Source of the DNA: a bacterium
GTDB taxonomy: Bacteria; Verrucomicrobiota; Verrucomicrobiia; Limisphaerales; RI-55
Assembly (NCBI GenBank): GCA_016124235.1
Contig: WGOC01000017.1
Coordinates: 290,967-354,966, forward strand
DNA length: 64,000 nt
Reading direction: 5' to 3'
Part shown: positions 1 through 64,000 of the stretch, one piece after another
Position numbering within the stretch: the first letter of the stretch is position 1
Layout: each line of letters opens with the position of its first letter
The notes under the pieces: model-generated
Databases searched by the model: none
Seen by the model: only the letters and a program-made list of their open reading frames with translations
What the model was told of the DNA's origin: nothing
Program-made: the position numbers and the translations under genes

Positions 1-611
1 CGCCTTGCACGCCTTCAATCAAGACGGCGACCGTAGCCGGCGAGATGGCATCTTCGACCGCTTTCAAATCGTTGTACGGCACATGCCGGAAACCGGGCAT
101 AATCGGTTCGAAACCTTTTTTTACCTTGTCCTGACCGGTCGCAGCAATGCCGCCGAGCGTCCGACCGTGAAAGGAATTGGTCGCGGCGACGATCTCGAAC
201 CGGCCTTCGTCGTGACCGAACTTGCGGGCGAGTTTGTAAAGTCCTTCGTTCGCTTCCGCGCCGGAATTGCAGAAGAACACTTTGCCAGGCGCGATATGCT
301 CAACAATTTTTTTCGCGAGCCGACCCTGCGGCGCGTGGTAATACAAATTTGAGACATGCATCAACTCGCGCGATTGCTCAACGAGCGCCGCAGTGATTTC
401 CGGATTGGCGTGACCGAGCGCGCACACCGCGATGCCACCGCCGAGGTCGAGGTAACGCTTACCGCGAACGTCCCAGAGATAACTTCCCTGCCCGCGTTTG
501 AACGTCAGGTCAAATCGCCCGTAGCTGGGCACAACGAACTTGTTGAACAGCTCCTGGATTTGTTGCTGTTCGTTCTGAACGATCGGCGGTGGGGGGATGA
601 TCTCTTTCATC
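1..611 (-). CDS. argD: Class III aminotransferase, acetylornithine aminotransferase-like; C-terminal part lies beyond the window start; apparent 1-nt frameshift near position 540
   Basis: Minus-strand translation reads FVVPSYGRFDLTFKRGQGSYLWDVRGKRYLDLGGGIAVCALGHANPEI...LYYHAPQGRLAKKIVEHIAPGKVFFCNSGAEANEGLYKLARKFG...TNSFHGRTLGGIAATGQDKVKKGFEPIMPGFRHVPYND, continuous to position 1. A plausible N-terminus MKEIIPPPPIVQNEQQQIQELFNK starts at the ATG whose complement is 609-611, but it is in a different frame. The two frames meet at the A-run AACAAAG (complement of about 537-545). The track ORFs 5..352(+) and 356..661(+) are antisense to this gene. Confidence 0.75.
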
Positions 612-670
612 GCGCGGCGTGCATTGCTGGACAAGCAGCCGGCAAACTCAAGCAGAAATGACAGGTGGAA

Positions 671-1654
671 TTATTGTTTGTCTAGTGATCCAGGCACATA
701 TCCGACGCGCTCGTAAATATCCGTCAATGGCACTTCCGCCCCATCGCGGCGTTTGCTTTCGTCTGCCGCTTCCATGAAAGCAAAGATCTCGATCGTCTCC
801 GCGGCGGCGAACGGCACTTCGCGGGTCTGGAAGAACTTCACTGCTGCGACAACCAACGGCGCGTAACCGTCATACGCGCCGACATCCATCTCGCCTTTCT
901 CACCTTTGGCATGGCCGCTATAGCCCTTCGACTCGACGTACGTGCCGGTGCGCCCGCCGGACCACGTGCCGGTGACCACGAGTTCGCCGGCGGAATTGGT
1001 GCTGCGCTTCACGCTTTCGCATCCGGTGCCCATCACCGTGAACAATGATTCCACACCGTGGACGGCGTACCAGAACATGTCCGGATGACTTGGCTCAACG
1101 TGATACGGACTGCTCGTCTGCGCGCTTAATACCTTGCCGATGGCGCCACTGTGAACGGCCTGCGTGTTTTTTCCGTAACGCAAAGATGACGCACTGAAGA
1201 CGGGAACGTTGTGTTCTTTTGCCAGTTTAAAAATCGCAATCACGTCACCGAGCGAACCGGCCATCGGTTTGTCGATGTAGATTGGCTTTCCGGCCTGAAT
1301 AACCGGGATCGCCTGCCACAGATGCGGCCGTCCATCGACACTTTCCAGCATCACGGCATCAACGTGCTGGCACATTTCCTCAATCGTCGGATAGAGCGTC
1401 ACGCCGTACTTTTCGGTGAGCTCCTTGGTGTAGCCCTCGATTCTCGATGCGCTTGATTCGATGTCCGGACTGCCGCCCTTGAACGCCGCGACCACACGTG
1501 CGCCGGCAACGTGATCCTTTTGCGAGGCGTCGTTCAGTATCTTGGTAAAAGCGCTGACGTGCGAGGTATCGAGTCCGATCATGCCGATGCGCAGATCGGC
1601 CGCGGACGTCGTCAGCGTGAGAGCGAAGAACGCAGCAAGAATGTGTTTGGGCAT
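671..1654 (-). CDS. Gfo/Idh/MocA-family NAD(P)-dependent oxidoreductase with N-terminal signal peptide
   Basis: N-terminus MPKHILAAFFALTLTTSAADLRIGMIGLDTSH shows a signal peptide followed by a Rossmann GxGxxG-like motif. Overall it resembles the Gfo/Idh/MocA fold. ATG start at 1654. Confidence 0.7.
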   Translation of the reverse strand: MPKHILAAFFALTLTTSAADLRIGMIGLDTSHVSAFTKILNDASQKDHVAGARVVAAFKGGSPDIESSASRIEGYTKELTEKYGVTLYPTIEEMCQHVDAVMLESVDGRPHLWQAIPVIQAGKPIYIDKPMAGSLGDVIAIFKLAKEHNVPVFSASSLRYGKNTQAVHSGAIGKVLSAQTSSPYHVEPSHPDMFWYAVHGVESLFTVMGTGCESVKRSTNSAGELVVTGTWSGGRTGTYVESKGYSGHAKGEKGEMDVGAYDGYAPLVVAAVKFFQTREVPFAAAETIEIFAFMEAADESKRRDGAEVPLTDIYERVGYVPGSLDKQ

Positions 1655-1760
1655 GCGTCTGTTGTCGCTTTACGACGCACGCAAGGCAAGAGCAGAGGCT
1701 GCGTTGAACGCAGATTCAAATTGCTACCGAACAACGACTGTCGCCGGCGTGTGGACCAGC

Positions 1761-2555
1761 TCAGTGGCGTGGATCCGGCACGTCAGTGGGCAACCCCTCG
1801 GCCTCGATGGCCTCGGCAAATTTCCACTGGAAGAGACGGGTCTTGCCGATACCCCGAATTTCGTGAACCACCTCATTGAAATCGTTGGCCTTCAACGCGG
1901 CCTCGATTTCAGTCTTTTTATTCAACGGCAACGCATTGAAGGAAACGGTCACGCCGTTCGGGCGCGACAGGCTCTCCAAGCGAGCGGCCATATTAATTGT
2001 GCCACCACAGTAGTCCCGGTAGCGGAAGAAATTCGGATTAGTTTTGTCGCGGTAGAGCAACCGTTGAAAGGAACCGATCGCGATTCCAATTCCAACGTTG
2101 TATTTTTCCGGTGCGAAGTCCGCGGAGACTTCGTAGAAATTTTTCACGACCTCCTGGCCCACGCACGCCAGGCCGGTGATTTCGTCGACAGTGATGTCGG
2201 TGATCGAACCCTGTTCAGCAATCCAAATCAGCATCAAGCCATCCCCGAGTTCCTTGGCAAACGTAGTGTAACGATCCTTGGCATTAGCTTTCAGCGATTC
2301 AGCTGAGAGATGTTGGCTCAGAACGCGGCGGAAGCACGCCAGCAGGCTGATGGCGTAATCCGAGTTGGCGTCCATGTACGAGGAAAAGTCCCGAATGTCC
2401 GCAAACATGACGATCCCGTTGTGCAGCTCCGCCTTGATGTACTCGTCTTCGAGGGTCGGAAATTTGGAAACGGGCGCAGGTTTTTCCCCGTCGCCATTCA
2501 AATCCACCCGTGATTTTGCGGGCGGAACAAGGGTCGTCTGTCCGAAATTGCTCAT
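1761..2555 (-). CDS. Class III adenylate/guanylate cyclase catalytic-domain protein
   Basis: Motifs VMFADIRDFSSYMD and GGTINMAARLESLS are hallmarks of class III nucleotidyl cyclases. Confidence 0.65.
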   Translation of the reverse strand: MSNFGQTTLVPPAKSRVDLNGDGEKPAPVSKFPTLEDEYIKAELHNGIVMFADIRDFSSYMDANSDYAISLLACFRRVLSQHLSAESLKANAKDRYTTFAKELGDGLMLIWIAEQGSITDITVDEITGLACVGQEVVKNFYEVSADFAPEKYNVGIGIAIGSFQRLLYRDKTNPNFFRYRDYCGGTINMAARLESLSRPNGVTVSFNALPLNKKTEIEAALKANDFNEVVHEIRGIGKTRLFQWKFAEAIEAEGLPTDVPDPRH

Positions 2556-2650
2556 AAAATCGATCGCACCTGCAGAAAACTTAGCACGTGCAATGCCGAG
2601 ACACGGAATCGCATTCGGGTCGGCGGACTTTTCAGGTCGCCCCGGCGCAA

Positions 2651-3700
2651 TTAATTGCCCGAAACGTGATTGGTCGAGTTGGAGGAAAGTATCGGCAGCC
2701 GAGAAAGTTCGCCGGCCAGAACTCTGGTGAAATGCTCGGCCCCACTCGGATTTAGATGATACACGCTGGCGAAATAGCCGTTCGGCAATCGCACCGGCAA
2801 ATTCGTGAGCAAGTAATCGGCGTGCACTGATTGACTAAATTCACGGAGCAATTGGTCTCGACGGTCTTTGAACGAGGCGGCGATCTGTGAATCCGGCAAC
2901 GGTGTGATGCCGACCGCCAATTTGGGTCCCGCCGGGATGCGTGCACGAAGCTCTGCCGCTTCAAGTTTCACCGCGTCGGTAATAACATAGTGTGAATCCC
3001 GCGATTTATTCAATGGGTTGTAGGAACCGTACTCAACCATCGAACCGTTATGCTTCGGCAGATATCCACGCAAATGATATGCGTGCCCATAAAAGAGTGA
3101 AGCATTGCCGTAGAGCGTCATCGGAACCAAATGACCCGCTATCCGATCCTTCGCAATATCGAGCGCCAGCCATTCTTGCATTGGCGTCGCTTCACTACCG
3201 ATCGATCGACCGGCCAACAAATTGTGCCAAAGCCGCTGGTGGGGCGGACTCATGTTCGCGTTCTGCAATTCCTGCGGCGTGACCAGTAACACCACCAACT
3301 TCACCTGCCCTGGATGGTGTTTGATGAATTCGCCCGCGGCATCGCCATAGATGTCCATCCCGATGCCCATGAACATGCCCTGGTTGAGGACTTCGTTGCC
3401 GTCGGGCAGCAACCTGGTCAGCAACGCTGCCTGAACGTCGATCCCGCTGGTCGAATCACCGATGATGATCACGTTGGCGTCGGAGGGTGCGCGCGACATG
3501 TCATAACGTCGCCGCATGAGGACTTCGTCGGGACTCTCCACCGGCGCGGCAACGGGAAGCCAACCGGCCAGACTTAAGAAATGGAGCAACAAAACAATCG
3601 CCGCAACCCCAAGCAACGTCGGCGCAAATACCCGCACCAATTCACCAGCCTTGAATTGAAGTTCATGACTCGTCGCTGGTGTTGAAGGACGGCTGTTCAT
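2651..3700 (-). CDS. Membrane-anchored SGNH/AlgJ-AlgX/DltD-like protein, partner of the upstream MBOAT
   Basis: It has an N-terminal transmembrane helix and an IIIGDSTSG (GDS-like) motif. It lies directly downstream of the MBOAT gene on the same strand. The ATG at 3700 follows the TTG used by the ORF track. Confidence 0.5.
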   Translation of the reverse strand: MNSRPSTPATSHELQFKAGELVRVFAPTLLGVAAIVLLLHFLSLAGWLPVAAPVESPDEVLMRRRYDMSRAPSDANVIIIGDSTSGIDVQAALLTRLLPDGNEVLNQGMFMGIGMDIYGDAAGEFIKHHPGQVKLVVLLVTPQELQNANMSPPHQRLWHNLLAGRSIGSEATPMQEWLALDIAKDRIAGHLVPMTLYGNASLFYGHAYHLRGYLPKHNGSMVEYGSYNPLNKSRDSHYVITDAVKLEAAELRARIPAGPKLAVGITPLPDSQIAASFKDRRDQLLREFSQSVHADYLLTNLPVRLPNGYFASVYHLNPSGAEHFTRVLAGELSRLPILSSNSTNHVSGN

Positions 3701-3835
3701 CAATTTGCTCGGCCGGCATCACCAAACTTTAAGATGTGTGCACCGTTCCTTGCAGACCTTTCACGGTCGGCGATTTCGCTCATCCGCGCAATCGCATCTA
3801 CCACCAGTACCGAAATGGAATTCAACGTTCTCATT

Positions 3836-5290
3836 CTAGAATTGAAAATAGATGAACGCCGGGGCTTCGCGTTGCCAGAATAGAATGATCGAATAGATCA
3901 ACGCGGCCTGCAACAAACCGCGCGCCCATCGTGGAAGCCGCATCGCCGCCTCCAGGTCGCCCGTTCGGCATTGCCAAATTTGCATCGCCAGAAGCGGTAC
4001 TGAAAGCACGCACAATTCGCGGAACATCACGCCCGCCCAAACCGGCGGATTCCAATTCGCCAGCGAGGCCGTCAGCGTCAGAACTTGCTCGGCCGAGTTC
4101 GCGCGGAAAAGCAACCAGCCATACAGCGTGAACATCATCGTGAGCAGCCAAGCCAGCCAGCCCGGCATGGCGAATCGACTTCCATGATCGGAAAGCCGGG
4201 ACTCTTGCCCGCTTTCGCCCCGTGAAGCAGGCACCCGTTTGCCCACAATGTTTTCACTCCAGAAGCGGTTCACGATTAGACCAATCGCCTGCCAGAGTCC
4301 CCACGCCAGAAAGTTCCAGGCGGCGCCATGCCACAGGCCGCCTAGCAACATTACGATCATTAGGTTCAGATAAGTTCGGCCGGCCGCGATCCGGTTGCCG
4401 CCAAGCGGCAGGTAGAGGTAGTCCCGCAGCCAGGTGGAAAGGCTGATGTGCCAGCGCCGCCAGAAATCCTGCACGCTGGTCGCGAAATACGGCAGATTGA
4501 AATTCACCATCAGATCAAATCCTAGAATGCGCGCAAGGCCTCGAGCCATGTCCGTATAGCCGGAAAAATCACAGTAGATTTGGAACGCAAAGGCTGTGGT
4601 CGCAATCAACGTCTGGCTGGCCTCGGGTTCAATGATTCGAAAGACCGGATCCACGATGTGCGAAAAGCCATCAGCCAGAACCACTTTTTTGAACATGCCC
4701 CAAATGAACAGCCAGACTCCGGACTCCACCATGGAAAGCGTGATCGTCAGCTTGCGCGCCATTTGCGGCAAAAGATGCGCGGCGCGTTCAATGGGACCCG
4801 CCACCAGTTGCGGGAAGAACGACACGTACGCCATGAACTGCATCAAGTTTCGCGTCGCCGGAATCTGGCCCCGATACACATCAATCGTGTAGCTCAACGT
4901 CTGGAAGGTGTAAAACGAGATCCCCACCGGCAGCACAAATTGCAGGCCCGTCCATTGAACATCGACCCCGAATTGAGCGAGCAACAATCGCGTGCTTTCG
5001 CGAAAAAAATCGAAGTATTTGAAAAAGAACAGAACGCCGAGATTGGTGACCAGACTGACCAGCAGCAACGAACGCCGCGCTCGAAATCGATCCATCGCGA
5101 GCGCCACGAGATAGTCAACGACGCTCGAGAAAAGCAGCAGCGCCGTGAACCGGTAATCCCACCAAGCGTAAAAGATGTAGCTCGCGACGACAATCAACCC
5201 GTTGCGGGCAGCCAGACGATCACGGACCACATACCACGCCAGCAAAAAGACCCCGAAGAAGACCAGGAAGTCGGTTGAATTGAAGAGCAT
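3836..5290 (-). CDS. MBOAT-family membrane O-acyltransferase (AlgI/DltB-like)
   Basis: Multi-transmembrane protein whose N-terminus MLFNSTDFLVFFGVFLLAWYVV resembles AlgI. It carries the conserved His motif FWRRWHISLSTWLRDYLYLPLGGNR. Confidence 0.85.
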   Translation of the reverse strand: MLFNSTDFLVFFGVFLLAWYVVRDRLAARNGLIVVASYIFYAWWDYRFTALLLFSSVVDYLVALAMDRFRARRSLLLVSLVTNLGVLFFFKYFDFFRESTRLLLAQFGVDVQWTGLQFVLPVGISFYTFQTLSYTIDVYRGQIPATRNLMQFMAYVSFFPQLVAGPIERAAHLLPQMARKLTITLSMVESGVWLFIWGMFKKVVLADGFSHIVDPVFRIIEPEASQTLIATTAFAFQIYCDFSGYTDMARGLARILGFDLMVNFNLPYFATSVQDFWRRWHISLSTWLRDYLYLPLGGNRIAAGRTYLNLMIVMLLGGLWHGAAWNFLAWGLWQAIGLIVNRFWSENIVGKRVPASRGESGQESRLSDHGSRFAMPGWLAWLLTMMFTLYGWLLFRANSAEQVLTLTASLANWNPPVWAGVMFRELCVLSVPLLAMQIWQCRTGDLEAAMRLPRWARGLLQAALIYSIILFWQREAPAFIYFQF

Positions 5291-5365
5291 GGCGGCGCGT
5301 GGGAACGCGATGATTTAGCACCAATGCCACGCAGCCTTCAAGATTCTCAATTTAGCTGGGCGCAA

Positions 5366-6556
5366 CTATTGGAGTTCCTTGAGAACATCATCCAGTCCAC
5401 CGGCGACCGGTTCGATTTCGATCCGACCACCGGAATCATTTGATGCTCTTTCAGGTGTTTTGCGCGGTGCCTTGGGAACATCCGATCGCAACGGCGGGAG
5501 TTTCACCAGGCCTGGCCGTTCCTCGGAAACCTCAACTGCTGGCGAGCCCGCTTTCGGAACGTGCCAGTCACTCTTTTTGGCCATCCACGCTTGGTAACGG
5601 GCAAACGTCCACATCCCGGCTTCGGCGCCAGTCTCCATCACGGACGAAATCTTGAAAAAATCCCGGCTGCGGATGTGCGCTTTCACCGGATTGGTCGGGC
5701 GCAGAATTTCCAGCTCCGGCAACGTGATGTTGAGATCCGCGCGATAACGCAATCGTTGGCAGACGACTCCCACCAAACAATCGGCGACCTGCGCGGCAAT
5801 GCTGTTTTGAATGTCCGCCGGGAACGCACCGATCACCCGTTGCAGTGCCTCAACACAGCTCGACGAATGGACCGTGGCCAATACTAGGTGGCCCGTTTCC
5901 GCCGCGCTCAAGGTCAACCGCATCGTCTCGGGATCACGCATTTCGCCGACCATCAGCACATCCGGATCTTCACGCAGCGAATCCAACAGACCCTGCTCAA
6001 ACGATGGTGTGTCGCGGCCAACTTCGCGTTGACGGATGAAGGCGTTCTTCGGGCGAAAGACATATTCGATCGGGCTTTCCAGCGTGAGGACATGGCGCGC
6101 TTCCGCCTGATTCAATTCCTGGATCAACGCCGCCATCGTCGAGGATTTGCCGCTGCCCGTCGGCCCGCTCACCAGGATCAAACCGTGCGGCAATTGAACC
6201 AACTCCTTGAGGGAGGGATGCAGGTTCAGCGTCTGCAAGGTCGCTTCGAACGAACTCAGCAAACGAATGGCAAAACCAATTCCGCGCGATGATTGAAACA
6301 CGTTGACCCGGCAACGCACGCCCGCGATGCGTCGCGAACCATCGAACGAGCGTCGTTGCACAAACTCATTCCACGACTCCTCACCAATCAGACGGCGGGC
6401 AAGACCCAGCAGCAGTTGACCGTCAATCGGCGAGCCCTGTGTCAACAACCGACCCTGCACGCGCACGGCCGGCGGCAAGTCCGGCTCCAGATGAAGATCA
6501 CTCGCGCCCTGTGCGGCGGCGGCACTTACAAATTCTTCCAAAGTCTGCGTTTCCAT
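5366..6556 (-). CDS. pilT: Type IV pilus retraction ATPase PilT-family protein
   Basis: Walker A GPTGSGKSST and near-collinear similarity to PilT (ASDLHL, LVLATVHSSS, REDPDVLMVGEMRD). It has a roughly 60-aa C-terminal extension. Confidence 0.85.
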   Translation of the reverse strand: METQTLEEFVSAAAAQGASDLHLEPDLPPAVRVQGRLLTQGSPIDGQLLLGLARRLIGEESWNEFVQRRSFDGSRRIAGVRCRVNVFQSSRGIGFAIRLLSSFEATLQTLNLHPSLKELVQLPHGLILVSGPTGSGKSSTMAALIQELNQAEARHVLTLESPIEYVFRPKNAFIRQREVGRDTPSFEQGLLDSLREDPDVLMVGEMRDPETMRLTLSAAETGHLVLATVHSSSCVEALQRVIGAFPADIQNSIAAQVADCLVGVVCQRLRYRADLNITLPELEILRPTNPVKAHIRSRDFFKISSVMETGAEAGMWTFARYQAWMAKKSDWHVPKAGSPAVEVSEERPGLVKLPPLRSDVPKAPRKTPERASNDSGGRIEIEPVAGGLDDVLKELQ

Positions 6557-6558
6557 GA

Positions 6559-7026
6559 TCAGCGCAATTCAATGACGTCGCCCGCCTCCACCGGCGGATC
6601 AACACCCCGCAGAAGCTCCGTCGGATTCACCGGAATGATCCGCCCCTTGCGGCGAATATTGATCGCCATCGGATCCTGCGACGAGGTGTAAACGGCTTCA
6701 ACAATTGCTTTGGCCACCGTCAAACCCTCATGCCACGGAATGGCGGGCTTCCGCACCGGGCCACGAACAAACACGTGGGTCATATTCATTTCGGCCGCTT
6801 TCTGGCCCTGCTGAAGGCCCGCTTCAAAGGCCCGACGCGCCTGCTCTTGTGCAGCTTGCTTGCTCACGCAACCAGGCAGCAAGCCAACGCATAAACCGAC
6901 CGCAATGATACCAACCGCCACCTTCAAGACTCCGCCACCCGCGCGGCCGACCCTTTTCAATCCGCATAAGCACGAAGCTGGCAAACCACGCGGCGGCGTC
7001 ATTATTCGATGTTCAATAGCCGGCAT
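6559..7026 (-). CDS. Lipoprotein with an SLBB-like (soluble-ligand-binding beta-grasp) C-terminal region
   Basis: Lipobox LLPGC lies behind a hydrophobic stretch. The C-terminal GDVIEL motif is typical of SLBB domains. Its start is 2 bp upstream of pilT. Confidence 0.4.
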   Translation of the reverse strand: MPAIEHRIMTPPRGLPASCLCGLKRVGRAGGGVLKVAVGIIAVGLCVGLLPGCVSKQAAQEQARRAFEAGLQQGQKAAEMNMTHVFVRGPVRKPAIPWHEGLTVAKAIVEAVYTSSQDPMAINIRRKGRIIPVNPTELLRGVDPPVEAGDVIELR

Positions 7027-7029
7027 TTC

Positions 7030-7512
7030 TCAGCAACTGGTCGGCACGCCCTGGATGACTTTCACGCAATGCGGAATCGCGCCAACGACGAAACTTAAAC
7101 ACTCGACCGCCCCACTTGGTTTCCCGGGAAGCGCGATCACCAGGGCCGAGTCAACGACGGCCGCGAGATTGCGCGACAGAATGGCGTTCTTGGTAATCTT
7201 GAGCGATTCCATCCGCATCGCTTCACCAAAACCCGGCAACTCGCGCGACGCAATCTCGCGGATGGCCTCCGGCGTCACATCTCGGGGAGCGACGCCGGTT
7301 CCACCGGTGGTCAGCACCAGACTGCAACCCTGGTTAACGAATTCGCGAATCGCGCGCTGGATGTCGCGCTTTTCATCCGGCACCAGACTCTCGCCGGTGA
7401 TACTCCACCCGTAGCCAGTGGCGGCCTCCTTCAAAGCCGGCCCGCCCAGGTCGTCATATTCCCCCTTCGACGCGCGATCGGAAACGGTGACAATTCCCAC
7501 ATTGATTTGCAT
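7030..7512 (-). CDS. mogA: Molybdopterin adenylyltransferase MogA/MoaB family
   Basis: MQINVGIVTVSDRASKGEYDD...LVLTTGGTGVAPRDVTPEA is the classic MogA fold signature. Confidence 0.8.
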   Translation of the reverse strand: MQINVGIVTVSDRASKGEYDDLGGPALKEAATGYGWSITGESLVPDEKRDIQRAIREFVNQGCSLVLTTGGTGVAPRDVTPEAIREIASRELPGFGEAMRMESLKITKNAILSRNLAAVVDSALVIALPGKPSGAVECLSFVVGAIPHCVKVIQGVPTSC

Positions 7513-7579
7513 GGCGGCAGAGTGCTTGAGAACGGCCGCGAGGTGAAGCGCGAAAGCGACGACGGGACGACGACGAAAA

Positions 7580-7608
7580 CTTTACCGTTTCTTTACTGTT
7601 TCTTTACC
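7580..7608. repeat. Three tandem roughly 11-bp direct repeats (CTTTACCGTTT / CTTTACTGTTT / CTTTACC) in the mogA-lipoprotein-pilT upstream region
   Basis: Seen directly in the sequence. The repeats sit about 70 bp upstream of the mogA start and are followed by the inverted repeat AAAACTgAGTTTT. Confidence 0.4.
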
Positions 7609-8158
7609 AAAACTGAGTTTTGGAATGTGCCACCGCAGAGATTGGGGCAAATTGGGAAAGGTGACACGATGGATTCCGAAGACAGCTGCGCGGGCTTACA
7701 CCGCAACGACTCCCGCTCCTCCGCGGAGCGGCGAACAGGGTCGAGGAGAGGCGGTCTCTTAAACACTCCCAGCTCCTCAATCTTCTCCCCGCGCCGGCGG
7801 GGCGAGGACGACCGGTACGCGCTCCCAATGAATCTTTGGCGTGTGCGCAGCAAGGTGAGCGGTTTGTCGCACCGGAAGCCAATTTTCTGACAAGCACTCA
7901 TGTGAGTGAAACTAGCCGGGACGGTTGAGGGCCGCACGGGCATTTTGAGGCAACGCGAAGAAAGTCATGCAAGTTCGCGAAGACTTGCACGCCGACGTGG
8001 AGCACTCATGCCAGCTGCCCGAACTCCTGCTGGACCAGCGGCGTCGCAGACACTCCACAGCGCGGAATGGATCGATTTCGAAAATAACATCTGTATCGTT
8101 CGCTCGGGCACTCCCTGCCCCAGCAAGCGCACTGTCCGAGACCATTGCATCGTTCCGG

Positions 8159-8362
8159 TTACGGCAGAAACTCTACCTTGAAAAAGCGATAGTCGTCGGC
8201 GCCCCAGCCTTCGATCACCACATCCAAAAAGGCACTGCCCGGCGTCACCAACACGTTCAATATCGGTTCCCAGGTTCCGAAGTCGGTCGTTGTGTACACC
8301 TGATAGCTCTCACCCGCCACGCCGTTCAGCGGGAAGTGAAACGCTCCGTCAACGACCCTCAC
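8159..8362 (-). CDS. Orphan 67-aa ORF, probably a gene remnant (beta-strand-rich C-terminal fragment)
   Basis: YQVYTTTDFGTWEPILNVLVTPGSAFLDVVIEGW...RFFKVEFLP looks like the tail of a larger secreted protein. It is isolated within a 1-kb noncoding stretch. Confidence 0.2.
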   Translation of the reverse strand: MRVVDGAFHFPLNGVAGESYQVYTTTDFGTWEPILNVLVTPGSAFLDVVIEGWGADDYRFFKVEFLP

Positions 8363-8532
8363 GTTACTGATGCTGGGGCGACCAAGATATCACGAAAACG
8401 CTTCGACTGACTGGTTGAACGCGCTCAGTCCGCCAATTCGTGCCGCCAGACGATCAGCACACATTCGATTTCAACTGCAACTCCGCGCTTGCACGGGCCG
8501 GGGACGTTCCCTACTTTGCCGCCCTGCTTTGG

Positions 8533-8619
8533 GCCGGTGTGGCGGAATTGGCAGACGCGCTAGACTCAAAATCTGGTGTCCTTGCGGACGTGGGGGTTCG
8601 AGCCCCTCCACCGGTACCA
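8533..8619 (+). tRNA. tRNA-Leu (anticodon CAA), type II with long variable arm and encoded CCA
   Basis: GCCGGTGTGGCGGAATTGGCAGACGCGCTAGACTCAAAATCTGGTGTCCTTGCGGACGTGGGGGTTCGAGCCCCTCCACCGGTACCA is near-collinear with E. coli tRNA-Leu. Acceptor stem is GCCGGTG/CACCGGT, anticodon loop is CT-CAA-AA, and the T-loop is GGTTCGAGCC. Confidence 0.9.
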
Positions 8620-8654
8620 ACCTGAATACCCCCTTCTTTTGTTGTGACTTGACC

Positions 8655-8700
8655 CATAAAATGGCCGCATCGGCCTCTTTATGCCCCCGGCCATTTTATG
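8655..8700. repeat. Perfect 13-bp inverted repeat (CATAAAATGGCCG ... CGGCCATTTTATG) with 20-nt loop, 36 bp downstream of tRNA-Leu
   Basis: Seen directly in the sequence. A second 7-bp inverted repeat (ACATTTC/GAAATGT, 8708-8735) follows. Confidence 0.5.
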
Positions 8701-9238
8701 CCTCGAGACATTTCGTCGCTATTTAAGAGAAATGTGGCCAAGAATCGCCAAACACTCGGCCAAGTTTTGGTTCAACTTCAATGGCATTCCCGATTTGGGT
8801 TGAAGCCGAATGAATTGGGGGCAGCAGAGACTGACGTGAAATCGAGGAGTTCAACTCGATTGGGTCAGAACGACATTAGTGCAGATTGGCCTCCGGGTCG
8901 AAGCATCGCGTGGTCAACTATCCCCGACCCGGCCCAGTTCCTCCCGGGCCCGGATCCATTCCTGCCTTGCCACCGCATCCCGCAAGTCGAGATAGCTCGG
9001 CAGTTCTGCCCGAACGCGGCCGGCGCTTGGATACTCAGCCCAGTTCCTCGACCGCAAGGCTCAAGGCCGAAGAGTCTCGTTCTCGGTGGAACTTGCTCGC
9101 ATGTTAAAGCCTCCAGCCCAATGGATGATTCGAAGTGGGGTATCTTCATTGTCGGAGTAGTGGCTCAGTAACAATAGATGTCATCAACTGGGGTGCTGGA
9201 TGACTGCCTCGCCCTCTGGGGCCGCGGCGTGATTCGGC

Positions 9239-10270
9239 TTGTACGTGCCTGTAGTCGGTGCCTCCTGGTATCGAAAGCTCGCCACGGCCGATTCAAATGT
9301 CATACTGCCGCCGGAGATGTCGCATCAGGCGGACAACGTTTCAGCCGGAACCCAGGTGGTTGCGCTGATCGAGGTGCGGGGCACCAACAATTCGTTGGTA
9401 CACCCGCGCGGTGCGGTCGGAGTGGTCACCCGCACACCGGCCGTCGCAGGGGAAAAGTTTCTCATACGATTCCCGGATGGCTTTGAAGGGACGTTCGAAC
9501 GTGATCAATTTGATGTGCTCAAGCATTTCAAAGATCGATTGGGACCGGTCTCCAATGGCACTCCGGCCTTTGATCTCGAATCCTGCATCATCTACCGCTG
9601 CGTGATCGGCTCGCGGGCCTATGGACTCGACACCGACGAATCGGACACCGACCGCCGAGGCGTTTACCTCGCGCCCGCCGATCTCCAGTGGTCGCTTTTT
9701 GGTGCGCCGGAACAATTTGAGGACCACGCCACGCAAAGTTGTTATTGGGAGCTGCAGAAATTTCTGACCATGGCCCTCAAGGCCAACCCGAACATTCTCG
9801 AATGTCTCTGGTCGCCGATGGTCGAGAAAGTCACCGACCTGGGAATGGAGCTTTTGACCATGCGCGAAGCGTTCTTGAGTCAGATGATTTTTCAGACGTT
9901 CAACGGTTACGCCGTGAGCCAGTTCAAGAAGATCGAGCAGGATTTGCGAAACTCGGGCCAGATCAAATGGAAACATGCAATGCACCTACTGCGTCTGCTG
10001 CTCACGGGCGCGGCCACATTGAGAACCGGAACTGTTCCGGTGCGCGTCGAGGCACACCGTGACCGCTTGCTCGCCGTCAAACGTGGCGAATTCGCATGGC
10101 CCGAAGTAGACGCCTGGCGCAGAGAACTCCACCGCGATTTCGAACGCGCCTTGGCCGAAACGAAATTGCCTGAACGCCCAGACTACGACGCGGCAAATAG
10201 GATCTTGATTAAAACGCGGCGAGAGATGGTAACAGCAAAAACGAACTACCACGATTACCCATGCGAATAG
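9239..10270 (+). CDS. Pol-beta superfamily nucleotidyltransferase (RlaP/PF10127-like), paralog 1, with N-terminal extension
   Basis: GSRAYGLDTDESDTDRRGVYLAP fits the GS-x(9-13)-DxD nucleotidyltransferase motif, and the C-terminal LPERPD motif is shared with paralog 2. The track start is TTG 9239, with the first ATG at 9317. The stop TAG 10268-10270 overlaps the start of the next gene. Confidence 0.7.
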   Translation: MYVPVVGASWYRKLATADSNVILPPEMSHQADNVSAGTQVVALIEVRGTNNSLVHPRGAVGVVTRTPAVAGEKFLIRFPDGFEGTFERDQFDVLKHFKDRLGPVSNGTPAFDLESCIIYRCVIGSRAYGLDTDESDTDRRGVYLAPADLQWSLFGAPEQFEDHATQSCYWELQKFLTMALKANPNILECLWSPMVEKVTDLGMELLTMREAFLSQMIFQTFNGYAVSQFKKIEQDLRNSGQIKWKHAMHLLRLLLTGAATLRTGTVPVRVEAHRDRLLAVKRGEFAWPEVDAWRRELHRDFERALAETKLPERPDYDAANRILIKTRREMVTAKTNYHDYPCE

Positions 10271-12207
10271 TCAACCTTAAGATAAACAGCTGGCGCAATT
10301 TCAGGGGTATTTCGTTGGAAATTCCAGAGGGCTCCAAACTGGTATGCTTGGTTGGAGAGAATGGGGCTGGGAAGAGCAATATTCTGGAATTAATTTCCGC
10401 GGCTGCGCATTACTTCGGCATTTCACCTGGCATCCAGATAGCGCGTGGAAATCCTTTCGATGAAGACCACGATGTTGAGATTGTTATCAAGTTTCCGGAA
10501 GCGAGAGAAATTCTGTTAGGCGAGGAATATTGCCAAACAATCATCGACAATTACCCGACATGGGACGGAACATTGCGCCTTGAGAGCTCAAGAGGAACAG
10601 GCACTCGAAACCAGACATTGGTGTATGCGGGCGGTATCGAAAATCCAGAAGTCGCTCGTTCGTTTGCTATAAGCAATCTTATCCCTCAAATCCGACAGAG
10701 AAAGGATACGTTTTACCTCTTTCTTGACGCAGACCGAGCCTACCCTCCGACTAAACTGCGCCGTGAACATTTTGCAGAAGGACTGATGCGTGCGTGGGAT
10801 TCGATCGAATGGCGTAAGAACAAGGCGTTTTTGCCGACACGCCAACTTTACGAAGAATGGATTAATTTTATGCTTTCGGTCGAAGGGCAGGAGGCAACTC
10901 AACATTTTCAAAAGCTTAGAAAAGCGCAAGAACTTTGCAATCCTGCACCGCTATTTACAGACCACTTCCTTTCATTCAAAAACTCTTTGAGAAAGGTGCT
11001 ACAACATTTGCAATTCGAGGGAGTTGATCAACAGCACCAAACAATCCTATTCGATACCGCTGCTGGGCCACTTAACTACAATCAATTGAGCGGCGGTGAA
11101 CGCGAGATCGCATTTCTGATCGGTCAAATCGAAAGATTTCAACTTCGAAGAGGCCTATTGCTAGTTGACGAACCTGAGTTGCATTTGAATTCCGACCTTA
11201 TACGTATTTGGATATCGTTCTTACGAGATACAGTCGAAGACGGGCAAACCTGGATCGCAACTCATTCGTTGGAGGCAGTCGAGGTCGCCGGCAGGATTTC
11301 AACATTTGTTTTGGAACGTTCGGAAACGAGACGAGTTGTTGATTGTGCCAGCTCGTTGGAAAATCGACCGATTCTGAACATTCTTGCCGGCGCCTTAGGC
11401 TCGCCCGCCTTTTCTCTCACAAGATTGCGGTTCGTATTCGTCGAGGGAGACCGCGGCAGAGACGAAAGAGAGCGCTTCCACAAACTTTGCCAGAATGCTC
11501 CGGAAAACCGATTCATGGAAGGAGGGGGCTGCAAAGAAGTGATCGGTAGAGTGAGAGTGGTGAGCGAACTAGCGGCTGAAACCGAAAGTCAGATACGTGT
11601 CGGAGGAATTCTCGATCGGGATTTCCGAACGCAAAGCCAGCTCGACGCGCTCACCAAAGACCTGCCAGTATTCGTTTTGCCGTGCCACGAAGTCGAAAAT
11701 TTATTCCTTCACCCAACTGGTTTGACACAACTTCAAAAAAGAATGGGAGGCACCGAATCTGTGGAGGGATTGCTTCAATTGGCCAGTGACCGGTTTGCAG
11801 GCGGTTGGATATTCCAGCATGCATACACCCAGACCAATGATCTGCCCGAACCGAGCAGAACTCTAAAAGACGGCTTTTGGAATTCTAGCTGGGCTGTTTT
11901 CTCACAGGACATCGAAAGCAAAGTAATGTCACTCATCGCGCTACAACCGGCACTTAATTCGAATGACCGAACGCGCCTCAAGACTGCCTTGGAAATAGCT
12001 GCAAGAATTTATAAAAGAGTCCGACTTGCTGACACCCTCTGGAAAGAATGTTTAGGCAAACAAACATTGGCCGAAATTTCCCGCAAGCTAGGCTTTCGAG
12101 GGCCAGAGATTGTCGAGGGATGCGTGCTGCAAATGTGGGCCAATGATGAAGTGCAAATTCCGGCCGAAGTGGAATCGGTTCGAGATTTTGTAAGCACGCT
12201 CCAATGA
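10261..12207 (+). CDS. OLD-family/PARIS (AriA-AriB fusion)-like protein: N-terminal ABC/AAA_15-21 ATPase plus C-terminal TOPRIM (DUF4435-like) nuclease
   Basis: Walker A GENGAGKSN; ABC signature-like LSGGEREIAF; Walker B LLLVDEPELHLNSD; H-loop IATHS. The C-terminus carries FVFVEGDRGRDE, ILDRDF and HEVENLF, which are TOPRIM E/DxD-type motifs. The gene is about 45% GC against about 60% for its flanks. Confidence 0.8.
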   Translation: MRIVNLKINSWRNFRGISLEIPEGSKLVCLVGENGAGKSNILELISAAAHYFGISPGIQIARGNPFDEDHDVEIVIKFPEAREILLGEEYCQTIIDNYPTWDGTLRLESSRGTGTRNQTLVYAGGIENPEVARSFAISNLIPQIRQRKDTFYLFLDADRAYPPTKLRREHFAEGLMRAWDSIEWRKNKAFLPTRQLYEEWINFMLSVEGQEATQHFQKLRKAQELCNPAPLFTDHFLSFKNSLRKVLQHLQFEGVDQQHQTILFDTAAGPLNYNQLSGGEREIAFLIGQIERFQLRRGLLLVDEPELHLNSDLIRIWISFLRDTVEDGQTWIATHSLEAVEVAGRISTFVLERSETRRVVDCASSLENRPILNILAGALGSPAFSLTRLRFVFVEGDRGRDERERFHKLCQNAPENRFMEGGGCKEVIGRVRVVSELAAETESQIRVGGILDRDFRTQSQLDALTKDLPVFVLPCHEVENLFLHPTGLTQLQKRMGGTESVEGLLQLASDRFAGGWIFQHAYTQTNDLPEPSRTLKDGFWNSSWAVFSQDIESKVMSLIALQPALNSNDRTRLKTALEIAARIYKRVRLADTLWKECLGKQTLAEISRKLGFRGPEIVEGCVLQMWANDEVQIPAEVESVRDFVSTLQ

Positions 12208-12311
12208 TCGACTCCAGTCTCGACCGCATCGTTGCGACGCAGCCTTACGCGCTGCTCTTTGCCACGATCAGCGCCTCGTATTTGACGGGAGGTTTATCAC
12301 CGGACGATTGA
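12204..12311 (+). pseudogene. Degenerate 5' remnant of an RlaP-like nucleotidyltransferase gene; its ATG overlaps the upstream TGA stop (ATGA)
   Basis: It encodes MIDSSLDRIVATQPYALLFATISASYLTGGLSPDD*, which aligns with the start of paralog 2 (MTIDTRLHSIVAAQPYPLLFATVSGAHLYGFPSPDSD). The GS...DxD catalytic residues are lost and it ends after 35 codons. Confidence 0.55.
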
Positions 12312-12355
12312 GCTGCAAGCTGGACGGCCTCACTCCGGCAGCATAACTTTTTGCC

Positions 12356-12571
12356 ATGCTTGACTGGAGCCAGTGCGAACAGGTGGAACGTCACCCGGAC
12401 GTCGTGAGTGGCGCGTGGGTGTTCAAGGGCACGCGCGTTCCGGTGGCGGCGTTTTTTGAAAACTTGGAAGAGGGTGCCTCCGTCGAGGATTCCCTCGAAT
12501 GGTTTCCCGGCGTTTCCCGTGAACAGGTCGTCGCAGTACTTTCCCACGCGGAACACCGTCTCGTGGCGTGA
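12356..12571 (+). CDS. DUF433-family small protein (putative antitoxin)
   Basis: GAWVFKGTRVPV is the DUF433 signature. It is 71 aa and its stop overlaps the start of the next gene (GTGA). Confidence 0.7.
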   Translation: MLDWSQCEQVERHPDVVSGAWVFKGTRVPVAAFFENLEEGASVEDSLEWFPGVSREQVVAVLSHAEHRLVA

Positions 12572-12885
12572 GAATTCTTTTCGATCAGGGCGTGCTGGTG
12601 CCGCTCCGGAGGGAGCTTCCCGAGCACGGCATTTCCACTGCGTTTGAACAGAGATGGTCGGCCTTGAGCAACGGCCTGTTGCTAAGTTCGGCCGAGGAGG
12701 CCGGCTTCGAATCGATGATCACCACCGACAAGAACCTGAGGTATCAGCAAAATCTGGCGGATCGTCGAGTTGCCATCCTGGTACTGCCGACAACGCGCTG
12801 GCCGGTGATCGAGCGACACACGCTGGTTGTAAAAGAGGCGTTGAAAAACCTCCGCTCGGGCGAGTATCGCGAACTATCCTGGTGA
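12568..12885 (+). CDS. DUF5615-family PIN-like protein (putative toxin of the DUF433/DUF5615 pair)
   Basis: MRILFDQGVLVPLRRELPEHGI with an acidic TTDKNL core, 105 aa, GTG start. Together with DUF433 this is the canonical pairing. Confidence 0.65.
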   Translation: MRILFDQGVLVPLRRELPEHGISTAFEQRWSALSNGLLLSSAEEAGFESMITTDKNLRYQQNLADRRVAILVLPTTRWPVIERHTLVVKEALKNLRSGEYRELSW

Positions 12886-12887
12886 TC

Positions 12888-13667
12888 ATGACCATCGACA
12901 CACGCCTTCACAGCATCGTTGCTGCGCAGCCGTATCCGCTGCTGTTTGCCACCGTCAGCGGCGCGCACCTGTATGGTTTTCCGTCCCCGGACTCTGATTT
13001 TGATTTGCGTGGCGCGCATGTGTTGCCGCTCGAAAAGGTCGTCGGTCTGGAGGTGAAGAATGAGACCCTAGAGGACAGTCGGATTATTGATGGTCTGGAC
13101 ATGGACATTGTGAGCCATGACGTGCGGAAGTTCTTTGGCCTGCTCCTGAAGAAGAACGGCTATGTGCTCGAACAACTGTTTTCGCCGCTCATCGTTCACA
13201 CCACGCCTGAGCACGAGGAGTTAAAGGCCCTTGCGGGCGGCCACAAAAAGCAGACGGGCGTAATCACTAAACATCATGCCCATCACTACTTCGGATTCGC
13301 GGAAACGCAGTGGAATTTGTTTTTGAAGGAGTCGCCGCGGCGGGTGAAGCCGCTGCTCTATGTTTATCGTGTCCTGCTCACCGGCGTTCACTTGATGCGC
13401 ACTGGGGTCATCGAAGCCAACCTCGTGACGTTGAATGGGGACTTCCAGCTGCCATACATCGCCGAGTTGATTGAGCGCAAAACGACCGGCGAGAACACGA
13501 CCTTGTCCGACGCCGATCTGTCGTTTCATGAGTCGGAATACCAGCGGCTGCGAGGTCAGTTGCAATCCGCCCACGAAGCCAGCCAACTTCCCGAGCGACC
13601 GGACGAGTCGACGCGGAATGGCTTAAACGATTTGCTCGTACGGATACGTTTGAGTTCCTGTCGCTAG
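12888..13667 (+). CDS. Pol-beta superfamily nucleotidyltransferase (RlaP/PF10127-like), paralog 2
   Basis: MTIDTRLHSIVAAQPYPLLFATVSGAHLYGFPSPDSDFDLRGAHV carries GS-x10-DxD, plus the C-terminal LPERPD motif. The ATG at 12888 lies 3 nt after the DUF5615 stop. The track ORF from 12654 includes a spurious leader. Confidence 0.75.
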   Translation: MTIDTRLHSIVAAQPYPLLFATVSGAHLYGFPSPDSDFDLRGAHVLPLEKVVGLEVKNETLEDSRIIDGLDMDIVSHDVRKFFGLLLKKNGYVLEQLFSPLIVHTTPEHEELKALAGGHKKQTGVITKHHAHHYFGFAETQWNLFLKESPRRVKPLLYVYRVLLTGVHLMRTGVIEANLVTLNGDFQLPYIAELIERKTTGENTTLSDADLSFHESEYQRLRGQLQSAHEASQLPERPDESTRNGLNDLLVRIRLSSCR

Positions 13668-13740
13668 CGGAGGCCAATTCACAAAACCGGAGGGAAAAGG
13701 CGGGCTTCTCATCCCGGATGATTTGGACCAGATTGGGTCC

Positions 13741-15099
13741 ATGCCACACATGAACATTTCAGGTATTCGCCGTTACGCGGTTCAAGGCGTCCTGCTGGCC
13801 TCGATTGGAATGCCCGCGTTCCATACTCGAGCCGATGACTGGCCGCAATGGCTGGGTCCGGAGCGGGACGGCGTCTGGCGCGAATCGGGGATTGTTGAAA
13901 CGTTGCCTGTCGGGGGCCTGACTTATCGGTGGCGCATCCCGATCGGTAGCGGCTATTCCGGGCCGGCTGTAGCGGGCGGTCGGGTCTTCGTGATGGATCG
14001 TCAGCTCGCTGCTGGAAATGCCAATCCTCAGAACGCCTTTTCCCGGGGACAGATTCCCGGCACAGAGCGGGTGCTTTGCTTGAACGAGGCAGATGGCAAA
14101 ATCCTCTGGCAACACACTTACGATTGCCCTTACACGGTCAGCTACGCAGCGGGTCCACGCGCCACACCGGCAGTGTCCGATGGCCGCGTTTACACTTTGG
14201 GTGCTGAAGGCAATTTGTTTTGCCTCAATGTCGAGGACGGCAAAGTAATCTGGTCCCATGATTTCAAAAAGGAATTCGGAATCAAGACACCGACGTGGGG
14301 CTTCGCCGGGCACCCGCTTGTGGACGGAAAAAAGTTGATCTGCCTTGCTGGTGGCAACGGCAGCGTGGCGGTTGCGTTCGACAAGGTGACCGGCCGGGAA
14401 TTGTGGCGGGCGTTGAGCGCCAAGGAACCCGGTTACGCACCGCCCATGATTTATGAATTCGATGGCAAACGGCAGTTGATCATCTGGGATCCCGAGTCGG
14501 TGAACGCGCTCGACCCGGAAACGGGGAAAGTTCTGTGGACCTACGAGCTTGAACCGCCGGTGCGACAGGGCATGGCGATTCCCACTCCGCGAAAGGTGGG
14601 CGATGAATTATTCCTCACGTCGTTTTACAACGGGTCGTTGCTCTTGCGAATCGGCCCCGATGGAGCGTCAAAAGTGTGGGCCAGCAAAAAGGTGAGCGAG
14701 ACCGACACCGACGGACTGCACAGTGTGTTTGCGCAGCCATTCATCGAGGACGGTCACATTTACGGACCGGGCAGCTATGGTCAGTATCGCTGTCTCGACC
14801 TGGAGACGGGCGAACGTTTGTGGGAAACCTTCGCGCCGACAAGCGGCAAGTCCGAACGCTGGGGCAACGCGTTCACTGTGGAGCACGGCGACCGTTGTTT
14901 CCTGTTCAGTGAAACAGGTGATCTGATCATCGCGAAGTTGAGCGCGGAGAAATACCAGGAATTGAGCCGGGCTCACCTGATCGATCCGGTGAACCACGAT
15001 CCTGGCCGACCGGTCGTGTGGTCGCACCCGGCCTTTGCCGACAAATGCGTCTTTGTGCGAAATGATCAGGAGATCGTCTGCGTGTCTTTGGCAAAGTAG
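13741..15099 (+). CDS. Secreted PQQ-like (BamB/YVTN-type) beta-propeller repeat protein
   Basis: A signal peptide is followed by DDWPQWLGPERDGVW and repeated G..LW/W.. motifs. The track start is TTG 13723. Confidence 0.65.
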   Translation: MPHMNISGIRRYAVQGVLLASIGMPAFHTRADDWPQWLGPERDGVWRESGIVETLPVGGLTYRWRIPIGSGYSGPAVAGGRVFVMDRQLAAGNANPQNAFSRGQIPGTERVLCLNEADGKILWQHTYDCPYTVSYAAGPRATPAVSDGRVYTLGAEGNLFCLNVEDGKVIWSHDFKKEFGIKTPTWGFAGHPLVDGKKLICLAGGNGSVAVAFDKVTGRELWRALSAKEPGYAPPMIYEFDGKRQLIIWDPESVNALDPETGKVLWTYELEPPVRQGMAIPTPRKVGDELFLTSFYNGSLLLRIGPDGASKVWASKKVSETDTDGLHSVFAQPFIEDGHIYGPGSYGQYRCLDLETGERLWETFAPTSGKSERWGNAFTVEHGDRCFLFSETGDLIIAKLSAEKYQELSRAHLIDPVNHDPGRPVVWSHPAFADKCVFVRNDQEIVCVSLAK

Positions 15100-15476
15100 T
15101 GAGGCATGGCGATGCTCGACGGTCTGCCCGACTGATGGCGCAGGAGGACAGCTCGCACGCCGCGACTGCCGCCGCTCGACTTCTGCGGCACGTTCGCTCC
15201 TGCTATCGCAGAAGGAATTGGGGATGGTTGGCTCGAATCCTTGGAGCAGTTCATTCCGATCGTCCATTTGACAAACCGTCACCCATGCAGCAACTGAACG
15301 CCCGCAGCGGGGGCGAACTTTCATTCGAATCGACTGAACGCAGCGCCGTTGTCGCCGCCCATTTTTCCAAGCGCGAAAAGTCTTTGTGCCTGATCATGGC
15401 GACCGCTTCATTGAGGACTGCCGCAGGTCATGCCGGAGGAAAAATTGCCTTCCGGGCATCGCGCCAACGGATCGCT

Positions 15477-16607
15477 CTATTTCTGAGCAAACGCCCACAA
15501 ATGGTTTGCCGTCCGGACAATGAGTGCGTTGCCGGCGATTGCGGGTGTGCAACGGACTTCCTCACCCAACTTGTTCACGGCCACCACGTCCAATGTATTA
15601 CCGGCGCGGAACACCGTGAGTGTGCCGCGCTCATTCACGACGTAAACCAATCCGTTTGCGGCGATGGGCGACGCGACATATTGGCCGCCGGTGCCCAAAC
15701 GTTCACGGTCCAACAATCGCTTGCCGGATTTCGGATCGGTCACGGTGACCATCCCGCCGTCGGTCACGAAATAGAGGCCACCCTGGTAATACAATGGTGA
15801 AGGCAGTTCCGGCAGTCCTCGAGTGGTCTCCCATTGAACGAACGAATCGGTGCCATCACCGCTACCACCGGGCCGGATGGCCACAAAGCGATCGGCCATG
15901 AATTTGTCACTTCGCCGCGCCATCGCCGCATCCCACTCCGATTTGGTCACGGTCCCGTCGTGATTGCGATCGACCATCGCGCCCAGCAGGCCGCGCAGTG
16001 CCCAGGAGTTTCCGGGAGTGCTGGTCGGAACTTCTTTGCGTATCTGCCAGGTCAGCGATTCGGGAACTTCGTTGATCGCCAGCTGCTGGTCGTGGTTCGC
16101 ATCGTATTTACCGATCAGCATGTTCCAGTCGAACAGCGGATCTGGTTTCGCCGACGGATCTCCCATGCCCCTGCCGCCGACGAACAACAGGTTGTCGCCC
16201 GCCACCGGCGTTGTGACGGCGCTAAAGCCCCAACCGCGGACCCACCATTTGAGCTGACCTCGGCCCAGTTCATAGCCATCGACTTGACCCCGACCGAGAA
16301 CGATCAACTCGCTCAACCCATCATGGTGCCAGAGCGTGATCAATTGCCGATTGGTGAAACCCGTCACGAAAACTCGGTCTCGCCAAATGATCGGCGATGA
16401 AACACCGGGCGGAGCGTCCGTTCGCCACGACAAATTGGTTTCGAGTCCGAAATGAATGGGTGGGTGGGCGGATTCGGCGACTCCCGAACCATCGGGGCCA
16501 CGAAATTGAGGCCAGTTTTCTTGAGCCATCGTCTCAATGGGGAAGACAAGGCACATCGCGCCAACCGCGAGACAACACGGCGCGAGCCGCTTTGAAAAGT
16601 CACGCAT
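15477..16607 (-). CDS. Secreted PQQ-like beta-propeller protein with EF-hand-like calcium-binding motifs
   Basis: A signal peptide is followed by NWPQFRGPDGSGV. EF-hand-like loops are DANHDQQLAINE and DRNHDGTVTKSEWD. Confidence 0.65.
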   Translation of the reverse strand: MRDFSKRLAPCCLAVGAMCLVFPIETMAQENWPQFRGPDGSGVAESAHPPIHFGLETNLSWRTDAPPGVSSPIIWRDRVFVTGFTNRQLITLWHHDGLSELIVLGRGQVDGYELGRGQLKWWVRGWGFSAVTTPVAGDNLLFVGGRGMGDPSAKPDPLFDWNMLIGKYDANHDQQLAINEVPESLTWQIRKEVPTSTPGNSWALRGLLGAMVDRNHDGTVTKSEWDAAMARRSDKFMADRFVAIRPGGSGDGTDSFVQWETTRGLPELPSPLYYQGGLYFVTDGGMVTVTDPKSGKRLLDRERLGTGGQYVASPIAANGLVYVVNERGTLTVFRAGNTLDVVAVNKLGEEVRCTPAIAGNALIVRTANHLWAFAQK

Positions 16608-16994
16608 GAGGTTATTGGGGATTCAAATGCTGAGACTAGCTTGGCCCCCATTCAAACGCACCAGGAATTTTGAAAACCCTCAATTGTTATCGGGCGCGAA
16701 CCAAACCATACGGCCGCATTGACTCACACCTGGCGCAAATGGCTCTCGACAGTAAGTCCGTTTCCCGGGTCCAGTGTGTTGGTCACGCGCATATCATGAA
16801 GTTCGTCGGCGTTTCGCGTGCGGCGCCGGCGCGTCACATCGAAAGTCGATAATGAAGGCATCGTGTTGCGACGACTCACTGTTTTGACACGCAGCACCCA
16901 GACAAACAGCGCTGAATCGAGTGGTGATTGCGACTGGCGAAGCAGCGCGGAATTGCGCTTCCCCGTCAGGCGCGAGCAGACTAAAAAGCCGCGC

Positions 16995-18974
16995 ATGCGC
17001 ACCCACAGTTGGCTTTCCTCGTCGCCATTTCTGATCGCCATCACGATCTGGGGAACCTCCCTCTCCGCGCAGACGGCTTACAACGCGCAAGAGGCGTTCG
17101 CGCCCGATTTTTATCCTTATGCTGCCAACGCCGTTCGTGGAGCCGACGGTGCGCCCGGGCCGGACTACTGGCAGAATGAAGCCAACTACCAAGTGGCCGC
17201 CACGCTCGACCCGCAGACAAAACATCTCACCGGCGAGGTCGTAATTGACTACGTCAATCACAGCCCGGTAAGCCTGTCGTTTCTCTGGCTGGAACTGGAT
17301 CAGAACATAGATGGCGTTGATTCCCGCTCTCATCAGATGAATCAACCCGCAAGCGAAACGTCCACCACCAACGGATTCCATTTTGCGGTGGTGGAGCAAT
17401 CCGAACGCGGCCAGTGGTCGCCCGCCGACTACCTGGTCGACGACACCCGGATGCAAATTCGACTGGCGCAGCCGCTCCGCGCTGACGGAGGCAAAATCCG
17501 TCTCCGCTTCAAATATGATTATCAATTGCTGAACTCGGGTGGTGGCGGGCGTTCAGCGATTCTTTCGACCACCAACGGACCCATTTACGAGGTTTCGTAT
17601 TGGTATCCTCGAATGTGCGTTTTCGACGATGTGCTTGGTTGGGATACCCTCCCATTTCTCGGGAGCGGAGAATTCTATGCGGACTATGGAAACGTGGATT
17701 ACCGAGTAACCGTTCCCCGGGGAATGGTCGTGGCCGGCGCGGGCGAGCTCATCAACGCGGACGAAGTCCTGCCACGGAAAGTAATAGACCGTCTCGAACA
17801 GGCGCGGAATTCTGATGAGACGGTTTTCATTCGCTCGGCCGACGAAGTCCGCGAGGCAGCAGCGCAGCCGGCGATCGACGAAACGGTCACCTGGCATTTT
17901 CGCATGAAAGGGACGCGCGACGTGGCCTGGGCGGCATCGCGGGCATTTGTCTGGGATGCTGCACGAATCAATCTACCGAACAACCAACGCACCTTGGCGA
18001 TGTCGTTTTATCCGGTCGAAAGCCTAGGCACCAATTCGTGGGGGCGCGCCACCGAGTATCTGAAGCACTCGGTGGAGATCTTTTCGAAGAGCTGGTTCGT
18101 TTACCCGTATCCGGTGGCGATCAACGTCGCCGGGCACGTCGGCGGCATGGAGTTTCCAGGACTGACCTTCGACGGTTGGAAGGCCGAAGGTAAGTCGCTG
18201 TGGAGTCTGCTCTCGCACGAGATCGGTCATACATGGTTTCCCATGGTGGTGGGTTCCAATGAACGGCGGCACGCCTGGATGGATGAAGGATTCAACACGT
18301 TCGTCGACATCTATGCGTCCGAAGAATTTAACCACGGCGAATACGCACCCAAACGCGACGGAGAATACGCCCCCAAAGGCGGCAATCCGGCCGAGGAAAT
18401 CGTACCGCTCATGATGAGTTCTAACGTTCCGCCCATCATGTCGCTGGCGGACACGTTTTCGGGTCCGGACCTGCATCCGGTGGAGTATTTTAAAACCGCT
18501 TTCGGACTGGTGCTGCTCCGGGAAGTCATTCTCGGACACGAACGATTCGATTACGCGTTTCGCCGCTACATCGCCGACTGGGCGTTCAAGCATCCGACGC
18601 CGTGGGACTTCTTCCGGGCGATGGACAACGGCGCGGGCGAGGACCTTTCGTGGTTCTGGCGCGGCTGGTTCGAGAACAACTGGCGGTTGGACCAGGCCGT
18701 GGAAAAAGTGAGTTACGTGAAAGATGATCCCAGCCAGGGCGTGGAAATCACAATCGCCAATTTGGAGAAACTCCCGATGCCCGTGCTCGCCGAGATCACC
18801 GACGCCAACGGACGCCGCCAGCGAATTCGTTTGCCAGTGGAAACCTGGCAGCGCGGTGCGACGGCCACGTTCAAGATTGACACGACCAGCAAATTAACTT
18901 CGGTGATTCTCGACCCCGATCATGTATTGCCCGACATCGATCGGAGCAACAACACTTGGAAGGCCGAGCCGTGA
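16995..18974 (+). CDS. M1-family zinc metallopeptidase (aminopeptidase N-like), secreted
   Basis: HEIGHTWFPMVVGSNERRHAWMDEGFNTF is the M1 HExxH-x18-E motif plus the GAMEN-like region. A signal peptide begins at the internal ATG 16995. Confidence 0.85.
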   Translation: MRTHSWLSSSPFLIAITIWGTSLSAQTAYNAQEAFAPDFYPYAANAVRGADGAPGPDYWQNEANYQVAATLDPQTKHLTGEVVIDYVNHSPVSLSFLWLELDQNIDGVDSRSHQMNQPASETSTTNGFHFAVVEQSERGQWSPADYLVDDTRMQIRLAQPLRADGGKIRLRFKYDYQLLNSGGGGRSAILSTTNGPIYEVSYWYPRMCVFDDVLGWDTLPFLGSGEFYADYGNVDYRVTVPRGMVVAGAGELINADEVLPRKVIDRLEQARNSDETVFIRSADEVREAAAQPAIDETVTWHFRMKGTRDVAWAASRAFVWDAARINLPNNQRTLAMSFYPVESLGTNSWGRATEYLKHSVEIFSKSWFVYPYPVAINVAGHVGGMEFPGLTFDGWKAEGKSLWSLLSHEIGHTWFPMVVGSNERRHAWMDEGFNTFVDIYASEEFNHGEYAPKRDGEYAPKGGNPAEEIVPLMMSSNVPPIMSLADTFSGPDLHPVEYFKTAFGLVLLREVILGHERFDYAFRRYIADWAFKHPTPWDFFRAMDNGAGEDLSWFWRGWFENNWRLDQAVEKVSYVKDDPSQGVEITIANLEKLPMPVLAEITDANGRRQRIRLPVETWQRGATATFKIDTTSKLTSVILDPDHVLPDIDRSNNTWKAEP

Positions 18975-19325
18975 CTTTGCGGTTCCCTGGCCTCTCCAGA
19001 CACGGGGTAACAGGACTTCGATTGAGACCACTCGCGGGCACTTATTCGGCGGCGCCTTTGGATCGCGGAATTCTAATGCTGCACAACGAGACCACATCAC
19101 GCCGCCGCCCCAAAGAAATGGCACCGGTCTTTCCAACGCTGTTCGATGGAACCCGCGTCGTAGCCTGTAACGGCTGGCAACAGAGCCCGGAACTTACAAA
19201 GCGAGACGAATCATCCGCTCCCGAAGACGCGGGCATAGCCGGGTGTTTATCTCAAGCCGAAGTCCGATGGCGAGCTTCGGTGCATTCGGCTTTCCTGCAC
19301 CGCTATTCCGATGATCACCGAGATC

Positions 19326-19736
19326 TTATCCAGCATGGCCGAGAGTGGATCGGGGCCGGAGGGCATCGGCAGAGTTGCTTCCAACTTCTCTTCCGTTCTT
19401 GCACGCTACCTTCCGTGTAGCCGAGCTTCCGCAGTATGGCATGTAAACCGCGCCACAACCACCTTCACCGATCTTCTGGAGTATCTTGTAGCGCCCAATC
19501 TTCTGACCAATCGTTTCATCGGGAACTTCGGTGAACTCGATCTTCATCGTGGCCTTGGCAGCAGCAGCTGGTTCTGCCAGCGCGCCGCTCGTTTGTTCGT
19601 GCGCGGCAAGGAGCGCTTCGATGCGCATACGTAGAGTCGTGTCATCGCCGCAGACAGCTTTGAGGAAGGCGTCTCGTTCCGACGCCGGTTTTTCCAGCAC
19701 CATTCCAAACAAGACCTCTTCGCGATTCACATTCAT
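19326..19736 (-). pseudogene. Truncated 5' fragment (about 100 homologous codons) of an ECF-associated Ser/Thr kinase paralog
   Basis: MNVNREEVLFGMVLEKPASERDAFLKAVCGDDTTLRMRIEALLAAHE...IGRYKILQKIGEGGCGAVYM parallels the N-termini of both intact kinases up to the glycine loop. Homology then stops and the remaining 37 aa are unrelated. Confidence 0.6.
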
Positions 19737-19752
19737 GGCTGCGCTAGCTTCC

Positions 19753-20448
19753 TTATTTCGCAGATATCGGCGCTGCACACTTGGCGGACCGCGAGCGCAG
19801 CCACTCCTCGTATTGCATCACAATATCGGCGACGGGGACGGCGCAGGTGATGCAGACCCAAACGACCGTCTCGATCATCGACGGCCCCAGCTTTTCCAGT
19901 CCGGTCACTCCGAGAATCACGCGCACGGTCACAAAGACCACCGGCCCAAGGAACAGGCTGCGGGTCATCCACTGGCGATGTTGTTGAACCTTGCCCTTGA
20001 GAATCAGGACGAAGGCGATGAGGGTCGTCACCATCCACAACATTCCTTGGGTTGCTGCAGCCAGAGTGAAGGATTGCGTCCCGCCGGTCCGTTCCTGGAA
20101 GAACTGAATATAGGCTCCCGTCAGACCGGCGATGATTGCTCCAACTACGTAAATCCTCCCGGCGATGCGGTGCAGTCCGGTATAACGCCGGCGGAGACGT
20201 TCCGAGAACTGCATGGGTGCCAGCACAAACGCGCAGGCCCCGCCCAAGCCATGCACCAGTAGCCACCATTTGAACGGCTGGTAGTGGTTCCAGACCGGTG
20301 CTTGCGGATCCACAATAAACCGTTCGTTGTGCTGGAGCACGTAGATCGCCATCAGTCCAAAGAGGGCAAACAACAGATTTTTCGGTTGCAGCCAGGAGCG
20401 GGATTGGGGTTGTGCGGGAGCGCTGGGAATGGACGTGGCCAAGTTCAT
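19753..20448 (-). CDS. DUF2306-like polytopic membrane protein
   Basis: Six predicted transmembrane helices. The ATG is at 20448. It lies between the two kinase 5' remnants. Confidence 0.5.
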   Translation of the reverse strand: MNLATSIPSAPAQPQSRSWLQPKNLLFALFGLMAIYVLQHNERFIVDPQAPVWNHYQPFKWWLLVHGLGGACAFVLAPMQFSERLRRRYTGLHRIAGRIYVVGAIIAGLTGAYIQFFQERTGGTQSFTLAAATQGMLWMVTTLIAFVLILKGKVQQHRQWMTRSLFLGPVVFVTVRVILGVTGLEKLGPSMIETVVWVCITCAVPVADIVMQYEEWLRSRSAKCAAPISAK

Positions 20449-20478
20449 TGGTTTATCGGGTGTTTCATGGGTTAAAGG

Positions 20479-20586
20479 TTATTGAATCTGTTGTTGCCGT
20501 AAACGGCATTTGAGATATGCGGCGCGTTCAGACGCCAGTTTTTCCAGCGCCAACGCAAACAGGACTTCTTCGCGATTGGGGTTCAT
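20479..20586 (-). pseudogene. 35-codon remnant of a Ser/Thr-kinase 5' end (MNPNREEVLFALALEKLASERAAYL...)
   Basis: It is about 85% identical at the nucleotide level to the 5' end of the 19326..19736 fragment (compare 19670-19736). Confidence 0.45.
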
Positions 20587-20615
20587 TTGGAAATCATCAT
20601 GCGGTTGCGCCGGCT

Positions 20616-23480
20616 TCACTTCGCGTCCGGCTCGGGCAGGGGGATGCCTTTGGCCTTGAAAAGCGCTTCGGCTTCACGTTGCCTCGATTCCGCCTGATAC
20701 GTTTTGACCCAAGGCTTAACCCAAGGTCCCTCGCCGCCGCGGTCATGCCCCGGCTTGTCCCCAAGTGCCCGCTTCAACTGGTCGCGGGCTTGCGCGAAGT
20801 CCCGGGGGGGCTCCTCCAAGCGCCCGAGTTCGGCACAAAGCATCGCCCTGATAAACCGTGAGGAAGCCTGTTGGGCTGGATCCGTCAGTGTGACTCCGGT
20901 TCCCGGCCGAGAGCTGGGCGTGCCAAAAAATCTTTCTATCAATTCCAGGCCTTCGGGGTATCGATGTTCGCGATAGGCCAGGACGGCGCGGACGGAGTTG
21001 ATTTGGAGCTTGATAAAGATCGAACCGTCATCGGCCCGGTCCATCAAGGCACGTGCAATGGCCAGGGTCTCCTCGTCCATGGGTTGCTGATACAGGCCGG
21101 CCACAACCAGGAGGGCCGCTTTTCCCTCTACGGTTGAGGTGAAGCGAAGGAAGCAGGTCTGCCTGAGTCGCTCGAAGGAATCATGGTCGCCGATGGCGTT
21201 AGCTACGACGGCGGCGTTAAACCAATCCATGACATCGGAAAGCCGGTTGGTGGCCACGGCCTCCAGAATCGGCAGAGCTTCCCGAGCGTTGCCGGAGCGG
21301 GCCAGGACGGCTCCGCGCAGCGCATCCAGTCGGACCAGATCTGTCCCGGAACCGCCGCGACTCACCAGCAACCGGCGTTGCTCTTCCAGCATTGCGGTCG
21401 CCTCCGCGAAACGGTCCTGCCGGCAAAGCGTGTTGCTCAATTGCACAATCAGCTGCAGGTATTCGGCCCGGACTTCGGGGTCCAGGTAATTTGGCTTCCC
21501 CAAGTATTCAAGGGCGACCCGTTCGGCCCGCACGGGATCTGTTGGCCCCACTACTTCAACGTATTTGGCCGCCACTTGGATTCGCAAGGAAACCGAGGCC
21601 GGGGTATTGAGGAGCAGTTCGTGAGCTTCCACAATCGCCGCTTCCGCCTCGTTCGTTCTGCCGACGAATCCAAACCAGTTCGCCTGGTAGAACCTGCAAC
21701 TGGCAGCGAACTCTTTGGCAGGCGGTTTCCGCCCCATGAACTCCGCATAGAGGCGTCCCAAATCCTTCATGGCCTGTTCCTGCCCCGGGACCTGGTCCCC
21801 GGCCGCCCAAAGACGGGTTTCAGGAAGAGCAATTCTTATCTCGTCACGCGGCTCGCTGAGTTGCCCGTCAGTGACTTTCGGCAGGAGCCGGTTCATCAGC
21901 TCCGCCTGGCGCAACGCACCTTGGGCATCGTTCAGATCAATCAGGGCGGCGCGCAATTTCCAACGCAGCCTGAGTTCTGCCGCCGGGGTATTGGACAGGG
22001 ACGACGACGCCAGGACATCCGCTTTGCTGATCAACTCCCGCGCACCGCGGACATTCCCTTGCTGCAGCAGCGAGGGCAACTGTTGCGATACCAGGCTGTC
22101 GATGAAGGTCGTCACGGTGTCCGCCCGGACGGATTGCGTGCGCTCCCGTTCCCGTGCGGCTCGCTCGCGCAGGAACGCGGCGGTGGCGAGTCCCAGACCC
22201 AGAACCAGGGCCAGCGCAACGCTGGCGACCCCGACGGTGGCGGCCTTGTTCCTTCGCACCATCTTCTGGAGCCGGTAAAGCTGGCTGGGCGGCCGCGCGA
22301 CGACGGGTTCGTTGTCGAGATGTCGCTTGATGTCGGCGGCGAGACCGTTGGCCGATTCGTAGCGGCGGGAACGATCCTTCTCGAGACACTTCATCACGAT
22401 CCAGTCGAGGTCGCCCTTGAGCTGGTGCAAGAGTCGTGAGGTGTCCACCGAGCGGCGCTTGGCGGTGGTAGTGAGGTCGTCACCATGCAACGTCGCCAGC
22501 TTGGTCGAGGGGCGAGCGGGTTCTCTCTCCCGGATGGTCTTGCGCATCGCATCCAGTCCCATCGACATCAACTCCCGACCGTCAAACGGTGTTCTTCCCG
22601 TGAGCAGTTCGTAGAGCAGCACCCCCAGGCTGTAGATGTCGCTCCGCGTATCAATATCCAGCCCGCTCATCTCCGCCTGTTCCGGACTCATGTACGCCGG
22701 GGTCCCGATGAACTGGTGCAATTGCGTGTAAACCGTCGCGTCGGTCAACCGCCCCTCGGTTGCCTTGGCGATCCCGAAGTCGATCACCTTCGGCACCGGC
22801 ACGCCATCGTGCAGCGTCACCAGGATGTTCGAGGGCTTGATGTCCCGGTGGATGATGCCCTTCTGGTGGGCGTGCTGGATGGCGTGGCAGACCTTGATGA
22901 ATAGATCCAATCGTTCCTTGGTGGAGATCTTCTCCTGGTCGCAGTACTCCGTGATCTTGATCCCCCGCACCAGTTCCATCACGAAGTAGGGACGGCCCTG
23001 TTCTGTCGTTCCTGCATCCAGCACCTTGGCGATGTTGGGATGGTCCATCATCGCCAGCGCCTGGCGCTCGGCTTCGAAGCGGGCGACGACCTGTTTGGTG
23101 TCCATCCCCAGCTTGATGACCTTTAGCGCGACTCTCCTTCTTACCGGCTCGGTCTGTTCGGCCACATAGACCACGCCACAACCGCCTTCGCCGACGCGTT
23201 CCAGCAGTTTGTAACGTCCCAAGGTCTGGCCGATCGCTTCGTCGGGCATATCCACCATATCCACACTGATCGTTGCCCGCGCCGCTTCAGGTTGACCATC
23301 CAACACTGAATCTGCCCGCTCGTGCGCCGCCAGCAACGCTTCCAGGCGCTGACGCAAACCGGCATCATCACCGCATTCGCGATTCAGGAACGCGGCTCGC
23401 TCATCTCCGGACTTCGTCACGGCCAGCGCAAACAAGGCAGCTTCTTTTTCCTGGGATGCAGGCATGGGCTCTGTGTTCAT
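20616..23480 (-). CDS. Ser/Thr protein kinase with N-terminal ECF-sigma-associated helical motif and long TPR-like C-terminal region (cassette 1)
   Basis: Kinase motifs: [33 protein letters not shown] and [11 protein letters not shown] transmembrane segment sits around residue 420. The C-terminus is helical and repeat-rich. Confidence 0.9.
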   Translation of the reverse strand: MNTEPMPASQEKEAALFALAVTKSGDERAAFLNRECGDDAGLRQRLEALLAAHERADSVLDGQPEAARATISVDMVDMPDEAIGQTLGRYKLLERVGEGGCGVVYVAEQTEPVRRRVALKVIKLGMDTKQVVARFEAERQALAMMDHPNIAKVLDAGTTEQGRPYFVMELVRGIKITEYCDQEKISTKERLDLFIKVCHAIQHAHQKGIIHRDIKPSNILVTLHDGVPVPKVIDFGIAKATEGRLTDATVYTQLHQFIGTPAYMSPEQAEMSGLDIDTRSDIYSLGVLLYELLTGRTPFDGRELMSMGLDAMRKTIREREPARPSTKLATLHGDDLTTTAKRRSVDTSRLLHQLKGDLDWIVMKCLEKDRSRRYESANGLAADIKRHLDNEPVVARPPSQLYRLQKMVRRNKAATVGVASVALALVLGLGLATAAFLRERAARERERTQSVRADTVTTFIDSLVSQQLPSLLQQGNVRGARELISKADVLASSSLSNTPAAELRLRWKLRAALIDLNDAQGALRQAELMNRLLPKVTDGQLSEPRDEIRIALPETRLWAAGDQVPGQEQAMKDLGRLYAEFMGRKPPAKEFAASCRFYQANWFGFVGRTNEAEAAIVEAHELLLNTPASVSLRIQVAAKYVEVVGPTDPVRAERVALEYLGKPNYLDPEVRAEYLQLIVQLSNTLCRQDRFAEATAMLEEQRRLLVSRGGSGTDLVRLDALRGAVLARSGNAREALPILEAVATNRLSDVMDWFNAAVVANAIGDHDSFERLRQTCFLRFTSTVEGKAALLVVAGLYQQPMDEETLAIARALMDRADDGSIFIKLQINSVRAVLAYREHRYPEGLELIERFFGTPSSRPGTGVTLTDPAQQASSRFIRAMLCAELGRLEEPPRDFAQARDQLKRALGDKPGHDRGGEGPWVKPWVKTYQAESRQREAEALFKAKGIPLPEPDAK

Positions 23481-23555
23481 TCATACTGTAGTGCGCATTC
23501 CAGCTGCAAAAAGTATGTGGGCGAATGCAATATACTTTTGGCTCGTGTTTCACGC

Positions 23556-23783
23556 ATGACAACGGTGAAAACCATGAACGATTCCGACTTCAAATTCTAC
23601 TGTTCCTGCTGCGACCAACCGCTGAAGTGTGATCCGTGCCACGCGGGGCGGCAGATCCAATGTCCCGCCTGCAATCACCTGATCCGCATTCCCAGCCCGC
23701 CTCCCGGAACCGGGTTTACGCATGTGCAACCGGAGTCGGGCCGCACGTGGGATACTTTTGTCCCCAAGGGACGCCAGGCGTGA
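23556..23783 (+). CDS. Small zinc-ribbon protein (75 aa) in the sigma-kinase spacer of cassette 1
   Basis: MTTVKTMNDSDFKFYCSCCDQPLKCDPCHAGRQIQCPACNHLIRIP has a CxxC...CxxC...CxxC arrangement. The second sigma-kinase cassette has only a 108-bp spacer and no comparable ORF. Confidence 0.3.
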   Translation: MTTVKTMNDSDFKFYCSCCDQPLKCDPCHAGRQIQCPACNHLIRIPSPPPGTGFTHVQPESGRTWDTFVPKGRQA

Positions 23784-24374
23784 TTACCGTTTCGAGTGCT
23801 CGTCAGGACTCGATGGTCCACCGCGCATTTCCACCGACAACCAGGCCCGGGCATAGGCCCACCATTGCTTGGCGGTCGGAATAGCAATACCCAAGGCCGT
23901 GGCGGTTTCATTAAACGTCATCCCGACAAAGTACCGCAGCTTGACCAGTTCGGCTTTGCGGGGATCGACGGCGGCCAGCCTTTCCAACGCTTCGCTGACC
24001 CGCAGCAGTCCCTCATCATCGGTAATCGGCGAAGGGATCTCGACCTCATCGAGGCCCAGTCGCTCCGCCCCACCACCACGCTTGGCGGCCAGACGCCGAC
24101 GGGCGCGCTCAACCAAAATCCGGCGCATGGCCTCGGCAGCAGCCGCAAAAAAGTGGGCGCGATTTTGCCAGGCTGGTTGGGCGTCGCCACCGAGTCGAAG
24201 CCAGGCTTCGTGAACGAGGGCGGTCGGCTGCAGCGTCTGGCCGTCGCGTTCGTTGGCCATCCGGCTGGCCGCCAGTTTACGCAATTCGTCGTAAACCAAC
24301 GGCAACAATTCTTCTGCCGCCTGTAAATCACCGGAATCAATTGCGCTGAGAAGCGTGGTCACGTCGCCGGGCAT
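23784..24374 (-). CDS. ECF-subfamily RNA polymerase sigma-70 factor (Planctomycetes/Verrucomicrobia type), cassette 1
   Basis: MPGDVTTLLSAIDSGD...ALVHEAWLRL (region 2) and RYFVGMTFNETATALGI (region 4 helix-turn-helix). It is transcribed ahead of the kinase on the same strand. Confidence 0.85.
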   Translation of the reverse strand: MPGDVTTLLSAIDSGDLQAAEELLPLVYDELRKLAASRMANERDGQTLQPTALVHEAWLRLGGDAQPAWQNRAHFFAAAAEAMRRILVERARRRLAAKRGGGAERLGLDEVEIPSPITDDEGLLRVSEALERLAAVDPRKAELVKLRYFVGMTFNETATALGIAIPTAKQWWAYARAWLSVEMRGGPSSPDEHSKR

Positions 24375-24520
24375 GAGCTGACGCTAATCCCGCCAGCTTT
24401 CGTTGGCCAGACTGAAGCCGGGAATGGAATCGGTCGCGTTCGCCTGTGCAAACGTTCGATCAAAAACTTCCTCAATCAAAAGAAAGTCCGAAACTACCAC
24501 TCGTCGCCAAGGTGTCCCCA

Positions 24521-25366
24521 TTACGTGCCGATGGCGTAGGCCGCCTTGCCGTCGGGCAGACGCCAGATGCCGGCATCGTCCGTGGTGCGGGGCAGCTGGC
24601 TCGCCAACAAATCTCGAACGCGTTGGTAAGCTGGCAGGACCGAGGAACTGACTTCCGTTTCGGCCGCGGCCACAAGTTCCCGCCGCCTGGCCCCGCTCAC
24701 CTCGTCATCCAACCTGGTCAGGCGAGCGTTCAAGGTGGTGACGAACGGATTGGAGTCCGGCGCGTTCGCCGTGAACTTGTCGATCTGTTCGATGGAGCGC
24801 TCGACAATGAACTTCGGCGGGAGAAACCCGGCGGTGGCAGCTGCCCGCGCTTCGGCGATGCCTTCATCGAGCAACGGACCGACCCGGGCCAGCCGGACAA
24901 GATAGTTCTCCGCGTCACGCTCGTTTCGGATCGGATGAACCGTGGTTAGAAAGTGAATGAGCGCCACATGCACTCCGCGAAAATGCTCAAACATGAACTT
25001 GTGCCGCGCAAACTTCTCCTCCTCCACAGCCTGCTCGCAGGTCCAACGAATCACCGCCGCCGAAATGCGCTGGCCCGGGCTGAGCCGGTCGTCCGGATAA
25101 CGTTTCAACTCATTCAAGCCGCGCCGGGCGAGCGCGGCGTCCTCATGGGCCGCCTTCACGCCCCGGTCCAGCACCAGCCGCCGGTCGATGGCGTCCTGCT
25201 CGGCACCTTCGAAGTATTGGGTGCGTGTGGCGAGCTGCGGATGAGCGCGAGCCCAGTCGGCGGCGAACTGGTCGGCCCATTGATCGAACGACGGTTCGGC
25301 AGCGTGGACGACGAGAGTCGCGAGGAGGCCGAGCGCGAAAACGGTGATGGTTGTTTTCTTCAACAT
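24521..25366 (-). CDS. DUF885-family protein, N-terminal half only (possibly truncated)
   Basis: Signal peptide plus RNERDAENYLVRLARVGPLLDEGIAEARAAATAGFLPPKF, which matches the DUF885 N-terminal region. Full-length members are about 580 aa. No continuation was found in any frame downstream. Confidence 0.45.
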   Translation of the reverse strand: MLKKTTITVFALGLLATLVVHAAEPSFDQWADQFAADWARAHPQLATRTQYFEGAEQDAIDRRLVLDRGVKAAHEDAALARRGLNELKRYPDDRLSPGQRISAAVIRWTCEQAVEEEKFARHKFMFEHFRGVHVALIHFLTTVHPIRNERDAENYLVRLARVGPLLDEGIAEARAAATAGFLPPKFIVERSIEQIDKFTANAPDSNPFVTTLNARLTRLDDEVSGARRRELVAAAETEVSSSVLPAYQRVRDLLASQLPRTTDDAGIWRLPDGKAAYAIGT

Positions 25367-25384
25367 TGTTTTGAGTTGTTGACG

Positions 25385-28165
25385 TTATTGAAGCTTCGCC
25401 TTGTAGGCATCGATTCGGGCTTCGAGTTTCGACAGCTTGTCGCGCCAGACGGCGGCTTTCTCCGGTTCCTTCTTCAATTCATAAAGCCGTACCAGCCGCG
25501 CCAAGTTCTGCGGAATCGGAACCAGGGAGGCCGCTCGCAAGCCTCCGCCCCAGGCAACATCCTGCTTTTCGTGAATCTGCGCGCAATGGAGGAGCAGTTC
25601 CTCCGCTTCGTTCAACTCACTCGTCCCCGGGTTCGGTTTCTCGATCAAACAACCGCCGAGGAGGGACAAGGCCCAGGCGTAATTCGCCTGGTCAAAGCCG
25701 GTGAGCGCCTGCGGGCTGCTCAGCGCTTCGTAGGTTTTAACCGCTTTGCGCAGCGTCCGCTCCGCCGTGACCAGGTCGCCGGTTTGCTGCGACCACAGGC
25801 CTTCCCACATCAGGGCACGGGCGGTGTTGACGCTGTTGGGTCCGGAGGCGCTCCGGCAGATTTCGACGAGTTGCCTCACTAAAGGTGCGGCTCCCTTTGG
25901 GTCCTGGAGGCAGGCCAAATAGGTCGCAACCAGGGTATCCATCAGCAATACGGTCGAGGAATGTGCCTCGCCGAAGACGGCCTTGTAACGTGGCAACAGC
26001 CCCTCAAGGGCCGCGGCGCCTTCTTGATACCGGAACTGAAAAATCAACAGGACCGCGCTCCATCGTTCGGCCTCGAGGGTATTGGGGTGGTCCGGCCCAA
26101 GCTTGTCGTTGAACACCTGAATGGCGTGCTTCAGGAGCGGCCCGGCTTCGCCGACGCGAAGATTACGGGAGTAATCCTCCCCCAGTGCCTTGTCCACTTC
26201 AGCCATCACCACGTCGTCCGCGCCGATCAAGGGGGAGTGCCTGGCTGTTTGGCGGAGCTCCTCCAACTGCCGATGCATTTCCTTCAAATTTCCAAAATAG
26301 AATTGGAGGAATGCCAGCCCGAGGCGGGCTCGGATGCTGTCGGGATGTCCTTCTCCCTGCACCCGCGTGCGAAACGCCGCGGCGCTTTGCAGGAGACGGC
26401 TGGCCTCGACCAAGTCACGATCGGTCCGGCGCAGTTCCACCAACGCTGCCGCCAGCGCCTCCTGGGTGACGGGAATCTCGAGATCTGTGTTCGGCAAGCC
26501 GCTCTCCAAAACCGGCAACGCCTCGCTTAATTGCTTCACGGCCTTGTTGTGGAGCCCGATCCCCCCGTAAACACGCCCCGCCATGCTGCGGATGCGCGCT
26601 TCGACCAGCGGAGACTTGTGGGCCTTCCGATCCAGTTCCTGACACGCGCGGTCCAAAACAGTTTGTATGGTCAAACCGCCAGGAGAGTTTTTTCCGGGAT
26701 TGAATTGAGAGAGAACGTCCCCCCACAGGAAATCGTAGACGGCCTGGGAGTCGGCTTCTGCAGTCACCGCCCGCTCGCGCGCTGTCTCGGCATCCTTCTG
26801 TTTTTCCTGAGCCAGAATTCTCTGCTTTAGCTCGGCGCGCCGAGCCGCTTCCGCAAGCTGGCTTGCCCGGGTGGCGCGAACGGCTTGAAACGTGGCAAAA
26901 CTAGCTGCCAGAACCAGCAATGCCGCAATCACTGCCGCGACGCGCATATACTTGCGATTCCTGCGGTAGAACTTGTGGAACTGGTAGCTGAACGTTGGCG
27001 CGGCTGCGGATACGGGTTCGTTGTCCAAATGTCGGCGGATGTCCGACACCAGTCCATTGACCGTTTCGTAGCGATGCGTCCGGTCCTTCTCCAACGCCTT
27101 CATCACGATCCAATCCAGATCCCCCTGAAACTGCTTGCGCAGGGCCACGACTTCCACGCTTCGCTTGTCGGCGGTAACCGTGAGTTCCTCACCCTGCATG
27201 GTGCTCATGCGCGTGCTCGGCTTCGGTGGTTCCTTCTCCGCGATCACCCGCTGCATCTCGCCGTAGCCCATGCTCAACAACTCTTTGCTTGGAAACGGCG
27301 TCGTGCCGGTGAGAAGTTCGTAAAGCAAAACCCCCAGCGAATAAACGTCCGTCCGCGTGTCCACGTCCAGTTTGCTCATCTCCGCCTGTTCGGGACTCAT
27401 GTACGCCGGTGTCCCGATCATCTGGGCGTAGTTGGTAAAGAGCGTCTTCTCGGTGAGCTTCTGGTTCGTCGCCTTGGCTATACCGAAGTCGATCACCATC
27501 GGGTGCGGCTCGCCGTCATTGAGCGTCACCATCACGTTGCTCGGCTTGATGTCCCGATGGATCACCCCCTTCTGGTGCGCGTGCTGGATGGCCTGACAGA
27601 CCGGGATGAAAAGGTTGAGCCGTTCCTGCGTGGAGAGCTTGTTCTTGTCGCAGTACTCGGTGATCGGAACGCCGCGCACCAGTTCCATGACGAAGTAGGG
27701 ACGGCCGGTGTCGGTGGCTCCGGCGTCCAGCACCTTGGCGATGTTAGGATGGTCCATCATCGCCAGTGCCTGGCGCTCGGCCTCGAACCGGGCGACGACC
27801 TGTTTGGTGTCCATGCCAAGCTTAATGATCTTGAGAGCGACTTTGCGAACAACGGGCTCAGTCTGCTCGGCCATGTACACCACACCCATCCCCCCTTCAC
27901 CGACTTTCTGCAAAAGCTTGTAGCGGCCGATCATCGTGCCGGGTTGTTCCAGTACCGGCGTAGCCGCCAGGGTGGATGCGCTCACGGTGTCACCTTGATC
28001 GAACAAGCTGTCCGGGTTCTTCATCGCATCCAGAAGTGATTCCACTTCCTTTCGTAATTCGGCATCGGGGCAGGCTCGTTCGAGATAATCGTGCCGCTGA
28101 GCATCCGTTTCCAAAGCGGCGGCGGTTTCAAAGATGGCTTCCAGTTTTTCGCGTCGATTTTTCAT
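25385..28165 (-). CDS. Ser/Thr protein kinase with TPR-like C-terminal region (cassette 2)
   Basis: Kinase motifs: [34 protein letters not shown] and [10 protein letters not shown]. It is a paralog of 20616..23480. Confidence 0.9.
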
Positions 28166-28273
28166 GGGGTTTCAAGCGTTCAACTGGTCTGGCGACGTTT
28201 CGCCCCGCGATCGGACAGGAATTCTGAAAAAAATTACTTCACCGATCCGCACCGATAAATCGGTTGTCTTTGT

Positions 28274-28852
28274 TCAGGCAGTGCCACGGGGCTCGTCGTC
28301 CCGCTGTATTTCCCGGCTGAGCCACGCCTTCGCGAAGTTCCAATGCCGTTGAACCGTTTTGTCCGAGCATCCCATGATCGCCGCAATCTCCGCCACGCCC
28401 AGCCCCGCGAACACCCGCAACTTTACGATTTCAGCCTTCTCGGGATCGTCATTTGCGAGCCGTTCCAGATAGTCGTTGACGCGAAGACACTTCTCGTCGT
28501 TTTGAGCGATGGGCAGGTCCATCGCGTCGAGTGGCACGCGCTCCATCCCGCCGCCATGACGGATCCTTTGCTTGCGCCGGGCGTTGTCGACGAGGATGCG
28601 GCGCATTGCTTCGGCGGCGGCGCTGAAAAAGTGTTCGCGCCCCCGCCACTGTTGTCGGTCCGAACCGGCCACGCGGAGCCAGGCATCGTGGACCAGGGCG
28701 GTTGCTTGAAGTGTCTGACCAGGCTTTTCGTTCGCCATCTTGTGGGCCGCGACTCGGCGGAGTTCCTCGTAAACCAGCGGCAATAATTTCTCCGCAGCAT
28801 TCGAATCGCCGGAATCAATCGCGCTGAGCAGCTGGGTGACGTCGCCGGGCAT
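28274..28852 (-). CDS. ECF-subfamily sigma-70 factor, cassette 2
   Basis: MPGDVTQLLSAIDSGDSNAAEKLLPLVYEELRRVAAHKMANE is a paralog of 23784..24374. The ATG is at 28852. The track ORF from 28999 adds a spurious leader. Confidence 0.85.
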   Translation of the reverse strand: MPGDVTQLLSAIDSGDSNAAEKLLPLVYEELRRVAAHKMANEKPGQTLQATALVHDAWLRVAGSDRQQWRGREHFFSAAAEAMRRILVDNARRKQRIRHGGGMERVPLDAMDLPIAQNDEKCLRVNDYLERLANDDPEKAEIVKLRVFAGLGVAEIAAIMGCSDKTVQRHWNFAKAWLSREIQRDDEPRGTA

Positions 28853-29082
28853 GGACGAACGGTAATCAGCCTTGCCGCATTTACGAGCAACAACTTTCAC
28901 ACGGCCCGGCCCGACTCGGAAAGGAACGGAGTCACGAATGTTTTTCGTTCGTTCACGCACGACTCCGGTTCTCCGGAGCCAATCGAATCGAATAAGCAAA
29001 GGGGTTGGTTGCGTCGCTCAATGCATCTCACACCGTTGACTTTGCAGGCCGCCAAAAGCGCTTTAAAATTACCGCCCACCAA

Positions 29083-31038
29083 ATGGCTTTGAATCAGTTA
29101 AAAACACAAATCCATCGTTCGCATCGGACATGGTTGGCCGCGCTACTGGCCGGCATCTCGCTGGCGTCTGCTCATCTGCACGCCGCCGAAACGTCCAACG
29201 CTCCGATTTCGGAAGGCACCGACACAGAACCGATCGTGTTTTTTGATCTCACGTATTTGTTCAAGCTCGATCTCAATGACGACGCGCAACGCCGCCGGTT
29301 TTGGGACGAGTCCCACTTGGTGACCGCGCTGGAAGGTCTCGTCAATCGCGACCGACCACGGCTGTTCATTCGCTACGTTCGGGAACCCGATGATTTCTGG
29401 TGGCAGCAAATGACTCAGCCGGACGGCTGGCTGGCGAAACGAAAGATCGTGCGCGTTGAAAGCCTGGAGGAATTGCTCAAGCGATTTGAGAACGACTTCC
29501 GTGGCGCCGTCGTCTGGGACGAACGCGTTCCGGCCACGTCCAATCTCGCCTCTACCATTGCCGGTTGTGATAATCTTCTGCCGTTGCGATTCGATCCGCG
29601 TCCCAACTCGCTTTACGAGCGTTTGACCCAAGGAACAAACTCCATTCCGATCAGGGCAAGTTTGCTGGGTGAGCACGGAGAGCCGAAGTTCACCGGCAGC
29701 GGAACCATTCCGGACACTCACCTGTCTTCGTCGGGCAGCTCCAAATGCGATGCCTATCTTTGGTTGATCGAGAAATACGTACGCACCGGTAAAGTGAATC
29801 CACTCTACATGGGCTACTACCTGGAGGCCTTTTGGTTGAAATGCTGGTCGGCCGCCGCTCCCGAAAACGCCACGTTGTGCAATCAGGATTATGTCATCGC
29901 CCATCGAGGTGTGCTGTTCGATCTCGGTGTTTGGGATGACGAAACACCGGTGGACGATCCCAACCAAAAACCCGGAACCGATCCGGATACGTTGAAGAAA
30001 TTGCTCGGTGCCGAATACGATCGCTTCAACGGAAACAGCATGATCCACGTGGCAGGGTTTGTGCCATGGGCTTACAAGTATACGTCCGCGCGCAGCCCCA
30101 GTTGGTTCGCCGGCGGCAAGCACGATGGAGTGCCCACCGAGTGGCATTACGCTGAGATTCTTTCCTGCTTCAATGCCTACATGGATGCCGACGCACTTGG
30201 ACTCGGTGCAATGGCGAACGCGTCCTTCTACCAGCACTATCCGCTGGCCGATCGCTATCCGCAAAATCCCAAGCCGACACGGACAACGCTTAAAAACGAA
30301 GGACTCTTGAATTCGGATGGTCAGGTCCTTCCGCAAAAGTATATTTCGATCTATGTCGGCGACTACGATTCAGCGGCGTGGCTTTACCGGAAATTGCCGG
30401 CGATGTGGAATGATCCGGCGCGCGGCACGATCCCCCTCTCGTGGGCGTTCAATCCCAATTTGAGCGACCGGTTTCCGTTGGGCATGGCCTGGGCGCGTGA
30501 ACATCGGACCGCGAACGACTGGTTCGTCGCCGGAGATTCAGGCGCCGGTTATTTGAATCCGGGTTATCTCACTCCGCCCCGAAAGTATTCCGGATTGCCG
30601 TCCGGATTGGACGCGTGGACAAGTCATTGTGAAGAGTATTTTAAACGATGGGACATCAGCCTCACCGGCTTCATCATCGATGGCTATGCGCCCAAATTGA
30701 ATTCGGACGCACTGGATGCGTACGCCCGTTTTTCACCGGATGGAATCGTCTCCTATCAGAAGACTTATCAGGGTGTTCACAAAGACATGCCGTTCATCCA
30801 GATGTACGCGGACATCGACGGCAGTCCCGCCAAAGCTGCCGGCGACATTCGCAGGCACGTCAAGAGTTCATCGCATCGCTTCTACGTCTTTCGCACGATC
30901 CTCAAAACACCGGGCTGGCATGCTGCCGTTTTCAAAGAACTTGATCAGATGAAAGGTGATCGAATTAAGGTCGTGGATCTCTACACGCTGATGGCACTCA
31001 TCCGTGCGGAGGAAGATCGCCGTTCAACGCGGAATTGA
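29083..31038 (+). CDS. Secreted hypothetical protein, possibly GxGYxYP-like putative glycoside-hydrolase family
   Basis: A signal peptide (MALNQLKTQIHRSHRTWLAALLAGISLASAHLHA) is followed by a GDSGAGYLNPGY motif. The family assignment is tentative. Confidence 0.45.
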   Translation: MALNQLKTQIHRSHRTWLAALLAGISLASAHLHAAETSNAPISEGTDTEPIVFFDLTYLFKLDLNDDAQRRRFWDESHLVTALEGLVNRDRPRLFIRYVREPDDFWWQQMTQPDGWLAKRKIVRVESLEELLKRFENDFRGAVVWDERVPATSNLASTIAGCDNLLPLRFDPRPNSLYERLTQGTNSIPIRASLLGEHGEPKFTGSGTIPDTHLSSSGSSKCDAYLWLIEKYVRTGKVNPLYMGYYLEAFWLKCWSAAAPENATLCNQDYVIAHRGVLFDLGVWDDETPVDDPNQKPGTDPDTLKKLLGAEYDRFNGNSMIHVAGFVPWAYKYTSARSPSWFAGGKHDGVPTEWHYAEILSCFNAYMDADALGLGAMANASFYQHYPLADRYPQNPKPTRTTLKNEGLLNSDGQVLPQKYISIYVGDYDSAAWLYRKLPAMWNDPARGTIPLSWAFNPNLSDRFPLGMAWAREHRTANDWFVAGDSGAGYLNPGYLTPPRKYSGLPSGLDAWTSHCEEYFKRWDISLTGFIIDGYAPKLNSDALDAYARFSPDGIVSYQKTYQGVHKDMPFIQMYADIDGSPAKAAGDIRRHVKSSSHRFYVFRTILKTPGWHAAVFKELDQMKGDRIKVVDLYTLMALIRAEEDRRSTRN

Positions 31039-31096
31039 GTTGGCAAAAGAAAGACCCCGCCGGACCTGGGCCCGACGGGGTGATCCACGATTTGAA

Positions 31097-32905
31097 TCAA
31101 TTCTGTTTCGCGTGCGCGTCGCCATTGCTTTTATCGCGCAGCATCACGCCGAGCAACCCATCCACCAGGCTGCTGTTTCCAGCGGCGCCATTGACGGCGA
31201 CATCCGGCACGATGCGAACGTTGCGTTCGCCGACAATCTGCATGAGTTGCATCATCGTGTAACCCTGGGCACCGAGCGAGTCGACACCCGCGCGATAGGC
31301 TTCCGCCTTCGCCTGGCCGGTGGCGCGGATCGCTTCCGATTCGCCGAGCGCGCGTAGACGTAGCGCTTCGGATTCACCGGTCGCCTGCTTGATGTGAGCG
31401 TTGGCCTGGAGTTCAGCGATGTTCACGCCCTGCTCCGCGCCGACCACCTGCTGCTGGATGTCCGCCAGCGAGGTTTGCCGCACGAGTTGCTGTCGTTGTT
31501 CCTGCGCGGCGCGTTGCACCTCGTAGGTCTTGCGTTGTTCCTCGGCGATCTTGCGATCGGTCTGCGTTTCCATGAGGGACGCTGGCGGATTGATGTCGCC
31601 GATCAACGTGTCGATCGCCTGCACGTCGTAGGCTTGGAGCGCGGCTCGAATGTGTTCGGCCGCTTCGTGCTGGCGTTCGCTGCGGGCGCTCAGGAAGTCG
31701 AGCACCGTGTAGTTTTGCGCCGAGTTGCGGAAGTAGTTTCCGACAATCGGTTGCAGCACGTGGTCGATCAGGTTTTGCATCGACCCGATACGGCTGATCA
31801 CTTTCGGCGCATCGAGCGCGCCGACGTGAATGATCTGCGCCACGTCGAGACTGAACGCAAAACCGTCCTTCGAACGCACCGTGATCGACGACAGTTTCTC
31901 GTCGAAATGATGCGCCTCGGTCCGCGTCGCCCAGTTGAGGACGATGTTCGTCGTGGGCACGAGTTCGACCTTCATCACGCGCGTATTGAGCGGATGTTTG
32001 CCGGGATACAACGGCGTCACCCACACACCCTTGTGGCCGGCATTTACGAGGTCGCCGTGTTTGAATTCCGCGCCGCTGACGTCTTCGTGCGCCATGCCGA
32101 CGAAGGAAATGACAACGCCGATGTAACCGATCGGAATTTCCACCATGCGCACCTGTTCCACCTGCGCGAACCAGGGGTTGAGATTCCACGTGCCGGACAA
32201 CAGGATTTGCTCCTGCAAACCGCGCCGGCCGCCACCGTCCAGAAACGCCTGAGCATTCTGAAAGTTGTCGTGAGCGGGAATAATCGCACCGGCAATTTCG
32301 CCCGCGTCAATCGGTCGACCGTCCAATATGGTGACGATGCCCACCTTGTCCGGTTCGACGTGTTGCAGGTAGAGCTGGTGCGCTTCCATGCCGTGCAGCT
32401 CCGCGCTGTCGCTGGTGATCACGTCAAACAACGCGCTGTTGATACGATAGGTACCGGCCGTGAGAATGCCGAGTTGACGGCCTTTCTCACCGCCGTTGAG
32501 CAGGAACTTGCGCGCGTCCTGGTAGTTGTCGCAGTCGACGACTTTGCCGAGGATGCGTTCACTCGGGATCGGTTCGCCCGCAGCCGCGACCACCAACGCG
32601 ATTTCACCTTGCGGTACGACCGTCACCGGCATCTTGAAAATGCGGTATTGCCAGCGCCAGTAACCAAAATGCAGACCCGGCGCGAGCGTGTCCGCCTGAT
32701 AACCGGCCTCGCCTTCCAACGCGATCAACTGGCCGGGCGGCAACGAACGACGGCCAAACTTCTTCACCACGACACCAATCTGGCGTTCCCGAATGAACAC
32801 CGCACCCAAAAGAATCGGAATGAGGACGAACAAAGCCAGAACCACCAAAACAAAAATGGTTGAGGCCAGGGTCGCCAAGTTTTCCAACGATACCAACGCA
32901 GTCAT
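31097..32905 (-). CDS. SPFH/band-7 (flotillin-like) membrane protein
   Basis: An N-terminal transmembrane helix is followed by an SPFH core and a C-terminal Ala/Gln/Glu-rich coiled coil (EAQ-like repeats). Confidence 0.75.
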   Translation of the reverse strand: MTALVSLENLATLASTIFVLVVLALFVLIPILLGAVFIRERQIGVVVKKFGRRSLPPGQLIALEGEAGYQADTLAPGLHFGYWRWQYRIFKMPVTVVPQGEIALVVAAAGEPIPSERILGKVVDCDNYQDARKFLLNGGEKGRQLGILTAGTYRINSALFDVITSDSAELHGMEAHQLYLQHVEPDKVGIVTILDGRPIDAGEIAGAIIPAHDNFQNAQAFLDGGGRRGLQEQILLSGTWNLNPWFAQVEQVRMVEIPIGYIGVVISFVGMAHEDVSGAEFKHGDLVNAGHKGVWVTPLYPGKHPLNTRVMKVELVPTTNIVLNWATRTEAHHFDEKLSSITVRSKDGFAFSLDVAQIIHVGALDAPKVISRIGSMQNLIDHVLQPIVGNYFRNSAQNYTVLDFLSARSERQHEAAEHIRAALQAYDVQAIDTLIGDINPPASLMETQTDRKIAEEQRKTYEVQRAAQEQRQQLVRQTSLADIQQQVVGAEQGVNIAELQANAHIKQATGESEALRLRALGESEAIRATGQAKAEAYRAGVDSLGAQGYTMMQLMQIVGERNVRIVPDVAVNGAAGNSSLVDGLLGVMLRDKSNGDAHAKQN

Positions 32906-33317
32906 GTTTATCTCCGATATGGCGACACATCGCGACGGTTTATCGCCGCGCGATGAGACGCACGCTTTGTGATTGGGGAGAACGTGGGTGCACCGCCCAA
33001 GCGGAGCCCTAGAGGATCGCCCTTCCAGATGCCGACGAGGTTAGCTGACGGGCTCGATCCTGAAAGTGACCGCGACGAACACCTGTTCCGTCGTTCGCCC
33101 CGCCCCGGTTTCCCGGAGAGTGGGTCCCCCGCGCCGGCTCGCAGGAAGGCGAACCGGCTTAGGCTGCTTACTAACGCGGAGAATTTAGATCACATCTGTA
33201 AGGAAAGTCAAAATGGGCCAGTGTAAGTGGTTCAACTGGAGCGGAATAAATCTCTGTTGATCCTCCTATGAATTCGCTTCCCGCGGCTGCGCGAACCGGC
33301 GCCACGTTGGAGCAAGA

Positions 33318-34451
33318 TCACTTCTTGGCTTTCTCCAAATCAAGACCACGCAAGGAAGGATCCCCGTTCACCGGATTGACGCGCGCCACTTCGTCATTTT
33401 CGAAATGAACCGAGTAGTCTGAAAACTGACGATTCGGTTCGCGATAATCCGTGCTGATGAATTGCGCGCCGCTCGTCATCGCTTTCTCGCGTTGCGTTGG
33501 ATCGTTGTTCCGCGATTGTTCCGTGTCGGAATCCGCGCGTGTCCGAACCAGAAACCCGGCGCGCACGAGTTTCTGAATTCGATCAAAATTGGCAATCGGA
33601 TCGTTGATCTTCATCCAGGCAGCGGCCGGGTTTGTTTCGGGCACGCTGACAAACAACAACCGGTGTTGAAGCGCGGGATGCCCTTTCAAATAGAGATCAC
33701 GAACGGGGCCTTCGTTATCCAGACCAAACATAATCCGACCGCGAACAGCATCGAGATTCGGCCAGCCAAACTTTTTCAAGCCGGCGGGCAGCGACGGTTC
33801 CCCACGTCGAACGTCGTCCGGCGCGAGGATCTTTTCCCGGGGAATGACCGATCTGATTTCCGCTTCCAGCTCCGCGAGTCCGCCTTCGTCAAAAGGCACC
33901 GGCTGAGTTAGTTCGGGACTCTCTGCGCTGTTTTTGAGTTCCAGCAGAACGAAGATGGGAACGTGTTTGGGATGTTGATCGGACCAAGCCAGAATTTCCT
34001 TCAACCCGTCAACGAGCGTGGGCACGGACGATTGATAATCGATGTCCGGAACGTGCAGCACCTTGATGCCGGGACTGAGGAGTTCGCCCGAGGGATCTTG
34101 ATCGGGCACGGCGGGAAGGCCGGCCTGGCTCGCCCATTCGATTCCCTTGGGATGCGCATACAAGCCACCTCGTGGATCGGCCAGGCAATCCAATTCAATC
34201 TGCCGAATGCCGAGACGTTCGAACTGATCGGTCAATGGCGGATGCGAGTAGTCCAACGCCTTGGCCGCCTCCGGATTGCGACGCGCCAGCAAGGTGTGGA
34301 GGGATTCGTGCGCGCGCTGATGATACGAATTGTGCGACCCGATCACCTGAATCTGGTTGAGCCGGACGTCCGACCTCGGAGAAACGGTTGTGCAACCGGT
34401 CACAAAAAGAGCGATCATCGGAAGGCTCGAGCAGAGAATCGGAATGCGCAT
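33318..34451 (-). CDS. Lipoprotein with PI-PLC-X-like phosphodiesterase domain (phosphatidylinositol-specific phospholipase C-like)
   Basis: Lipobox MRIPILCSSLPMIALFVTGC. IGSHNSYH is the catalytic His motif of PLC-like phosphodiesterases. Confidence 0.65.
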   Translation of the reverse strand: MRIPILCSSLPMIALFVTGCTTVSPRSDVRLNQIQVIGSHNSYHQRAHESLHTLLARRNPEAAKALDYSHPPLTDQFERLGIRQIELDCLADPRGGLYAHPKGIEWASQAGLPAVPDQDPSGELLSPGIKVLHVPDIDYQSSVPTLVDGLKEILAWSDQHPKHVPIFVLLELKNSAESPELTQPVPFDEGGLAELEAEIRSVIPREKILAPDDVRRGEPSLPAGLKKFGWPNLDAVRGRIMFGLDNEGPVRDLYLKGHPALQHRLLFVSVPETNPAAAWMKINDPIANFDRIQKLVRAGFLVRTRADSDTEQSRNNDPTQREKAMTSGAQFISTDYREPNRQFSDYSVHFENDEVARVNPVNGDPSLRGLDLEKAKK

Positions 34452-34602
34452 GCCGAAAGCTTTGGCCGTGGCGCAATCCACGCAAGCGGAAAGCCAATAC
34501 CAACCGCGCAGAAAATTGATCCACGTAATGGCTGCAAACTCCAATCGCGCGCCGGTGTTGTAATTGCATCGGGTGGCCAAAATCTGATTTGATGGGACAG
34601 TC

Positions 34603-35601
34603 ATGGAAACGGATGAATCGCAGAACCTGCCAATTTCCGACCCGGGAAATGATCTGCCCGAAGGCTGGGAGCAGCCGACGTGCGCGGTTCACGTGGGCGT
34701 CAAACCAGCCTGGCGCTGCAACAGTTGTGGCCAATTACTCTGTCCCGAATGCGTCAAGCGCCGCCTCGTGCAGATGAATGAAATGCATTTCTGCACGCTT
34801 TGCGGAGGCGATTGTGAATCCCTCGTGCGTCCGAAGAAGCGCAGCGCCCGCCGGTCAGTCCGACCCAAGTTTGGACCGCAACTGGCCGACGCATTTGCCT
34901 ATCCGCTCAAAAACAACGGTTGGGGCATCATTCTCGGCGGCGCCCTTGTGTTTTGGCTTTTCGACCTCCTTTCCCATTTCGCGCTCGGCACCGTGGCGGT
35001 GCTGGCCATGGGCTTTTTGAAACTGTTGTTGGCCGTCTTCGGGACCGGATATCTCGCCGCCTATATGTTCCGGGTGATTCAAACCTCGGCCCGCGGCGAT
35101 GAACAATTGCCAGATTGGCCGGACCTTGGAGATATCACGAACGATCTGCTCATGCCGCTCTTCCGTTTGTTCGGCACCTTGCTGGTTTGTTTTGGACCCG
35201 CCATGATAATTGATCGCTGGCTGGGCGCCGATGGACGCGGTTGGATTTATTGGACGGTTTATACCATTGGGTTGCTGTACGCGCCGATGGCCTTGATCGG
35301 CGTCGCTCAATTCGAGTCGGTCGCTGCGGTTAATCCATTGTTGGTGATCCCGTCGATTCTGAAAACATTTGGACATTATCTCATTGCGTGCGTGGTGTTG
35401 GTGGTGGCCGTCATCATCGGATCAGCGGGGCCGAATCTCGTCGGCGCAATCATTCCCTGGTTTGGCGGCCTGCTAAGCTGGTGCGTGTCGTTCTATTTCT
35501 TGTTCGTTCAAATGCGCATTCTCGGCGTGCTTTATCTCTGCCACGAAGACGAACTGAACTGGTTTCCCGGAATCAATCGACTGCGTCGCGTAAAATCTTG
35601 A
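34603..35601 (+). CDS. Membrane protein with N-terminal B-box-like zinc-finger and C-terminal multi-TM domain
   Basis: CAVHVGVKPAWRCNSCGQLLCPECVKRR...HFCTLCGGDC is followed by six or more hydrophobic helices. Confidence 0.5.
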   Translation: METDESQNLPISDPGNDLPEGWEQPTCAVHVGVKPAWRCNSCGQLLCPECVKRRLVQMNEMHFCTLCGGDCESLVRPKKRSARRSVRPKFGPQLADAFAYPLKNNGWGIILGGALVFWLFDLLSHFALGTVAVLAMGFLKLLLAVFGTGYLAAYMFRVIQTSARGDEQLPDWPDLGDITNDLLMPLFRLFGTLLVCFGPAMIIDRWLGADGRGWIYWTVYTIGLLYAPMALIGVAQFESVAAVNPLLVIPSILKTFGHYLIACVVLVVAVIIGSAGPNLVGAIIPWFGGLLSWCVSFYFLFVQMRILGVLYLCHEDELNWFPGINRLRRVKS

Positions 35602-35691
35602 AACAAAATCCGCGCTCGGGAGTCTTACAATCAGCACCCCGTTGTTTGCTGGCAGATCAGCTGTAGCTCAACCCGGCGTGGTGCATCCAAA

Positions 35692-36222
35692 ATGAAATCA
35701 TTGCTGCCTGAACCGCCGGAGGGCCTGACGTATGAGGACGTCAGCTTGTTCTACGTCGGCGTGATGCCGGGTGATGAAAATCGCGGAATCGTCCCCTATT
35801 ATCATCATCGCATCCTCGTGGACTCGGCGGACGTTGGTCACATCAATTTCAAAGTGGGCGACACGGATCACGTCCGGCTCTACGCCGGCCACGTGGGATT
35901 CTCGGTCAAGCCGGTTTACCGCGGTCACGGTTACGCCGGCAAAGCGTGTCGCGCGCTGACCCCGCTGCTCGCCCGGCACTACGACGACGTGATCCTAACT
36001 GCCGACCCGGAAAACCTGGCGTCCCGGCGGACAATCGAAGGTCTCGGAGCCTGTTTTGAAAATGAGGTGCCCGTTCCGCTCGATGATCCGCAGGCAGCCA
36101 GCGGTTCGCGGTTCAAACGACGCTATCGGTGGAACTTGAGCAAGGTGCCCAGATTCGCCAGCGCGACCTTCGGTGCCGCAAACGTACCGGAATCGCCCCA
36201 GGCCAACGTTAGTTTGGCGTGA
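35692..36222 (+). CDS. GNAT-family N-acetyltransferase
   Basis: Acetyl-CoA-binding-like segment VRLYAGHVGFSVKPVYRGHGYAGKACRAL. Confidence 0.5.
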   Translation: MKSLLPEPPEGLTYEDVSLFYVGVMPGDENRGIVPYYHHRILVDSADVGHINFKVGDTDHVRLYAGHVGFSVKPVYRGHGYAGKACRALTPLLARHYDDVILTADPENLASRRTIEGLGACFENEVPVPLDDPQAASGSRFKRRYRWNLSKVPRFASATFGAANVPESPQANVSLA

Positions 36223-36360
36223 TCATTTGCCATCGCCGACTCGTCAATCGAGGCATTAAATCAATCTGCACCCCAGGCTGACGACTAACCGCGTAAGTCG
36301 GCATTTTCCAAACCACCACACTTCGTTGACCTCGCAGCCACGGCCAATCACACTGCTTCC

Positions 36361-37353
36361 ATGAAAGCCGCCTTCATCAACGAAACCGGTCCTGCCTCCA
36401 ACATCCAGTTTGGCGATCTTCCCAAACCGAAACTCCGGCATAACCAGGTACTCGTTCGCGTCACCGCCGTTTCAGTCAACCCGATCGATACCTACATTCG
36501 CTCCGGTTTGATCCCGGCCGAATTGCCGAAGCCCTTTATTCTGGGCTGCGATTTGGCCGGCGTCGTCGAGGCGACTGGTGCTGACGCAAAACGTTTCAAG
36601 CCCGGCGATCGCGTGTGGGGCAGCAACCAGGGTTTGCTCGGCCGGCAGGGCACGTTCGCCGAATACGCCGCTGTCGATGAATGTTTTCTTTATCCCATTC
36701 CCAGCGACGTGAGCGACGAGCAGGCCGCGGCGATTGCGCTGGTCGGGATCACCGCGCATCTCGGCCTGGTGCGCGAAGCCAAACTCAAGCCGCATGAAAC
36801 GATCTTCATCAATGGCGGCAGCGGCGGCGTCGGTTCCACGGTGATCCAGATGGCGAAGGCGATTGGCGCGAGAGTTTTCGCGTGTGCCGGTTCCGACGAA
36901 AAAGTCGCTGCCTGCAAGGAACTCGGCGCCGAGGCGGCGTTTAACTACAAGACCCATAACATCGGCGAAGAACTCAAAAAGGCCGCACCCGCCGGCGTGA
37001 ATGTCTGGTGGGAAACGACGCGCGAACCGAACTTCGAACTCGCGGTCAGCGCGCTGGCGGCCCGAGGTCGGATGATCGTGATGGCTGGACGCGACGCCAA
37101 ACCGCCGTTCCCGGTCGGACCATTTTACGTGAAGGGCTGCGCGCTCCACGGTTTTGTGATGTTTCTCGCCACGCCCGAGGAGCAGCGCCATTGCGCCGAA
37201 GACATCAACCGTTGGCTGGTGCAACGCAAACTGAAGGCTAAAATCGATCGCATTCTGCCGCTCAGCAAGGCCGCGGAAGCGCACCAAATTCAGGAGGACG
37301 CAACGATCAAGAAATCGGGAGCCATCGCGGGCAAGATCGTTTTGAAACCCTGA
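36361..37353 (+). CDS. NADPH:quinone oxidoreductase / MDR-family zinc-type alcohol dehydrogenase-like
   Basis: The GGSGGVGS nucleotide-binding motif and the overall MDR (Qor) pattern. Confidence 0.85.
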   Translation: MKAAFINETGPASNIQFGDLPKPKLRHNQVLVRVTAVSVNPIDTYIRSGLIPAELPKPFILGCDLAGVVEATGADAKRFKPGDRVWGSNQGLLGRQGTFAEYAAVDECFLYPIPSDVSDEQAAAIALVGITAHLGLVREAKLKPHETIFINGGSGGVGSTVIQMAKAIGARVFACAGSDEKVAACKELGAEAAFNYKTHNIGEELKKAAPAGVNVWWETTREPNFELAVSALAARGRMIVMAGRDAKPPFPVGPFYVKGCALHGFVMFLATPEEQRHCAEDINRWLVQRKLKAKIDRILPLSKAAEAHQIQEDATIKKSGAIAGKIVLKP

Positions 37354-37418
37354 ACGAGGCCCGCAACCGAACAGGGGTGAAGCCGCATCATCTTCTCAAA
37401 GCAATGGTGTCCGTCGCG

Positions 37419-40040
37419 CTATTCAAACGATTGTCCGGACTTCGCCTTGGGCTGGCCGGCGTAGGTGATCCTTTTGCCTGGCTGATAAAGGTTGAGTTCG
37501 TGAATTGACCAGAAGAGTCCGTCCACCTTCCCGGTGTCCGTGATGCGGATGAACCGCGCCTTGACCGGATCAAACGCAATATCGGTCACCGGACCGTCAC
37601 CCTTGCCCTTGGCGACAGGATCGCTCCACGTTTTGCCATCGTCAGAAACCCGCACTTCGTAGCCTCGCGGATAATCGCCATTCGACCCCCGGGTGTTGAG
37701 ATTGATCTCGGAGACCGTCGTCGCCTTGGGCAACTCGATCTGGAACCACATGCCCGGAACTTGCGGCGTGCCCGTGTCGAACCGCGTACCGAGATTGCCA
37801 TCGATCGCGTTGCGAACCTTGTTCTGGTTGTGGCTGGCCGTCAGTTTCCACGCCTGCTTGTCACCGATCTGCTGCGGCAGAACGGCGTGCAGTTCATCGA
37901 GCGTCCAGGGCGTTGTGCGCGCGGCTGATTCGGTGCGAACCTTGGCCACTTCCGCCGGCGTCACGAACGAGGATTCATTACCAAAACTGTTGCGAACGTA
38001 CGAGGCGATCGCCGCAACCCACTGATCGTCGTTGGCACCCATCGGCACCATCAACGCCGTGTAGTTCTTGCCATCAACCGGCCCGTTCAGACCGTGCAGA
38101 ATCACATTGATGACACCGGCCACATTTCCGTTGACCGTTTTGGATCCGGCGAGTGGTGGAGCCATCGTTCCCTTCGCACCTTCCATCGGCGCGCCCTTGC
38201 CGTTGCTTCCGTGGCACGCAAAACACAGTTCCTTGTAAGTCGCCGCGCCGTCCGCGAGTTGTTTGCGCTCGGCGGCGCTCAACTGCACCGGCGGACGCGA
38301 ATCCTGAGGTCCATTGAGCAGTTGTCGCGCAATCTCCCGAACGCCTTTTGAGGAGGAATTCGCGGCGGCCGCTTCAATCATTGGTTTGGCCTGGTCAAAC
38401 TTTAGCATTTCCATTGTCAGCATCGCCTGGATCGCCACTTCCGGACTGCCGTCCAGCGCGGCCAGTTTCAAATCGAGGTGCAAATCGTCATTGCCGGCCT
38501 TGAACAACGATTCGGAAGCGCGGATTGCAGCAACGCGGACATGCGGATCCTGGTCCATCAATCGCGCACGAATAAATTCCGGATCCAAGGCACCCAGGCC
38601 TTCCAATGTCCAGATCGCGTGAATACGGGTCAGTTCGCTGCGGTTGTGCTCAGCCATGTCCTTCAATGCCGGCACGACCGATTTATCCTGACGTAACACC
38701 AGCAGTTTCTGCGCGGTGTCACGTGTCCAGCCGTTATTGCTTTCCAAATGTGTCACCAGGGTGGCGGGCGATTCGTCGAGCATGTGGGGCGAATCCACCT
38801 TGCGGGTGTCGACGTGTTTGAGCCGCCAGATGCGGCCGTGGTCGGTGTTCTTGTCGAACTGATATTGCTGCACAATCGTGCGCAGATAGCTGCCCGGCCG
38901 CACCCAATTTCCTTCCTGAATGATACCGCGGTACATGTCGGTGATGTACATCGTGCCATCGGGCGCATTGGCGATGTTCACCGGGCGGAAATTAGGATCG
39001 TGGGACCGAATGAATTCCGAACCGGGATACGCATTGTGCAAATACGTGATCCCGTCGATGACTTCGACCTTCGACCGACGGATCAATCGCCCAACCGGCT
39101 CGCCAAAAAGCAAATCGCCCTGAATATCGTCGGGCAATTGATCGCCCCGCACGATGGCCGCACCGCAGGTCGCCGTAAAATGGTTGAGCGTCTTTTCCTC
39201 CGGCCGGAACCGCGCCGTTCCGCCTTGCACATCGGGAATCGCGACGAGCGGATAGACTTCGCGGTAATCGGGGGGAACGTCGTTCGCGACATTGAACGCG
39301 CCGTAAACGATCGGCACCTGAAAATTCAACGGACCCCGTTCGCCGCCGGCGTTGACGATCCACGGCTTGCCGTAATTATCCTGCGTCAGGCCCCATTGAC
39401 CACCATTGGGCGCCGTTGGTTCGCGCACAATTCCGTTTGGCGTCCAGCGAATGCGCCAGGCGTTGACGGTCGTGTAAATCCAGTTGTCGAGCGACCAGAT
39501 CAGGCCGCTGGCTTGATGTTCCAAATTCGCCCGCCGAGGTTCACTGTGATAGAACAGTTCCTTCTTGTCTGCGACGCCATCGCCGTCGGTGTCCCAATAA
39601 CGATAGATGTCGCCCGAGTCGGTTTCCCTCACGAGCAGGCTGTCATCCAGCGGGAGCAACATGCGCGGCAGCACGAGATGATCGATGAACACAGTGTGCT
39701 TGTCGTATTTGCCGTCGCCATTCGTATCGACGTGCATGGACACGCGGCTGACCGGCGCATGTTCATTGGTCCCATCGATGTTCTGCATGTAGGACCGCAT
39801 CTCGGCCACGAACATCCGACCGTTGCCGTCAAAAACAGTGATGACCGGTTCCTCGATAACCGGCTCCGAGAGTACCAACTCAAGCTGGTAACCGGATGGC
39901 AGTTCAAATTGTTTCAACTCATCGGCCGGTGACAACATCGGCGGGCGCGGCTGGGGCGGCAACTTGGCATCCGCGGCGGAAAGGGTTCCTGCCGGCAAAA
40001 GCAATGCCAGCAACATGGAGCAAACAACGAACTTGTTCAT
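37419..40040 (-). CDS. PVC-type multi-domain protein: putative membrane-bound dehydrogenase domain + HEAT-like repeats + heme-binding CxxCH + F5/8-type discoidin domain
   Basis: Signal peptide, beta-propeller-like N-terminal half, CFACH heme c motif, and a C-terminal discoidin-like region (NLGTRFDTG...WFQIELP). Confidence 0.75.
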   Translation of the reverse strand: MNKFVVCSMLLALLLPAGTLSAADAKLPPQPRPPMLSPADELKQFELPSGYQLELVLSEPVIEEPVITVFDGNGRMFVAEMRSYMQNIDGTNEHAPVSRVSMHVDTNGDGKYDKHTVFIDHLVLPRMLLPLDDSLLVRETDSGDIYRYWDTDGDGVADKKELFYHSEPRRANLEHQASGLIWSLDNWIYTTVNAWRIRWTPNGIVREPTAPNGGQWGLTQDNYGKPWIVNAGGERGPLNFQVPIVYGAFNVANDVPPDYREVYPLVAIPDVQGGTARFRPEEKTLNHFTATCGAAIVRGDQLPDDIQGDLLFGEPVGRLIRRSKVEVIDGITYLHNAYPGSEFIRSHDPNFRPVNIANAPDGTMYITDMYRGIIQEGNWVRPGSYLRTIVQQYQFDKNTDHGRIWRLKHVDTRKVDSPHMLDESPATLVTHLESNNGWTRDTAQKLLVLRQDKSVVPALKDMAEHNRSELTRIHAIWTLEGLGALDPEFIRARLMDQDPHVRVAAIRASESLFKAGNDDLHLDLKLAALDGSPEVAIQAMLTMEMLKFDQAKPMIEAAAANSSSKGVREIARQLLNGPQDSRPPVQLSAAERKQLADGAATYKELCFACHGSNGKGAPMEGAKGTMAPPLAGSKTVNGNVAGVINVILHGLNGPVDGKNYTALMVPMGANDDQWVAAIASYVRNSFGNESSFVTPAEVAKVRTESAARTTPWTLDELHAVLPQQIGDKQAWKLTASHNQNKVRNAIDGNLGTRFDTGTPQVPGMWFQIELPKATTVSEINLNTRGSNGDYPRGYEVRVSDDGKTWSDPVAKGKGDGPVTDIAFDPVKARFIRITDTGKVDGLFWSIHELNLYQPGKRITYAGQPKAKSGQSFE

Positions 40041-40175
40041 CGGGTTAAGTAAGACGTTATCGCAAGCATCCGAGATTCAACGCAACCGCAATTTGCCCTC
40101 GCGGTCGCCACGAAATTGCCCGCAAATCTCATTTCATTTTTGCCAGTTGCGGATACGTCGTTCTAGGTTGGCGGC

Positions 40176-41363
40176 ATGACAAAAGCGTTCAGTGCTGCCG
40201 CTCATTTTTCCGGGCCCTTCGATGATCAAGCGTTGCAGGAGTGGGTCGGCGAATTGAGCAGCCGCGTCGCGGCCGGTCCCGTGTCATTAGGGCTCGCGTT
40301 CATGACACCGGACTATTTTGACGAGGCCGAGCAGACGCTCGAAATTCTGCGCGTACACGGTCGCATACCGCTCTTGATGGGATGCTCGAGTACAGGCCTG
40401 GTCGTCAATCATCAGGAATTGGAAAACACCTCGGGTGTTGCGGTCGCGCTTTATCACCTGCCAGGTGCCGATTTGCGGGCGTCGCACTTCTCGCCGGAGC
40501 AGGTCGAAGAAGCCAACAGTGCCGCGTATTGGCACCACGAAACAGGTGTCGAAGCCGAAGCCAACAACGGCTGGCTGGTGTTTGCCGATCCGTTTCACAT
40601 GGATTGCCAGGGCTGGCTGAATCAATGGAACGAAGCCTATGCCCCGCTCCCGGTGCTGGGCGGCCTTGCGAGCGGCGATCAGCAAGCGCAGCAAACGCAA
40701 CTCTACCTGAACGGCGACGTCTTTGACGAAGGCGGTGTCGCATTGTCAATCGGGGGCGACGTTCGTCTGGCCAGCGTCATTTCACAGGGCTGCACACCGA
40801 TTGGCGACACGTGGACGATCACCAAGGCGCAAGGCAACGTGATCCTCGAAATTGCCAATCGCCCCGCGTACGAAGTGCTGATGGAAACGATCGGCGAACT
40901 GAGCGAAGCGGAGCAATTAACGCTGCGCGGCAACCTGTTTGTCGGACTCGTGATCAACGAGTATCTGGAGGCATTTCATCGCGGCGATTTTCTGATTCGC
41001 AATCTGATGGGCGCTGACCCAAGCGTGGGCGCGCTCGTCGTTGGTGCGATCCCGCGGATGGGACAAACCATTCAGTTTCAGCGACGTGACGCCCGGGCGG
41101 CCACCGAGGACATGAGCGAATTGCTGACTCGTTCCAGCCGGGAACTGGACGGCCGCACGATCTATGGCGGTTCGTTGCACTGTTGCAACGGACGCGGCCA
41201 AGGTCTGTTTCAAGCGCCAAGCCACGATGCCCGGATGATTCAGGATCGATTGGGACCACTGACGTTATCCGGCTTCTTCTGCAATGGCGAGTTGGGCCCG
41301 GTAGGCGACAAGAACTTCTTGCACGGCTACACCGCATCCTTGGCGTTGTTTGTCGAAAAATAG
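40176..41363 (+). CDS. FIST-domain (FIST_N/FIST_C) sensory protein
   Basis: Two-lobed FIST pattern with no other domains. Confidence 0.6.
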   Translation: MTKAFSAAAHFSGPFDDQALQEWVGELSSRVAAGPVSLGLAFMTPDYFDEAEQTLEILRVHGRIPLLMGCSSTGLVVNHQELENTSGVAVALYHLPGADLRASHFSPEQVEEANSAAYWHHETGVEAEANNGWLVFADPFHMDCQGWLNQWNEAYAPLPVLGGLASGDQQAQQTQLYLNGDVFDEGGVALSIGGDVRLASVISQGCTPIGDTWTITKAQGNVILEIANRPAYEVLMETIGELSEAEQLTLRGNLFVGLVINEYLEAFHRGDFLIRNLMGADPSVGALVVGAIPRMGQTIQFQRRDARAATEDMSELLTRSSRELDGRTIYGGSLHCCNGRGQGLFQAPSHDARMIQDRLGPLTLSGFFCNGELGPVGDKNFLHGYTASLALFVEK

Positions 41364-41364
41364 A

Positions 41365-41397
41365 AATCCGCCGAACCCAGGCTGAGTCCGGCGGATT
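41365..41397. terminator. Bidirectional hairpin between the convergent FIST and icd genes
   Basis: Stem AATCCGCCG / CGGCGGATT (9 bp) with a 15-nt loop. On the minus strand it is followed by TCTATTTTTC. Confidence 0.45.
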
Positions 41398-41432
41398 GTC
41401 GTAATTGAAGCTGTTCTCGAATTCGATTCACC

Positions 41433-42749
41433 CTACATGTGGGCGATCATGTTGTCGCCGAATTCCGAGCACTTGATCTGGGTGGCGCCTTCCATCTGGC
41501 GGGCGAAATCGTAGGTGACTTTCTTCGACGCAATCGCGCCGTTGAGGCCCTTCAGAATCAAATCAGCCGCTTCGATCCAGCCCATGTGGCGCAGCATCAT
41601 TTCGCCGGAGAGCACGACCGACCCCGGGTTCACCTGATCCTTGTTCGCGTACTTCGGAGCCGTGCCGTGCGTGGCTTCAAAGATGGCGTGGCCGGTGATG
41701 TAGTTGATGTTGCCACCGGGCGCGATGCCGATGCCTCCAACTTGAGCCGCGAGGGCATCGGACAAATAATCGCCGTTCAAATTCAACGTGGCGATCACGT
41801 CAAAATCGTCCGGCCGCGTGAGCACCTGCTGGAGTGTGATGTCGGCGATGGCGTCCTTAATGACAATACCAGCGCCCGGTTTGCCCTCGGGAATCTTGCA
41901 CCACGGTCCGCCGTCGAGTTCCTCGGCGCCGAAATATTCCTTCGCCACCTGATAACCCCAGTCGCGGAAGGCACCCTCGGTGAATTTCATGATGTTGCCC
42001 TTGTGCACGAGCGTCACCGATTTGCGGTTGTTCTTGATCGCGTAACTGATCGCGCTGTGCACCAGCCGGCAGGTGCCCGACCAGCTGACCGGTTTGATCC
42101 CGATGCCGACCTTCACCTTGCTGTCGACGTTCGGTGCACCAACCATTTTCCAAAACTCGGCCGCTTTGTCCTCGGTGCCGAAGCGGATCTTGGCAAACTC
42201 CTTCGGAAATTCCTTGGCCATGAAGTCGAGGTACTTCTGCGCCTCGGGCGTGCCGCCGGCGTATTCAATGCCCGCGTAGATGTCCTCCGTGTTTTCCCGG
42301 AAGATGACCATGTCGACTTTTTCCGGATGCTTCACCGGCGACGGAACACCCGCAAAATACTGGACGGGACGAAGGCAAACATACAGGTCGAGCATTTGCC
42401 GAAGCGCCACGTTCAGCGAACGGATGCCGCCGCCCACCGGCGTGGTCAACGGTCCCTTGATGCCAACCAGAAATTCCTTGAACGCCTCGACGGTGTCGTC
42501 CGGCAACCAGCTGTCGAATTTGTCTTTCGCGGCCTGACCGGCAAACACTTCCATCCAGGAAACCTTGCGTTTGCCGGCGTAGGCTTTGGCAACCGCCGCG
42601 TCAAACACGCGCTCGCTGGCCGCCCAGATGTCAGGGCCCGTGCCGTCGCCACGAATAAACGGGATGATGGGCTGGTCGGGAACGTTCAGTTTGCCGGCTT
42701 GAATACTGATCTTGCCGCCTTCGGGAACTTTGCAGGTTGTGTATGCCAT
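41433..42749 (-). CDS. icd: NADP-dependent isocitrate dehydrogenase (prokaryotic homodimeric type)
   Basis: Collinear with E. coli Icd: GDGIGPDI-like, [50 protein letters not shown]. Confidence 0.95.
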
Positions 42750-42858
42750 GTTTCGATTTCGGAGAAGTTTAAGAACAAATCAGGCCGCGCATCGTGCCGA
42801 TGCGCGGCCTGTTGATCAACGTGGAAATTGACGGTCAGCGACCGATTCTTGGTAGCCG

Positions 42859-44847
42859 TCAGGCCATGGCCACGGTTTTTTGTGCGGTCCGGCTCCCAGA
42901 CTGAAACTCGGCCTGGACCAACTCGACCGCCCGGGCGGCGGTGAGACCGTGTTTCTCCCGCAAGTAACCGACCGAACTGGCGTGCTCAATAAACTGATCG
43001 GGCCAACCGATCCGCACGACCGGCGTCGTGATGCGCTCACTGGCAAAGTGCTCCATCACGATCGAACCGTAGCCCCCCATGAGCACGTGATCTTCAAACG
43101 TCACGACCACATCGGCGGCCTGGCCGAAGAACGAGTGCGTCGCAGCATCAATCGGTTTGGTGAAACGCGGATTGATCACCGCACAATCGTACCCGGCGGC
43201 CGTCAGTAACTGCGCCGCCTCCTTCGCCACCGAATGCATGTTGCCCAGGCCGAACAACGCGACCTTGGCTTTGCCGTCGTTGCCAAAATTCTGCGTCACC
43301 TCCGCCTTACCGATTTCGAGCAACTTGGGTTGATCCTTGATCGGCACGCCCTCGGCACCACCGCGTGGATAGCGGATGAAGGTCGGGTGTTTGGTATGCG
43401 TGCAGGTGAACATCATGTCGACGAGTTCGTCCTCATCCTTCGGCGCCATCGCAATGACGTTCGGCAGGCAACGCAAGTAGGCGATGTCGAACAAGCCGTG
43501 ATGCGTCGGACCGTCATTCGCGGAGAGGCCCGCGCGATCCATGCAGAAAATCACGGGGAGGTCCTGCAGACAAACATCGTGATGAATGCAATCGTACGCT
43601 CGCTGGAGGAACGTCGAGTAAATCGCGACCACCGGATGCATGCCCATCGTCGCCATGCCGGCGGCGAAGATCACGGCGTGTTCCTCGGCAATGCCGACGT
43701 CGAAATAACGATTGGGCAGTTCGTCCCGCAGGAATTTCAAGCCGGTACCGCTGGGCATGGCGGCGGTAATGCCGACAAGGGTCGTGTCCTTCTTGCACAT
43801 CCGGACCATCGCCTGACCAAAGACGTCCATATAAGTCGGCGCAGAACCGGGCTTTGATGAAGGCGTGGTTCCCGTTTTGGCATCGTACGGCCCGAGGCCG
43901 TGAAATTTCTCGGGATATTTTTGCGCGGCTTCGAATCCTTTGCCCTTCTTGGTGAGGATATGAATCACCACCGGTTCCGGACAATCCTTCGCATACTCCA
44001 AAATACTGATGAGCATCGGCAGATTATGGCCGTCGATCGGTCCGATGTATTTGAGTCCGAGCTCCTCAAAAATAAGGCTGCTACCGTAGCCACCCTTGCC
44101 GTCACCGCCGAGACCGGGTTGGCCGGGCTTGAGCGAAACGTCGGTAAGCACGCCCTTGATTGTCTCTTCCGCCATGTGACCGAGGCGGATGGCCACTTCA
44201 CCTTTCGGCACGCGCCGCAACAAGCCTTCGAGATCACGCTGCAACTGAGTGTAGCGCGGGTGCGTGATGATCTTATTCAGGTAACCGGCGATGGCGCCGA
44301 CGTTCTTGTCGATGCTCCACTCATTGTCGTTCAGGATGCCAATGAACTTCTTGGTCGTGGACGAGATGTTGTTCAGCGCCTCATAGGAAATCCCATTGGT
44401 GAGCGCGGCGTCGCCGAAGATGCAAACGACGTTTTCGTCCGTGCCCTTCTTGTCCCGGGCCGCACACATGCCGAGCGCCGCCGAAAGCGCTGTCCCGGCA
44501 TGGCCGGCACCGTAGCAATCGTGTTCGCTCTCGGTGCGCAGGGAGAATCCGTTGAGCCCGTCGGTTTGCCGAATGGTGTGAAAGCGATCCTTCCGGCCGG
44601 TCAGAATCTTGTGCACATAGCTCTGGTGGCTCACGTCCCAGACAAATTTGTCCTTGGGCGTGCTAAAAACTTTGTGCAGCGCGATGGTCAACTCCACCAC
44701 GCCGAGGTTCGGTCCGAGGTGGCCGCCCGCCTTGGCAAGCGTGGTGATCAACTCCTGACGGACGTCTTCCGCCAGTTTTTCGCACTGTTCGAGGGTGAGC
44801 TTTTTTACGTGTTCCGGGCTGTCAACCATGTCGAGGTATCGGCTCAT
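42859..44847 (-). CDS. dxs: 1-deoxy-D-xylulose-5-phosphate synthase
   Basis: MSRYLDMVDSPEHVKKLTLEQ, GHLGPNLGVVELT, the TPP-binding GDGA.TAG-like motif, and transketolase-like C-terminal domains. Confidence 0.95.
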   Translation of the reverse strand: MSRYLDMVDSPEHVKKLTLEQCEKLAEDVRQELITTLAKAGGHLGPNLGVVELTIALHKVFSTPKDKFVWDVSHQSYVHKILTGRKDRFHTIRQTDGLNGFSLRTESEHDCYGAGHAGTALSAALGMCAARDKKGTDENVVCIFGDAALTNGISYEALNNISSTTKKFIGILNDNEWSIDKNVGAIAGYLNKIITHPRYTQLQRDLEGLLRRVPKGEVAIRLGHMAEETIKGVLTDVSLKPGQPGLGGDGKGGYGSSLIFEELGLKYIGPIDGHNLPMLISILEYAKDCPEPVVIHILTKKGKGFEAAQKYPEKFHGLGPYDAKTGTTPSSKPGSAPTYMDVFGQAMVRMCKKDTTLVGITAAMPSGTGLKFLRDELPNRYFDVGIAEEHAVIFAAGMATMGMHPVVAIYSTFLQRAYDCIHHDVCLQDLPVIFCMDRAGLSANDGPTHHGLFDIAYLRCLPNVIAMAPKDEDELVDMMFTCTHTKHPTFIRYPRGGAEGVPIKDQPKLLEIGKAEVTQNFGNDGKAKVALFGLGNMHSVAKEAAQLLTAAGYDCAVINPRFTKPIDAATHSFFGQAADVVVTFEDHVLMGGYGSIVMEHFASERITTPVVRIGWPDQFIEHASSVGYLREKHGLTAARAVELVQAEFQSGSRTAQKTVAMA

Positions 44848-45131
44848 TGCGGGTCCTGTTCTGCGGTATCGTCGTCGACGGGAAACGGCTTCAATTCAAG
44901 TTCGCCGGCCGCGTTCTTTTCCAGTTTCTGAATCTTCAACTCAGCCTCGGCGAGCTTTTTCTGGCAGACGCCGGCGAGCTGGGTGCCTTGTTCATAGTGC
45001 TTGATCAACTCCTCCAGCGGCAGTTCGTCGGATTCCATCTCCTCAACGATGGCCTCGAGTTTTTTCAAGGCCACTTCAAAGGAAACGTCCGACGCCACGG
45101 CTGTTGCGCTGGATTTGGATGTTTTCGGCAC
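44844..45131 (-). CDS. xseB: Exodeoxyribonuclease VII small subunit
   Basis: FEVALKKLEAIVEEMESDELPLEELIKHYEQGTQL is the XseB signature. GTG start at 45131. Overlaps dxs by 4 nt. Confidence 0.8.
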   Translation of the reverse strand: MPKTSKSSATAVASDVSFEVALKKLEAIVEEMESDELPLEELIKHYEQGTQLAGVCQKKLAEAELKIQKLEKNAAGELELKPFPVDDDTAEQDPQ

Positions 45132-45281
45132 GGGCGCGACGCTAGAGCAGCTCGGCCGGGCCGTAAAGCAAGGTTTTGGGTCGGCGAGAAGCCCGTCGGC
45201 ACCGGAGCATGGTTGCGGCGAAATTTGATCAAAAAAACCGCGAGCCGACGCACAAACCGGCCTCGAACTCAGGTGAAGGGA

Positions 45282-45893
45282 TCAATCCGCGTGCGCCAAC
45301 GGCAGGTCGCCTTCGTATTTGTCGCCTACGTAAAGAACCAGTTTTGGGCCGCCGTTCTCACCTTTTCGAGCTTCGAGATCGATCGGAGTTTCCTGGGGCA
45401 CGTTCAATGGCTTGAGCGCGATCTCCAACAACGGCTTTTCGCCCTTACCGTAAAGGATCAGCTTGCCGCCTTTGCCAACGCGCTGAAAGGCAACGTGGTA
45501 CATGCTCACCTCCGCTTCGCCATCGTTGGTCTTCACTTTCACCAAGCGGAGCGATTCCTTGCCGGCCGGTTTCCCATCGATGACCGGGACCACTTTGTGC
45601 AGCCAAAGCTGCGCGACGGGAATGGGCGTCCTGGGGCGGGCCGATTCAATTTTGTGTTTCAACGAGTAAACCGGGACCGCCAACGCGCCGGTATTATCGT
45701 CACTCCTGAGCGCGCAGGGTTTGAACGCATTGACTTCCAGACGGAACGGGGCATCCGCGATTTCCCCCATCGCATTGTTCAGCAGCAAGGTGGCCTTTTG
45801 CGCGTCATCAAGACTCGTCCGGCTCACGTCCGCGAGGGTCGCCATCGTCAACGACAGGCTGGCAAAAATGAACGTGATCAATCGTGATTTCAT
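45282..45893 (-). CDS. Secreted hypothetical protein
   Basis: The signal peptide MKSRLITFIFASLSLTMATLADVS starts at the internal ATG 45893. No recognisable domain. Confidence 0.4.
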   Translation of the reverse strand: MKSRLITFIFASLSLTMATLADVSRTSLDDAQKATLLLNNAMGEIADAPFRLEVNAFKPCALRSDDNTGALAVPVYSLKHKIESARPRTPIPVAQLWLHKVVPVIDGKPAGKESLRLVKVKTNDGEAEVSMYHVAFQRVGKGGKLILYGKGEKPLLEIALKPLNVPQETPIDLEARKGENGGPKLVLYVGDKYEGDLPLAHAD

Positions 45894-45970
45894 GGCGTCA
45901 TCATAAACAAGCAAAGCCGGCACGTCGTCAGGAAAAGCGAACCCCACCCCAACCCGCCGACAGCTGCCGG

Positions 45971-48091
45971 TCACGGCACTTGGGCTGCGCGATAAAACTC
46001 CGCGGGCGGCGGATTCGTCGCATTCGGAGTCACGTAAAGCAAGGTACCCGTGCCGTCGAGAAACTCGAGCACCTCGCCGGTGATCCAATTGGTAAACTGC
46101 TCGCTGCGGTCCAACGTAAACCGCTGACCGGTCGCGCCCGAAAACAAATACGAACTCAGATTGGCACCGCGCGAGTAATCAACGATTTCAATCGCGTTGG
46201 TCAGGATGTTGAGCTGGCTTCGCAGAACGGCACCCTCCACGCCGGCCACCACCAACTGCCCGGTGTCGTCGTGGTTGGCCGCATACAGCGACTTTTGCGT
46301 AATTGATCCGGCGTTCGTCCAGTGGATCGCATCCAGGCTCGCCAGCACGGCCCCCTGATTGCCGACCGCAAACCAGGTCTGATTCGTGTCCGCTGCCCGC
46401 GTGATGTCATTGATCCAGACGCCGGTACCGGAATCGACCGCCGTCCAGTTTGCTCCGTTCGCGCTTTGGAGCATCGTCCCACCTTGTCCGACCGCCATGA
46501 ATTGATTTGCGATATGGCGCACCCGATAAAGCCAGTTGGTCGTGTTCGAATCGATCGCCGTCCAGCTTGCGCCATCGGCACTGACCAAAATCGTCCCCCC
46601 GGCGCCGGTTGCCACAAAGCCCAAATCATCTGCCGCGACGCTGGAGAGAAAGTTGGTGGTGGGAGACGTTCGCACGGTCCAGTTCGTGCCGCGGTTGTCA
46701 CTTGTCAAAACCGTTCCGTCAGCACCGGTAACCACGAACCGGCCACTGTGTACCGTGACGCCTTGCAGGTCCTTGGTGGTCGGACGCGGATCGACCGCGT
46801 ACCAGATTGTTCCAATAGTATCGACCTCATTCGTGACCACCGTCTCAACGCCATCCACGACGTTCGTGATCAAGACATTTGTGAGGTAGCTGGGGCTGTA
46901 AATAATGCTGCCCTGATTGCCAACCGAAACGAGTCCATTGGTATCGCCGCCAATGCCGAGAAAGATCGAATTCGTCACCGCGTCAGGCACCAGTTCCAAG
47001 TTCCAGTCGACGCCATCGTCACTCGTGAGGATCGTCGCAAAATCCCCGGCCGCCACATATTGGTCCGGCAATCGCACCATGTCCCATAGCCACGACCGCA
47101 CGGGATCGCTGTGCGTCTCCCAGTAGAGCTTCGACGGATTTCCCGAGGTAAATCCGCTCACAAACATTCCCGAGCGGCCGGCCAAAAAATAGAACGGGTC
47201 AACTCGTTCGGCCGCAAAATAAGTCCAGGCCGGTGGCGGCGCCGGCTGATTGGGATCGAGCTCATTTGACCAGTTCAAGGGCAGCCCTTCGCCGATGCGA
47301 ACCTCGGAATCACCGGCCAGAAGGTATTGCGAGCCATTGTTGGCAGCGGCGAAGAGACCGGCCGTGGCCCCCGTTCCAACCGGTTGCCAGCTCACTCCGT
47401 TGAGACTCACGAGCGTTTTGCCGTTGTCGCCCAGCGCCCAAAAACTATTGCCCAGCCAGCGCACTTTGTTCAGCCAGGACGTCGTCAGCGAGTTTTGATT
47501 GGTCCACATTACGCCGTCCGAGCTGGTTGCGATGTATCCCCCTTGACCGACCGCGACGAACAAGCCGTTGGGATTGACCGTGACACTGGTCAACCAATTG
47601 GTTGTGCCGGATGTTTGGCGGGTCCATTCGTCGCCCGTGTTGCTGGTGTAGACGGCCCCATTGTCGCCCACCGAGACCAGGAGATTTGACGAAGCCGCCA
47701 CGCCTTCCAGCCAGTCGGTGGTCGGTGGATTAAGCACCGCCGGCCGGATATCCGATAACGAATCGGCATACAGTGCCGTTCCCTCTGCGCCGGTGATGAT
47801 CAGCCGGTCATTTAGAAACGCAAGAGCTCGCAGGGAGTTGGTTGTGCCGGTCTCGTGTGGGTCCCAGAGCACTTGATCATAGCTGGAGTAGAGCTGCCCA
47901 CTATCGGTCACCTGATAGACAAAACCGGCTTTGGCGATCATGTCGTAGACCGCATTGCCATGCGGTGTGGGATTGGACCAACGCCAGCGCAACGGCAGAT
48001 CCACTGCCGCAACTCGCATCGTGCAAACGGCCAGAATCAGTGCCCCGAACAGACGGCACCGCCCCTGCCTGGCTACAGACTGGGATCCCAT
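45971..48091 (-). CDS. Secreted BNR/Asp-box (Ycf48/sialidase-like) multi-repeat beta-propeller protein
   Basis: A motif of the form S.DGG.(T/N)W recurs ten or more times, for example TSSDGVMWTN, TSDDGVDWNL, VSADGASWTA and QSANGANWTA. Confidence 0.55.
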   Translation of the reverse strand: MGSQSVARQGRCRLFGALILAVCTMRVAAVDLPLRWRWSNPTPHGNAVYDMIAKAGFVYQVTDSGQLYSSYDQVLWDPHETGTTNSLRALAFLNDRLIITGAEGTALYADSLSDIRPAVLNPPTTDWLEGVAASSNLLVSVGDNGAVYTSNTGDEWTRQTSGTTNWLTSVTVNPNGLFVAVGQGGYIATSSDGVMWTNQNSLTTSWLNKVRWLGNSFWALGDNGKTLVSLNGVSWQPVGTGATAGLFAAANNGSQYLLAGDSEVRIGEGLPLNWSNELDPNQPAPPPAWTYFAAERVDPFYFLAGRSGMFVSGFTSGNPSKLYWETHSDPVRSWLWDMVRLPDQYVAAGDFATILTSDDGVDWNLELVPDAVTNSIFLGIGGDTNGLVSVGNQGSIIYSPSYLTNVLITNVVDGVETVVTNEVDTIGTIWYAVDPRPTTKDLQGVTVHSGRFVVTGADGTVLTSDNRGTNWTVRTSPTTNFLSSVAADDLGFVATGAGGTILVSADGASWTAIDSNTTNWLYRVRHIANQFMAVGQGGTMLQSANGANWTAVDSGTGVWINDITRAADTNQTWFAVGNQGAVLASLDAIHWTNAGSITQKSLYAANHDDTGQLVVAGVEGAVLRSQLNILTNAIEIVDYSRGANLSSYLFSGATGQRFTLDRSEQFTNWITGEVLEFLDGTGTLLYVTPNATNPPPAEFYRAAQVP

Positions 48092-48111
48092 AGGCGAACA
48101 GCGCCGCCAAC

Positions 48112-49563
48112 CTAAGGCCGCACCAGCGGTTCATCCAGCGGAGATTTTTCGACTTTTTGGCAGAGGGGAATCTCCAATACGAATGACGTTCCCTCCGGCG
48201 AACTGTTCTCCAATCGCAATTCCGCACCGAGATGAGCGGCAAGTTGCTTGGAAATCGCGAGGCCGATGCCGGTGCCACCTTCGCGAGTCGACTTGCACGG
48301 CACAAAGAGATCCTGGCGGACCGGGTCCGGCAAACCGGGGCCCTGATCGATAACCCGGCATGTGAGCTGGTCGTGAACGCCGGTCATCTCCAACCGTACA
48401 ACGCTGTCACGAGAGGACGCCTGCAACGCATTCTGCAGGAGATTGCCCAGGATCAAACTCACGAGATTCGCCTGGCGGTTGTCCAGTTGCGCATCGCCCG
48501 AAACGTCCGTCTTGAGGAAGACCCCGGCGGGCTGAAATTGGCCTGCCATCCGTTGGTTCAGGATTTCGGACAACTCCGCGAGCGACAATTCATAGGCCAC
48601 GCCCTGCTCTTCCTCACGCAGCACGCGCACGACCTCGGCGACCATTTGTTGCATTCGTCGAGTCGAATCAACCGCATCCTGCCAGAGCGGGTTCTCCACT
48701 CTTTCCGTGGATCCGCTTTGCCCCTGCACAAACTGGTGCAACCCGCTGAGCGGGTTCTTCAGCCCGTGAATCAAGTGTGCGGTCACCGAGCCAACCGCGG
48801 CCGTTCGCGCGGCCCGAGCGAGTTCCTCGTTGGCGCGCAAAAGATCGCGAGTCCGATCGGCCAACTGACGATGCTTCCGCTGCATCCGCGAAAACGCCCA
48901 GCCAACGCCCGCGGTCAGAATGATGCCGCCCAACCCGAACATCACCGCCGCCTGGGTGATCAGGCTTTGGTCGAGATCCGCAAACTCCGCGGCGATGGAT
49001 TGTCCTTCGAGGATGAACTGACCAATGCCCACGATCTCCGCGCCGGGCTTGGATTGCAAAGGCAGGGTCACCTCAAGAAGCGGCAGGGCGGGTTCCTGAC
49101 CGGACGTCTCGTCGGCCGTCAGAAATATTTCCGAACGATGGACCGCCGGTCGAAATTGTGTCACCGGTTTGGACGACATCAATCGTGCCATTTCAGCAGG
49201 CGTCAGCGAACCTTCGGACACGTCGAACGGCATTGTCGCATAACACGATCCATTCGTTTCGAACAAACGAGTGGCGAGAACACCGCGCGCCCGCGAGGCG
49301 TTGAGCAAAACCGTCCATTGATCGACCGGCTCCCGCACTTCCGCGCGAACCTCGTTCGCAACCTCGGCGAACTGGGCGCCGACCATCGCGCGCAGAACTT
49401 CGACGTCGCGGTTGAGAATCTGTTGCCGAACGCGGGTCCGCATCCGCTGAGCCAGCTCGCCGATGGCCAGTCCGTAAACCGCAAGAATCAGCGCCAACAT
49501 CGACCACATCACCCGACGATTGCGGTGCAATTCGTCGTCGATCGGTCTGGTCGTGGCGGCCAT
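48112..49563 (-). CDS. Sensor histidine kinase with periplasmic sensor domain
   Basis: Two transmembrane helices, a HisKA H-box (HLIHGLKNPLSGL) and HATPase_c motifs (GTGIGLAI). Confidence 0.85.
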   Translation of the reverse strand: MAATTRPIDDELHRNRRVMWSMLALILAVYGLAIGELAQRMRTRVRQQILNRDVEVLRAMVGAQFAEVANEVRAEVREPVDQWTVLLNASRARGVLATRLFETNGSCYATMPFDVSEGSLTPAEMARLMSSKPVTQFRPAVHRSEIFLTADETSGQEPALPLLEVTLPLQSKPGAEIVGIGQFILEGQSIAAEFADLDQSLITQAAVMFGLGGIILTAGVGWAFSRMQRKHRQLADRTRDLLRANEELARAARTAAVGSVTAHLIHGLKNPLSGLHQFVQGQSGSTERVENPLWQDAVDSTRRMQQMVAEVVRVLREEEQGVAYELSLAELSEILNQRMAGQFQPAGVFLKTDVSGDAQLDNRQANLVSLILGNLLQNALQASSRDSVVRLEMTGVHDQLTCRVIDQGPGLPDPVRQDLFVPCKSTREGGTGIGLAISKQLAAHLGAELRLENSSPEGTSFVLEIPLCQKVEKSPLDEPLVRP

Positions 49564-49567
49564 TTCG

Positions 49568-50740
49568 CTAGAACTCCCAGTCGATTCCCGTGCTCACGGT
49601 GTTCACGGTGTAATTGTCGTACGAAAGGTTTGCGTCCGACTGCTCAAACATGTAATCGGCGAACAACTTAAAGGATTTTCTCAGCCGCCGACTGGCCCGC
49701 AATCCCACTTCGCTCATCAATCGCTCACGTCGTTCGCCTGGATTCTCGTCCGAGAGTTGGTGATCATATTGATACCACGAAAAACGTCCGCGAAGTTCTG
49801 CCTCCCAATTCTTGTCCCGATAGCGGAGCTGCAACAACGCCGAGTAACGGTTGTAACTGAAATACCCGGATGCCCCATCGTCGTTTCGCACAAAACCGCC
49901 GCGCGCGACCAACCGCCATTGCCGCGCTGCGTCAAAATAATATTGCCACTCGAGTTCAGCGGTGTGGATGAGATACGACAATTTGGTGTCCGCCAGGGGT
50001 GTGCCGTCGGTCGCATATTCGCGACGAGTGTCGTAATCCCGGCGATAGATTTGATAGCTCAGTTTGACGGCGGAACTCTTTTTCAGATCAATGCCGAATT
50101 CGAGTTGTGGCCCGTACTCAGAATAGTCGTCCACTTCCGGTTGTTCGAAGATCTCGCGCTGCCAGTCGATCTCCAGGCGGACGTGTTTGTTCTTGCCCAA
50201 ATGCCGCAACACTTCACCGCTTGTCTGGAACTGCTGGCCCTGCACCGGCAGCGTGCTCAAGTCCGCCTCCGTGGCCGACAGGTCAATTACTTGATCCTGA
50301 TAAAAATAGCGCTCGCCGAGACCAACCTGCCAGTTGGGTGACAAATCATGTTTGACCTGGGCGAACGCAAGAATGGTTCGTTCGCCTCGCACGTCGTCGA
50401 TGCGATTGGTGATCACCGGACCAGCCAGTGAGTTGGTGATGCGGCCGCCATCGAAGTAACGCCGGTCGTCAACACTGGCGAAGACATTAACCTGAGTGCC
50501 ATCCAGCGGAAGCCGCACGATCGTCGCGTCAAAACCGGACACCAACATCGTGGTGGATTTCTTGTTGATGTCGGAAAAAAGAATGTTGTCCGAATAACCC
50601 AGCCCCGCCCGCAAACTGTAAAACTGCTGCCAAAATGGCAAATCCTCGAGCAGGTCTCCCGGCTCGAGGTTTTCAGCTCTAACATTTGCCGCGGATAACA
50701 TCAAAAACACAGCGGCGCCACGTACGATCGCATTACCCAT
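49568..50740 (-). CDS. Outer-membrane beta-barrel protein, co-transcribed with the downstream histidine kinase
   Basis: Signal peptide, alternating amphipathic strands, and the C-terminal GIDWEF aromatic terminus. It stops 4 nt before the histidine kinase start. Confidence 0.5.
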   Translation of the reverse strand: MGNAIVRGAAVFLMLSAANVRAENLEPGDLLEDLPFWQQFYSLRAGLGYSDNILFSDINKKSTTMLVSGFDATIVRLPLDGTQVNVFASVDDRRYFDGGRITNSLAGPVITNRIDDVRGERTILAFAQVKHDLSPNWQVGLGERYFYQDQVIDLSATEADLSTLPVQGQQFQTSGEVLRHLGKNKHVRLEIDWQREIFEQPEVDDYSEYGPQLEFGIDLKKSSAVKLSYQIYRRDYDTRREYATDGTPLADTKLSYLIHTAELEWQYYFDAARQWRLVARGGFVRNDDGASGYFSYNRYSALLQLRYRDKNWEAELRGRFSWYQYDHQLSDENPGERRERLMSEVGLRASRRLRKSFKLFADYMFEQSDANLSYDNYTVNTVSTGIDWEF

Positions 50741-50819
50741 CCGGAACCATGCCCTGAAGACGATCCATTAGCTGGTGATTGTCGATTAATCTCACAAAAT
50801 TCGCTGCAGCCAATTTTGA

Positions 50820-51338
50820 CTATTGCCGACGGCGATCGCCCGCGCCTTCCTTGCTCCCTTCGTCCACCACTTCACGCAACTGGCTTTGCAGTTCGCGACG
50901 GAGTTCAACGGCACGTTCCTTGACTTGGGAGCGAAATTCCAATTGCAGTTCGCGCCACTTGTCCAAGTTGTCCCGCATCTGCGCGCGAAGCGCTGCCCGA
51001 TCCTGACCGTTTGCCTGGCGCATGTTTGCGGCGATCGATTTTTGCTTTTTCAAGTACTGCTCCCGCGCGGCCTGAAACCGGGCGATCATTTCCTTGAGAT
51101 CCGCCGGTTGGTTCGGCTCCGGCCGATTGACACCCGCGGTGGGGCTCCCGGCGGTCGGCGAGTTCGGAACGCCAATCTGGCGGCCTTGGTCGCTAATACT
51201 CGGTGCCTGGTCACTCGCCGGATTCGCCTGCGCCGGCTTATTGTTGGTCGACCCGGTGTCCTGCGCGCACACCGTACCGGCGGCCAACAAGGCCGACAGG
51301 AGAAGTCCACGCATCCGGGATTGTTCTTTCGTCTTCAT
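50820..51338 (-). CDS. Periplasmic coiled-coil protein, tentatively Spy/CpxP/ZraP-like
   Basis: A signal peptide (MKTKEQSRMRGLLLSALLAAGTVCAQ) is followed by a Q/R/E-rich helical region. Its position between a sigma54 response regulator and a histidine kinase resembles zraP. Confidence 0.35.
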   Translation of the reverse strand: MKTKEQSRMRGLLLSALLAAGTVCAQDTGSTNNKPAQANPASDQAPSISDQGRQIGVPNSPTAGSPTAGVNRPEPNQPADLKEMIARFQAAREQYLKKQKSIAANMRQANGQDRAALRAQMRDNLDKWRELQLEFRSQVKERAVELRRELQSQLREVVDEGSKEGAGDRRRQ

Positions 51339-51561
51339 TATCTGAACTGCATTTAACATCGCTTCCGAAAGGCCGTTTGCAGGATGCCTGCCATTCGCGC
51401 GTTTTCCAGTGCACCTGGTTGTTAATGCGTCAGTTACAATTACAACACTTGGTCAGTTTAAATCGTCAGTTTGTGCCAAAGTTGGGTGAAATTACCCTGT
51501 TTCCGGCCAAATGGCATCAATTAATTGGGGGCGACAGCCCACGTACAAATTCACGCCAAAA

Positions 51562-52983
51562 TTAATCGGCCGCACCACGTTTCGCATCAAGGCGATAACG
51601 CACGTAATCACGCGAAACACCGAGCAACCGGGCCGCCGCCGAAACGTTCTGATTGGTTTGCTTAAGCGCGTGGTGAATCAAATGATTGATCGCCGCCTCC
51701 AACGAAAAACCGTCTTCCGGATAGCGAAATGCCTCATTGAACCATTGGTCGGGACCGAGTCCACCACCCAGCACGCCCGAGCTGGAGCTCGCTCCATCCA
51801 GATGACTGAATTCCAACTGGTCGCCTTCTTCGAAGACGATTGCACGCTCCAGTTCATGGGCCAACTCGCGGACGTTCCCCGGAAAGCCATGTCGCAACAA
51901 ACGCTCGCGCCCGGCGTCACTGATCTTTCGCGCTGGCACTCGATGCTTTCGTGACACCTGATCCAACAAACGTTCGGCGAGCGGCACAATGTCATTCCGC
52001 CGCATACGCAGCGGCGGAATGCTGAGTCGAAAAAGATCGAGCCGATGCAGCAGGTCCTCCCGGAATTCCCCGTTCGCCACGGCTTCGCGCAGATCACGAT
52101 TGGTCGCCGCAATAATCCGGGCGTTCACGTTGATCGGCTTGTTGCTTCCCACGCGCCGGATCTGCCGGTCCTCAATCGCGGTCAGCACCTTCGCCTGCAA
52201 CGCCGACGACAAGCTTGGTAGTTCGTCGAGAAACAACGTTCCCCCGTCAGCGGCCTCGAACAGCCCCATGCGGGCCGCCTTAGCATCGGTAAAAGCACCG
52301 CGCTCGTGTCCAAATAGTTCCGACTCCGCCAACGACTCCGGCAACGCCGAACAGTTGACCTCCACCAACGGCGCCTTCGCCCGCGGTCCATTCTGGTGAA
52401 TCCAACGCGCGATCGTGGTTTTGCCCGTGCCCGTTTCACCTTCGATCAAAACGGGCGGCGCGGGCTCGCTCACTCCCATGCGCACGTCGGCCGCGATAAT
52501 TTTATTGATCCGATCTTCCAGCGCCGCGAGGGACTCACCGAAAAAGAAGGCCGGTTGGTTGCGCGCCACTTCGGAGCGTCGATGTTGCTCCACGCGATCC
52601 GACTGGCGTGTACGCCGCACCCGGCGAAACACCAACGGCAATTCCGCCGGTTCAAAAGGTTTCGCCAAGAAATCCAACGCACCCAATCGCAGCGCTTCGA
52701 CGGCTGTATTCACCTCGGCTTCGGCGGTCATCACGATGACAGCCGTGTTGGTGCCGAACGCGTTGATCTTGAGTAATTCGGTACCGCGTCCGTCGGGCAA
52801 ATTGAGGTCGAGCAATACAAAGTCGAAACTGAGCGAATCGGCGAAACTCCGTGCCGTACCGAGATCACCGGCCTGCGAGATATCTGCGCCCAACCGCTCC
52901 AAATGTGCAGCGATCTGCTTCCGCAGCAGCACCTCGTCGTCAACGATCAAAACGCTGACACCCGCCAGTTCCATCAAAGGCAT
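51562..52983 (-). CDS. Sigma-54-dependent response regulator (NtrC/ZraR family: REC + AAA+ + Fis-type HTH)
   Basis: REC domain D-box; GETGTGKT Walker A; GAFTDA and ESELFGH signatures; C-terminal helix-turn-helix. Confidence 0.9.
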   Translation of the reverse strand: MPLMELAGVSVLIVDDEVLLRKQIAAHLERLGADISQAGDLGTARSFADSLSFDFVLLDLNLPDGRGTELLKINAFGTNTAVIVMTAEAEVNTAVEALRLGALDFLAKPFEPAELPLVFRRVRRTRQSDRVEQHRRSEVARNQPAFFFGESLAALEDRINKIIAADVRMGVSEPAPPVLIEGETGTGKTTIARWIHQNGPRAKAPLVEVNCSALPESLAESELFGHERGAFTDAKAARMGLFEAADGGTLFLDELPSLSSALQAKVLTAIEDRQIRRVGSNKPINVNARIIAATNRDLREAVANGEFREDLLHRLDLFRLSIPPLRMRRNDIVPLAERLLDQVSRKHRVPARKISDAGRERLLRHGFPGNVRELAHELERAIVFEEGDQLEFSHLDGASSSSGVLGGGLGPDQWFNEAFRYPEDGFSLEAAINHLIHHALKQTNQNVSAAARLLGVSRDYVRYRLDAKRGAAD

Positions 52984-53310
52984 GCGCGAGTTTTGCCGGG
53001 AGCCGTCCCCGATGAAAACTGAAAACGTACAAAGTTCCGTACTTGGCGGATCATTCCCCCCTAGCCATTGATTTACGAACAGAAGCTGGAGCCGGTCGTG
53101 GGCAGGCCTTCAACACACAGAGGAGCGCGCGCGACGGCGAGTGGGCGCGTTGCTTCGCAAAACAGGACGCGCTTACCGCCCGTGGTCCTCCCGGAGCGCG
53201 GCCTGCAATTCGCTATTCTCGCCAATCCAAATCCACGTTGGTTGAACAACAGACAAGTAGTTCGCGCTAATTCGTGGAATTCGCGTCCATCCCGTGCCTT
53301 CTACCCCTTT

Positions 53311-53363
53311 TCTCTACACATGTAGATTTACCGGTTGACATCTTTACGTTTGTAGAGATAGTG
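53311..53363. promoter_or_regulatory. Putative blaI promoter with two BlaI/MecI-type TACA-N-TGTA operator dyads
   Basis: TCTACAcaTGTAGA (53313-53326); -35 TTGACA (53335-53340); 17-bp spacer containing TCTTTACGtttGTAGAGA; -10-like GATAGT. The blaI ATG is 28 bp downstream. Confidence 0.45.
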
Positions 53364-53390
53364 GCCGGCAACCACCCAAAATCACTGACC

Positions 53391-53777
53391 ATGCCTGAAT
53401 CATCCGTTGAATTGACCGAAGCCGAATGGGCCATCATCAAAGCCATCTGGAAGTCCGAGCCCACCACCGCCCCGGCCGTCCAGGAGGCGCTCTTCAAACA
53501 AACCGGCTGGACCTACAGCACCGTCCGTACGCTCATGGATCGCATGACTGTCAAAGGGCTGCTCAAGGCGACCAAGAAAGGCAAGGTCACGAGCTTTACG
53601 TCGGCCGTCACGCGCGCCCAGGCCCAGCGCAGCGAACTTCTTTACGCGTTGAAGCACGCCTTCAATGGTGCACTCACGCCGATGGTTCAGTGCCTTCTCG
53701 AATCGCAAAAGCTGAGCGATGCCGAGATCACCGAACTGGAAACGCTTATTCGCGAGCGCAAACGGAGGGGGAAATGA
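53391..53777 (+). CDS. BlaI/MecI/CopY-family transcriptional repressor (penicillinase-repressor fold)
   Basis: LTEAEWAIIKAIWKSEPTTAPAVQEAL...WTYSTVRTLMDRMTVKGLL is a winged-helix BlaI signature. The ATG is at 53391. Confidence 0.85.
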   Translation: MPESSVELTEAEWAIIKAIWKSEPTTAPAVQEALFKQTGWTYSTVRTLMDRMTVKGLLKATKKGKVTSFTSAVTRAQAQRSELLYALKHAFNGALTPMVQCLLESQKLSDAEITELETLIRERKRRGK

Positions 53778-53937
53778 AAACGACGACAAACGAAACCGCG
53801 AAGCTAGTTCCTCGCGCAAACGCTGGAACGGCCGACGGTCCAAGGACCAAGGTTCAAGCCCAAATGAAACTTCAATTACCAATTCAACAATCCGCCATCA
53901 AGTCGCCCCAAACGTTGACTCTTCCATGGGTTGATTG

Positions 53938-53983
53938 TTGGAAGTTCCCTGGAACTTTGACCTTTGACCTTGGAACTTCACCC
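53938..53983. promoter_or_regulatory. Palindrome/direct-repeat cluster in the blaI - blaR1-secretin spacer
   Basis: Near-perfect 16-bp palindrome AAGTTCCctGGAACTT (53942-53957), tandem TTTGACC x2 (53956-53969), and a third TTGGAACTTCA (53970-53980). It lies 30-75 bp upstream of ATG 54013. Confidence 0.35.
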
Positions 53984-54012
53984 GTCCCCCCTGCGAACAA
54001 ACATGATCCCGT

Positions 54013-57000
54013 ATGAACGGATTCATTGAACAACTGAACCAGTGGGGATTGACCGCGATTCCCTTCGCCGCCCAACTGCTGTGGCAGACGAGCGTGTTGA
54101 TCGTGGTGTTGCTGGCACTGGATTTGGTCCTGCGCAACCGGGTGCGGGCGGGCTTTCGTTACACGCTCTGGACGTTATTGCTGGTCAAGTTGGTCCTGCC
54201 GCCAACCATCGCCTTCCCGACGGGCGTGGGTTATTGGGTCAATCGATCGACTAAAGAAACGCCTGTGCAACAAACGGTGGTCCTTCAGCCAAAGTTCGAA
54301 GTCGCTTACCCAACCGTCGTAACCACCGAGGCATCAGCTTTCCAAAGCGTCCAAAACTTCGAACCGCTTCCGGCAACCGAACCAGCACCACCACCACCGA
54401 CACCGAAGCTCTCGCGCGATGGCTGGTTGTTGGTTGCTTCGGTGAGTGGCACGTTGCTTCTGCTCAGTTGGATGCTCTGGCGCTGGCGTTGGGTCAACCG
54501 GATCGTCAAAGCCAGCACGTCGGCTGCTGATGAACTTCAGCAACTCGCGGTTGATTGTATTCAATCGATGAGGTCGTCCGGCGCCAGTGTGCTGCCGGCA
54601 GCTTGCCGGCAGAAAGACAGGCGAGACGCCTCTCCTACCCTGCGGCTCACCGATGCTCCGATGTCACCAGCGGTGTATGGTCTATTTCGTCCGGTCATCT
54701 TGTTGCCCCGACAACTCGTGAGCCGGCTCTCGATCGAGCAACTCCGCACCGTTCTTCTGCACGAGTTGATCCATCTGCGCCGACGTGATCTCTGGGTGAA
54801 CTGTCTGCAGTCGATTCTGCAAATCGCGTGTTGGTGGCACCCGTTGCTCTGGTTGGCTAATGCCCGGATTCGACGCGTCCGCGAGGAAGCCGTCGATGAA
54901 GCGGTGGCCAGCGCGTTGCGCGACGACGCCGATGCCTATCCCGCAACTTTACTCGAAGTCGCCAAATTCACCATTACCCGACCGTTGATGACGCTCGGAT
55001 TGGTCGGCATTTTGGAATCGAAGAACGCCCTGAAGCAACGCATTCGTCGCTTGCTCGAACAAAAGCCTCTCGACAGCACTCGTCTCAAGTGGTGGCAGTG
55101 GACCGCTCTCATCGGCTTTGCCCTCGCCGCGCTGCCGATGGCTCAGGGGCAGCGCGATTTCTCCAGCCAGAAGAGCAAAACGTCCACCGCCGAAGAATTG
55201 CCAAAGCCAAATTCGAATTCGCCCATAACTGAGAATGACAGCACTCCCACCAACGTCTCGGTTGAAGTTCGAATCATAGAAATCGCGGAAACCAATTTGC
55301 ACAACCTCGGACTTGATAGGCCGGACTGGATACTTCCGACCGGACTCAACACTCCGGAAGCGGTCAGCTTCAAGGATGGTCTGGCAATCCTTACGGACCC
55401 CCAATTCCGCATAGTCATCAAGGCCTTGGAACAGAGGCAGGGCGTCAATCAATGGTTCGTCCCTCGTGTCACTACCGCAAGCGGGAAACCGGCCCAATTT
55501 AGACTGACCAACTCGCCGACTTCGGGTCCACGCCAACAGAACAGTCTTCTTCAAGATTTCAGTCCTTTGATCGACGTCATTCCTTATGTCGCGGCTGACG
55601 GAGCAATGATTCAAACGACGGTCGCCGCAACCGTAGGTCCGTTTGCGGATGCCACGGGATCGGCCAATTCCCTGTCTCGTCCCGGAGGTGGGGATTTAGC
55701 AGATCCAGCACATAAATCCTATTTTCAAGACTGGAGCAACCGAGGGACAGAAATTAACGCCGATGCGCCAAAACCTTCACCATTCCATATTCGGAGAATC
55801 ACAACCACGGCAAACGTCTGGAACGGTCAAACGATAGTTCTCGCAGGCTCACCCGGTCATTCGCGGGCAGGCGACTCAACCAACACGACTCAGACCCTCG
55901 TGTTTGTCACACCTTCCATCGTCGGCAAGCAGCTCGACTGGTCTCGCGCAAATACAAGGCCACCGCAACCCACGGGGAAAAAGGATCAAGGAACTGATTC
56001 GAATCCCACTGAACCACCGACCAACGAGAAACGGGACAGTACCAACCCCAATACGCAAACGACCGACCTCTCGAACTTGGTCTCCGCCGCTGCCGTCGAT
56101 CTACAGGCCCAGAAAGACACGCTACGCTCGCTTTGCGATAAACTCGGATACGTGAAGCTTTGGACGTTTGACACCGCAACAATCAGCAGTCCGTTTGTGG
56201 AGCATCAACTAAAGTTACTTGAACCGCAGAAGCCAGAACTTCAGGCGTGCATTGATCAGCTAAGGGAAGCGCGCAATCGGCAAAACACCGTTGAAATGCG
56301 GCTGGCCCAGACAAAGATTAACGCCGAACTGAACAAAAATCGCGGGCCATACGATCAACGCGAAGCGGCTGGCGCAATCTCAAACCAGCTTTCCTCCGTT
56401 GCACTGGAGCTTGAACACGCGAGATCAGAATATGAACGACTAAAGAACGAGCTGGGATCCGACCCGTCACTCAATCCTGAACAAACGCTCAGCAAGTCCG
56501 AGTTTCTTCGACTGCTCCCCGTTGTGCAGGCGGGAATCAAAGTCAACCAGTGCTCGAACGTGTTGGAATCGCTAAGAATTGCTGCGGCGAAACAGTCCGC
56601 ACAATTTGAGGGCGGTGTTCCATCCAATTTGCCGGGCTCAGATATAAGTAGATTCTCGCCTCCCTATTCACTCAACGATACGAACTTGGACGTCATGGGC
56701 CTGCACATGATCCGGGATCAATCCTCTTGGCCGGATTCGCGGTTCAAGGGTTATCACCCGATCGGTTTGGAACCGCGCTTTGTGCTGGTTCCCATCGAGG
56801 GATTGAAGAAGGCGCTGAACGGTCAACTGCCGGTCGCCCAACCGCTCATCGTCGCCTCAAACCAACTCGACGCGCTGACCAACTCATTGATCGAAGCCGG
56901 CGCGATGGATCATTCATCCGCCGAGCCGATGCGCTTCGGCAAGATGAGCGGCGGTGTTTTCCACTGGAACGTCGCCAGTAACGCCGTAGCGCGCGTGCAA

Positions 57001-58869
57001 TTCCAGACAACCAAAGCCGCTTCGTCGAACCACGAGGTCGCCTTCGGCGCGCGGCAGGACATGCCGGCCTACACGCCGGACTGGGTTCCGCTCACGCTGC
57101 TGGCCCGGCCGTTTGCTGCGGAGGACGATTCGTTGCGCTGTCTGCTGAGTTTCCAAACCGGTGCGTATGATCCGCCGAGTCTCGCCAGGACCGAGGCAGA
57201 CATTCCGCTGGGCGCGGCGTTGGTTTGGGCGTCCACGAATGAAGTGCGGCCGGGCTTCGCGCAGGTGGTCATTTTGAAAAACATCGGCAGTCCGCCGCCG
57301 GAAGAACAACCACGCGGGGAGGAAAATGACCTACACCGTCCCCTAGCAAACGTAGAGCAGGCCTGGCCACAACCGATCGACCAACAGCCATCCGCGCAAC
57401 CGAATACGGGCGACACTCCAGGCCGGCACAAGATTATGGAGAAGTTGAGAAAGATCACCATCGAGAAGCTCGTCTATGAAGGAAGGCCGTTGTCAGAGGT
57501 GGTTAATGATTTGAACGACGAGGCGCGTCGCCGGGATCCCGCAGGTGAAGGCATCAATTTCATGCTCGCTTCGTCGATACAAAATACGATTGATCCGGCA
57601 ACGGGCCAGCCCATCGCCACATCTTGGACAGGTGTCAGTCAGCCGGACATTGAGGGCACGACCATCGATATCAATCCGCCCATGTACAACATCAAGCTGA
57701 TCGACGCATTGAACGCGATCGTCCTGGCGGCGGATCGCAAGATCGAATTCAACGTTGATGACTTTGCAGTCATTATCAGGTCGCGGATGCCCGAAACCGA
57801 ACATCTCGAAACGCGCACGTTCCGGGTCAATCCCATCACGTTCTACAAACGACTGATGGATGTGATCGCCAACATGAATGGCACGACCAACAATCCGGAT
57901 GCCAATGCCAGCGGTACGGACCTCCGTTCGTCCACCGATCGCCTGGCTGCATTCAATCAGGCAATACGGGCCTATTTTGACGCGGCCGGTGTCGAGATTG
58001 CCGCTCCCAAGAGGGTCTACTTCAACGACCGTACGGGAATACTGTTGGTCAGGGCAACCCCGGCGGACCTCGAGATTATTCAGCGAGCTGTTGAAATGCT
58101 CAATTACGAGCCGCCGCAGATTACGATTGAAGCGCAGGTCTTCTTCTTGACGGCTGATGATGTTCAGGCAGCCGGACTCCATTGGATTTTGAACGCCGAT
58201 TCAGAAAGCGAATCGGCGGCAACCAATGGTGTTACGCCTGTCTTTACTGAACCTCAGGCCAAAGTCGTGCTTGACGCGCTGAAACAAAGATCTGACGTGG
58301 AGCGACACTTCCTCCCCCGAGTCACGACGCTGAGCGGCAGCCAGACTCAGTTGAAGGCCGTCTCGTTGAAAACGGTTGTTACCGGTAAAGCCAATGGACC
58401 CGCCGGTCCAACCCACCTCTCCAAGGATCTCGAATTGGGCGACGTCCTGGATTTGAAACCTGAAGTCGGCCCGGACGGCTACACCGTCACCCTGGATCTC
58501 AATTTCCATCACAATGAGTTTCTTGGTTACGACGATCCTGCGTCAACCGGACAACCCGAGGGCACCCCGATCTCGAACGTCATCGACCGAAGCGTGACCA
58601 CAAAGGCCAACGTTTGGGACGGCCAAACATTGGCGATCGGAGGCATGATCGTAGAGCGACCGATGATTTACAAAAGCAAGGTTCCTGTTTTGGGCAGCAT
58701 CCCCCTCCTGGGCCGCGCCTTCCGAAGCGAAAGGCATGAAACTGAAACCCGCCATCTCCTTGTCTTGATCACTCCGCGAATCATCGACCCTGCTGGAAAC
58801 ACGGTCCACAAACCGGAAGACATGCCCTTCGCCAAGGACGCCGTCCCGAAACAGCCGGACGAGAAATGA
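54013..58869 (+). CDS. Giant BlaR1/MecR1-family (M56 peptidase) signal-transducer fused to tandem secretin-N/secretin (GspD-like) domains
   Basis: N-terminal four transmembrane helices plus HELIHLRRRD (M56 HExxH). A further transmembrane segment near residue 370 is followed by VEVRIIEIAETNLHNLGLD and QITIEAQVFFLTADDVQAAGLHW (secretin-N-like). The C-terminal secretin signature is VPVLGSIPLLGRAFRSERHETETRHLLVLITPRII. Confidence 0.75.
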   Translation: MNGFIEQLNQWGLTAIPFAAQLLWQTSVLIVVLLALDLVLRNRVRAGFRYTLWTLLLVKLVLPPTIAFPTGVGYWVNRSTKETPVQQTVVLQPKFEVAYPTVVTTEASAFQSVQNFEPLPATEPAPPPPTPKLSRDGWLLVASVSGTLLLLSWMLWRWRWVNRIVKASTSAADELQQLAVDCIQSMRSSGASVLPAACRQKDRRDASPTLRLTDAPMSPAVYGLFRPVILLPRQLVSRLSIEQLRTVLLHELIHLRRRDLWVNCLQSILQIACWWHPLLWLANARIRRVREEAVDEAVASALRDDADAYPATLLEVAKFTITRPLMTLGLVGILESKNALKQRIRRLLEQKPLDSTRLKWWQWTALIGFALAALPMAQGQRDFSSQKSKTSTAEELPKPNSNSPITENDSTPTNVSVEVRIIEIAETNLHNLGLDRPDWILPTGLNTPEAVSFKDGLAILTDPQFRIVIKALEQRQGVNQWFVPRVTTASGKPAQFRLTNSPTSGPRQQNSLLQDFSPLIDVIPYVAADGAMIQTTVAATVGPFADATGSANSLSRPGGGDLADPAHKSYFQDWSNRGTEINADAPKPSPFHIRRITTTANVWNGQTIVLAGSPGHSRAGDSTNTTQTLVFVTPSIVGKQLDWSRANTRPPQPTGKKDQGTDSNPTEPPTNEKRDSTNPNTQTTDLSNLVSAAAVDLQAQKDTLRSLCDKLGYVKLWTFDTATISSPFVEHQLKLLEPQKPELQACIDQLREARNRQNTVEMRLAQTKINAELNKNRGPYDQREAAGAISNQLSSVALELEHARSEYERLKNELGSDPSLNPEQTLSKSEFLRLLPVVQAGIKVNQCSNVLESLRIAAAKQSAQFEGGVPSNLPGSDISRFSPPYSLNDTNLDVMGLHMIRDQSSWPDSRFKGYHPIGLEPRFVLVPIEGLKKALNGQLPVAQPLIVASNQLDALTNSLIEAGAMDHSSAEPMRFGKMSGGVFHWNVASNAVARVQFQTTKAASSNHEVAFGARQDMPAYTPDWVPLTLLARPFAAEDDSLRCLLSFQTGAYDPPSLARTEADIPLGAALVWASTNEVRPGFAQVVILKNIGSPPPEEQPRGEENDLHRPLANVEQAWPQPIDQQPSAQPNTGDTPGRHKIMEKLRKITIEKLVYEGRPLSEVVNDLNDEARRRDPAGEGINFMLASSIQNTIDPATGQPIATSWTGVSQPDIEGTTIDINPPMYNIKLIDALNAIVLAADRKIEFNVDDFAVIIRSRMPETEHLETRTFRVNPITFYKRLMDVIANMNGTTNNPDANASGTDLRSSTDRLAAFNQAIRAYFDAAGVEIAAPKRVYFNDRTGILLVRATPADLEIIQRAVEMLNYEPPQITIEAQVFFLTADDVQAAGLHWILNADSESESAATNGVTPVFTEPQAKVVLDALKQRSDVERHFLPRVTTLSGSQTQLKAVSLKTVVTGKANGPAGPTHLSKDLELGDVLDLKPEVGPDGYTVTLDLNFHHNEFLGYDDPASTGQPEGTPISNVIDRSVTTKANVWDGQTLAIGGMIVERPMIYKSKVPVLGSIPLLGRAFRSERHETETRHLLVLITPRIIDPAGNTVHKPEDMPFAKDAVPKQPDEK

Positions 58870-59032
58870 CGGCCGATCGAGGCTCGCGCCGAACCGGCGA
58901 ATGAACAGGGTTCCATGGGAACACCCCCAACCCACCTTTTAGTCCATAAGCTCAAGTCGAAAAAGTTCGTCGCTCGCAACCAAAGACGTGATCGGTTCGG
59001 CTAAACTTGGAATAGTGTGCTGCCGGCAGTGA

Positions 59033-59052
59033 GACAGGCTGGAAGCCTGTCC
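59033..59052 (+). terminator. GGAA-capped hairpin (GACAGGCT-ggaa-AGCCTGTC) upstream of corA
   Basis: Perfect 8-bp stem followed by CTACTTTGG. It could terminate transcription from the upstream gene or belong to a corA leader. Confidence 0.3.
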
Positions 59053-59143
59053 TACTTTGGATCGCATCGCTTTCGCGCCACTGATCTTTGCCTCCCTGCT
59101 TGCGTTGCTCCCGGGTCTTATTAAGACTCGTCGGCAATCGCGC

Positions 59144-60142
59144 ATGATTCGTTCGCTTGTATTTACCACCCAGGGCCGGCTGCATAGCAAGGACATCGAC
59201 GTGTTCCTGATGCCCACGCTGTTGGCAGACACGAACCTGTTTCTCTGGGTCGACCTCGAGGCGGCGACACCGGAGGAAACAAAATCACTGTTGGAAGGTG
59301 TGTTTCATTTTCACCCGCTCTCCATCGAGGACGCGGTGCAGGAAAGTTCATCGCCGAAGGTCGAGGAGTATCAGCCCAAGGAAGGTGACGGATTTTCGCC
59401 GTACCTGTTCATGGTCATTCACGCCGTGAACTACAGCCGGAAGGACGGTGTGTTCGCGACGACCGAGTTGAATTTCTTCCTCGGGAAGAACTTTCTGGTG
59501 ACGTATCACGAAGTTCCGATTCGGAGTGTCAGCCTGACCGAGGAACGCGCGATCAATTCCAAGATGCACATCGCGCGCGCGCCGGACCGCGTGGCGCACA
59601 CTTTGTTGGACGCCATCGTAGACGCATACAAACCGGCGTTGGAGGAACTCTCGTTGGAAATCGCGGAACTCGAGCAGGAAGTGCTGACGAATCCCAACAA
59701 GGAGGTGCTGAACAAGCTCATCCAGATCAAGAAGGAAGTGCTCCACCTGCGGCAGATCATCGGTCCGCAGCGCGAAGTTTTGGCGCGATTTGCCCGGGGC
59801 GAGTTCAAACTGATCCGGGCACATTTGGTGCCGTATTACCGCGACGTCTACGACGGTTTGTTCAAAATCTACGAACTGGCACAGGGCTATACGGATTCTC
59901 TCACGGCGATTCTCCAGGTCTATTTAAGCATGACCTCCAACGAGACGGGTGAAGTGGTGAAATTGCTGACGCTGATCACGTTGCTCACGACGCCGTTGAT
60001 GATTGTGGGCACCTGGTACGGAATGAATTTTGAGGGCATGCCGGAATTGCGTCACCAGCACGCCTACCCGGTCGCCATTGGATTCACGGTTGTCACGACG
60101 GCGTTGACGTATTGGTTTTTCAAACGGAAGAAGTGGTTTTGA
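59144..60142 (+). CDS. corA: Magnesium/cobalt transporter CorA
   Basis: C-terminal YGMNFEGMPEL motif plus two transmembrane helices and a KRKKWF end. The ATG at 59144 gives 332 aa. The track ORF starts at TTG 59057. Confidence 0.85.
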   Translation: MIRSLVFTTQGRLHSKDIDVFLMPTLLADTNLFLWVDLEAATPEETKSLLEGVFHFHPLSIEDAVQESSSPKVEEYQPKEGDGFSPYLFMVIHAVNYSRKDGVFATTELNFFLGKNFLVTYHEVPIRSVSLTEERAINSKMHIARAPDRVAHTLLDAIVDAYKPALEELSLEIAELEQEVLTNPNKEVLNKLIQIKKEVLHLRQIIGPQREVLARFARGEFKLIRAHLVPYYRDVYDGLFKIYELAQGYTDSLTAILQVYLSMTSNETGEVVKLLTLITLLTTPLMIVGTWYGMNFEGMPELRHQHAYPVAIGFTVVTTALTYWFFKRKKWF

Positions 60143-60149
60143 TCGAATC

Positions 60150-61370
60150 GTGAGTACGCCGAAAAGCAGCTTTTTGGATCGCGTATTGGGTCGGATTGGC
60201 CGGCTCGACAAACAAGGCCTGCAAACCGTCATCGAACGGCTCGCCCGTGAACGGACGTTTCTCGAGACGCTGTTCAACGCGATCGAGGACGGCGTGCTGG
60301 TGATCGATGAATCGGGAAAAATTCTCTACTTCAACCAGGCGGTGACGGATTTGATCGGCTTGCAGGAGCGCGAAGCGGAGGGCCAGAACATCCGCCGTTA
60401 TCTGCCGGACCTCGATTGGGAAACGCTCGCCAAACGCAAAAAAAGCAACTCCGCGCGGGTGTTGCGGCAGGAGTTTGAAGTGTTCTATCCGCGGCAGCGT
60501 TTCATCCGGCTCTACGCGGCTCCACTGAGCAGCGACGGCGACAGTTCGGGCATGGCATTGATCATTCACGACGCCACCGAAGCGCGGCAGCAAACCTTCG
60601 AAGCGATCGAGAGTGAACGGATTGAAGCACTGACACTGCTCGCCGCCAGCGTCGCCCACGAGATCGGCAACCCGCTCAACGCGTTGCACATCCACCTGCA
60701 ATTGATGGAGCGCGAGCTGAAGAAACTTCGCGGCAGTCACGCGGAAGCTTCAAAAAAAATCGCTGGCGCCAGTCTCAAAAAAGACCTGGCCGAAATCACC
60801 GATCGATTGGACAAGTATCTCGAGGTTTGCAAGGGCGAGATCTCGCGGCTCGACTACATTATCACGCAGTTCCTTCAGGCGATCCGGCCCACGAAACCGC
60901 AGCTTGAGGAAGCCTCGCTCAACCAGGCCGTCACCGACACGATCGCGCTTTTGCATCCGGAGCTGGTCAATCGCGGCCTCCAAATCGAGGAGGACCTGGC
61001 TTCCAATCTGCCGATGGCACCGATCGATGCCGGACAGATCAAACAAGTGCTCTTGAACCTGATCAAGAACGCCATGCAGGCGATGACGCGACACGGCAAA
61101 TTGACCTTGGCGACAGGCGTCACCGGCGAAGGTGTGTGGGTCAGTGTGGCCGACACCGGCGGCGGCATTCCGCAGGAAAAGATCAACCAGATTTTTCAGC
61201 CGTTCTTCACAACCAAGAAGAAAGGCACCGGGCTGGGATTGATGATCGTCCAACGAATCGTTCGCGAGCACGGCGGACGGATCGAAGTCGAAAGTCATCT
61301 CGGCACCGGCACCACTTTCCGCATCTGGCTGCCGTTGCACGAGCGCCAGCCACGCTTGCTGAAGGGTTGA
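60150..61370 (+). CDS. PAS-domain sensor histidine kinase (cytoplasmic)
   Basis: PAS region, H-box [13 protein letters not shown] and HATPase motifs GTGLGL. GTG start. Confidence 0.85.
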
Positions 61371-61443
61371 GAGTCAGGCCGATTGTTTAGCGTCGGCAGA
61401 AATTATCGCGCGTCGCTTTTACCCACCTGCGCACCTCGTCGTT

Positions 61444-64000
61444 TCAATATTTGAACACGACGTTCAGTCCGAAGGCATTCAAATCAAACCGATCGTGCCG
61501 TTCGTAACGCCACGCAGGAATCAAGGACCATTTGCGGCCGAGCCCCAGATTGGCGCTCAAGCCGATGCTTACCACGCTGTCGTTGCCGATCAGATCTCGA
61601 AACGGGTTGACCGCGCTTTCATCACCCACGGCGAAGCTGAGCCGAGCCGAGCTTTGTTTGGAGAATTCCCAATTCGCATTCATCACCCAGGTGGCCGTCC
61701 ATTCGCTGGTGCCGGTCTTGAGCACGTTATTGTTCAAATAAACACGCGTATCGACGGTCGAGCGCGGATGCCAACGCCAGCTGGCTCCGGGAGCAAATTG
61801 GTAAACATCCAAATCATCGAACGTGAGCCAATCAAAATCCAACGTGAGAAAGAATGGATCGATCACCCGCCGGCTCGCGCCCGCACCGAGCTTGAGCTTT
61901 GGAATGATGTCGCCCTCCACCGACGGCACGACGTGACCGCGCAACACCCAGTCCTGATCGAGGCCGACTCCGTAATCGAGCCGGACGTGCGATGCGTCCG
62001 TGTTGGAACGCTCGAACCAACGATATTCCAAGCCCCAGCTTTGTTTGATCGGCTGCTGCCAGAACACACTCGCATACGCTTCGTGCCAGTCCGACGGATC
62101 AGCCCCACCGACGGTACTGTGCAGATCGCTGAATTCGTATCCGCTCGCAATGCCCCACTGGTTCGCCGTTTGCATGGTTCGCATCGCGGCCAATCGATCA
62201 ACATCGGTCGGGTCGCCACGAAGAATGGATGCGTAAAGCGACCTGGCTTCGCGCACCTGCCCTTTTGCACCCTTTACCTGCGCGGCGAGATCGCGAACAG
62301 CCGGACTGTTGGGATCGTTTCCCACAAGCGGAACAAGCGCGCGATCGGCGGCGGCCACTTCTCCTGCACGCAACAGGGCGACCACCAATCCAGCGCGCAA
62401 TCCGAAGTCGTCCGGGTTTTGTTCCAACCGCGATGCGAATTCGCGGGCGACCCATTCGGGATTGGCGTGCCGGGCCTGACGACTCAACGCCGCAACATCG
62501 GCATCAGGTCGACCCAGGCCCAATGCATGAGCAAACTGATATGCTTGCTCGGCCTGTGGCCAATCACCGTTCAAATCAAACATCCGCCCGGCGGCGAGCC
62601 AAAGGTCTGCATCCGGAATACGGGCGGCTGTCGCGGGCCGCAGAATATCGAGCGCTCGTTCGCGTTGACCAAGACGGATCGCATCGCGAGACGTGCTTCG
62701 CAAAGCGGCGATGGATTGAGCTTCCAGGCGTTCCCAAGGAAGCCACTGCCATTGAAACCACCACGACGATGAGCGAGTGATCGATTTGACTTCCGACGAA
62801 GAAAGAAACGGCTGAGCCGCCGCAATCAGATCTGGAGTCAGCCAGGAAGCTCGAGTATTCGTTCGGACCAGTTCCGCCAGGGCTGCGAAATCATGGGCAT
62901 CGAGCAAGCGTCCCGCCTTCCACGCCAGCAAGGCGCCCGCGTTTGGATGTTGCGCCAGCCCATCGACAATCCATTTGTCCGCCCGGTCGTTCAGCCCGCG
63001 TGCGAGGTCCAGCTCCGCGTGACGGATGAAAAACAGCGGCTCCGAAAAGCCGGATTCCGCGGCGAGCCGCAGCTGTTGTTCCGCCGGCTCAAACTCGCCC
63101 AGACGAGTCAACATCTGGGCGGCTTCCATCCGGGCAGTCGGATTGGGATAAGGTCGAGAAACGAGTTCGCGCAAGACCGCCAGTGCATCGCGCGTTCGCC
63201 CCAACCCGCGCAGCAAGACCGCCTGCCGTTGGGCCGGCTCTGCAGCGTCCGGAAAATCGCTGGCCAGCCGACGATAGATCTCCAGTGCGCCGGCAAATTC
63301 AAATCGCTCCTGACGCCAACGTGCCCGGGTAATTCGCAAATTGAAATTCCTTCCCCCATTCGCCATCCAGCGTTCGCTCACGCGCCAGGCATTCTCGATT
63401 TGGGTCTGGGTGATCCCAGCGTTCGCCAGGGGGACCAAATCTTCGAGTTGTTTGCGAAGTGCCGCGGCCGCTTCAGCCGAACTCCAACGATCGCGCCAAG
63501 TATCAAACCAGATCGCCCGACGCAGCAGCCATTCGTGCTCCAGCGGACTTTCGGCTTCGATGGCAAAGGTGCGAAGTCGGCGTTGCACTTGACCGGCGAG
63601 CCAAACACTAATCGCCTGCGGATCAAACTCGGGCGACAGTGTTCCAGACCACGCGAACGGCGCGGCGATGTACGCCCACCAACCCGCCGCCAACATTTCG
63701 GACATTTCCCCGCTAATTTGGTCCGACGCCGAGCCGGACAATTCTTTGGCGACGCGCGCGAACTGAGCCGCCTCGTTTCGCTGAAGGTGAAGCATCATTT
63801 GTCGCGAAAGCGCGAGAAACAATTCGGCTCTCGCGGGCAGGGATTCATCGTTTTGCCAGGCGGCCAAAGGTGTCGCGCGGGCGAATTCACCGGCGCTCGC
63901 GAGCAGGTGAAGTGCTTGTCCTGAGACGGCGGGCGAAAACGGGTCCAGCAACGCGACCGTGGCAGCCGTATCCAATTCATCCATCCGCAAGAAATGCCAG
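61444..64000 (-). CDS. TPR-repeat protein with C-terminal outer-membrane beta-barrel (PgaA/BcsC- or Slam-like architecture); N-terminus lies beyond the window end
   Basis: Multiple TPR-like helices, then a roughly 270-aa amphipathic-strand region ending ...LNAFGLNVVFKY (aromatic terminus). No signal peptide is visible at the in-window start, and the frame stays open to position 64000. Confidence 0.5.
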   Translation of the reverse strand, partial: WHFLRMDELDTAATVALLDPFSPAVSGQALHLLASAGEFARATPLAAWQNDESLPARAELFLALSRQMMLHLQRNEAAQFARVAKELSGSASDQISGEMSEMLAAGWWAYIAAPFAWSGTLSPEFDPQAISVWLAGQVQRRLRTFAIEAESPLEHEWLLRRAIWFDTWRDRWSSAEAAAALRKQLEDLVPLANAGITQTQIENAWRVSERWMANGGRNFNLRITRARWRQERFEFAGALEIYRRLASDFPDAAEPAQRQAVLLRGLGRTRDALAVLRELVSRPYPNPTARMEAAQMLTRLGEFEPAEQQLRLAAESGFSEPLFFIRHAELDLARGLNDRADKWIVDGLAQHPNAGALLAWKAGRLLDAHDFAALAELVRTNTRASWLTPDLIAAAQPFLSSSEVKSITRSSSWWFQWQWLPWERLEAQSIAALRSTSRDAIRLGQRERALDILRPATAARIPDADLWLAAGRMFDLNGDWPQAEQAYQFAHALGLGRPDADVAALSRQARHANPEWVAREFASRLEQNPDDFGLRAGLVVALLRAGEVAAADRALVPLVGNDPNSPAVRDLAAQVKGAKGQVREARSLYASILRGDPTDVDRLAAMRTMQTANQWGIASGYEFSDLHSTVGGADPSDWHEAYASVFWQQPIKQSWGLEYRWFERSNTDASHVRLDYGVGLDQDWVLRGHVVPSVEGDIIPKLKLGAGASRRVIDPFFLTLDFDWLTFDDLDVYQFAPGASWRWHPRSTVDTRVYLNNNVLKTGTSEWTATWVMNANWEFSKQSSARLSFAVGDESAVNPFRDLIGNDSVVSIGLSANLGLGRKWSLIPAWRYERHDRFDLNAFGLNVVFKY

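Follow-up and report, generated by a model that had tools for sequence, protein, structure and literature searches.

The window, which is the whole 64-kb stretch of DNA analysed here, contains a block of 5 kb in which two nucleotidyltransferase genes frame a gene for a fused ATPase-Toprim protein, a gene remnant and a putative toxin-antitoxin pair. All the genes that a preliminary description had listed for this block were recovered at the same positions. The features of the locus are as follows.

8533..8619, + strand: tRNA-Leu(CAA) (ARAGORN; Rfam RF00005, 51.3 bits)
8663..8675, + strand: short GC-rich hairpin with a T-run, candidate tRNA terminator (match to a terminator-like consensus, within inverted repeat I3)
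9317..10270, + strand: RlaP1, Pol-beta nucleotidyltransferase, upstream frame gene (Pfam PF10127)
10261..12207, + strand: fused ABC-ATPase/DUF4435-Toprim protein, AriAB-like, 648 aa, cargo (Pfam, PADLOC)
12204..12311, + strand: remnant of the RlaP2 N-terminus, 35 codons and a stop (DNA alignment, tblastn)
12356..12571, + strand: DUF433 protein, 71 aa, putative antitoxin (Pfam PF04255)
12568..12885, + strand: DUF5615-related protein, 105 aa, putative toxin (PF18480 matches of its homologues)
12888..13667, + strand: RlaP2 nucleotidyltransferase, 259 aa, downstream frame gene (Pfam PF10127)

The two frame genes encode proteins that match Pfam PF10127 above the cut-off of 23 bits (RlaP1, E=1e-41, 143.8 bits; RlaP2, E=2e-54, 185.2 bits). 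The open reading frame of RlaP1 spans positions 9239-10270, and since the N-termini of its orthologues begin with MSHQ..., the ATG at 9317 is likely to be the true start. The proteins are paralogues with a mutual identity of about 25%, and RlaP1 carries an additional N-terminal domain of about 90 aa. The Pol-beta motif, read off the translation, is GSRAYG..DESDTD in RlaP1, and in RlaP2 it is SGAHLYG..PDSDFD, with GS...DxD intact in both; the SGAHLYGFPSPDSDFD motif of RlaP2 is invariant. RlaP enzymes, a family named for its association with RNA ligase genes, extend damaged RNA at its 3'-OH by one or two nucleotides, which lets a ligase restore functional tRNA (PMC12776372).

Orthologues of RlaP1 (53-80% identical) were found by tblastn in 46 other loci, on the same strand as RlaP2 (58-83% identical) and upstream of it. 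The search with RlaP2 returned at least 8000 scored candidates, all of them significant; the best 120 are 73-83% identical and include several from named Verrucomicrobia. The pair is conserved, with 53-83% identity among loci, and apparently verrucomicrobial. It usually comes after an RNA ligase gene: upstream of RlaP1, RtcB or Pnkp is encoded in 12 loci, and ligase genes were located near orthologous RlaP genes in loci L014, L016, L020, L021, L028, L039, L057, L068 and L078. The junction between ligase and RlaP1, which served as an internal control, was tight in seven of eight measured loci and is not variable. As in the known RlaP repair operons (RtcB-RlaP-RtcA of Pseudomonas and the Pnkp type), the enzymes belong to PF10127 and retain GS...DxD, and in orthologous loci RlaP immediately follows a gene for an RtcB or Pnkp ligase. 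Unlike those operons, the present arrangement includes two divergent RlaP paralogues in tandem instead of one, with a variable slot between them, and the window has no ligase gene nearby (no match to an RtcB or Pnkp RNA ligase gene anywhere in the 64 kb). In relatives, apparently Verrucomicrobiota, the RlaP1-RlaP2 pair forms the end of an RNA-repair operon whose first gene encodes RtcB or a Pnkp-type kinase-phosphatase-ligase.

The protein encoded in the slot was described earlier as an OLD/PARIS-like fusion of an ABC-ATPase and a TOPRIM domain, and Pfam, PADLOC and Foldseek agree with this description. Of the Pfam families suggested in it, PF10127 is matched by the RlaP proteins, and AAA_21 (7e-17), AAA_15 (2e-13) and DUF4435 (PF14491; 2.8e-7, 31 bits, cut-off 27) by the 648-aa protein. 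PADLOC, also suggested there, was used at the level of single-protein profiles; the best model was AriAB (PDLC02981, E=4.8e-28) in a partial alignment (aa 272-624 aligned to profile positions 306-671 of 694), and the next-ranked profiles were AriAB and AriA models. In 25 homologues, the ATPase residues of Walker A (GENGAGKS 32-39, G32-S39), the ABC signature (LSGGE 276-280), Walker B (D303) and the H-loop (H335) are invariant, and so are the Toprim residues, with the catalytic Glu and DxD (E395, D452/D454, E477/E479). The top Foldseek matches of the AF2 model (pLDDT 88) included the retron Eco8 effector (9lpa_B, 9.7e-12), Thermus OLD (6p74, 2.1e-10), GajA (8x5i, 8e-10) and PtuA. Sequence matches in the PDB were to PtuA-type, retron and UvrA ATPases; neither the phmmer search with the single sequence nor the profile search found chains labelled AriA or AriB, and the C-terminal 268 aa had no PDB sequence match at E<=10.

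The mechanism of PARIS and the existence of fused PARIS proteins have been described (PMC12409363). The protein resembles fused AriAB of PARIS in the succession of ABC-ATPase and DUF4435-type Toprim within one polypeptide of about 650 aa, in having AriAB as the best PADLOC model with the acidic residues of the Toprim part conserved, and in that its relatives are embedded in type I R-M operons, a frequent setting of PARIS. It differs in that its relationship to the characterised E. coli AriA and AriB is only remote, and in that its gene lies in an RNA-repair operon and not in a phage satellite or an R-M operon. Its two-domain architecture is also that of the OLD family (P2 Old, GajA, retron Eco8 effector), and its predicted structure matches the retron Eco8 effector, Thermus OLD and GajA, but the PADLOC scores of Old and GajA are far weaker than those of AriAB and cover the N-terminal P-loop region only, the Toprim region is of the DUF4435 type, and a GajB-like or retron partner gene is absent. 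A role in defence is very probable for the ATPase-Toprim gene. By analogy with AriA/AriB, recognition of a phage protein by the ATPase part would unleash the Toprim nuclease activity, and translation would stop once this activity had cut host tRNA; both trigger and target are extrapolations because of the remote relationship to the characterised PARIS proteins.

The 5' end of the ATPase gene overlaps the 3' end of RlaP1 by 10 nt. At the other end, its stop codon overlaps, within ATGA, the start of a remnant that reads MIDSSLDRIVATQPYALLFATISASYLTGGLSPDD* against MTIDTRLHSIVAAQPYPLLFATVSGAHLYGFPSPDSD at the start of RlaP2 (12888). The remnant is 61% identical to RlaP2 over aa 3-35 (tblastn), and in the DNA alignment of the remnant with the RlaP2 start the flanking 141-nt windows have a mean column identity of 75%. 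Of the translational coupling to nucleotidyltransferase genes that had been proposed for both sides of the ATPase gene, the upstream half holds as the overlap with RlaP1, and on the 3' side there is only the dead remnant and no intact nucleotidyltransferase. The location of the remnant directly after the ATPase gene shows an earlier order RlaP1-AriAB-RlaP2. By the recombination route that we infer for the slot, a later event would have placed the toxin-antitoxin pair and a fresh RlaP2 5' end behind the ATPase gene. Other loci bear scars as well: an N-terminal remnant of RlaP2 was also found in L018, and a C-terminal remnant of RlaP1 in L058.

The first protein of the toxin-antitoxin pair matches PF04255 (DUF433; E=4.4e-14, 52.5 bits, cut-off 23.6), and a GTGA overlap joins its gene to the 105-aa ORF. 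The 105-aa protein itself has no Pfam match, DUF5615 included, even at E=10. It has more than 1400 homologues, and PF18480 is matched by 17 of the 24 that were aligned (60-66% identical). Its AF2 model (pLDDT 88) gave only generic alpha/beta/alpha matches in fold searches. The pair is similar to DUF433/DUF5615 (PIN-like) pairs in that the DUF433 gene overlaps a gene for a protein about 105 aa long, with PF18480 matches among the homologues of this protein. Of the PIN-like toxin-antitoxin pair in the preliminary description, the DUF433 member is upheld, and for the 105-aa member the link to PF18480 goes through homologues only and the folds are generic. A 51%-identical homologue of the 105-aa protein is encoded directly upstream of RlaP2 in L059.

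Within the block, the GC3 of the ATPase gene is 0.478 against 0.67-0.71 in the neighbouring genes; the values of the RlaP and toxin-antitoxin genes resemble those of the host, and the ATPase gene is the only compositionally foreign one. This bears on the earlier suggestion that the block begins immediately 3' of tRNA-Leu(CAA) and is an island inserted there. About 700 bp of featureless DNA intervenes between the tRNA gene and the first gene, and it is highly unlikely that the entire 5-kb block is a mobile islet integrated at the tRNA 3' end. The block does start downstream of tRNA-Leu(CAA), the RlaP loci L065, L022 and L014 are also located downstream of tRNA genes, and the genes flanking the block in the window are syntenic with no other RlaP locus. 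However, none of the ORFs found at the locus is an integrase or recombinase (the one in the 700-bp spacer is without a Pfam match), no direct repeat of the tRNA-Leu 3' end was found downstream, the host-like composition extends to all genes except that of the ATPase, and the upstream tRNAs vary among loci, most of which have none. tRNA-Leu(CAA) is a neighbour of the locus and not demonstrably an integration site. The hairpin at 8663..8675 is probably the terminator of this tRNA, and it is weak evidence, because terminator-like matches in the region are no commoner than in shuffled sequence.

The variability of the slot was assessed in loci selected by RlaP2 similarity from metagenome contigs, with duplicates removed. 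Among 47 loci with both genes, which as a selected sample do not amount to a genome census, 16 have a gap of <=160 bp between RlaP1 and RlaP2, and 31 contain cargo of 0.4-4.6 kb. In four of the empty loci the stop and start codons of the pair overlap as ATGA. The 83 cargo ORFs fell into 66 clusters by blastp. They include a SIR2-pAgo fusion (PADLOC E=0), a type IIG R-M enzyme, a second AriAB-like protein, NACHT-like STAND proteins, ankyrin, WD40 and SUKH proteins and a DruA-like protein, as well as a set composed of Thg1, a kinase, an ADP-ribosylglycohydrolase and an R2K ATP-grasp protein; a cytidylyltransferase and NADAR also belong to the cargo related to RNA-end or ADP-ribose chemistry. Shorter contigs without RlaP1 carry, directly upstream of RlaP2, GajA with GajB (Gabija), a TIR-like C-terminal fragment or a double GTPase. 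Proteins of 446, 373, 326, 534, 292, 239 and 211 aa are uncharacterised cargo.

RlaP2 is 88-94% identical between some of these loci, yet their cargo mostly differs. Across 30 compared loci, the cargo is in most cases lower in GC content than both flanking genes. The cargo has the orientation of the RlaP genes in every set, with spacers of 0-60 nt on either side, and in at least nine unrelated cargos the start ATG overlaps the RlaP1 stop codon. A single RAYT-type transposase, in L018, is the sole case of a mobility gene accompanying cargo. Defence hotspots with a conserved frame are found, for example, between hsdS and hsdM in type I R-M operons and in P2/P4 prophages. The RlaP slot has in common with them conserved flanks, variable and mostly defence-related cargo of lower GC content, and differences between close relatives. 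It is distinguished by a frame of RNA-repair enzymes and by cargo that is always co-oriented, nearly devoid of intergenic DNA and often joined through ATGA. The layout of the cargo is also unlike that of a typical defence island. No published description of a cargo slot between RlaP1 and RlaP2 was found.

We consider it probable that the PARIS-like gene and the toxin-antitoxin pair are cargo in a fast-turnover slot within a conserved RlaP RNA-repair frame. The RlaP1/RlaP2 junction would take in foreign genes in the orientation of the operon and almost without intergenic DNA, and in the window it would have received the single-polypeptide PARIS-like ATPase-Toprim gene and the DUF433/DUF5615-like pair. 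The cargo would presumably act independently of RlaP.

The arrangement of an OLD-like gene between two nucleotidyltransferase genes had been put forward as a candidate new system. The 648-aa protein is a member of a large family whose proteins are about 645 aa long; it has 619 homologues at E<=1e-5, of which the best 120 are nearly all 617-675 aa long and 43-49% identical. The nearest relatives represent seven independent contexts (L001, L003, L009, L013, L098, L099 and L100), and RlaP was found near them in none of the seven; they stand alone or in type I R-M operons, such an operon enclosing the relative in L001 and adjoining that in L100. This ATPase-Toprim family is self-contained. It is improbable that RlaP1, the ATPase-Toprim protein and RlaP2 form one three-component defence or abortive-infection system, in which, for example, the nuclease would cut tRNA on infection and the nucleotidyltransferases would modify or re-heal the ends. 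The 10-nt overlap with RlaP1 and the former ATGA coupling to RlaP2, preserved in the remnant, are consistent with such a system, and in L031 another fused ATPase-DUF4435 protein, a distant one (25% identity), lies between RlaP1 and RlaP2. RlaP acts at RNA 3'-OH ends (PMC12776372), and AriB-type Toprim enzymes probably leave such ends (PMC12409363). The ends that a Toprim tRNase would produce, 3'-OH/5'-P, belong to the substrate class of RlaP; this and the content of the L031 slot are counterpoints to the view of the gene as slot cargo. Against the system stand, besides the seven contexts, the 16 of 47 RlaP pairs that have no middle gene, the unrelated genes in every other cargo-bearing locus except one, the foreign codon composition of the ATPase gene relative to both RlaP genes, and its present position before a dead remnant, with the toxin-antitoxin pair next, and not before RlaP2. 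By the refuting conditions set in the preliminary description, the proposed system fails in most respects, and L031, the lone parallel, is too little to argue for a dedicated RlaP/ATPase-Toprim system. The contexts of the homologues and the variability of the slot indicate a defence gene of a known kind in a cargo slot and not a new three-gene system.

The uniform orientation, the ATGA overlaps and the short spacers argue for selection for co-expression and leave room for a link to RlaP. It is conceivable, with less likelihood than the cargo reading, that the RlaP1/RlaP2 junction is a dedicated, translationally coupled docking site that places immune and RNA-processing genes under the control of the repair operon. 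The operon would then be an expression platform, possibly inducible by RNA damage, and cargo co-transcribed and translationally coupled with RlaP would be switched on together with RNA repair; alternatively, RNA-damaging effectors would be paired with a means of recovery. The overlap with the RlaP1 stop codon in unrelated cargos is in line with this, as are the invariable ligase-RlaP1 junction and the RNA-end and ADP-ribose chemistry of some cargo (Thg1, kinase, cytidylyltransferase, R2K ATP-grasp, NADAR, ADP-ribosylglycohydrolase). A consensus scan, which is blind to promoters of other types, found no sigma-70-like promoter inside the window block. Close packing, however, may merely reflect which insertions are tolerated within an operon, and type IIG R-M, SIR2-pAgo, Gabija and NACHT cargo has no known need for RNA repair. 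If the docking-site reading is true, a tRNA-cutting effector would be functionally paired with tRNA re-healing enzymes and growth arrest would be reversible rather than suicidal, or else RNA damage would itself be the inducer of a second line of defence.

Returning to the reading of the genes as slot cargo, the window shows a defence gene of a known kind in a slot that turns over fast and is part of an RNA-repair operon. On its own, the window contributes another divergent PARIS-like protein encoded by a single gene, together with a toxin-antitoxin pair, neither of which is remarkable. The main interest is in the setting, where an RNA-repair pair frames a slot filled mostly with recognisable immune genes and, in addition, with uncharacterised proteins. 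The slot could serve as an anchor in the search for new defence genes of a phylum that has been little studied. The ATGA-coupled operon layout also raises the testable question of whether RNA repair and immunity are co-regulated or mechanistically linked, which bears on the recovery of cells from tRNA-cleaving abortive defences.

Every feature of the block, from the tRNA gene through the second of two genes of the RlaP nucleotidyltransferase family (PF10127; RlaP1 upstream, RlaP2 downstream), lies on the plus strand, in the following order:

8533-8619, +, tRNA-Leu(CAA); Rfam 51 bits
8620-9316, spacer of about 700 bp without recognisable features, a small hairpin just 3' of the tRNA being its sole content
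9317-10270, +, RlaP1; ORF open from 9239, probable start ATG 9317; PF10127 E=1e-41
10261-12207, +, ORF of the 648-aa protein; 10-nt overlap with RlaP1
12204-12311, +, 35-codon ORF; ATG overlaps the stop codon of the 648-aa gene (ATGA)
12356-12571, +, DUF433 gene
12568-12885, +, 105-aa ORF; GTGA overlap with the DUF433 gene
12888-13667, +, RlaP2, 259 aa; PF10127 E=2e-54

The gene list of the preliminary description was thus correct across 8533-13667, and its nucleotidyltransferase call agrees with the PF10127 matches; both proteins retain the GS...DxD catalytic motif. The start of RlaP1 was placed at ATG 9317 because the N-termini of its orthologues read MSHQ.... An N-terminal extension of RlaP1 of about 90 aa (window:9317-9590; MSHQADNVSAGTQVVALIEVRG...FPDGFEGTFERDQ) reaches beyond the RlaP profile, is kept in orthologues and is missing from RlaP2. 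The GC3 of the 648-aa gene is 0.48, versus 0.67-0.71 in RlaP1, the toxin-antitoxin pair and RlaP2. Between 7900 and 14000, Rfam models matched the tRNA only, a promoter scan of the block gave zero sites, and terminator-like sites were no more frequent there than in shuffled sequence. A minus-strand ORF antisense to the DUF433 gene (12245-12556, 103 aa) had no family match and was regarded as spurious.

The 648-aa protein matches AAA_21, AAA_15 and DUF4435 in Pfam. Among 5027 defence-protein profiles the top match was the fused PARIS protein AriAB (E=4.8e-28), followed by further AriAB and AriA models, while matches to the PtuA, GajA and Old profiles were confined to the surroundings of the P-loop; the original OLD/PARIS-like ATPase-TOPRIM assignment is borne out. 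At E<=1e-5 the database search yielded 619 homologues. Nearly all of the best 120 have lengths of 617-675 aa and identities of 43-49%, and the sources among the homologues listed include Chloroflexota, Gammaproteobacteria, Mycobacterium and others. In an alignment of 25 homologues, Walker A, the LSGGE signature, Walker B D303 and H335 are invariant, as are the Toprim residues E395, D452xD454 and E477xE479. The AlphaFold model (pLDDT 88) matched the OLD-type ATPase-Toprim proteins retron Eco8 effector, Thermus OLD and GajA, and likewise PtuA ATPases. PARIS proteins occur fused in some cases (PMC12409363), and the 648-aa protein shares this fused AriAB architecture; none of the PDB chains recovered by sequence searches bears the label AriA or AriB, and therefore its kinship with characterised PARIS is at the profile level only. 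The gene is predicted to be a new, divergent member of the known PARIS-like class.

It was proposed that the ATPase gene and the two nucleotidyltransferase genes form a dedicated, novel three-gene defence system. The order of the genes in the window agrees with this, but no RlaP gene was found in any of seven independent contexts of the closest relatives of the 648-aa protein, so that the proposed pairing does not recur there, and the genes between RlaP1 and RlaP2 vary from locus to locus; such a system is improbable. Homologues lie within a type I R-M operon (L001), adjoin one (L100), are flanked by NERD and HNH genes (L009) or stand alone, once in a Mycobacterium chromosome (L003) and three times elsewhere (L013, L098, L099). 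The 648-aa gene is a self-contained cassette of foreign origin. A contig scan with the ATPase-Toprim alignment, which relies on generic P-loop/Walker B patterns, gave three loci among the matches listed, all irrelevant. Two of the contexts are dense defence islands, with the order Mrr-like, HsdR, HsdS, homologue, Fic, HsdM, SLFN-like helicase (L001:919-13167) and HsdM, AbiEii, HsdR, homologue, DEAD helicase, McrBC (L100:1-11902).

RlaP2 has at least 8000 homologues, every scored candidate being significant; identities among the top 120 listed range from 73 to 83%. Several homologues are named Verrucomicrobia, and the taxonomy is taken from the names that a few homologues carry. A metagenome scan with the RlaP2 alignment gave 80 loci, and tblastn with the window queries located an RlaP1 orthologue (53-80% identity) upstream of RlaP2 on the same strand wherever the contig was long enough. 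A ligase gene (RtcB or Pnkp-type) precedes RlaP1 in 12 loci, and the junction is tight in seven of the eight measured, which argues that the RlaP pair is the tail of an RNA-repair operon. Examples are RtcB, a 220-aa gene, RtcB, RlaP1 and RlaP2, with the RlaP genes abutting (L014), and Pnkp, RlaP1, a 1049-aa gene and RlaP2 (L016). RlaP puts one or two NMPs onto RNA 3'-OH ends and contributes to restoring the function of over-damaged tRNA (PMC12776372), with which the predicted placement agrees; it also fits how the family got its name. In one locus (L068:1-12142) an array of 13 tRNAs (960-8126) sits inside the RNA-repair operon, between an RtcB gene and an ATGA-coupled RlaP1-RlaP2 pair without cargo (9069-10768), with a second RtcB downstream (11051-12142). 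L082 and L090 carry a Pnkp gene and lack RlaP1.

The junction of the two RlaP genes behaves as a slot. After removal of duplicates, both genes were present in 47 loci; these were sampled from metagenomes by RlaP2 similarity, and the frequencies are indicative only. The gap is at most 160 bp in 16 loci, in four of which the RlaP1 stop and RlaP2 start overlap as ATGA, and the other 31 hold cargo of 0.4-4.6 kb. Cargo ORFs share the orientation of the operon, with spacers of 0-60 nt at either side, and the initiating ATG of at least nine unrelated cargos overlaps the stop of RlaP1 in the same manner as that of RlaP2 does in empty loci. The 83 cargo ORFs form 66 similarity clusters, and many of the proteins have no family match. 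Those found between the RlaP genes include a SIR2-pAgo fusion (PADLOC pAgo E=0), a type IIG restriction-modification enzyme, a second fused ATPase-DUF4435 protein (25% identity to the 648-aa protein), NACHT-like STAND proteins, ankyrin, WD40 and SUKH proteins, a DruA-like protein adjoining an HTH/IrrE protein, a six-gene set including a Thg1-like enzyme, a kinase, an ADP-ribosylglycohydrolase and an R2K ATP-grasp enzyme, a cytidylyltransferase and a YidC homologue. On contigs that yielded no RlaP1, the genes immediately 5' of RlaP2 were GajA with GajB, a TIR-like C-terminal fragment, a GAP1/double-GTPase pair and a TCAD9 protein.

Cargo mostly differs between loci whose RlaP2 is 88-94% identical: close relatives contrast an empty slot with ATP-grasp, SIR2-pAgo with type IIG R-M, and NACHT with a 239-aa protein of no known kind. 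In most of 30 loci compared, cargo GC is lower than that of both flanking genes. Packing this tight, co-oriented and ATGA-coupled, repeated across so many loci, is not usual in defence islands and is compatible with a functional link of cargo to RlaP, either co-expression with the RNA-repair operon or RNA damage paired with repair; we regard such a link as possible, if doubtful. The only recurrent cargo family, of 211 aa and without Pfam or PADLOC match, occurs in four distinct loci (L020:9352-9987, L071:1400-2038, L073:974-1609, L074:77-712), or five if L072, which duplicates L071, is included, and in one case lies alongside a cytidylyltransferase-like gene. The YidC-like membrane insertase (60KD_IMP and YidC periplasmic domain; L078:1536-3266, L082:1494-3248) is an odd, non-defence cargo, and both its loci are more distant.

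The ATPase gene had been described as coupled to nucleotidyltransferase genes on both sides. The 5' overlap with RlaP1 stands; at the 3' side there is a dead remnant instead of an intact gene. The 35-codon ORF reads MIDSSLDRIVATQPYALLFATISASYL..., compared with MTIDTRLHSIVAAQPYPLLFATVSGAHL... in RlaP2, and a DNA alignment of the flanking 141-nt windows gave 75% mean column identity. Judged from this alignment, the ORF represents a degenerate copy of the N-terminal part of RlaP2, and it shows a probable former order RlaP1, AriAB, RlaP2, with AriAB coupled to both neighbours. The toxin-antitoxin pair, along with a new 5' end of RlaP2, would then have arrived downstream of the ATPase gene in a subsequent event. 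In another locus (L059) a homologue of the 105-aa ORF (51% identical) lies immediately 5' of RlaP2; an RlaP2-joined toxin-antitoxin pair therefore exists elsewhere, and such a pair could have been the donor of that in the window.

Flank-duplication scars recur, in the window, L018 and L058. L018:3971-4813 holds a second RlaP2 N-terminal remnant (MTIDPRLHRIIAAKPYPLLFASIS...) upstream of intact RlaP2, with a RAYT/IS200-like transposase ORF (4229-4684) and repeated REP-like DNA between them. In L058:6861-10001, RlaP1 continues into a glyoxalase/VOC-like C-terminal extension, and RlaP2 is preceded by a 238-aa ORF, an RlaP1 C-terminal remnant (8825-9013) that mirrors the scar in the window, and a DUF7638/DUF7639 protein. 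No conserved recombination site, such as an attC-like motif, was seen at cargo boundaries. An integron-like mechanism was rejected; sequences 5' of RlaP2 are unrelated from locus to locus.

Insertion of an island at the 3' end of the tRNA, suggested by the position of the block, is very unlikely: direct repeats of the tRNA 3' end resembling att sites were sought, and only chance-level 14-nt matches emerged. Neither DNA similarity to other loci nor a ligase remnant was detected in the spacer 8620-9316, and the genes flanking the block in the window (PilT-like, MoCF, PQQ) show no synteny with other RlaP loci.

The proposed DUF433/DUF5615 PIN-like pair holds in part. DUF433 was recovered; the 105-aa protein itself matches no Pfam model, DUF5615 being matched by 17 of 24 homologues, and fold searches with it were unspecific and did not confirm a PIN fold.

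The locus is likely made up of modules that are independent of one another. Going by family membership, the RlaP pair would mend RNA ends, the 648-aa protein would be a single-chain PARIS-type sensor-nuclease, and the toxin-antitoxin pair a separate addiction or defence module. By analogy, the 648-aa protein would stay inactive until a phage protein engages its ATPase part, and would then bring about tRNA cleavage. The RlaP family was reportedly defined by Burroughs and Aravind in 2016; no description of the slot was found in the RlaP/PF10127 literature covered, and that work may note tandem RlaP genes with other genes between them. Defence hotspots framed by conserved genes are a known phenomenon, of which the slot is a variant; unlike in other such hotspots, the frame here consists of two RNA-repair genes and the cargo lies embedded in the operon.

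Follow-up and report, generated by a model that had tools for sequence, protein, structure and literature searches.

Prophage integration duplicates gene ends, as at tRNA 3' ends and in icd: phage 21 and e14 integrate at the 3' end of icd and bring a replacement gene end, and their hallmark is a duplicated gene end that, in its conserved part, has diverged mainly at silent sites. Defence genes can also be nested in conserved operons, for instance between hsd genes, and PrrC lies in this way within the type I restriction-modification (RM) operon of the prr locus. In the P2/P4 and core-gene-flanked defence hotspots, unrelated defence systems are swapped between fixed flanks among close relatives, the interior lacks transposases and integrases, and short remnants that look like pseudogenes are read as traces of intense recombination (PMC13586616). 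PARIS consists of two separate proteins, an ABC-type ATPase (AriA) and a DUF4435/Toprim tRNA nuclease (AriB), that form an AriA6:AriB complex; a phage anti-restriction protein activates the system, and tRNA is then cleaved. Fused forms occur as occasional variants (PMC11464382). Finally, the characterised RlaP nucleotidyltransferases of RNA repair operons are single genes in rtcB-rtcA operons; those of Pseudomonas extend RNA 3'-OH ends by 1-2 NMPs and contribute to the restoration of damaged tRNA (PMC12776372).

The window analysed here, a stretch of 64,000 nucleotides of bacterial DNA, holds a locus that shares the traits of the described hotspots (Table 1). It differs from them because its anchors are two genes of one small chromosomal RlaP operon, NT1 and NT2, and because its cargo lies inside this operon, is co-oriented with it, and is often translationally coupled. 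The presence of cargo inside a conserved operon is common to type I RM operons, but the host here is a pair of predicted RNA-repair enzymes and not itself a defence system. One hsd locus (L003) has the same anatomy as the window: a homologue of the AriAB gene sits between hsdS and hsdM, and after it come, in this order, a 103-nt 5' stub of hsdM (82% identity, score 121 vs 16.7±2.4), further cargo consisting of a 227-aa ORF plus Fic, and the intact hsdM. We consider it likely that the 35-codon ORF between the two cargo blocks of the window is what remains of the 5' end of an NT2-type RlaP gene, a non-functional stub left as a recombination scar in a hotspot of defence cargo between NT1 and NT2.

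Table 1. Features of the RlaP-pair locus in the window (positions counted from the first nucleotide of the window).
Feature	Position	Strand	Remarks
tRNA-Leu(CAA)	8533..8619	+	ARAGORN; Rfam tRNA 51.3 bits; ~620 nt 5' of NT1; context only
NT1, RlaP-family nucleotidyltransferase, left anchor	9239..10270	+	PF10127 E=9.9e-42, residues 116-324
Cargo A, fused AriA-AriB (PARIS-type)	10261..12207	+	AAA_21 + DUF4435; foreign composition
NT2 5' stub	12204..12311	+	35 codons homologous to NT2 codons 1-36; degenerate
Spacer, left end of toxin-antitoxin (TA) cassette	12312..12355	+	conserved in L087 at 11.6% divergence
Cargo B gene 1, DUF433, putative antitoxin	12356..12571	+	PF04255 E=4.4e-14, 52.5 bits vs cut-off 23.6
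Cargo B gene 2, 105-aa DUF5615-like putative nuclease toxin	12568..12885	+	intact; homologues carry PF18480
NT2, intact RlaP nucleotidyltransferase, right anchor	12888..13667	+	PF10127 E=1.2e-54

Both anchors are full-length RlaP proteins with the catalytic motifs (GSRAYGLDTDESD and SGAHLYGFPSPDSDFD are kept in the pair; SGAHLYGFPSPDSDFD is invariant and present in NT2), and they score 143.8 (NT1) and 186.1 bits (NT2) with PF10127, for a cut-off of 23. They are diverged paralogues (22-27% identity). NT1 has an N-terminal extension of ~110 aa, and its last ~10 codons are unconserved and part of the cargo boundary: tblastn matches in relatives stop at about residue 328-335 of 343. NT2, correctly predicted to be a full nucleotidyltransferase copy, shows 62-83% amino acid identity with hundreds of homologues. 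The two proteins resemble the characterised RlaP by their clear PF10127 matches, and in one locus (L149 only) the pair encloses Hen1 and Pnkp. In contrast to the single genes in rtcB-rtcA operons, NT1 and NT2 form an operon of their own, mostly without a ligase, and their activity is here a prediction. We found no RNA ligase gene in the window.

Cargo A, which begins before NT1 has ended, encodes one 648-aa polypeptide with ABC-ATPase and DUF4435/Toprim nuclease domains. Pfam identifies AAA_21 (6.8e-17), AAA_15 (1.9e-13), and DUF4435 (PF14491, 2.8e-7; 31 bits for a cut-off of 27, residues 391-492), and the translation contains a Walker A motif (GENGAGKS), the signature, a Walker B motif (LLLVDEPE), and Toprim-like VEGD, DRD, and EVEN motifs. 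The PADLOC model of fused AriAB matches residues 272-624 (4.8e-28), whereas matches to the Old and GajA models are confined to residues 1-50 (E about 1e-9); the AriAB and AriA models fit far better. The original prediction had called this gene OLD-like, which holds only as a superfamily label, but fused AriA-AriB describes it better. The ATPase and the DUF4435/Toprim domain are in the same order as in PARIS; unlike the two separate proteins of that complex, cargo A is a single chain, nested between RlaP genes and known here from its sequence. It can be regarded as a fused PARIS variant because such fusions were reported (PMC11464382). We found no earlier report of PARIS nested between RlaP genes. 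With a GC content of 0.48 and a GC3 of 0.48, against a GC3 of 0.67-0.72 in its neighbours, the gene is, judging by composition, a foreign insert. Its homologues (~45% identity) occur in many phyla, either stand-alone in defence islands or within type I RM operons, and none adjoins RlaP.

The second cargo block carries two genes, the GTG start of the second overlapping the DUF433 stop. The DUF433 gene is complete, as predicted, and differs from that of a related locus (L087) by 7.4%, with a dN/dS of 0.15. For the assignment of its partner to PIN-like DUF5615, the signal comes from homologues ~60% identical, some of which carry PF18480; the 105-aa protein itself has no direct match in Pfam (E<=10) or NCBIfam. 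PF18480/DUF5615 is precomputed in ~10 of its 120 best homologues (57-67% identical), two homologues are named 'predicted nuclease of predicted toxin-antitoxin system', and all family-invariant residues are retained, including D6, E43, and D54. Its AF2 model (pLDDT 90) is a generic alpha/beta sandwich with no specific PIN match. The overlapping pair recurs in L087/L086, where the toxin gene has an 11-nt deletion, and in L088 in another context. An addiction or stabilising role of the pair, originally put forward as possible, is a hypothesis; the pair is one of many kinds of cargo at the NT1-NT2 site.

The stub ORF encodes MIDSSLDRIVATQPYALLFATISASYLTGGLSPDD followed by a stop codon. The predicted homology with the start of NT2, at about 70% of nucleotides, was confirmed: identity is about 68-70% overall (68% over 101 nt), with a local score of 59 against 19.4±2.5 (maximum 30) in 300 shuffles, 77.6% over 67 nt in blastn (E=3e-9), and 61% of amino acids over 33 residues in tblastn (NT2 residues 3-35, E=3e-7). 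Identity with the N-termini of NT2 homologues from 80 loci is 45-72%. Beyond this RlaP/PF10127 N-terminal homology, the stub does not show the pol-beta motifs hG[GS] and DxD or the full ~250-aa domain. It was also rightly described as stopping early and lacking the catalytic motif. It retains 35 of about 259 amino acids, replaces residues invariant in 145 NT2 homologues (G25A, H27Y, Y29T, and F31G; SASYLTGG in place of SGAHLYGF), and ends at the position of the DxD carboxylates, with the stop after PDD and before the second carboxylate. There is no Pfam match even at E<=10. The GC3 is host-like (0.69). In the comparison with L087, the dN/dS of the stub is 0.36 and that of NT2 0.085. What remains is a pseudogene fragment under relaxed constraint, not a member of the RlaP family in a functional sense. 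Its ATG is overlapped by the TGA of cargo A (ATGA). In the spacer that follows, we found no consensus promoter, terminator, Rfam match, or unusual RNA fold.

We compared 107 unique related loci with both NT1 and NT2. The gene 5' of NT2 is 50-81% identical to NT1 in amino acids. The two genes are separated by at most 250 nt (typically 12-27 nt) in 57 of the loci and by 0.3-5.7 kb of cargo in the other 50. The conserved unit is the RlaP pair NT1-NT2, found in Verrucomicrobiota, Planctomycetota, and cyanobacteria. The cargo slot extends in relatives from ~15 nt before the NT1 stop to the NT2 ATG; almost all cargo ORFs (67 of 72) are co-oriented with the operon, frequently with stop/start overlaps. 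Judged from the systems identified in these loci, the cargo is rich in known defence systems. Menshen NsnA/B/C (E down to 4e-115) and Ietis IetA/IetS (9e-73 and 2e-68) occur as complete systems; the cargo further includes four TIR/ThsB-like proteins, DruA, two type IIG RM, Pnkp/Hen1, and a second AriAB-like fusion. Loci L007 and L009 are 90% identical in NT2 and 88% in the flanks, and L006 and L092 are 95% identical in NT2 and 97% in one flank, yet the cargo is unrelated within each pair; variable cargo between syntenic anchors is also found in L028/L031 and L055/L083. In the pairs of close relatives, homology ends ~15 nt before the NT1 stop and restarts exactly at the NT2 ATG. As befits a hotspot, syntenic and conserved anchors enclose a content that varies among close relatives. 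The AriAB gene and the DUF433/DUF5615-like pair of the window are both cargo of this hotspot.

Stubs of the 5' end of NT2 were identified in five other independent loci (L011, L093, L114, L134, and L143). They all start at the ATG, are 29-100 nt long, and lie between two cargo blocks. Their lengths and ends vary, and there are cases with a 33-nt internal insertion or a fusion to unrelated ORFs. The spacing between cargo and stub is that between cargo and NT2: TIR and stub in L134, like TIR and NT2 in L102, are separated by a 4-nt gap, and in L010 the ATGA overlap recurs on an intact NT2. L134 and L102 are colinear over NT1, TIR, and the NT2 5' end at 90.4%, while their true NT2 genes are 82% identical; the L134 stub has its best match in the NT2 of L102 (90%), and its own NT2 (77%) ranks 59 of 161. 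By their sequence affinities, the stubs of L134 and L011 clearly come from lineages other than that of the resident NT2. An M28-NT2 arrangement is common to L093, L143, and L096 (~85%), but upstream cargo and stub lengths differ.

The order of events in the window can be approached through L087/L086, which has the same block of stub, spacer, DUF433, DUF5615, and NT2; the stub also ends there at the same stop codon. The upstream cargo of L087/L086 is different and does not include AriAB, and the TGA of this cargo likewise overlaps the stub ATG. For this reason, the block of stub and TA pair is older than the AriAB insertion. The window does record a past rearrangement, with a TA-like pair between a degenerate 5' remnant and an intact copy, as was originally proposed. 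Yet the proposal that the pair was captured inside an OLD-nucleotidyltransferase operon is not supported, since the conserved operon is NT1-NT2 and AriAB is itself foreign to it, and the order of events that it implied is reversed. Divergence between the window and L087 decreases from the stub onwards: it is 50% over the first 24 nt of this ORF, 24% over its remainder, 11.6% in the spacer, and 7-9% in the TA genes. It reaches 19% in NT2; the lower divergence of the TA cassette indicates that simple vertical descent of the whole block is insufficient. None of the genomes found was close enough to show an intermediate state: the nearest relative is only 81-88% identical, is represented by two short contigs, and differs from the window 3' of NT2.

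The stub could alternatively have arisen if the TA pair had landed in the 5' part of the nucleotidyltransferase gene in an OLD-nucleotidyltransferase operon, with in situ duplication of the first ~105 nt and decay of the upstream copy. This scenario accommodates the order of stub, TA pair, and intact gene, as well as the coupling of the stub ATG to the upstream stop, and the stub of L114 (78/80 identical to its own NT2) is compatible with a recent local duplication. We nevertheless regard it as unlikely for the window. An OLD/AriAB-RlaP operon is conserved nowhere among the loci examined, and AriAB is compositionally foreign and absent from L087, which already has the stub, the TA pair, and NT2. 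The window stub is 68% identical to its own NT2 and up to 71% to the NT2 of other lineages; because it is no closer to its own NT2, and because the L134 stub is foreign, the copies do not seem to be in situ duplications. Moreover, neither target-site-duplication-like repeats nor a transposase or integrase flank the TA pair.

A functional role of the stub as a conserved short ORF or leader, acting through translational coupling, as a small regulatory peptide, or against polarity (by holding ribosomes on the transcript in the stretch from cargo A to TA/NT2), would explain why its frame is open, ends at an identical position, and has its ATG overlapped by the upstream TGA in both the window and L087. 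We deem it very improbable, given that the stub has diverged by 24-50% next to TA genes at 7-9%, that its dN/dS is about four times that of NT2 with NT2-invariant residues replaced, that stubs elsewhere differ in length and end, and that its region has no Rfam match and an RNA fold z-score of -0.63. Slightly less credible still is an attachment site at the NT2 5' end, where site-specific cassettes would bring a replacement end and displace the old one as an attL/attR copy. A duplicated gene end, diverged in its conserved part mainly at silent sites, does typify such elements, and in five of the seven lineages the stub ends within codons 27-35, two of them at the same GGCGCGCA. However, neither the window cassette nor most cargo contains an integrase or recombinase (only two IS200-like Y1 transposase matches among 67 cargo ORFs), and there are no identical core repeats at the two ends, the identity shared by stub and NT2 being no longer than ~14 nt. 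The 5' end of NT2 shows no constraint on synonymous sites (third-position entropy 1.44 vs 1.45), and 45 of the 50 cargo-bearing loci have no stub. As in prophage integration, the locus combines an intact, restored gene with a truncated and diverged second gene end beside inserted DNA, but the duplicated end is here the 5' one and stub lengths vary.

Under the preferred reading as a recombination scar, the stub would be the fossil of a former junction between cargo and NT2: when a second cassette was added, the old junction would have been left between the cargo blocks, surviving as a stub because the join on one side was presumably illegitimate and not homologous. In the window, either cargo A and the stub may have been added 5' of a resident TA pair, or the TA pair and a new NT2 may have inserted into the resident NT2. 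We infer that the block of stub, DUF433/DUF5615-like pair, and NT2 formed first in this lineage, that the upstream slot, from NT1 to the stub ATG, was afterwards refilled again and again while the stub served as a surrogate 'NT2 start' and right-hand homology arm, and that the low-GC fused AriA-AriB gene is the latest occupant of this slot. The stub is perhaps still translated through its ATGA coupling to AriAB, in which case the peptide would be functionless. Some observations sit less well with a scar: all stubs end inside codons 10-35, a clustering not obviously predicted by random illegitimate joints, and in two lineages the stub frame remains open up to the same stop codon, which would also fit weak selection.

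We found no published description of the NT1-NT2 RlaP hotspot, which appears to be undescribed before. The gene overlaps and the lack of terminator-like sites suggest that NT1, AriAB, the TA pair, and NT2 are probably read from one operon. The locus would thus comprise two predicted RNA 3'-end-repair enzymes, one putative abortive-infection ATPase-nuclease, and one TA-like pair. The stub itself is an ordinary recombination scar, and the locus adds a new case to a known type of defence hotspot.

The 35-codon frame at the centre of the original prediction, hereafter the stub (MIDSSLDRIVATQPYALLFATISASYLTGGLSPDD and a stop codon), aligns to the start of the downstream nucleotidyltransferase NT2 (MTIDTRLHSIVAAQPYPLLFATVSGAHLYGFPSPDSDFD...). 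The proposed homology and its coordinates were correct: identity is 68% across 101 nt, and the local nucleotide alignment score of 59 lies far beyond those of 300 shuffles (19.4±2.5, maximum 30). Searches inside the window also recover the match, with blastn (77.6% over 67 nt, E=3e-9) and tblastn (61% over 33 residues, E=3e-7). The description of the stub as a nucleotidyltransferase remnant, left by a past rearrangement and accompanied by an inserted toxin-antitoxin (TA) pair, was borne out; the stub is real, and as a scar of recombination it is unexceptional. The proposed DUF433/DUF5615 identity of the pair stood in full only for its first gene. Direct Pfam (E<=10) and NCBIfam searches gave no match for the stub or for the 105-aa protein, which is linked to DUF5615 only through homologues at ~60% identity, some carrying PF18480/DUF5615 and some named 'predicted nuclease of predicted toxin-antitoxin system'. 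The protein keeps all invariant residues of the DUF5615-like family, including D6, E43 and D54.

Features of the window locus and of related loci (L handles); window coordinates are forward-strand positions
Locus	Feature	Position	Strand	Identity or remark
Window	tRNA-Leu(CAA)	8533-8619		~620 nt 5' of NT1
Window	NT1	9239-10270	+	RlaP-family nucleotidyltransferase, PF10127 E=9.9e-42
Window	AriAB, 648 aa	10261-12207	+	ABC-type ATPase (AAA_21, AAA_15), then DUF4435
Window	Stub, 35 codons	12204-12311	+	NT2 5' homology
Window	Spacer, 44 nt	between stub and DUF433 gene	+
Window	DUF433 protein, 71 aa	12356-12571	+	DUF433 E=4.4e-14
Window	DUF5615-like protein, 105 aa	12568-12885	+	via homologues
Window	NT2	12888-13667	+	RlaP-family nucleotidyltransferase, PF10127 E=1.2e-54
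L145	Complete Menshen system	600-3858		NsnA 3.6e-115, NsnB 2e-106, NsnC 5e-83
L143	Complete Ietis system	290-3759		IetA 9e-73, IetS 2e-68
L010	Second ATPase-DUF4435-like fusion	4238-6004		PADLOC AriAB 1.4e-27; 24% identity to window AriAB
L149 (also L150)	Hen1 and Pnkp ligase	2027-5997		PF12623, 4.7e-112; PF16542, 2.9e-181
L007	974-aa cargo protein	2340-5264		co-oriented
L009	478-aa cargo protein	4547-5983		co-oriented
L114	993- and 471-aa cargo proteins	531-4770		co-oriented; first with P-loop
L060	~128-aa protein	5624-6004		only cargo
L065	~128-aa protein	5615-6004		only cargo
L066	~128-aa protein	606-995		only cargo
L046	~128-aa protein	5471-6004		adjoins IS200-like gene
L087	ORF end fused to frameshifted NT1	1-541		break directly after DTDESD motif
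L011 (= L116 sequence)	Stub			~95 nt
L011	Stub fused in frame to 217-aa ORF	3974-4627		ORF unrelated
L093	Stub			29 nt
L114 (L115 near-identical)	Stub			80 nt; 78/80 identical to own NT2
L134	Stub			~100 nt; 33-nt insertion
L143	Stub			80 nt
L003 (also L004)	hsdM 5' stub	6949-7051		aligned to 8666-8768

The 648-aa protein between NT1 and the stub had been called OLD-like. It matches the PADLOC model for the fused AriA-AriB form of PARIS (4.8e-28), whereas similarity to the Old and GajA models is confined to residues 1-50, so that PARIS-type fusion is the better name and 'OLD-like' is acceptable at the superfamily level. Fused AriA-AriB forms of PARIS are already known (PMC11464382). AriAB is the clearest compositional island of the region (GC 0.48, GC3 0.48); GC3 is 0.67-0.72 for NT1, the stub, the TA genes, NT2 and the next gene. 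Upstream of NT1 there is a gene for tRNA-Leu(CAA); neither an integrase nor a repeated copy of its 3' end was seen nearby, so the whole block shows no sign of being a tRNA-targeted island. No terminator-like sites were found between the genes. Consensus sigma-70 promoters were likewise absent from 8600-13900, an absence that is uninformative for this phylum.

The original prediction took an OLD-nucleotidyltransferase operon as the host of the rearrangement. The conserved unit is instead the pair of RlaP genes, NT1 and NT2. NT2 homologues reach 75-83% amino acid identity in many Verrucomicrobiota and 62-70% in Planctomycetota and cyanobacteria, and we retrieved 160 loci around them from genomes and metagenomes. 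NT1 lies on the same strand, 5' of NT2, in the 107 unique loci with both genes. Splitting these at a gap of 250 nt, the two genes are at or below the threshold in 57/107 (usually 12-27 nt apart or slightly overlapping) and are separated by 0.3-5.7 kb of additional DNA in the other 50/107. A contig scan with the AriAB protein gave no close relative, and we took its contexts instead from protein homologues and their contigs. These homologues (~45% identity, many phyla) had RlaP neighbours in 0/8 contexts, and lay in type I restriction-modification (RM) operons or beside Mrr, NERD, HNH, methylase or TA genes. The RlaP enzymes characterised so far add 1-2 nt to RNA 3'-OH ends and help to restore damaged tRNA (PMC12776372). 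One locus, L149, carries Hen1 and Pnkp ligase between NT1 and NT2; in at least one lineage, therefore, a classical bacterial system for RNA repair lies inside the RlaP pair.

The NT1-NT2 junction is a hotspot for defence genes and other cargo, embedded in an operon and with exact borders. Among cargo ORFs of at least 70 aa, 67/72 are co-oriented with the RlaP pair, and many finish on or beside the NT2 ATG. In pairs of related loci with different cargo, homology ends ~15 nt 5' of the NT1 stop and restarts exactly at the NT2 ATG. For example, L007 and L009 share 90% identity in NT2 and 88% in the flanks, and L006 and L092 share 95% in NT2 and 97% in the downstream flank, with unrelated cargo in both cases; L028/L031 and L055/L083 likewise combine syntenic flanks with unrelated cargo. 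Mobility of the whole NT1-NT2 module was dismissed as a general explanation because synteny extends to both flanks in most related pairs, even if a few, including the window and L086, differ downstream of NT2. We scanned 67 cargo proteins with Pfam and PADLOC. Besides complete Menshen and Ietis systems, they include four TIR/ThsB-like proteins, two type IIG RM enzymes, DruA, four M28 peptidases, four R2K ATP-grasp proteins, ADP-ribosylglycohydrolases, two IS200-like Y1 transposases, and a second, distantly related ATPase-DUF4435-like fusion, whose TGA overlaps the ATG of an intact NT2. A literature search found no paper describing this paired-RlaP hotspot, which is apparently undescribed so far; defence hotspots with recombination remnants offer a comparison case (PMC13586616).

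The large proteins of L007, L009 and L114 have no PADLOC and essentially no Pfam match; encoded where other loci carry known defence systems, they are candidates for new defence genes. Several Planctomycetota loci have as cargo a protein of ~128 aa (…LYRPVGQ.ELDLI…FPPRL..QPIFYPVL…). The stop of its gene overlaps the NT2 ATG, and it may form a third part of the operon, specific to the lineage.

The closest relatives of the window locus, L087 and L086, are short contigs that come from other samples and overlap by 467 identical nt. They share the block from the stub to NT2, through the spacer and both TA genes, at 81-88% identity, with the stub stop codon at the same position. AriAB is absent from them; upstream of the stub, L087 has the last ~100 codons of another ORF. 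The TGA of this ORF likewise overlaps the stub ATG, and the C-terminal fragment, fused to NT1, looks SF1-helicase-like by eye and has no Pfam match. Since the block is common to both lineages and the content upstream of the stub differs, the stub and TA block are older than the split, and the NT1-stub slot has turned over since. This reverses the order of events first implied, in which the TA module was captured inside an existing operon. The L087/L086 locus is itself decaying, with a fused, frameshifted NT1 and an 11-nt deletion in the DUF5615-like gene. Divergence from the window is 50% in the first 24 nt of the stub, 24% in the rest of it, 11.6% in the spacer, 7.4% in DUF433, 9.1% in the DUF5615-like gene and 18.8% in NT2. 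The gradient across the stub suggests that upstream cargo was swapped by cross-overs within the stub, which would have served as the right-hand homology arm. Together with its foreign composition, it points to AriAB as the newest arrival. The lower divergence of the TA cassette (pS 0.11-0.21) than of NT2 (0.54) hints at exchange on the level of the cassette, perhaps more recent than any exchange of the anchor gene.

Stubs of the NT2 5' end, starting at the ATG, occur in five independent loci besides the window. Each is flanked by two cargo blocks: TIR, Ietis or a STAND-like NTPase pair on the 5' side, and an M28 peptidase, a pentapeptide protein or others on the 3' side. The spacing from cargo to stub matches that from cargo to NT2—4 nt separate the TIR gene from the stub in L134 and from NT2 in L102, and AriAB overlaps the stub by the same ATGA as the L010 fusion does its intact NT2—which indicates that a stub is the fossil of a cargo-NT2 junction. 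The affinities of the stubs argue against local duplication. The L134 stub is nearest to the NT2 of L102 (90%) and matches its own at 77%, rank 59 of 161; the two loci are colinear from NT1 through TIR into the initial 75 nt of NT2 (90.4%), whereas their true NT2 genes share 82%. Similarly, the L011 stub is 83% identical to foreign NT2 genes and 73% to its own. Contigs L093, L143 and L096 have in common an M28-NT2 block (~85%) and its left border; L093 and L143 differ in upstream cargo and stub length, and L096 lacks a stub. These affinities and shared blocks favour a route in which 'cargo A' and a piece of the donor NT2 were added 5' of resident cargo; the alternative is the reverse, that cargo B was imported together with a new NT2. 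Stubs of the NT1 3' end gave just two weak, unconvincing matches in cargo regions (z 5-7). A parallel exists outside RlaP, in a type I RM operon (L003) with the order hsdR, hsdS, AriAB homologue, hsdM 5' stub, 227-aa ORF, Fic and hsdM. As in the window, an AriAB homologue is followed by a 5' stub of the host gene, cargo and the intact gene; the stub covers 103 nt from the hsdM ATG at 82% identity (score 121, shuffles 16.7±2.4).

All stubs finish 5' of the DxD carboxylates, within the most conserved block of NT2, and two share an end at GGCGCGCA. We rejected the idea that this clustering reflects conservation of some DNA or RNA element at the 5' end of NT2, third-position entropy being 1.44 in codons 1-35 and 1.45 in the rest; an RNA element was further discounted by the stub's lack of an Rfam match and its unremarkable RNA fold (z-score -0.63). 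Candidate explanations are that joints are favoured within the most conserved, GC-rich block, that longer fragments are selected against, or that integration proceeds through a Campbell-type single cross-over with a circular [stub + cargo] intermediate. We looked for att-like direct repeats, inverted repeats and a recombinase around the cassettes and found none. The stub itself probably has no function. Comparison of the two lineages gives it a dN/dS of 0.36 (NT2 0.085, DUF433 0.15), from 11.2 non-synonymous and 8.8 synonymous changes over 27 codons, and the window copy has replaced G25, H27, Y29 and F31, invariant in 145 NT2 homologues. Stubs at other loci have different lengths and ends, and some are fused to unrelated ORFs. 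Given the open frame and the ATGA overlap, the window stub may be translated as a by-product of coupling. In L011, the residues after the stub resemble a lipoprotein signal peptide (…LAVVAFVGCSS…), and the stub possibly lends its start codon to cargo.

As a pseudogene fragment, the stub is in itself of little weight. Following it up exposed a hotspot that has co-oriented cargo in roughly half of the 107 loci, drawn from Verrucomicrobiota, Planctomycetota and cyanobacteria, and that provides a search handle for new defence genes in little-studied phyla and, with six independent stub lineages and the type I RM parallel, a natural series on how cassettes pile up without integrases. It is conceivable, if improbable, that the RlaP pair is more than a passive landing site: the flanking repair genes would buffer or make reversible the action of co-transcribed ribotoxic cargo (the PARIS-type tRNA nuclease, the PIN-like toxin) in a damage-and-repair module, and NT2 stubs would act as portable homology arms for integrase-free cassette accretion, including through excised circular [stub + cargo] intermediates. 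The hotspot also suggests a connection, open to testing, between enzymes that repair RNA and immune effectors that cleave it.

Follow-up and report, generated by a model that had tools for sequence, protein, structure and literature searches.

The region described here, part of a window of 64,000 nucleotides (the whole stretch of DNA that was analysed), contains two signalling cassettes that are paralogous and of the ECF43 kind, each made up of an ECF sigma factor and a transmembrane Hanks-type kinase (Table 1). The minus strand carries S2, K2, S1 and K1 together with the 5' remnants of two further kinase genes. The initial annotation had recognised two ECF sigma/kinase cassettes and two decayed copies, and this part of it stands. 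S1-K1 is more than a two-gene unit: the 303-nt gap between these genes contains zr, a gene antisense to the cassette that is convergent with S1 and divergent from K1. The label "Planctomycetes-type" also has to be given up: the nearest relatives are Verrucomicrobiota (Pedosphaera, Limisphaerales), and the DNA comes from a verrucomicrobium rather than a planctomycete. The PF05960 match of the DUF885 gene spans profile positions 18-219 of 532, and the C-terminal part was not found between this gene and S1.

Table 1. Features of the region, with positions in the window
Feature	Position	Strand	Basis
S2, ECF sigma factor	28274..28852	-	PF07638 and TIGR02999 matches
K2, Hanks-type receptor Ser/Thr kinase, 926 aa	25385..28165	-	Pkinase, TPR_12
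N-terminal module of K2, residues ~4-50	28016..28156	-	metagenome profile
Truncated DUF885 gene, N-terminal part only, between both cassettes	24521..25366	-	PF05960
S1, ECF sigma factor, 196 aa	23784..24374	-	PF07638 and TIGR02999 matches
zr, zinc-ribbon protein gene, 69 aa	23574..23783	+	conservation across related loci
Palindromic element, zr/K1 divergent intergenic region	23493..23550	.	alignment of 18 loci
K1, Hanks-type receptor Ser/Thr kinase, 954 aa	20616..23480	-	Pkinase
N-terminal module of K1, residues 7-60	23301..23462	-	metagenome profile and AF2
Remnant 2, kinase 5' end	20479..20586	-	translation and metagenome profile
DUF2306 membrane protein gene, between both remnants	19753..20448	-	PF10067, E 8e-22
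Remnant 1, kinase 5' end	19326..19736	-	metagenome profile and tblastn with K1

S1 and S2 share 58% identity and are sigma factors of the group 4 type, with sigma-2 and sigma-4 only. Both match PF07638 Sigma70_ECF (E 1e-58 for S1 and 5e-62 for S2) and TIGR02999 (209 and 216.7 bits, respectively; cutoff 126), and NCBI holds a protein identical to S1 (P0277). The S2 open reading frame extends to 28999. We set the start at 28852 because of the Pfam match and the MPGDVT start, which gives a protein of 192 aa beginning MPGDVTQLL.

Sigma factors of the ECF43 type are intrinsically inactive before phosphorylation and have no anti-sigma partners (PMC8999054, PMC7826278), and the acidic DAED/DxxD motif of their sigma-2.2 is replaced by an uncharged QTTA or STTA with a conserved Thr (PMC13147305, PMC8999054). 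Q-x-T-A replaces the acidic sigma-2.2 motif here as well: S1 reads TLQPTALVHEAW, with Q49-P-T51-A, and S2 reads LQATALVHDAW, with Q-A-T-A. Thr51 of S1 occupies the ECF43 phospho-acceptor position, and T47, L48, Q49, T51 and A52 are invariant across 20 homologues. As far as sequence can tell, this motif fits the QTTA/STTA phospho-acceptor of ECF43 and T51 of EcfK (PMC13147305, PMC8999054). Each sigma gene is adjoined by a Pkinase gene, and no anti-sigma family was detected among the cassette ORFs with Pfam and NCBIfam. Judged by the PF07638/TIGR02999 match, the Q-x-T-A motif, the neighbouring kinase and the lack of an anti-sigma factor, S1 and S2 are probably of the ECF43 type.

K1 and K2 are Hanks-type receptor kinases with extracytoplasmic TPR sensors. 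The Pkinase domain covers residues 90-376 of K1 (E 2e-46) and 82-308 of K2 (E 1e-44), the catalytic motifs VALK, HRD, DFG and SPE are all intact in both, and TPR repeats sit in the C-terminal part of each (TPR_12 in K2, E 2e-18). In K2, an N-terminal module is followed by a linker, the kinase domain, a transmembrane (TM) helix and the TPR sensor. The 60% identity between K1 and K2 is confined to residues 1-450. Over its first 400 aa, K1 shares 75-85% identity with more than 100 proteins whose sensor domains differ, and the module is kept by every kinase of an array, regardless of the sensor.

A three-helix module ahead of the kinase domain

A motif common to all four kinase N-termini had been proposed, lying ahead of the kinase domain. 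The pattern as originally written has no literal match in the window, since K1 departs from it with E-x3-F and C-G-D-D-x2-L, and K2 with QR instead of ER. We searched the six-frame translation of the window with an independent profile of 79 metagenomic modules, from which the window and its close relatives were excluded, and obtained exactly four matches: remnant 1 (E 4.3e-12), K1 (E 1.2e-11), K2 (E 1.1e-6, profile positions 2-47) and remnant 2 (E 1.7e-4); the next best had an E of 1.2. The shared motif is therefore real, with the restriction that remnant 2 holds its first half only (profile positions 5-28) and is missing the C-x-D...LL part. Its position was also correctly placed, as a conserved, separately folding module N-terminal to the kinase domain.

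In remnant 1 the motif is complete and is followed by linker and glycine loop (GEGGCGAVYM), after which the frame is lost and the remainder of the kinase is absent; in tblastn, K1 residues 12-120 align to it at 48% identity, and none beyond. Remnant 2 preserves 26 codons from the start of a kinase gene, reading MNPNREEVLFALALEKLASERAAYLK, followed by unrelated sequence, and its DNA is nearest to that of remnant 1. The remnants are scars of further kinase genes after K1, from a gene family with fast birth and death.

What the motif captures is an acidic module of ~50 residues folded into three helices, of which it comprises the hydrophobic core and the conserved polar residues. AF2 places the helices of the K1 module at residues 8-21, 25-36 and 40-60, and in two independent runs pLDDT was ~90 over residues 11-50 and <35 over the linker (60-86). 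A disordered linker of ~25-30 residues is predicted by these models to tether the module to the kinase domain. The net charge of the module is -3 to -5, conservation falls mostly on hydrophobic core residues and on R, D, R and E, and only one Cys is conserved. It has no curated model (the first 85 residues gave no Pfam or NCBIfam match, even with E relaxed to 10) and matches at least 24,575 protein clusters. Copies are multiplied up to tenfold in tandem, which, together with the acidity, fits a protein-binding unit.

Among sequences of solved structures (PDB), the only match was PknS (9eed_A residues 10-54, E 4.8e-5, profile A3), and the independent metagenome profile also matches the PknS peptide; the module is homologous to the N-terminal segment of PknS. 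The PknS-EcfK system of Xanthomonas citri (PDB 9EED) pairs a Hanks-type kinase with an ECF43 sigma factor, EcfK, and phosphorylation of EcfK by PknS is proven (PMC13147305). No function is assigned to the N-terminal segment of PknS, of which the first 81 residues are invisible in the crystal and are modelled by AF2 as 3-4 helices and a flexible linker; PknS(1-364) was assayed only with this segment present (PMC13147305). PknS resembles K1 and K2 in having a ~80-residue N-terminal extension that is homologous to their module, a kinase domain, a TM helix and periplasmic TPR repeats, and in the sigma factors of both, the Q-x-T motif of sigma-2.2 has its Thr at position 51. The systems also differ. 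The conserved module Cys is absent from PknS, and PknS-EcfK consists of just one cassette, with a link to type VI secretion, whereas paralogous cassettes and high-turnover kinase arrays are found here. In addition, the K1-type cassette has the extra antisense zinc-ribbon gene, and the sigma2-sigma4 linker in this region's sigma is already acidic, with DDE after S115 and T118.

Linkage to sigma factors and possible roles of the module

We assessed the genomic linkage of module and sigma factor in a metagenome sample for which a DNA pattern of the motif was the sole selection criterion, and which gave 68 informative module-bearing genes. A TIGR02999-like sigma gene lay directly upstream in 45 of these (median gap ~11 nt), and no sigma was in view in 16. 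At verrucomicrobial loci, 53 out of 67 informative copies were in sigma-headed arrays, comprising 36 directly downstream of the sigma gene and 17 more in arrays with the sigma in view. Annotated plasmids of Planctomycetota, Gemmatimonadota and Betaproteobacteria provide further examples, including one from Paludisphaera with the module and the same sigma-then-kinase order as here. For two loci located via the sigma factor, the kinase had an N-terminal extension in both. The module is strongly tied to the PF07638/TIGR02999-like sigma family. The association is not complete: no sigma lies beside the kinase P0009, which has ten modules in tandem, Eleftheria terrae has a sigma-adjacent kinase without the module, and some sigma factors of this family have no adjacent kinase.

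It is plausible, from these sequence patterns, that the module docks the sigma factor. Our leading reading, which we hold tentatively, is that the module serves as a substrate-recruitment domain for the cognate sigma, not as an inhibitor. The kinase would be activated by its sensor domain, and the tethered module would then capture the cognate sigma and keep it near the active site, providing efficiency plus partner specificity. The kinase would phosphorylate Thr51 in sigma-2.2, and perhaps also Ser/Thr residues in the sigma2-sigma4 linker; the added negative charge would allow the sigma to bind the beta-prime subunit of RNA polymerase, and transcription would start. One sigma may receive input from several kinases with different sensors.

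About a quarter of the module-bearing kinases have no sigma in view, which counts against docking. This would be expected if the module were an intrinsic regulatory or oligomerisation element of a kinase clade (acting, for example, in autoinhibition or dimerisation-driven activation) whose sigma association merely reflects a sigma-linked ancestor, an explanation that we consider somewhat unlikely. Module and sigma covary (partial Mantel r 0.47, p 0.001, 28 triples), but more weakly than kinase domain and sigma, as a regulatory element would predict, and the module-sigma covariation could be explained by shared ancestry. The conserved R, D, R and E could also make internal salt bridges. However, the long disordered tether and the invisibility of the segment in the crystal (PMC13147305) better suit recruitment in trans, AF2 shows no packing between module and kinase domain (in a model that is poor outside the module), tenfold tandem multiplication would be odd for a dimerisation element, and PknS(1-364), which includes the segment, autophosphorylates.

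The module had also been called anti-sigma-like, and for this label we found nothing. An anti-sigma-like domain would hold the unphosphorylated sigma at the membrane and release it on phosphorylation, which we regard as improbable. Its sigma linkage would be the same as under recruitment, the module is acidic, and the kinases share the topology of single-pass anti-sigma factors such as the class I/ZAS proteins (RsrA, RslA, ChrR, RseA N-terminal domain): a small cytoplasmic helical domain at the N-terminus, a TM helix and a sensor on the outside, with an ECF sigma gene as neighbour. Against this, no anti-sigma family in Pfam or NCBIfam (zf-HC2, RskA, RseA_N and others) matches the module by sequence or profile, the ZAS motif H-x3-C-x2-C is absent, the helices number three instead of four, and comparison with solved anti-sigma domains gave no specific resemblance in structure. 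Sequestration would moreover be unneeded, because ECF43 sigma factors have no acidic contact to beta-prime and stay inactive unless phosphorylated (PMC8999054), and kinase-associated ECF groups typically have no anti-sigma factors (PMC7826278).

The sigma-kinase pairing has parallels in other known systems. PknT-EcfP of Vibrio parahaemolyticus is an ECF43 system (Iyer et al. 2020, as summarised in PMC8999054); in that summary, a sigma without the acidic DAED and with no anti-sigma is activated when its co-encoded kinase phosphorylates the sigma-2.2 Thr, a phosphorylation that is predicted here. The planctomycete groups ECF59-ECF62 and ECF217 (PMC7826278) are likewise kinase-associated ECF sigma factors of the PVC superphylum without anti-sigma factors. 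Non-ECF43 groups such as these keep the acidic motif (PMC8999054), whereas the sigma factors here do not.

Signalling by direct sigma-factor phosphorylation was established recently, and few examples have been studied. It raises the questions of how a kinase recognises its sigma partner and what keeps paralogous pairs of the same genome insulated from each other. The module is the one feature common to sigma-linked kinases sampled from several phyla and the biochemically proven PknS. If it docks the sigma, this would account for the unexplained 83-residue segment of PknS, provide a sequence marker predicting sigma-kinase partnerships where genomes carry dozens of such genes, and justify a new domain family. 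If not, the cassettes would be ordinary members of a known system.

An antisense zinc-ribbon gene and an adjacent palindrome

The zr gene, which the initial annotation overlooked, is found at the same place in at least 19 related loci, with 63-83% amino acid identity. Entropy by codon position is 1.01 at the third position vs 0.33 and 0.27 at the other two, synonymous changes make up 59% of the codon differences and the frame is free of stops. The protein corresponds to NCBI MBI1177565.1, in a cluster of 490 members. No family match was found for it, and it may therefore be an unrecognised regulator.

The module might instead bind another partner common to these systems, such as the RNA polymerase core, a phosphatase or, in this lineage, the zr protein. 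The gene is conserved beside the kinase 5' end even where no sigma is in view (loci L043 and L066), and the fold of the module resembles a generic helical protein-binding unit. We nevertheless judge such a partner unlikely, as the S2-K2 and acidobacterial-type cassettes carry the module without zr, and across phyla no further neighbour proved to be conserved.

The broadest form of the recruitment reading is rather doubtful. It would make the module a dedicated sigma-recruitment domain, present in no domain database, and a general docking code that pairs kinases with ECF43-type sigma factors in at least five phyla (Verrucomicrobiota, Acidobacteriota-like soil bacteria, Planctomycetota, Gemmatimonadota and Pseudomonadota), with zr and a palindromic divergent promoter as the third component of the verrucomicrobial cassette. 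The palindrome, which is conserved in the alignment of 18 loci, has inner arms AAGTAT-N15-ATACTT at 23511-23537 and outer arms resembling CATGCG..CGCAT, and it is unique within the window, where 0 matches are expected by chance.

Two sigma/kinase cassettes of ECF43-like kind

The cassette genes all lie on the minus strand (see the table). Both ECF sigma proteins, S1 and S2, matched PF07638 (Pfam) and TIGR02999 (NCBIfam) far over threshold and share 58% identity; a protein identical to S1 is present in NCBI (MAG). The Hanks-type kinases K1 and K2 each have a Pkinase match, keep the catalytic VALK, HRD, DFG and SPE motifs and carry TPR repeats beyond a hydrophobic segment. They are 60% identical at residues 1-450 and unrelated past 450. 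The two intact cassettes of the initial annotation were thus confirmed. The Planctomycetes-type label given to their sigmas was not: the nearest relatives of every cassette part are Verrucomicrobiota instead, e.g. Pedosphaera and Limisphaerales.

Coordinates of the cassette genes and associated features in the window
Feature	Position	Strand	Remarks
S2, sigma	28274-28852	-	first in transcription order
K2, kinase, 926 aa	25385-28165	-	second, after S2
DUF885 gene, N-terminal part only	24521-25366	-	between K2 and S1; profile positions 18-219 of 532
S1, sigma, 196 aa	23784-24374	-	
zr, 69-aa zinc-ribbon protein	23574-23783	+	in the 303-nt S1-K1 gap, antisense to the cassette
Nested palindrome	23493-23550		zr/K1 divergent intergenic region; inner arms AAGTAT-N15-ATACTT
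K1, kinase, 954 aa	20616-23480	-	
Remnant 2, 35-codon scar	20479-20586	-	
DUF2306 gene	19753-20448	-	between remnants 2 and 1
Remnant 1, 137-codon scar	19326-19736	-	

In sigma-2.2, S1 has TLQPTALVHEAW and S2 has TLQATALVHDAW; T47, L48, Q49, T51 and A52 of this segment were unchanged in 20 of the 20 homologues compared. At this place, ordinary sigmas have an acidic DAED or DxxD that touches the beta-prime subunit; ECF43 sigmas have STTA or QTTA instead, and a Hanks kinase encoded alongside phosphorylates the Thr (PMC8999054, PMC13147305). This phosphorylation is needed for activity in the EcfP/PknT and EcfK/PknS pairs (T51 in EcfK; PMC8999054, PMC13147305). ECF groups associated with kinases are typically without anti-sigma factors (PMC7826278). 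Because the Q-x-T-A-type sigma-2.2 segment and the intact co-encoded Hanks kinases match the features of ECF43, both cassettes are, as judged from sequence, ordinary members of this known kind of sigma/kinase pair. By analogy, phosphotransfer from kinase to sigma would be expected in them.

The kinase N-terminal module

A motif shared by the N-termini of four kinase copies had been reported as a regular expression. Taken literally, the expression had no match in any of the six frames: K1 departs from it by one additional residue at two places and K2 by QR instead of ER. The underlying similarity stood. From 79 metagenomic sequences, none of them related to the window, we derived a profile and ran it on the six-frame translation of the window, where it matched exactly four places: remnant 1 (E 4e-12), K1 (1e-11), K2 (1e-6) and remnant 2 (2e-4). 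The best hit that was not a copy had E 1.2. The whole motif is present in remnant 1, K1 and K2, and its first half only in remnant 2. Apart from the imprecise expression and this half-motif, the observation stands, with firm statistical support.

The motif is the core of an N-terminal domain of ~50 residues, henceforth referred to as the module. AlphaFold2 predicted three helices in K1 residues 8-60 (8-21, 25-36 and 40-60; pLDDT ~90), both within residues 1-400 and for the segment alone, followed by residues 60-86 at pLDDT ~30. Outside the module, the 1-400 model was poor because the alignment was shallow (mean pLDDT 51.5, kinase domain unfolded), and it is uninformative on how the module packs against the kinase domain. 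The module is acidic, with a net charge of -3 to -5, and had no match to any Pfam or NCBIfam model at E values as high as 10. R28, C36, D39 and R43 (K1 numbering) are among its conserved residues.

A word-indexed search with the kinase N-terminus retrieved only eight short fragments, and we therefore searched 1.84 billion cluster representatives exhaustively by profile; 24,575 clusters matched the module at E ≤ 1e-3. Each of the ten long matches that we checked is a kinase in which the module occupies the very N-terminus, in agreement with its reported position ahead of the kinase domain; their sensors vary (TPR or WD40). Some proteins have 2, 3 or 10 tandem modules ahead of the kinase domain, including P0108, with three, and P0009 (locus L207, 546-4016), a kinase with ten and no sigma gene upstream.

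Among all PDB sequences, the module profile matched only chain A of 9EED (residues 10-54, E 4.8e-5), which is PknS(1-364), a Xanthomonas citri kinase that phosphorylates the ECF43 sigma EcfK directly (PMC13147305). Residues 1-81 are invisible in the crystal, AlphaFold2 gave 3-4 helices and a flexible linker, and the paper makes no mention of a wider distribution of this N-terminal segment (PMC13147305). We found no other description of the module in the literature searched. The module is a genuine, widespread domain absent from curated families, and PknS is its one experimental foothold.

Linkage to sigma genes and a possible docking role

The initial annotation had proposed that the motif docks the sigma and is anti-sigma-like. 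We examined a verrucomicrobial set of loci found via the module (113 copies in 80 loci), in which arrays of one sigma and two or three kinases are common. A sigma gene lies immediately upstream of 36 copies; another 17 follow a second kinase with the sigma visible, and 28 follow a kinase in arrays whose head is beyond the contig. Neither sigma nor kinase was present over at least 3 kb upstream of 11 copies, two follow another kinase in arrays with a visible head and no sigma, and one has a sigma ~3 kb upstream, past the 1.5-kb limit. The remaining 18, with <3 kb of upstream sequence, are uninformative.

An unselected metagenome sample was drawn by a degenerate DNA pattern for RAAFLxxACxxDxxLR and is mostly of the acidobacterial "MTPERWQQVE" type. 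A TIGR02999-like sigma is immediately upstream in 45 of its 68 informative loci (median gap ~11 nt); in the others, a sigma is visible elsewhere (5), the module follows another kinase (2) or there is no sigma (16). The kinase domain comes next in 49 of 55 metagenome modules, and six are short module-only ORFs. These stand-alone ORFs (69-146 aa; L086, L090, L102, L118, L122 and L144) may be either scars or genes for small proteins made up of the module alone.

Annotated plasmids also carry the association: Paludisphaera has a sigma and then a module-bearing kinase, and Gemmatirosa has the sigma/module pairing twice. The order on Eleftheria terrae plasmid NZ_CP106953.1 (L084, 4932-9717) is sigma, module-less kinase, and kinase with a Cys-less module, which we note as a counter-example to the docking idea. 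When loci were found via the sigma, the kinase had an N-terminal extension in two of two, one of them significant by profile. Some sigmas of the TIGR02999-type family have no adjoining kinase. Inspection by eye of 37 loci gave no convincing promoter motif common to the regions ahead of the sigma genes.

In a mirror-tree comparison of 28 triples, sigma and module covaried given the kinase domain (partial Mantel 0.47, p 0.001). The correlation of kinase domain and sigma is stronger (0.76). With no more than 28 triples, shared phylogeny would suffice to explain the sigma-module covariation.

Docking of the sigma by the module is a reasonable reading and the best supported, which we hold tentatively, at a little under an even chance. 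As a tethered domain for protein binding, the module would bring the sigma to the kinase as its substrate. We favor recruitment because the module is confined to this kinase clade and occurs in a proven sigma kinase, because its linkage to sigma is strong (not absolute) across several phyla, and because every kinase of an array keeps it whatever its sensor; its acidity and flexible tether point the same way. The anti-sigma-like part of the proposal was abandoned. The module has no family match and no ZAS motif, homology to the sigma itself was rejected (hhalign probability 0.2%), and sequestration is not needed for a sigma that becomes active only when phosphorylated. Kinase-less proteins of module, transmembrane segment and sensor could be genuine analogues of anti-sigmas; the three candidate ORFs, all long, were accounted for by an IS inserted at a shared site in two genomes and by chance read-through.

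Decayed copies, the zr gene and other features

Decayed kinase copies had also been reported; both remnants are present in the window and truncated copies are typical of the family. The alignment of remnant 1 to K1 covers K1 residues 12-120 (48% identity) and goes no further. The two remnants, with the DUF2306 gene between them, are nearer in DNA to each other than to K1 or K2. Intact copies number 40 among the 79 module copies that do not leave the contig; 9 have frameshifts, and 25 retain ≤130 of 295 aligned kinase-domain residues. Two genomes share an identical internal deletion junction (L002, 5778; L049, 3359), two others share an identical insertion point of an IS, seen as a long foreign ORF (L005, 5131; L032, 4349), and in L052 (~3560-3629) a sigma gene is immediately preceded by a module 5' scar. 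Rearrangement is also indicated by the half DUF885 gene that separates the cassettes, which is probably a pseudogene left when the S1-K1 block was inserted or rearranged. Downstream of remnant 1, a weak sigma-2.2-like fragment of ALVH.AWLR type (19100-19156, minus strand; tblastn E 0.02-0.1) may be debris of another cassette, or chance.

The small gene zr, missed by the initial annotation, is convergent with S1 (stops abut) and divergent from K1 (starts ~95 nt apart). It occupies the same position in at least 19 related loci at 63-83% identity. It is clearly coding: its frame is free of stops, which occur in the other frames, entropy at codon positions 1/2/3 is 0.33/0.27/1.01, and 59% of codon changes are synonymous. 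In NCBI it is the hypothetical protein MBI1177565.1, whose 90% cluster holds 490 members, and it matched no Pfam or NCBIfam family. It is missing from the S2-K2 cassette and from acidobacterial-type cassettes; zr is thus a lineage-specific addition and cannot explain the module.

The conserved palindrome between zr and K1 has outer arms CATGCGCAA / TTGCGCATG-like and is unique in the window. Across 18 loci, the right arm hardly varies and left-arm changes are uncompensated. The element resembles an operator or a pair of divergent promoters more than an RNA stem, and either strand may hold promoter-shaped elements (ATACTT-N17-CATGTA-like).

Elsewhere in the window, an 873-aa protein (37419-40040, minus strand) combines DUF7133, HEAT repeats, cytochrome c and an F5/8 type C domain. 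A 1618-aa protein (53426-58869, plus strand) has an N-terminal BlaR1-type M56 peptidase domain and a C-terminal secretin domain; a 196-aa ORF without a family match lies ahead of its gene and overlaps it.

Follow-up and report, generated by a model that had tools for sequence, protein, structure and literature searches.

The two short kinase-like open reading frames (ORFs) that flank a DUF2306 gene in this bacterial contig are very probably what is left of two neighbouring kinase genes, both largely removed by separate deletions that spared the DUF2306 gene. An earlier note on this DNA had described a 35-codon stub and a longer fragment, one on each side of that gene; both were found in place on the minus strand, and Pfam puts DUF2306 between them. 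The note had also taken the two pieces to be 5' remnants of kinases belonging to sigma-kinase cassettes, a reading that is upheld by their collinearity with the kinases of relatives. Its further proposal, that an insertion or a recombination event had split one third kinase and duplicated its start, did not survive the comparisons described below. Throughout, the window is the whole 64,000-nucleotide (nt) stretch that was analysed, not the feature under study.

The window carries two ECF sigma genes, both assigned to PF07638, each with a co-directional receptor-type kinase gene downstream (Table 1). ECF sigma2 and K2 form the second of these sigma-kinase cassettes. K2 has an N-terminal motif, a kinase domain, a transmembrane (TM) helix and a TPR region, and its Pfam matches are Pkinase (E 2.4e-46) and TPR_12. 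In the 373-kb contig of the NCBI metagenome-assembled genome (MAG), the proteins of the locus are MBI1177562-566, and the stub is left without annotation. The arrangement resembles the known modules of ECF sigma factors and Hanks-type kinases, which include kinase-associated ECF groups without anti-sigma factors, such as ECF43 and ECF59-62 (PMC7826278). As in those modules, a sigma gene is followed by a receptor kinase gene, here twice; no gene for an anti-sigma factor was noticed in the part examined, and the remnants come from the same kinase family. The remnants differ from such modules in that they have no sigma gene of their own.

Table 1. Positions of the features discussed, numbered within the window
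Feature	Position	Strand	Remarks
ECF sigma1	28274-28999	minus	
Kinase K1	25385-28165	minus	receptor-type Hanks kinase with TPR region
Gene unrelated to the cassettes	24521-25366	minus	
ECF sigma2	23784-24374	minus	PF07638; NCBIfam TIGR02999, 209 bits
Kinase K2	20616-23480	minus	intact, 954 aa, receptor-type Ser/Thr kinase; MBI1177564.1
Stub ORF	20479-20586	minus	35 codons
Stub, 5' part	20496-20586	minus	start codon and ~29 codons of kinase N-terminal motif (MNPNREEVLFALALEKLASERAAYLK-AVYG)
Stub, 3' part	20472-20495	minus	last codons and native stop of upstream WD40-type kinase; (G)NNRFNNL-stop without the extra T
DUF2306 gene	19753-20448	minus	PF10067
Fragment ORF	19326-19736	minus	136 codons
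Fragment, kinase part	19444-19736	minus	apparent 5' remnant of downstream kinase Z, start codon through glycine loop, 97 codons
Fragment, tail	19326-19443	minus	apparent read-through, PYCGSSATRKVACKNGREVGSNSADALRPRSTLGHAG-stop, not recognisably kinase
Non-coding stretch	18975-19325		~350 nt, no credible ORF; lineage-specific; between the fragment and the M1 peptidase gene
M1 peptidase gene	16818-18974	plus	convergent with the fragment

Two further observations were made in the window. A Cys-rich ORF of about 70 aa (23556-23783, plus strand) lies antisense between ECF sigma2 and K2 and carries a zinc-ribbon-like pattern, CxxC...GRQIQCPxCNHLI. It has no Pfam or NCBIfam hit; counterparts occur in L007 (4435-4631, same position) and in L169 (7781-7987, 57%, E 2e-20), where the ORF adjoins a stub on the same strand, and it may be part of the sigma-kinase module. 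Elsewhere, positions 10261-12207 (plus strand) encode a 648-aa ATPase-plus-DUF4435 protein whose best PADLOC match is AriAB, the fused PARIS anti-phage defence protein (E 4.8e-28). This gene is flanked by genes for RlaP-type nucleotidyltransferases (~9239-10270 and 12654-13667) and by a DUF433 gene (12356-12571).

The DUF2306 gene encodes a membrane protein of 231 aa (PF10067, E 7.9e-22, 78.4 bits against a cut-off of 31.6) and is the conserved core of the locus. Its exact protein sequence occurs only in the source MAG and in the Logan assembly of run SRR10063242, both with the same layout. Kinase-flanked homologues with 68 to 90% amino acid identity were traced to contigs L002-L008 and L169-L172 and to the contig carrying P0128, all relatives compared being metagenome contigs. 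In L002, L003 and L004 (90%), the order is kinase X, kinase Y (1138 aa, WD40), a 33-nt spacer, DUF2306, a 13-nt spacer and kinase Z; the Z of L002 is at least 410 aa long and runs off the contig end. L007 and L008 (70%) have an ECF sigma gene, a TPR kinase, DUF2306 and a WD40 kinase, in that order. In L170 (84%) and L171 (80%), a WD40 C-terminal region precedes DUF2306 and a kinase start follows it; these two contigs stop before any kinase domain, and their WD40 regions are presumably the end of a kinase. An upstream kinase precedes DUF2306 in L005, as does a WD40 C-terminal region in L172; in L169 (68%), a kinase of at least 655 aa comes after the gene. Starts of a downstream kinase are seen in L004, L169, L170 and L171. 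The full order of kinase, DUF2306 and kinase is found in L002/L003, in L007/L008 and in the contig carrying P0128, complete kinases on both sides being possible, and one sigma gene can precede two or three kinases with DUF2306 embedded among them (L007, L002).

Across all related loci (L002-L008 and L169-L172), DUF2306 lies directly after a receptor Ser/Thr kinase gene or its remnant, with a spacer of 3 to 33 nt. A second kinase usually comes after it, either 13 nt further on or overlapping it by 4 nt, and the whole lies downstream of an ECF sigma gene. In a scan of genome contigs that served as the outgroup, DUF2306 homologues of at most 64% identity, mostly from Acidobacteriota with a few from other phyla, showed no linkage to kinases. 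Because the relatives' genes are kinase flanked and the more distant homologues are not, the position of DUF2306 between kinase genes is the native arrangement of this clade and not an insertion in the genome of the window. The dN/dS ratio of DUF2306 is 0.17 to 0.27 against 7 relatives, and the gene stays under purifying selection. No inverted repeats, transposase or integrase genes, tRNA genes or composition shift were found around it, and a promoter and terminator scan gave nothing above shuffled expectation. The arrangement suggests that DUF2306 and the kinases may be functionally tied.

The window is collinear with L002 across the DUF2306 gene and into both pieces. By blastn, positions 20494-19444 match L002 5759-6810 with 90.9% identity over 1055 nt, in a block whose edges lie 14 nt ahead of the kinase Y stop and 290 nt inside kinase Z. 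Within this block the identity is strongly mosaic: segments of ~99% (20223-19954 and 19745-19483), which cover the start of Z and the centre of DUF2306, alternate with segments of 72 to 87%. Such a pattern points to recent exchange, by recombination or gene conversion, between strains or between paralogous copies of the locus, so the loci compared could be paralogous rather than strictly orthologous. K2 is not the orthologue of kinase X of L002, since their C-termini differ.

The stub joins the two ends of a kinase gene. It runs from an ATG at 20586 to a TAA at 20481-20479 and reads MNPNREEVLFALALEKLASERAAYLKCRLRQQQIQ up to that stop. Its frame is shifted after codon 26 by a single extra nucleotide, the T at 20508. 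With this T left out, the codons read AVYG (compare AVCG in the fragment) and the frame ends in ...AVYGNNRFNNL-stop, beyond the stop of the actual ORF. The ending GNNRFNNL-stop resembles the C-termini of the upstream kinases in relatives, namely, GDNKFNNP-stop in L170 and L171, GDNKF-stop in L002 and GENKPRNP-stop in L005. Both by alignment and by blastn, the match starting at 20494, the 3' end of the stub is collinear with the C-terminal codons, stop and downstream spacer of these kinases, and, as in the relatives, a conserved spacer, here 23 nt, leads from the tail to the DUF2306 ATG. The edge of the collinearity lies within 2 nt of the point at which the N-terminal homology of the stub ends (20496). 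No part of the kinase domain is present in the stub, which consists of ~29 pre-kinase codons and the 8-codon C-terminal end of a WD40-type kinase. Because the opening ~29 codons of a kinase here run straight into the final 8 codons and stop of the upstream kinase, the stub appears to be an internal-deletion remnant of the upstream WD40-type kinase gene, here called U.

At its 5' end, the stub is a family-typical kinase start that lies 30 nt after the K2 stop. At the nucleotide level this start is 78% identical to that of Z, 72% to that of the L007 Z, 69% to that of the L002 Y and 67% to that of K2. Z is therefore the closest of the starts available, in a comparison that extends over ~90 nt only and in which the differences are not decisive. 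The best match is to Z and not to Y, which leaves three options for U: an N-terminus like that of Z, gene conversion by Z, or a more complex duplication.

The fragment begins with an ATG at 19736 and ends with a stop at 19326. Its homology to K2 and K1 reaches GEGGCGAVYM (19444) and, weakly, VACK (19398); it is 48% identical at the amino acid level to residues 12-120 of K2, the match ending just after the glycine loop. Aligned with Z of L002, it departs at 2 positions within the first 252 nt and at 11 within the last 39 nt, and past 19444 the alignment collapses. The glycine-rich loop GxGxxG is present as GEGGCG (residues 91-96), aligned to K2, K1 and the L002 Z. The fragment has no HRD catalytic loop, DFG motif or activation segment and no Pfam Pkinase domain, its tail (19326-19443) has no Pfam hit and no homologues, and no further kinase pieces lie downstream of it in any frame. 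These features indicate that the 136-codon ORF consists of the first 97 codons of Z followed by 39 unrelated read-through codons. The truncated Z start is very close to a functional one; dN/dS between the fragment and the L002 Z is uninformative, as there are too few differences. The drop in identity at 19483 was considered as a possible chimera of Z and another paralogue, joined at the GRYKIL codons. This idea was set aside, since the same mosaic runs through the whole L002 alignment and the drop needs no separate event.

Beyond the kinase part of the fragment, positions 18975-19443 gave no match in the fetched loci (blastn and tblastx), in the window (blastn), in Pfam (all frames of 18975-19450) or in Rfam. 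A search of 18960-19460 for scraps from the C-terminal ends of Z-type kinases or of the genes at L173 returned only noise, apart from one sigma-like motif. This piece (19100-19156, minus strand) is 19 residues long, reads AGSIEQRWKDRCHFFGAAA-stop and matches W..R.HFF..AA, the most conserved motif in the ECF sigmas of this locus. It scores 28.5 bits, a score that none of 1000 dinucleotide shuffles reached (best, 28.1), and is undetected by Pfam; it is probably a scrap of a further ECF sigma gene, placed between the fragment and the M1 peptidase gene. At L173, the locus with the closest M1 peptidase orthologue (88% amino acid identity), synteny stops at 18980, and different genes lie beyond, including another sigma-WD40 kinase pair; L173 was rejected as the source of 18981-19443 because the shared synteny extends only to 18980. 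Metagenome contigs scanned with the M1 peptidase yielded only relatives of at most 63% identity, none with conserved neighbours.

The stub and the fragment are clearly similar to each other. In a blastn search against the whole window, stub positions 20577-20496 match fragment positions 19727-19647 with 79.3% identity over 82 nt, including one 1-nt gap (E 2.7e-14). The earlier figure of about 85% over about 70 bp was thus slightly too high, while the similarity itself is real; ungapped from the ATG, identity is 78% over 78 nt (repeat search, family D1), and the best 69 nt are ~81% identical. At the protein level, 19 of 26 residues match, and both pieces open with the conserved pre-kinase motif (MNPNREEVLFALALEK... 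in the stub and MNVNREEVLFGMVLEK... in the fragment). The dot-plot comparison that the note had suggested with the 5' ends of the intact kinases gave much weaker matches, and it did so for the fragment only. The fragment is 69 to 70% identical to the K2 5' end over ~80 nt and 73% identical to the K1 5' end over 64 nt, whereas the stub matches neither of them significantly at the nucleotide level and shares only 12 of 21 residues with K2. The similarity between the two pieces starts exactly at the ATG, and the DNA upstream is unrelated: the spacer before the fragment is common to the Z genes of relatives, and the stub instead follows the K2 stop. Similarity from the ATG only, with differing upstream DNA, is the pattern of two paralogous genes and not one that a duplicated segment should leave. 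The 79% likeness of the pieces is best read as the ordinary similarity of a conserved N-terminal motif in two paralogous kinases, with no duplication made by an insertion.

On this evidence, we propose that the ancestral minus-strand order was ECF sigma2, K2, kinase U (WD40 type), DUF2306 and kinase Z, and a layout of the type U, DUF2306 and Z is kept in related bacteria. An internal deletion of ~3 kb would have cut out U between about codon 30 and the final 8 codons, so that what stays, 23 nt ahead of DUF2306, is a mini-ORF with U's own start and stop region. The junction falls at a GGC codon, and the string GGCGA occurs on both sides, in the TGC GGC GAT GAC of the N-terminal motif and in the GGC GAC AAC of the C-terminal tail. 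A microhomology-mediated or slippage deletion is therefore likely, the microhomology being deduced from relatives and not from the actual ancestor. A later 1-nt insertion would have shifted the frame of the U remnant. A second rearrangement would have taken all of Z beyond the glycine loop, so that 97 true codons now read into unrelated sequence. With the catalytic loop and the DFG motif lost, neither piece should be able to act as a kinase. We infer this loss of function, as well as the mechanism, order and timing of the events, from the layout of the pieces. Both pieces resemble the deletion pseudogenes known from paralogous arrays: the start is retained (in the stub also the stop), the gene is intact at the same position in relatives, catalytic parts are lost, a frameshift and a read-through are present, and the neighbouring gene is under selection. 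There is no difference in kind; here, the same two flanking kinases have been hit repeatedly and independently around a conserved DUF2306 gene.

The split of a single third kinase by insertion of, or recombination with, DUF2306 or a DUF2306-bearing block, with the first ~80 nt of the kinase gene duplicated, is by comparison quite improbable. The stub start is closer to Z than to the other kinase starts available, and a variant in which an unequal crossover joined codon 30 of Z to the tail of the upstream kinase, with later loss of the extra copy, would give exactly the observed junction. However, relatives hold DUF2306 between two kinases, both of which can be full length (complete in L002 and L007). 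The stub tail comes from the upstream kinase and the fragment comes from Z, so two different genes would have been truncated rather than one split. A duplicated start fits poorly with an identity of only 78% that begins at the ATG and with a 3' end that belongs to the upstream kinase; in its first 252 nt, Z has only 2 differences from an intact relative, and yet Z and the stub have diverged by 22%. Upstream of the stub there is neither a DUF2306 3' end nor a spacer, as would be left by a tandem duplication. The locus contains no mobility genes and no repeats other than the stub-fragment pair, and a single deletion suffices where this model calls for at least two events. Insertion of a mobile element with target-site duplication does produce direct repeats flanking a gene, a likeness to the present pair. 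Here, though, the repeats are 82 nt long and 79% identical and start at both start codons, terminal inverted repeats and a transposase or integrase are missing, and relatives with both flanking genes intact still carry the supposed insert. Stronger doubt attaches to an assembly artefact, in which reads from different strains or paralogous kinases would have been joined at conserved motifs into false truncations, and this we consider extremely improbable. The sequence is a metagenome-assembled genome, the kinase paralogues share ~80% nucleotide identity, and the identity to L002 is mosaic. Against this, the same arrangement with identical proteins is present in the NCBI MAG contig and in the separate Logan assembly, the junctions at 20495 and 19444 run into unique sequence and not into another kinase body, and similar scars occur in unrelated samples.

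Truncation of the two kinases that flank DUF2306 appears to have happened independently in several lineages. L169 has an in-frame 48-codon stub derived from a kinase upstream of its DUF2306 gene; this stub is of a different N-terminal subtype, has its junction farther from the stop and has no specific sequence in common with the window stub beyond the family motif. In L172, Z is reduced to ~16 codons. L005 retains a vestige of ~30 nt in which the ATG has become ATA. On the contig carrying P0128, Z is 256 aa long and is followed by a convergent gene, as judged from gene calls only. A database search with the fragment turned up a large number of short ORFs for kinase N-termini, with varied truncation points, which argues against a conserved family of short proteins. 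A comparable case was observed at an unrelated locus, L175 6001-6523 (also in L176-L178), where the second kinase after a sigma-WD40 kinase pair has been gutted. There, 100 N-terminal codons that end after the glycine loop are joined out of frame to the last 76 TPR codons, and this deletion allele occurs on six contigs from several samples. The break follows GEGGCGxVY, almost the same codon as in the window fragment.

The short ORFs could also be functional. That the stub, the 136-aa ORF or both are retained mini-proteins, acting as a docking or regulatory helix or as an ORF that translationally couples DUF2306, is unlikely. This reading would account for the native start codon and spacing kept in both pieces, for the stop of the stub ORF 30 nt before the DUF2306 ATG and for the in-frame stub at the same place in the unrelated lineage L169; moreover, the 136-aa ORF is called by the NCBI and Logan gene callers, and short N-terminal kinase ORFs are common on long contigs. 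It is countered by truncation points that vary among lineages, by the frameshift of the window stub relative to both parental frames, by the resemblance of the window and L169 stubs in the family motif alone and by the tail of the 136-aa ORF, a read-through without homologues; no family of uniform length was found. A narrower version, which we rate as somewhat less probable still, holds that the mini-ORFs beside DUF2306 in the window and, independently, in L169 are kept by selection, either as coupling or anti-polarity ORFs or as decoys made of the N-terminal helix. If so, deletions in the flanking kinases would survive only where they leave a short ORF running from the kinase's own start to just upstream of DUF2306. 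Under the coupling version, this ORF would maintain translational coupling or avoid polarity, and under the decoy version, a freed helix of ~30 to 100 residues would titrate the partner of the N-terminal motif, perhaps the ECF sigma.

Two separate deletions thus remain the preferred account of the locus. They amount to ordinary gene decay, of a kind already known and of little importance in itself, and both ORFs would be better annotated as pseudogene fragments. The earlier note had seen in them an ongoing birth and death of regulatory modules; the death is visible in these remnants of lost kinases, and nothing at this locus bears on birth. More broadly, the locus illustrates how arrays of paralogous Ser/Thr kinases lose members by internal deletions, repeatedly and independently around the same conserved gene. 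That gene, a DUF2306 gene embedded among kinases downstream of an ECF sigma, provides a lead on the unknown function of DUF2306.
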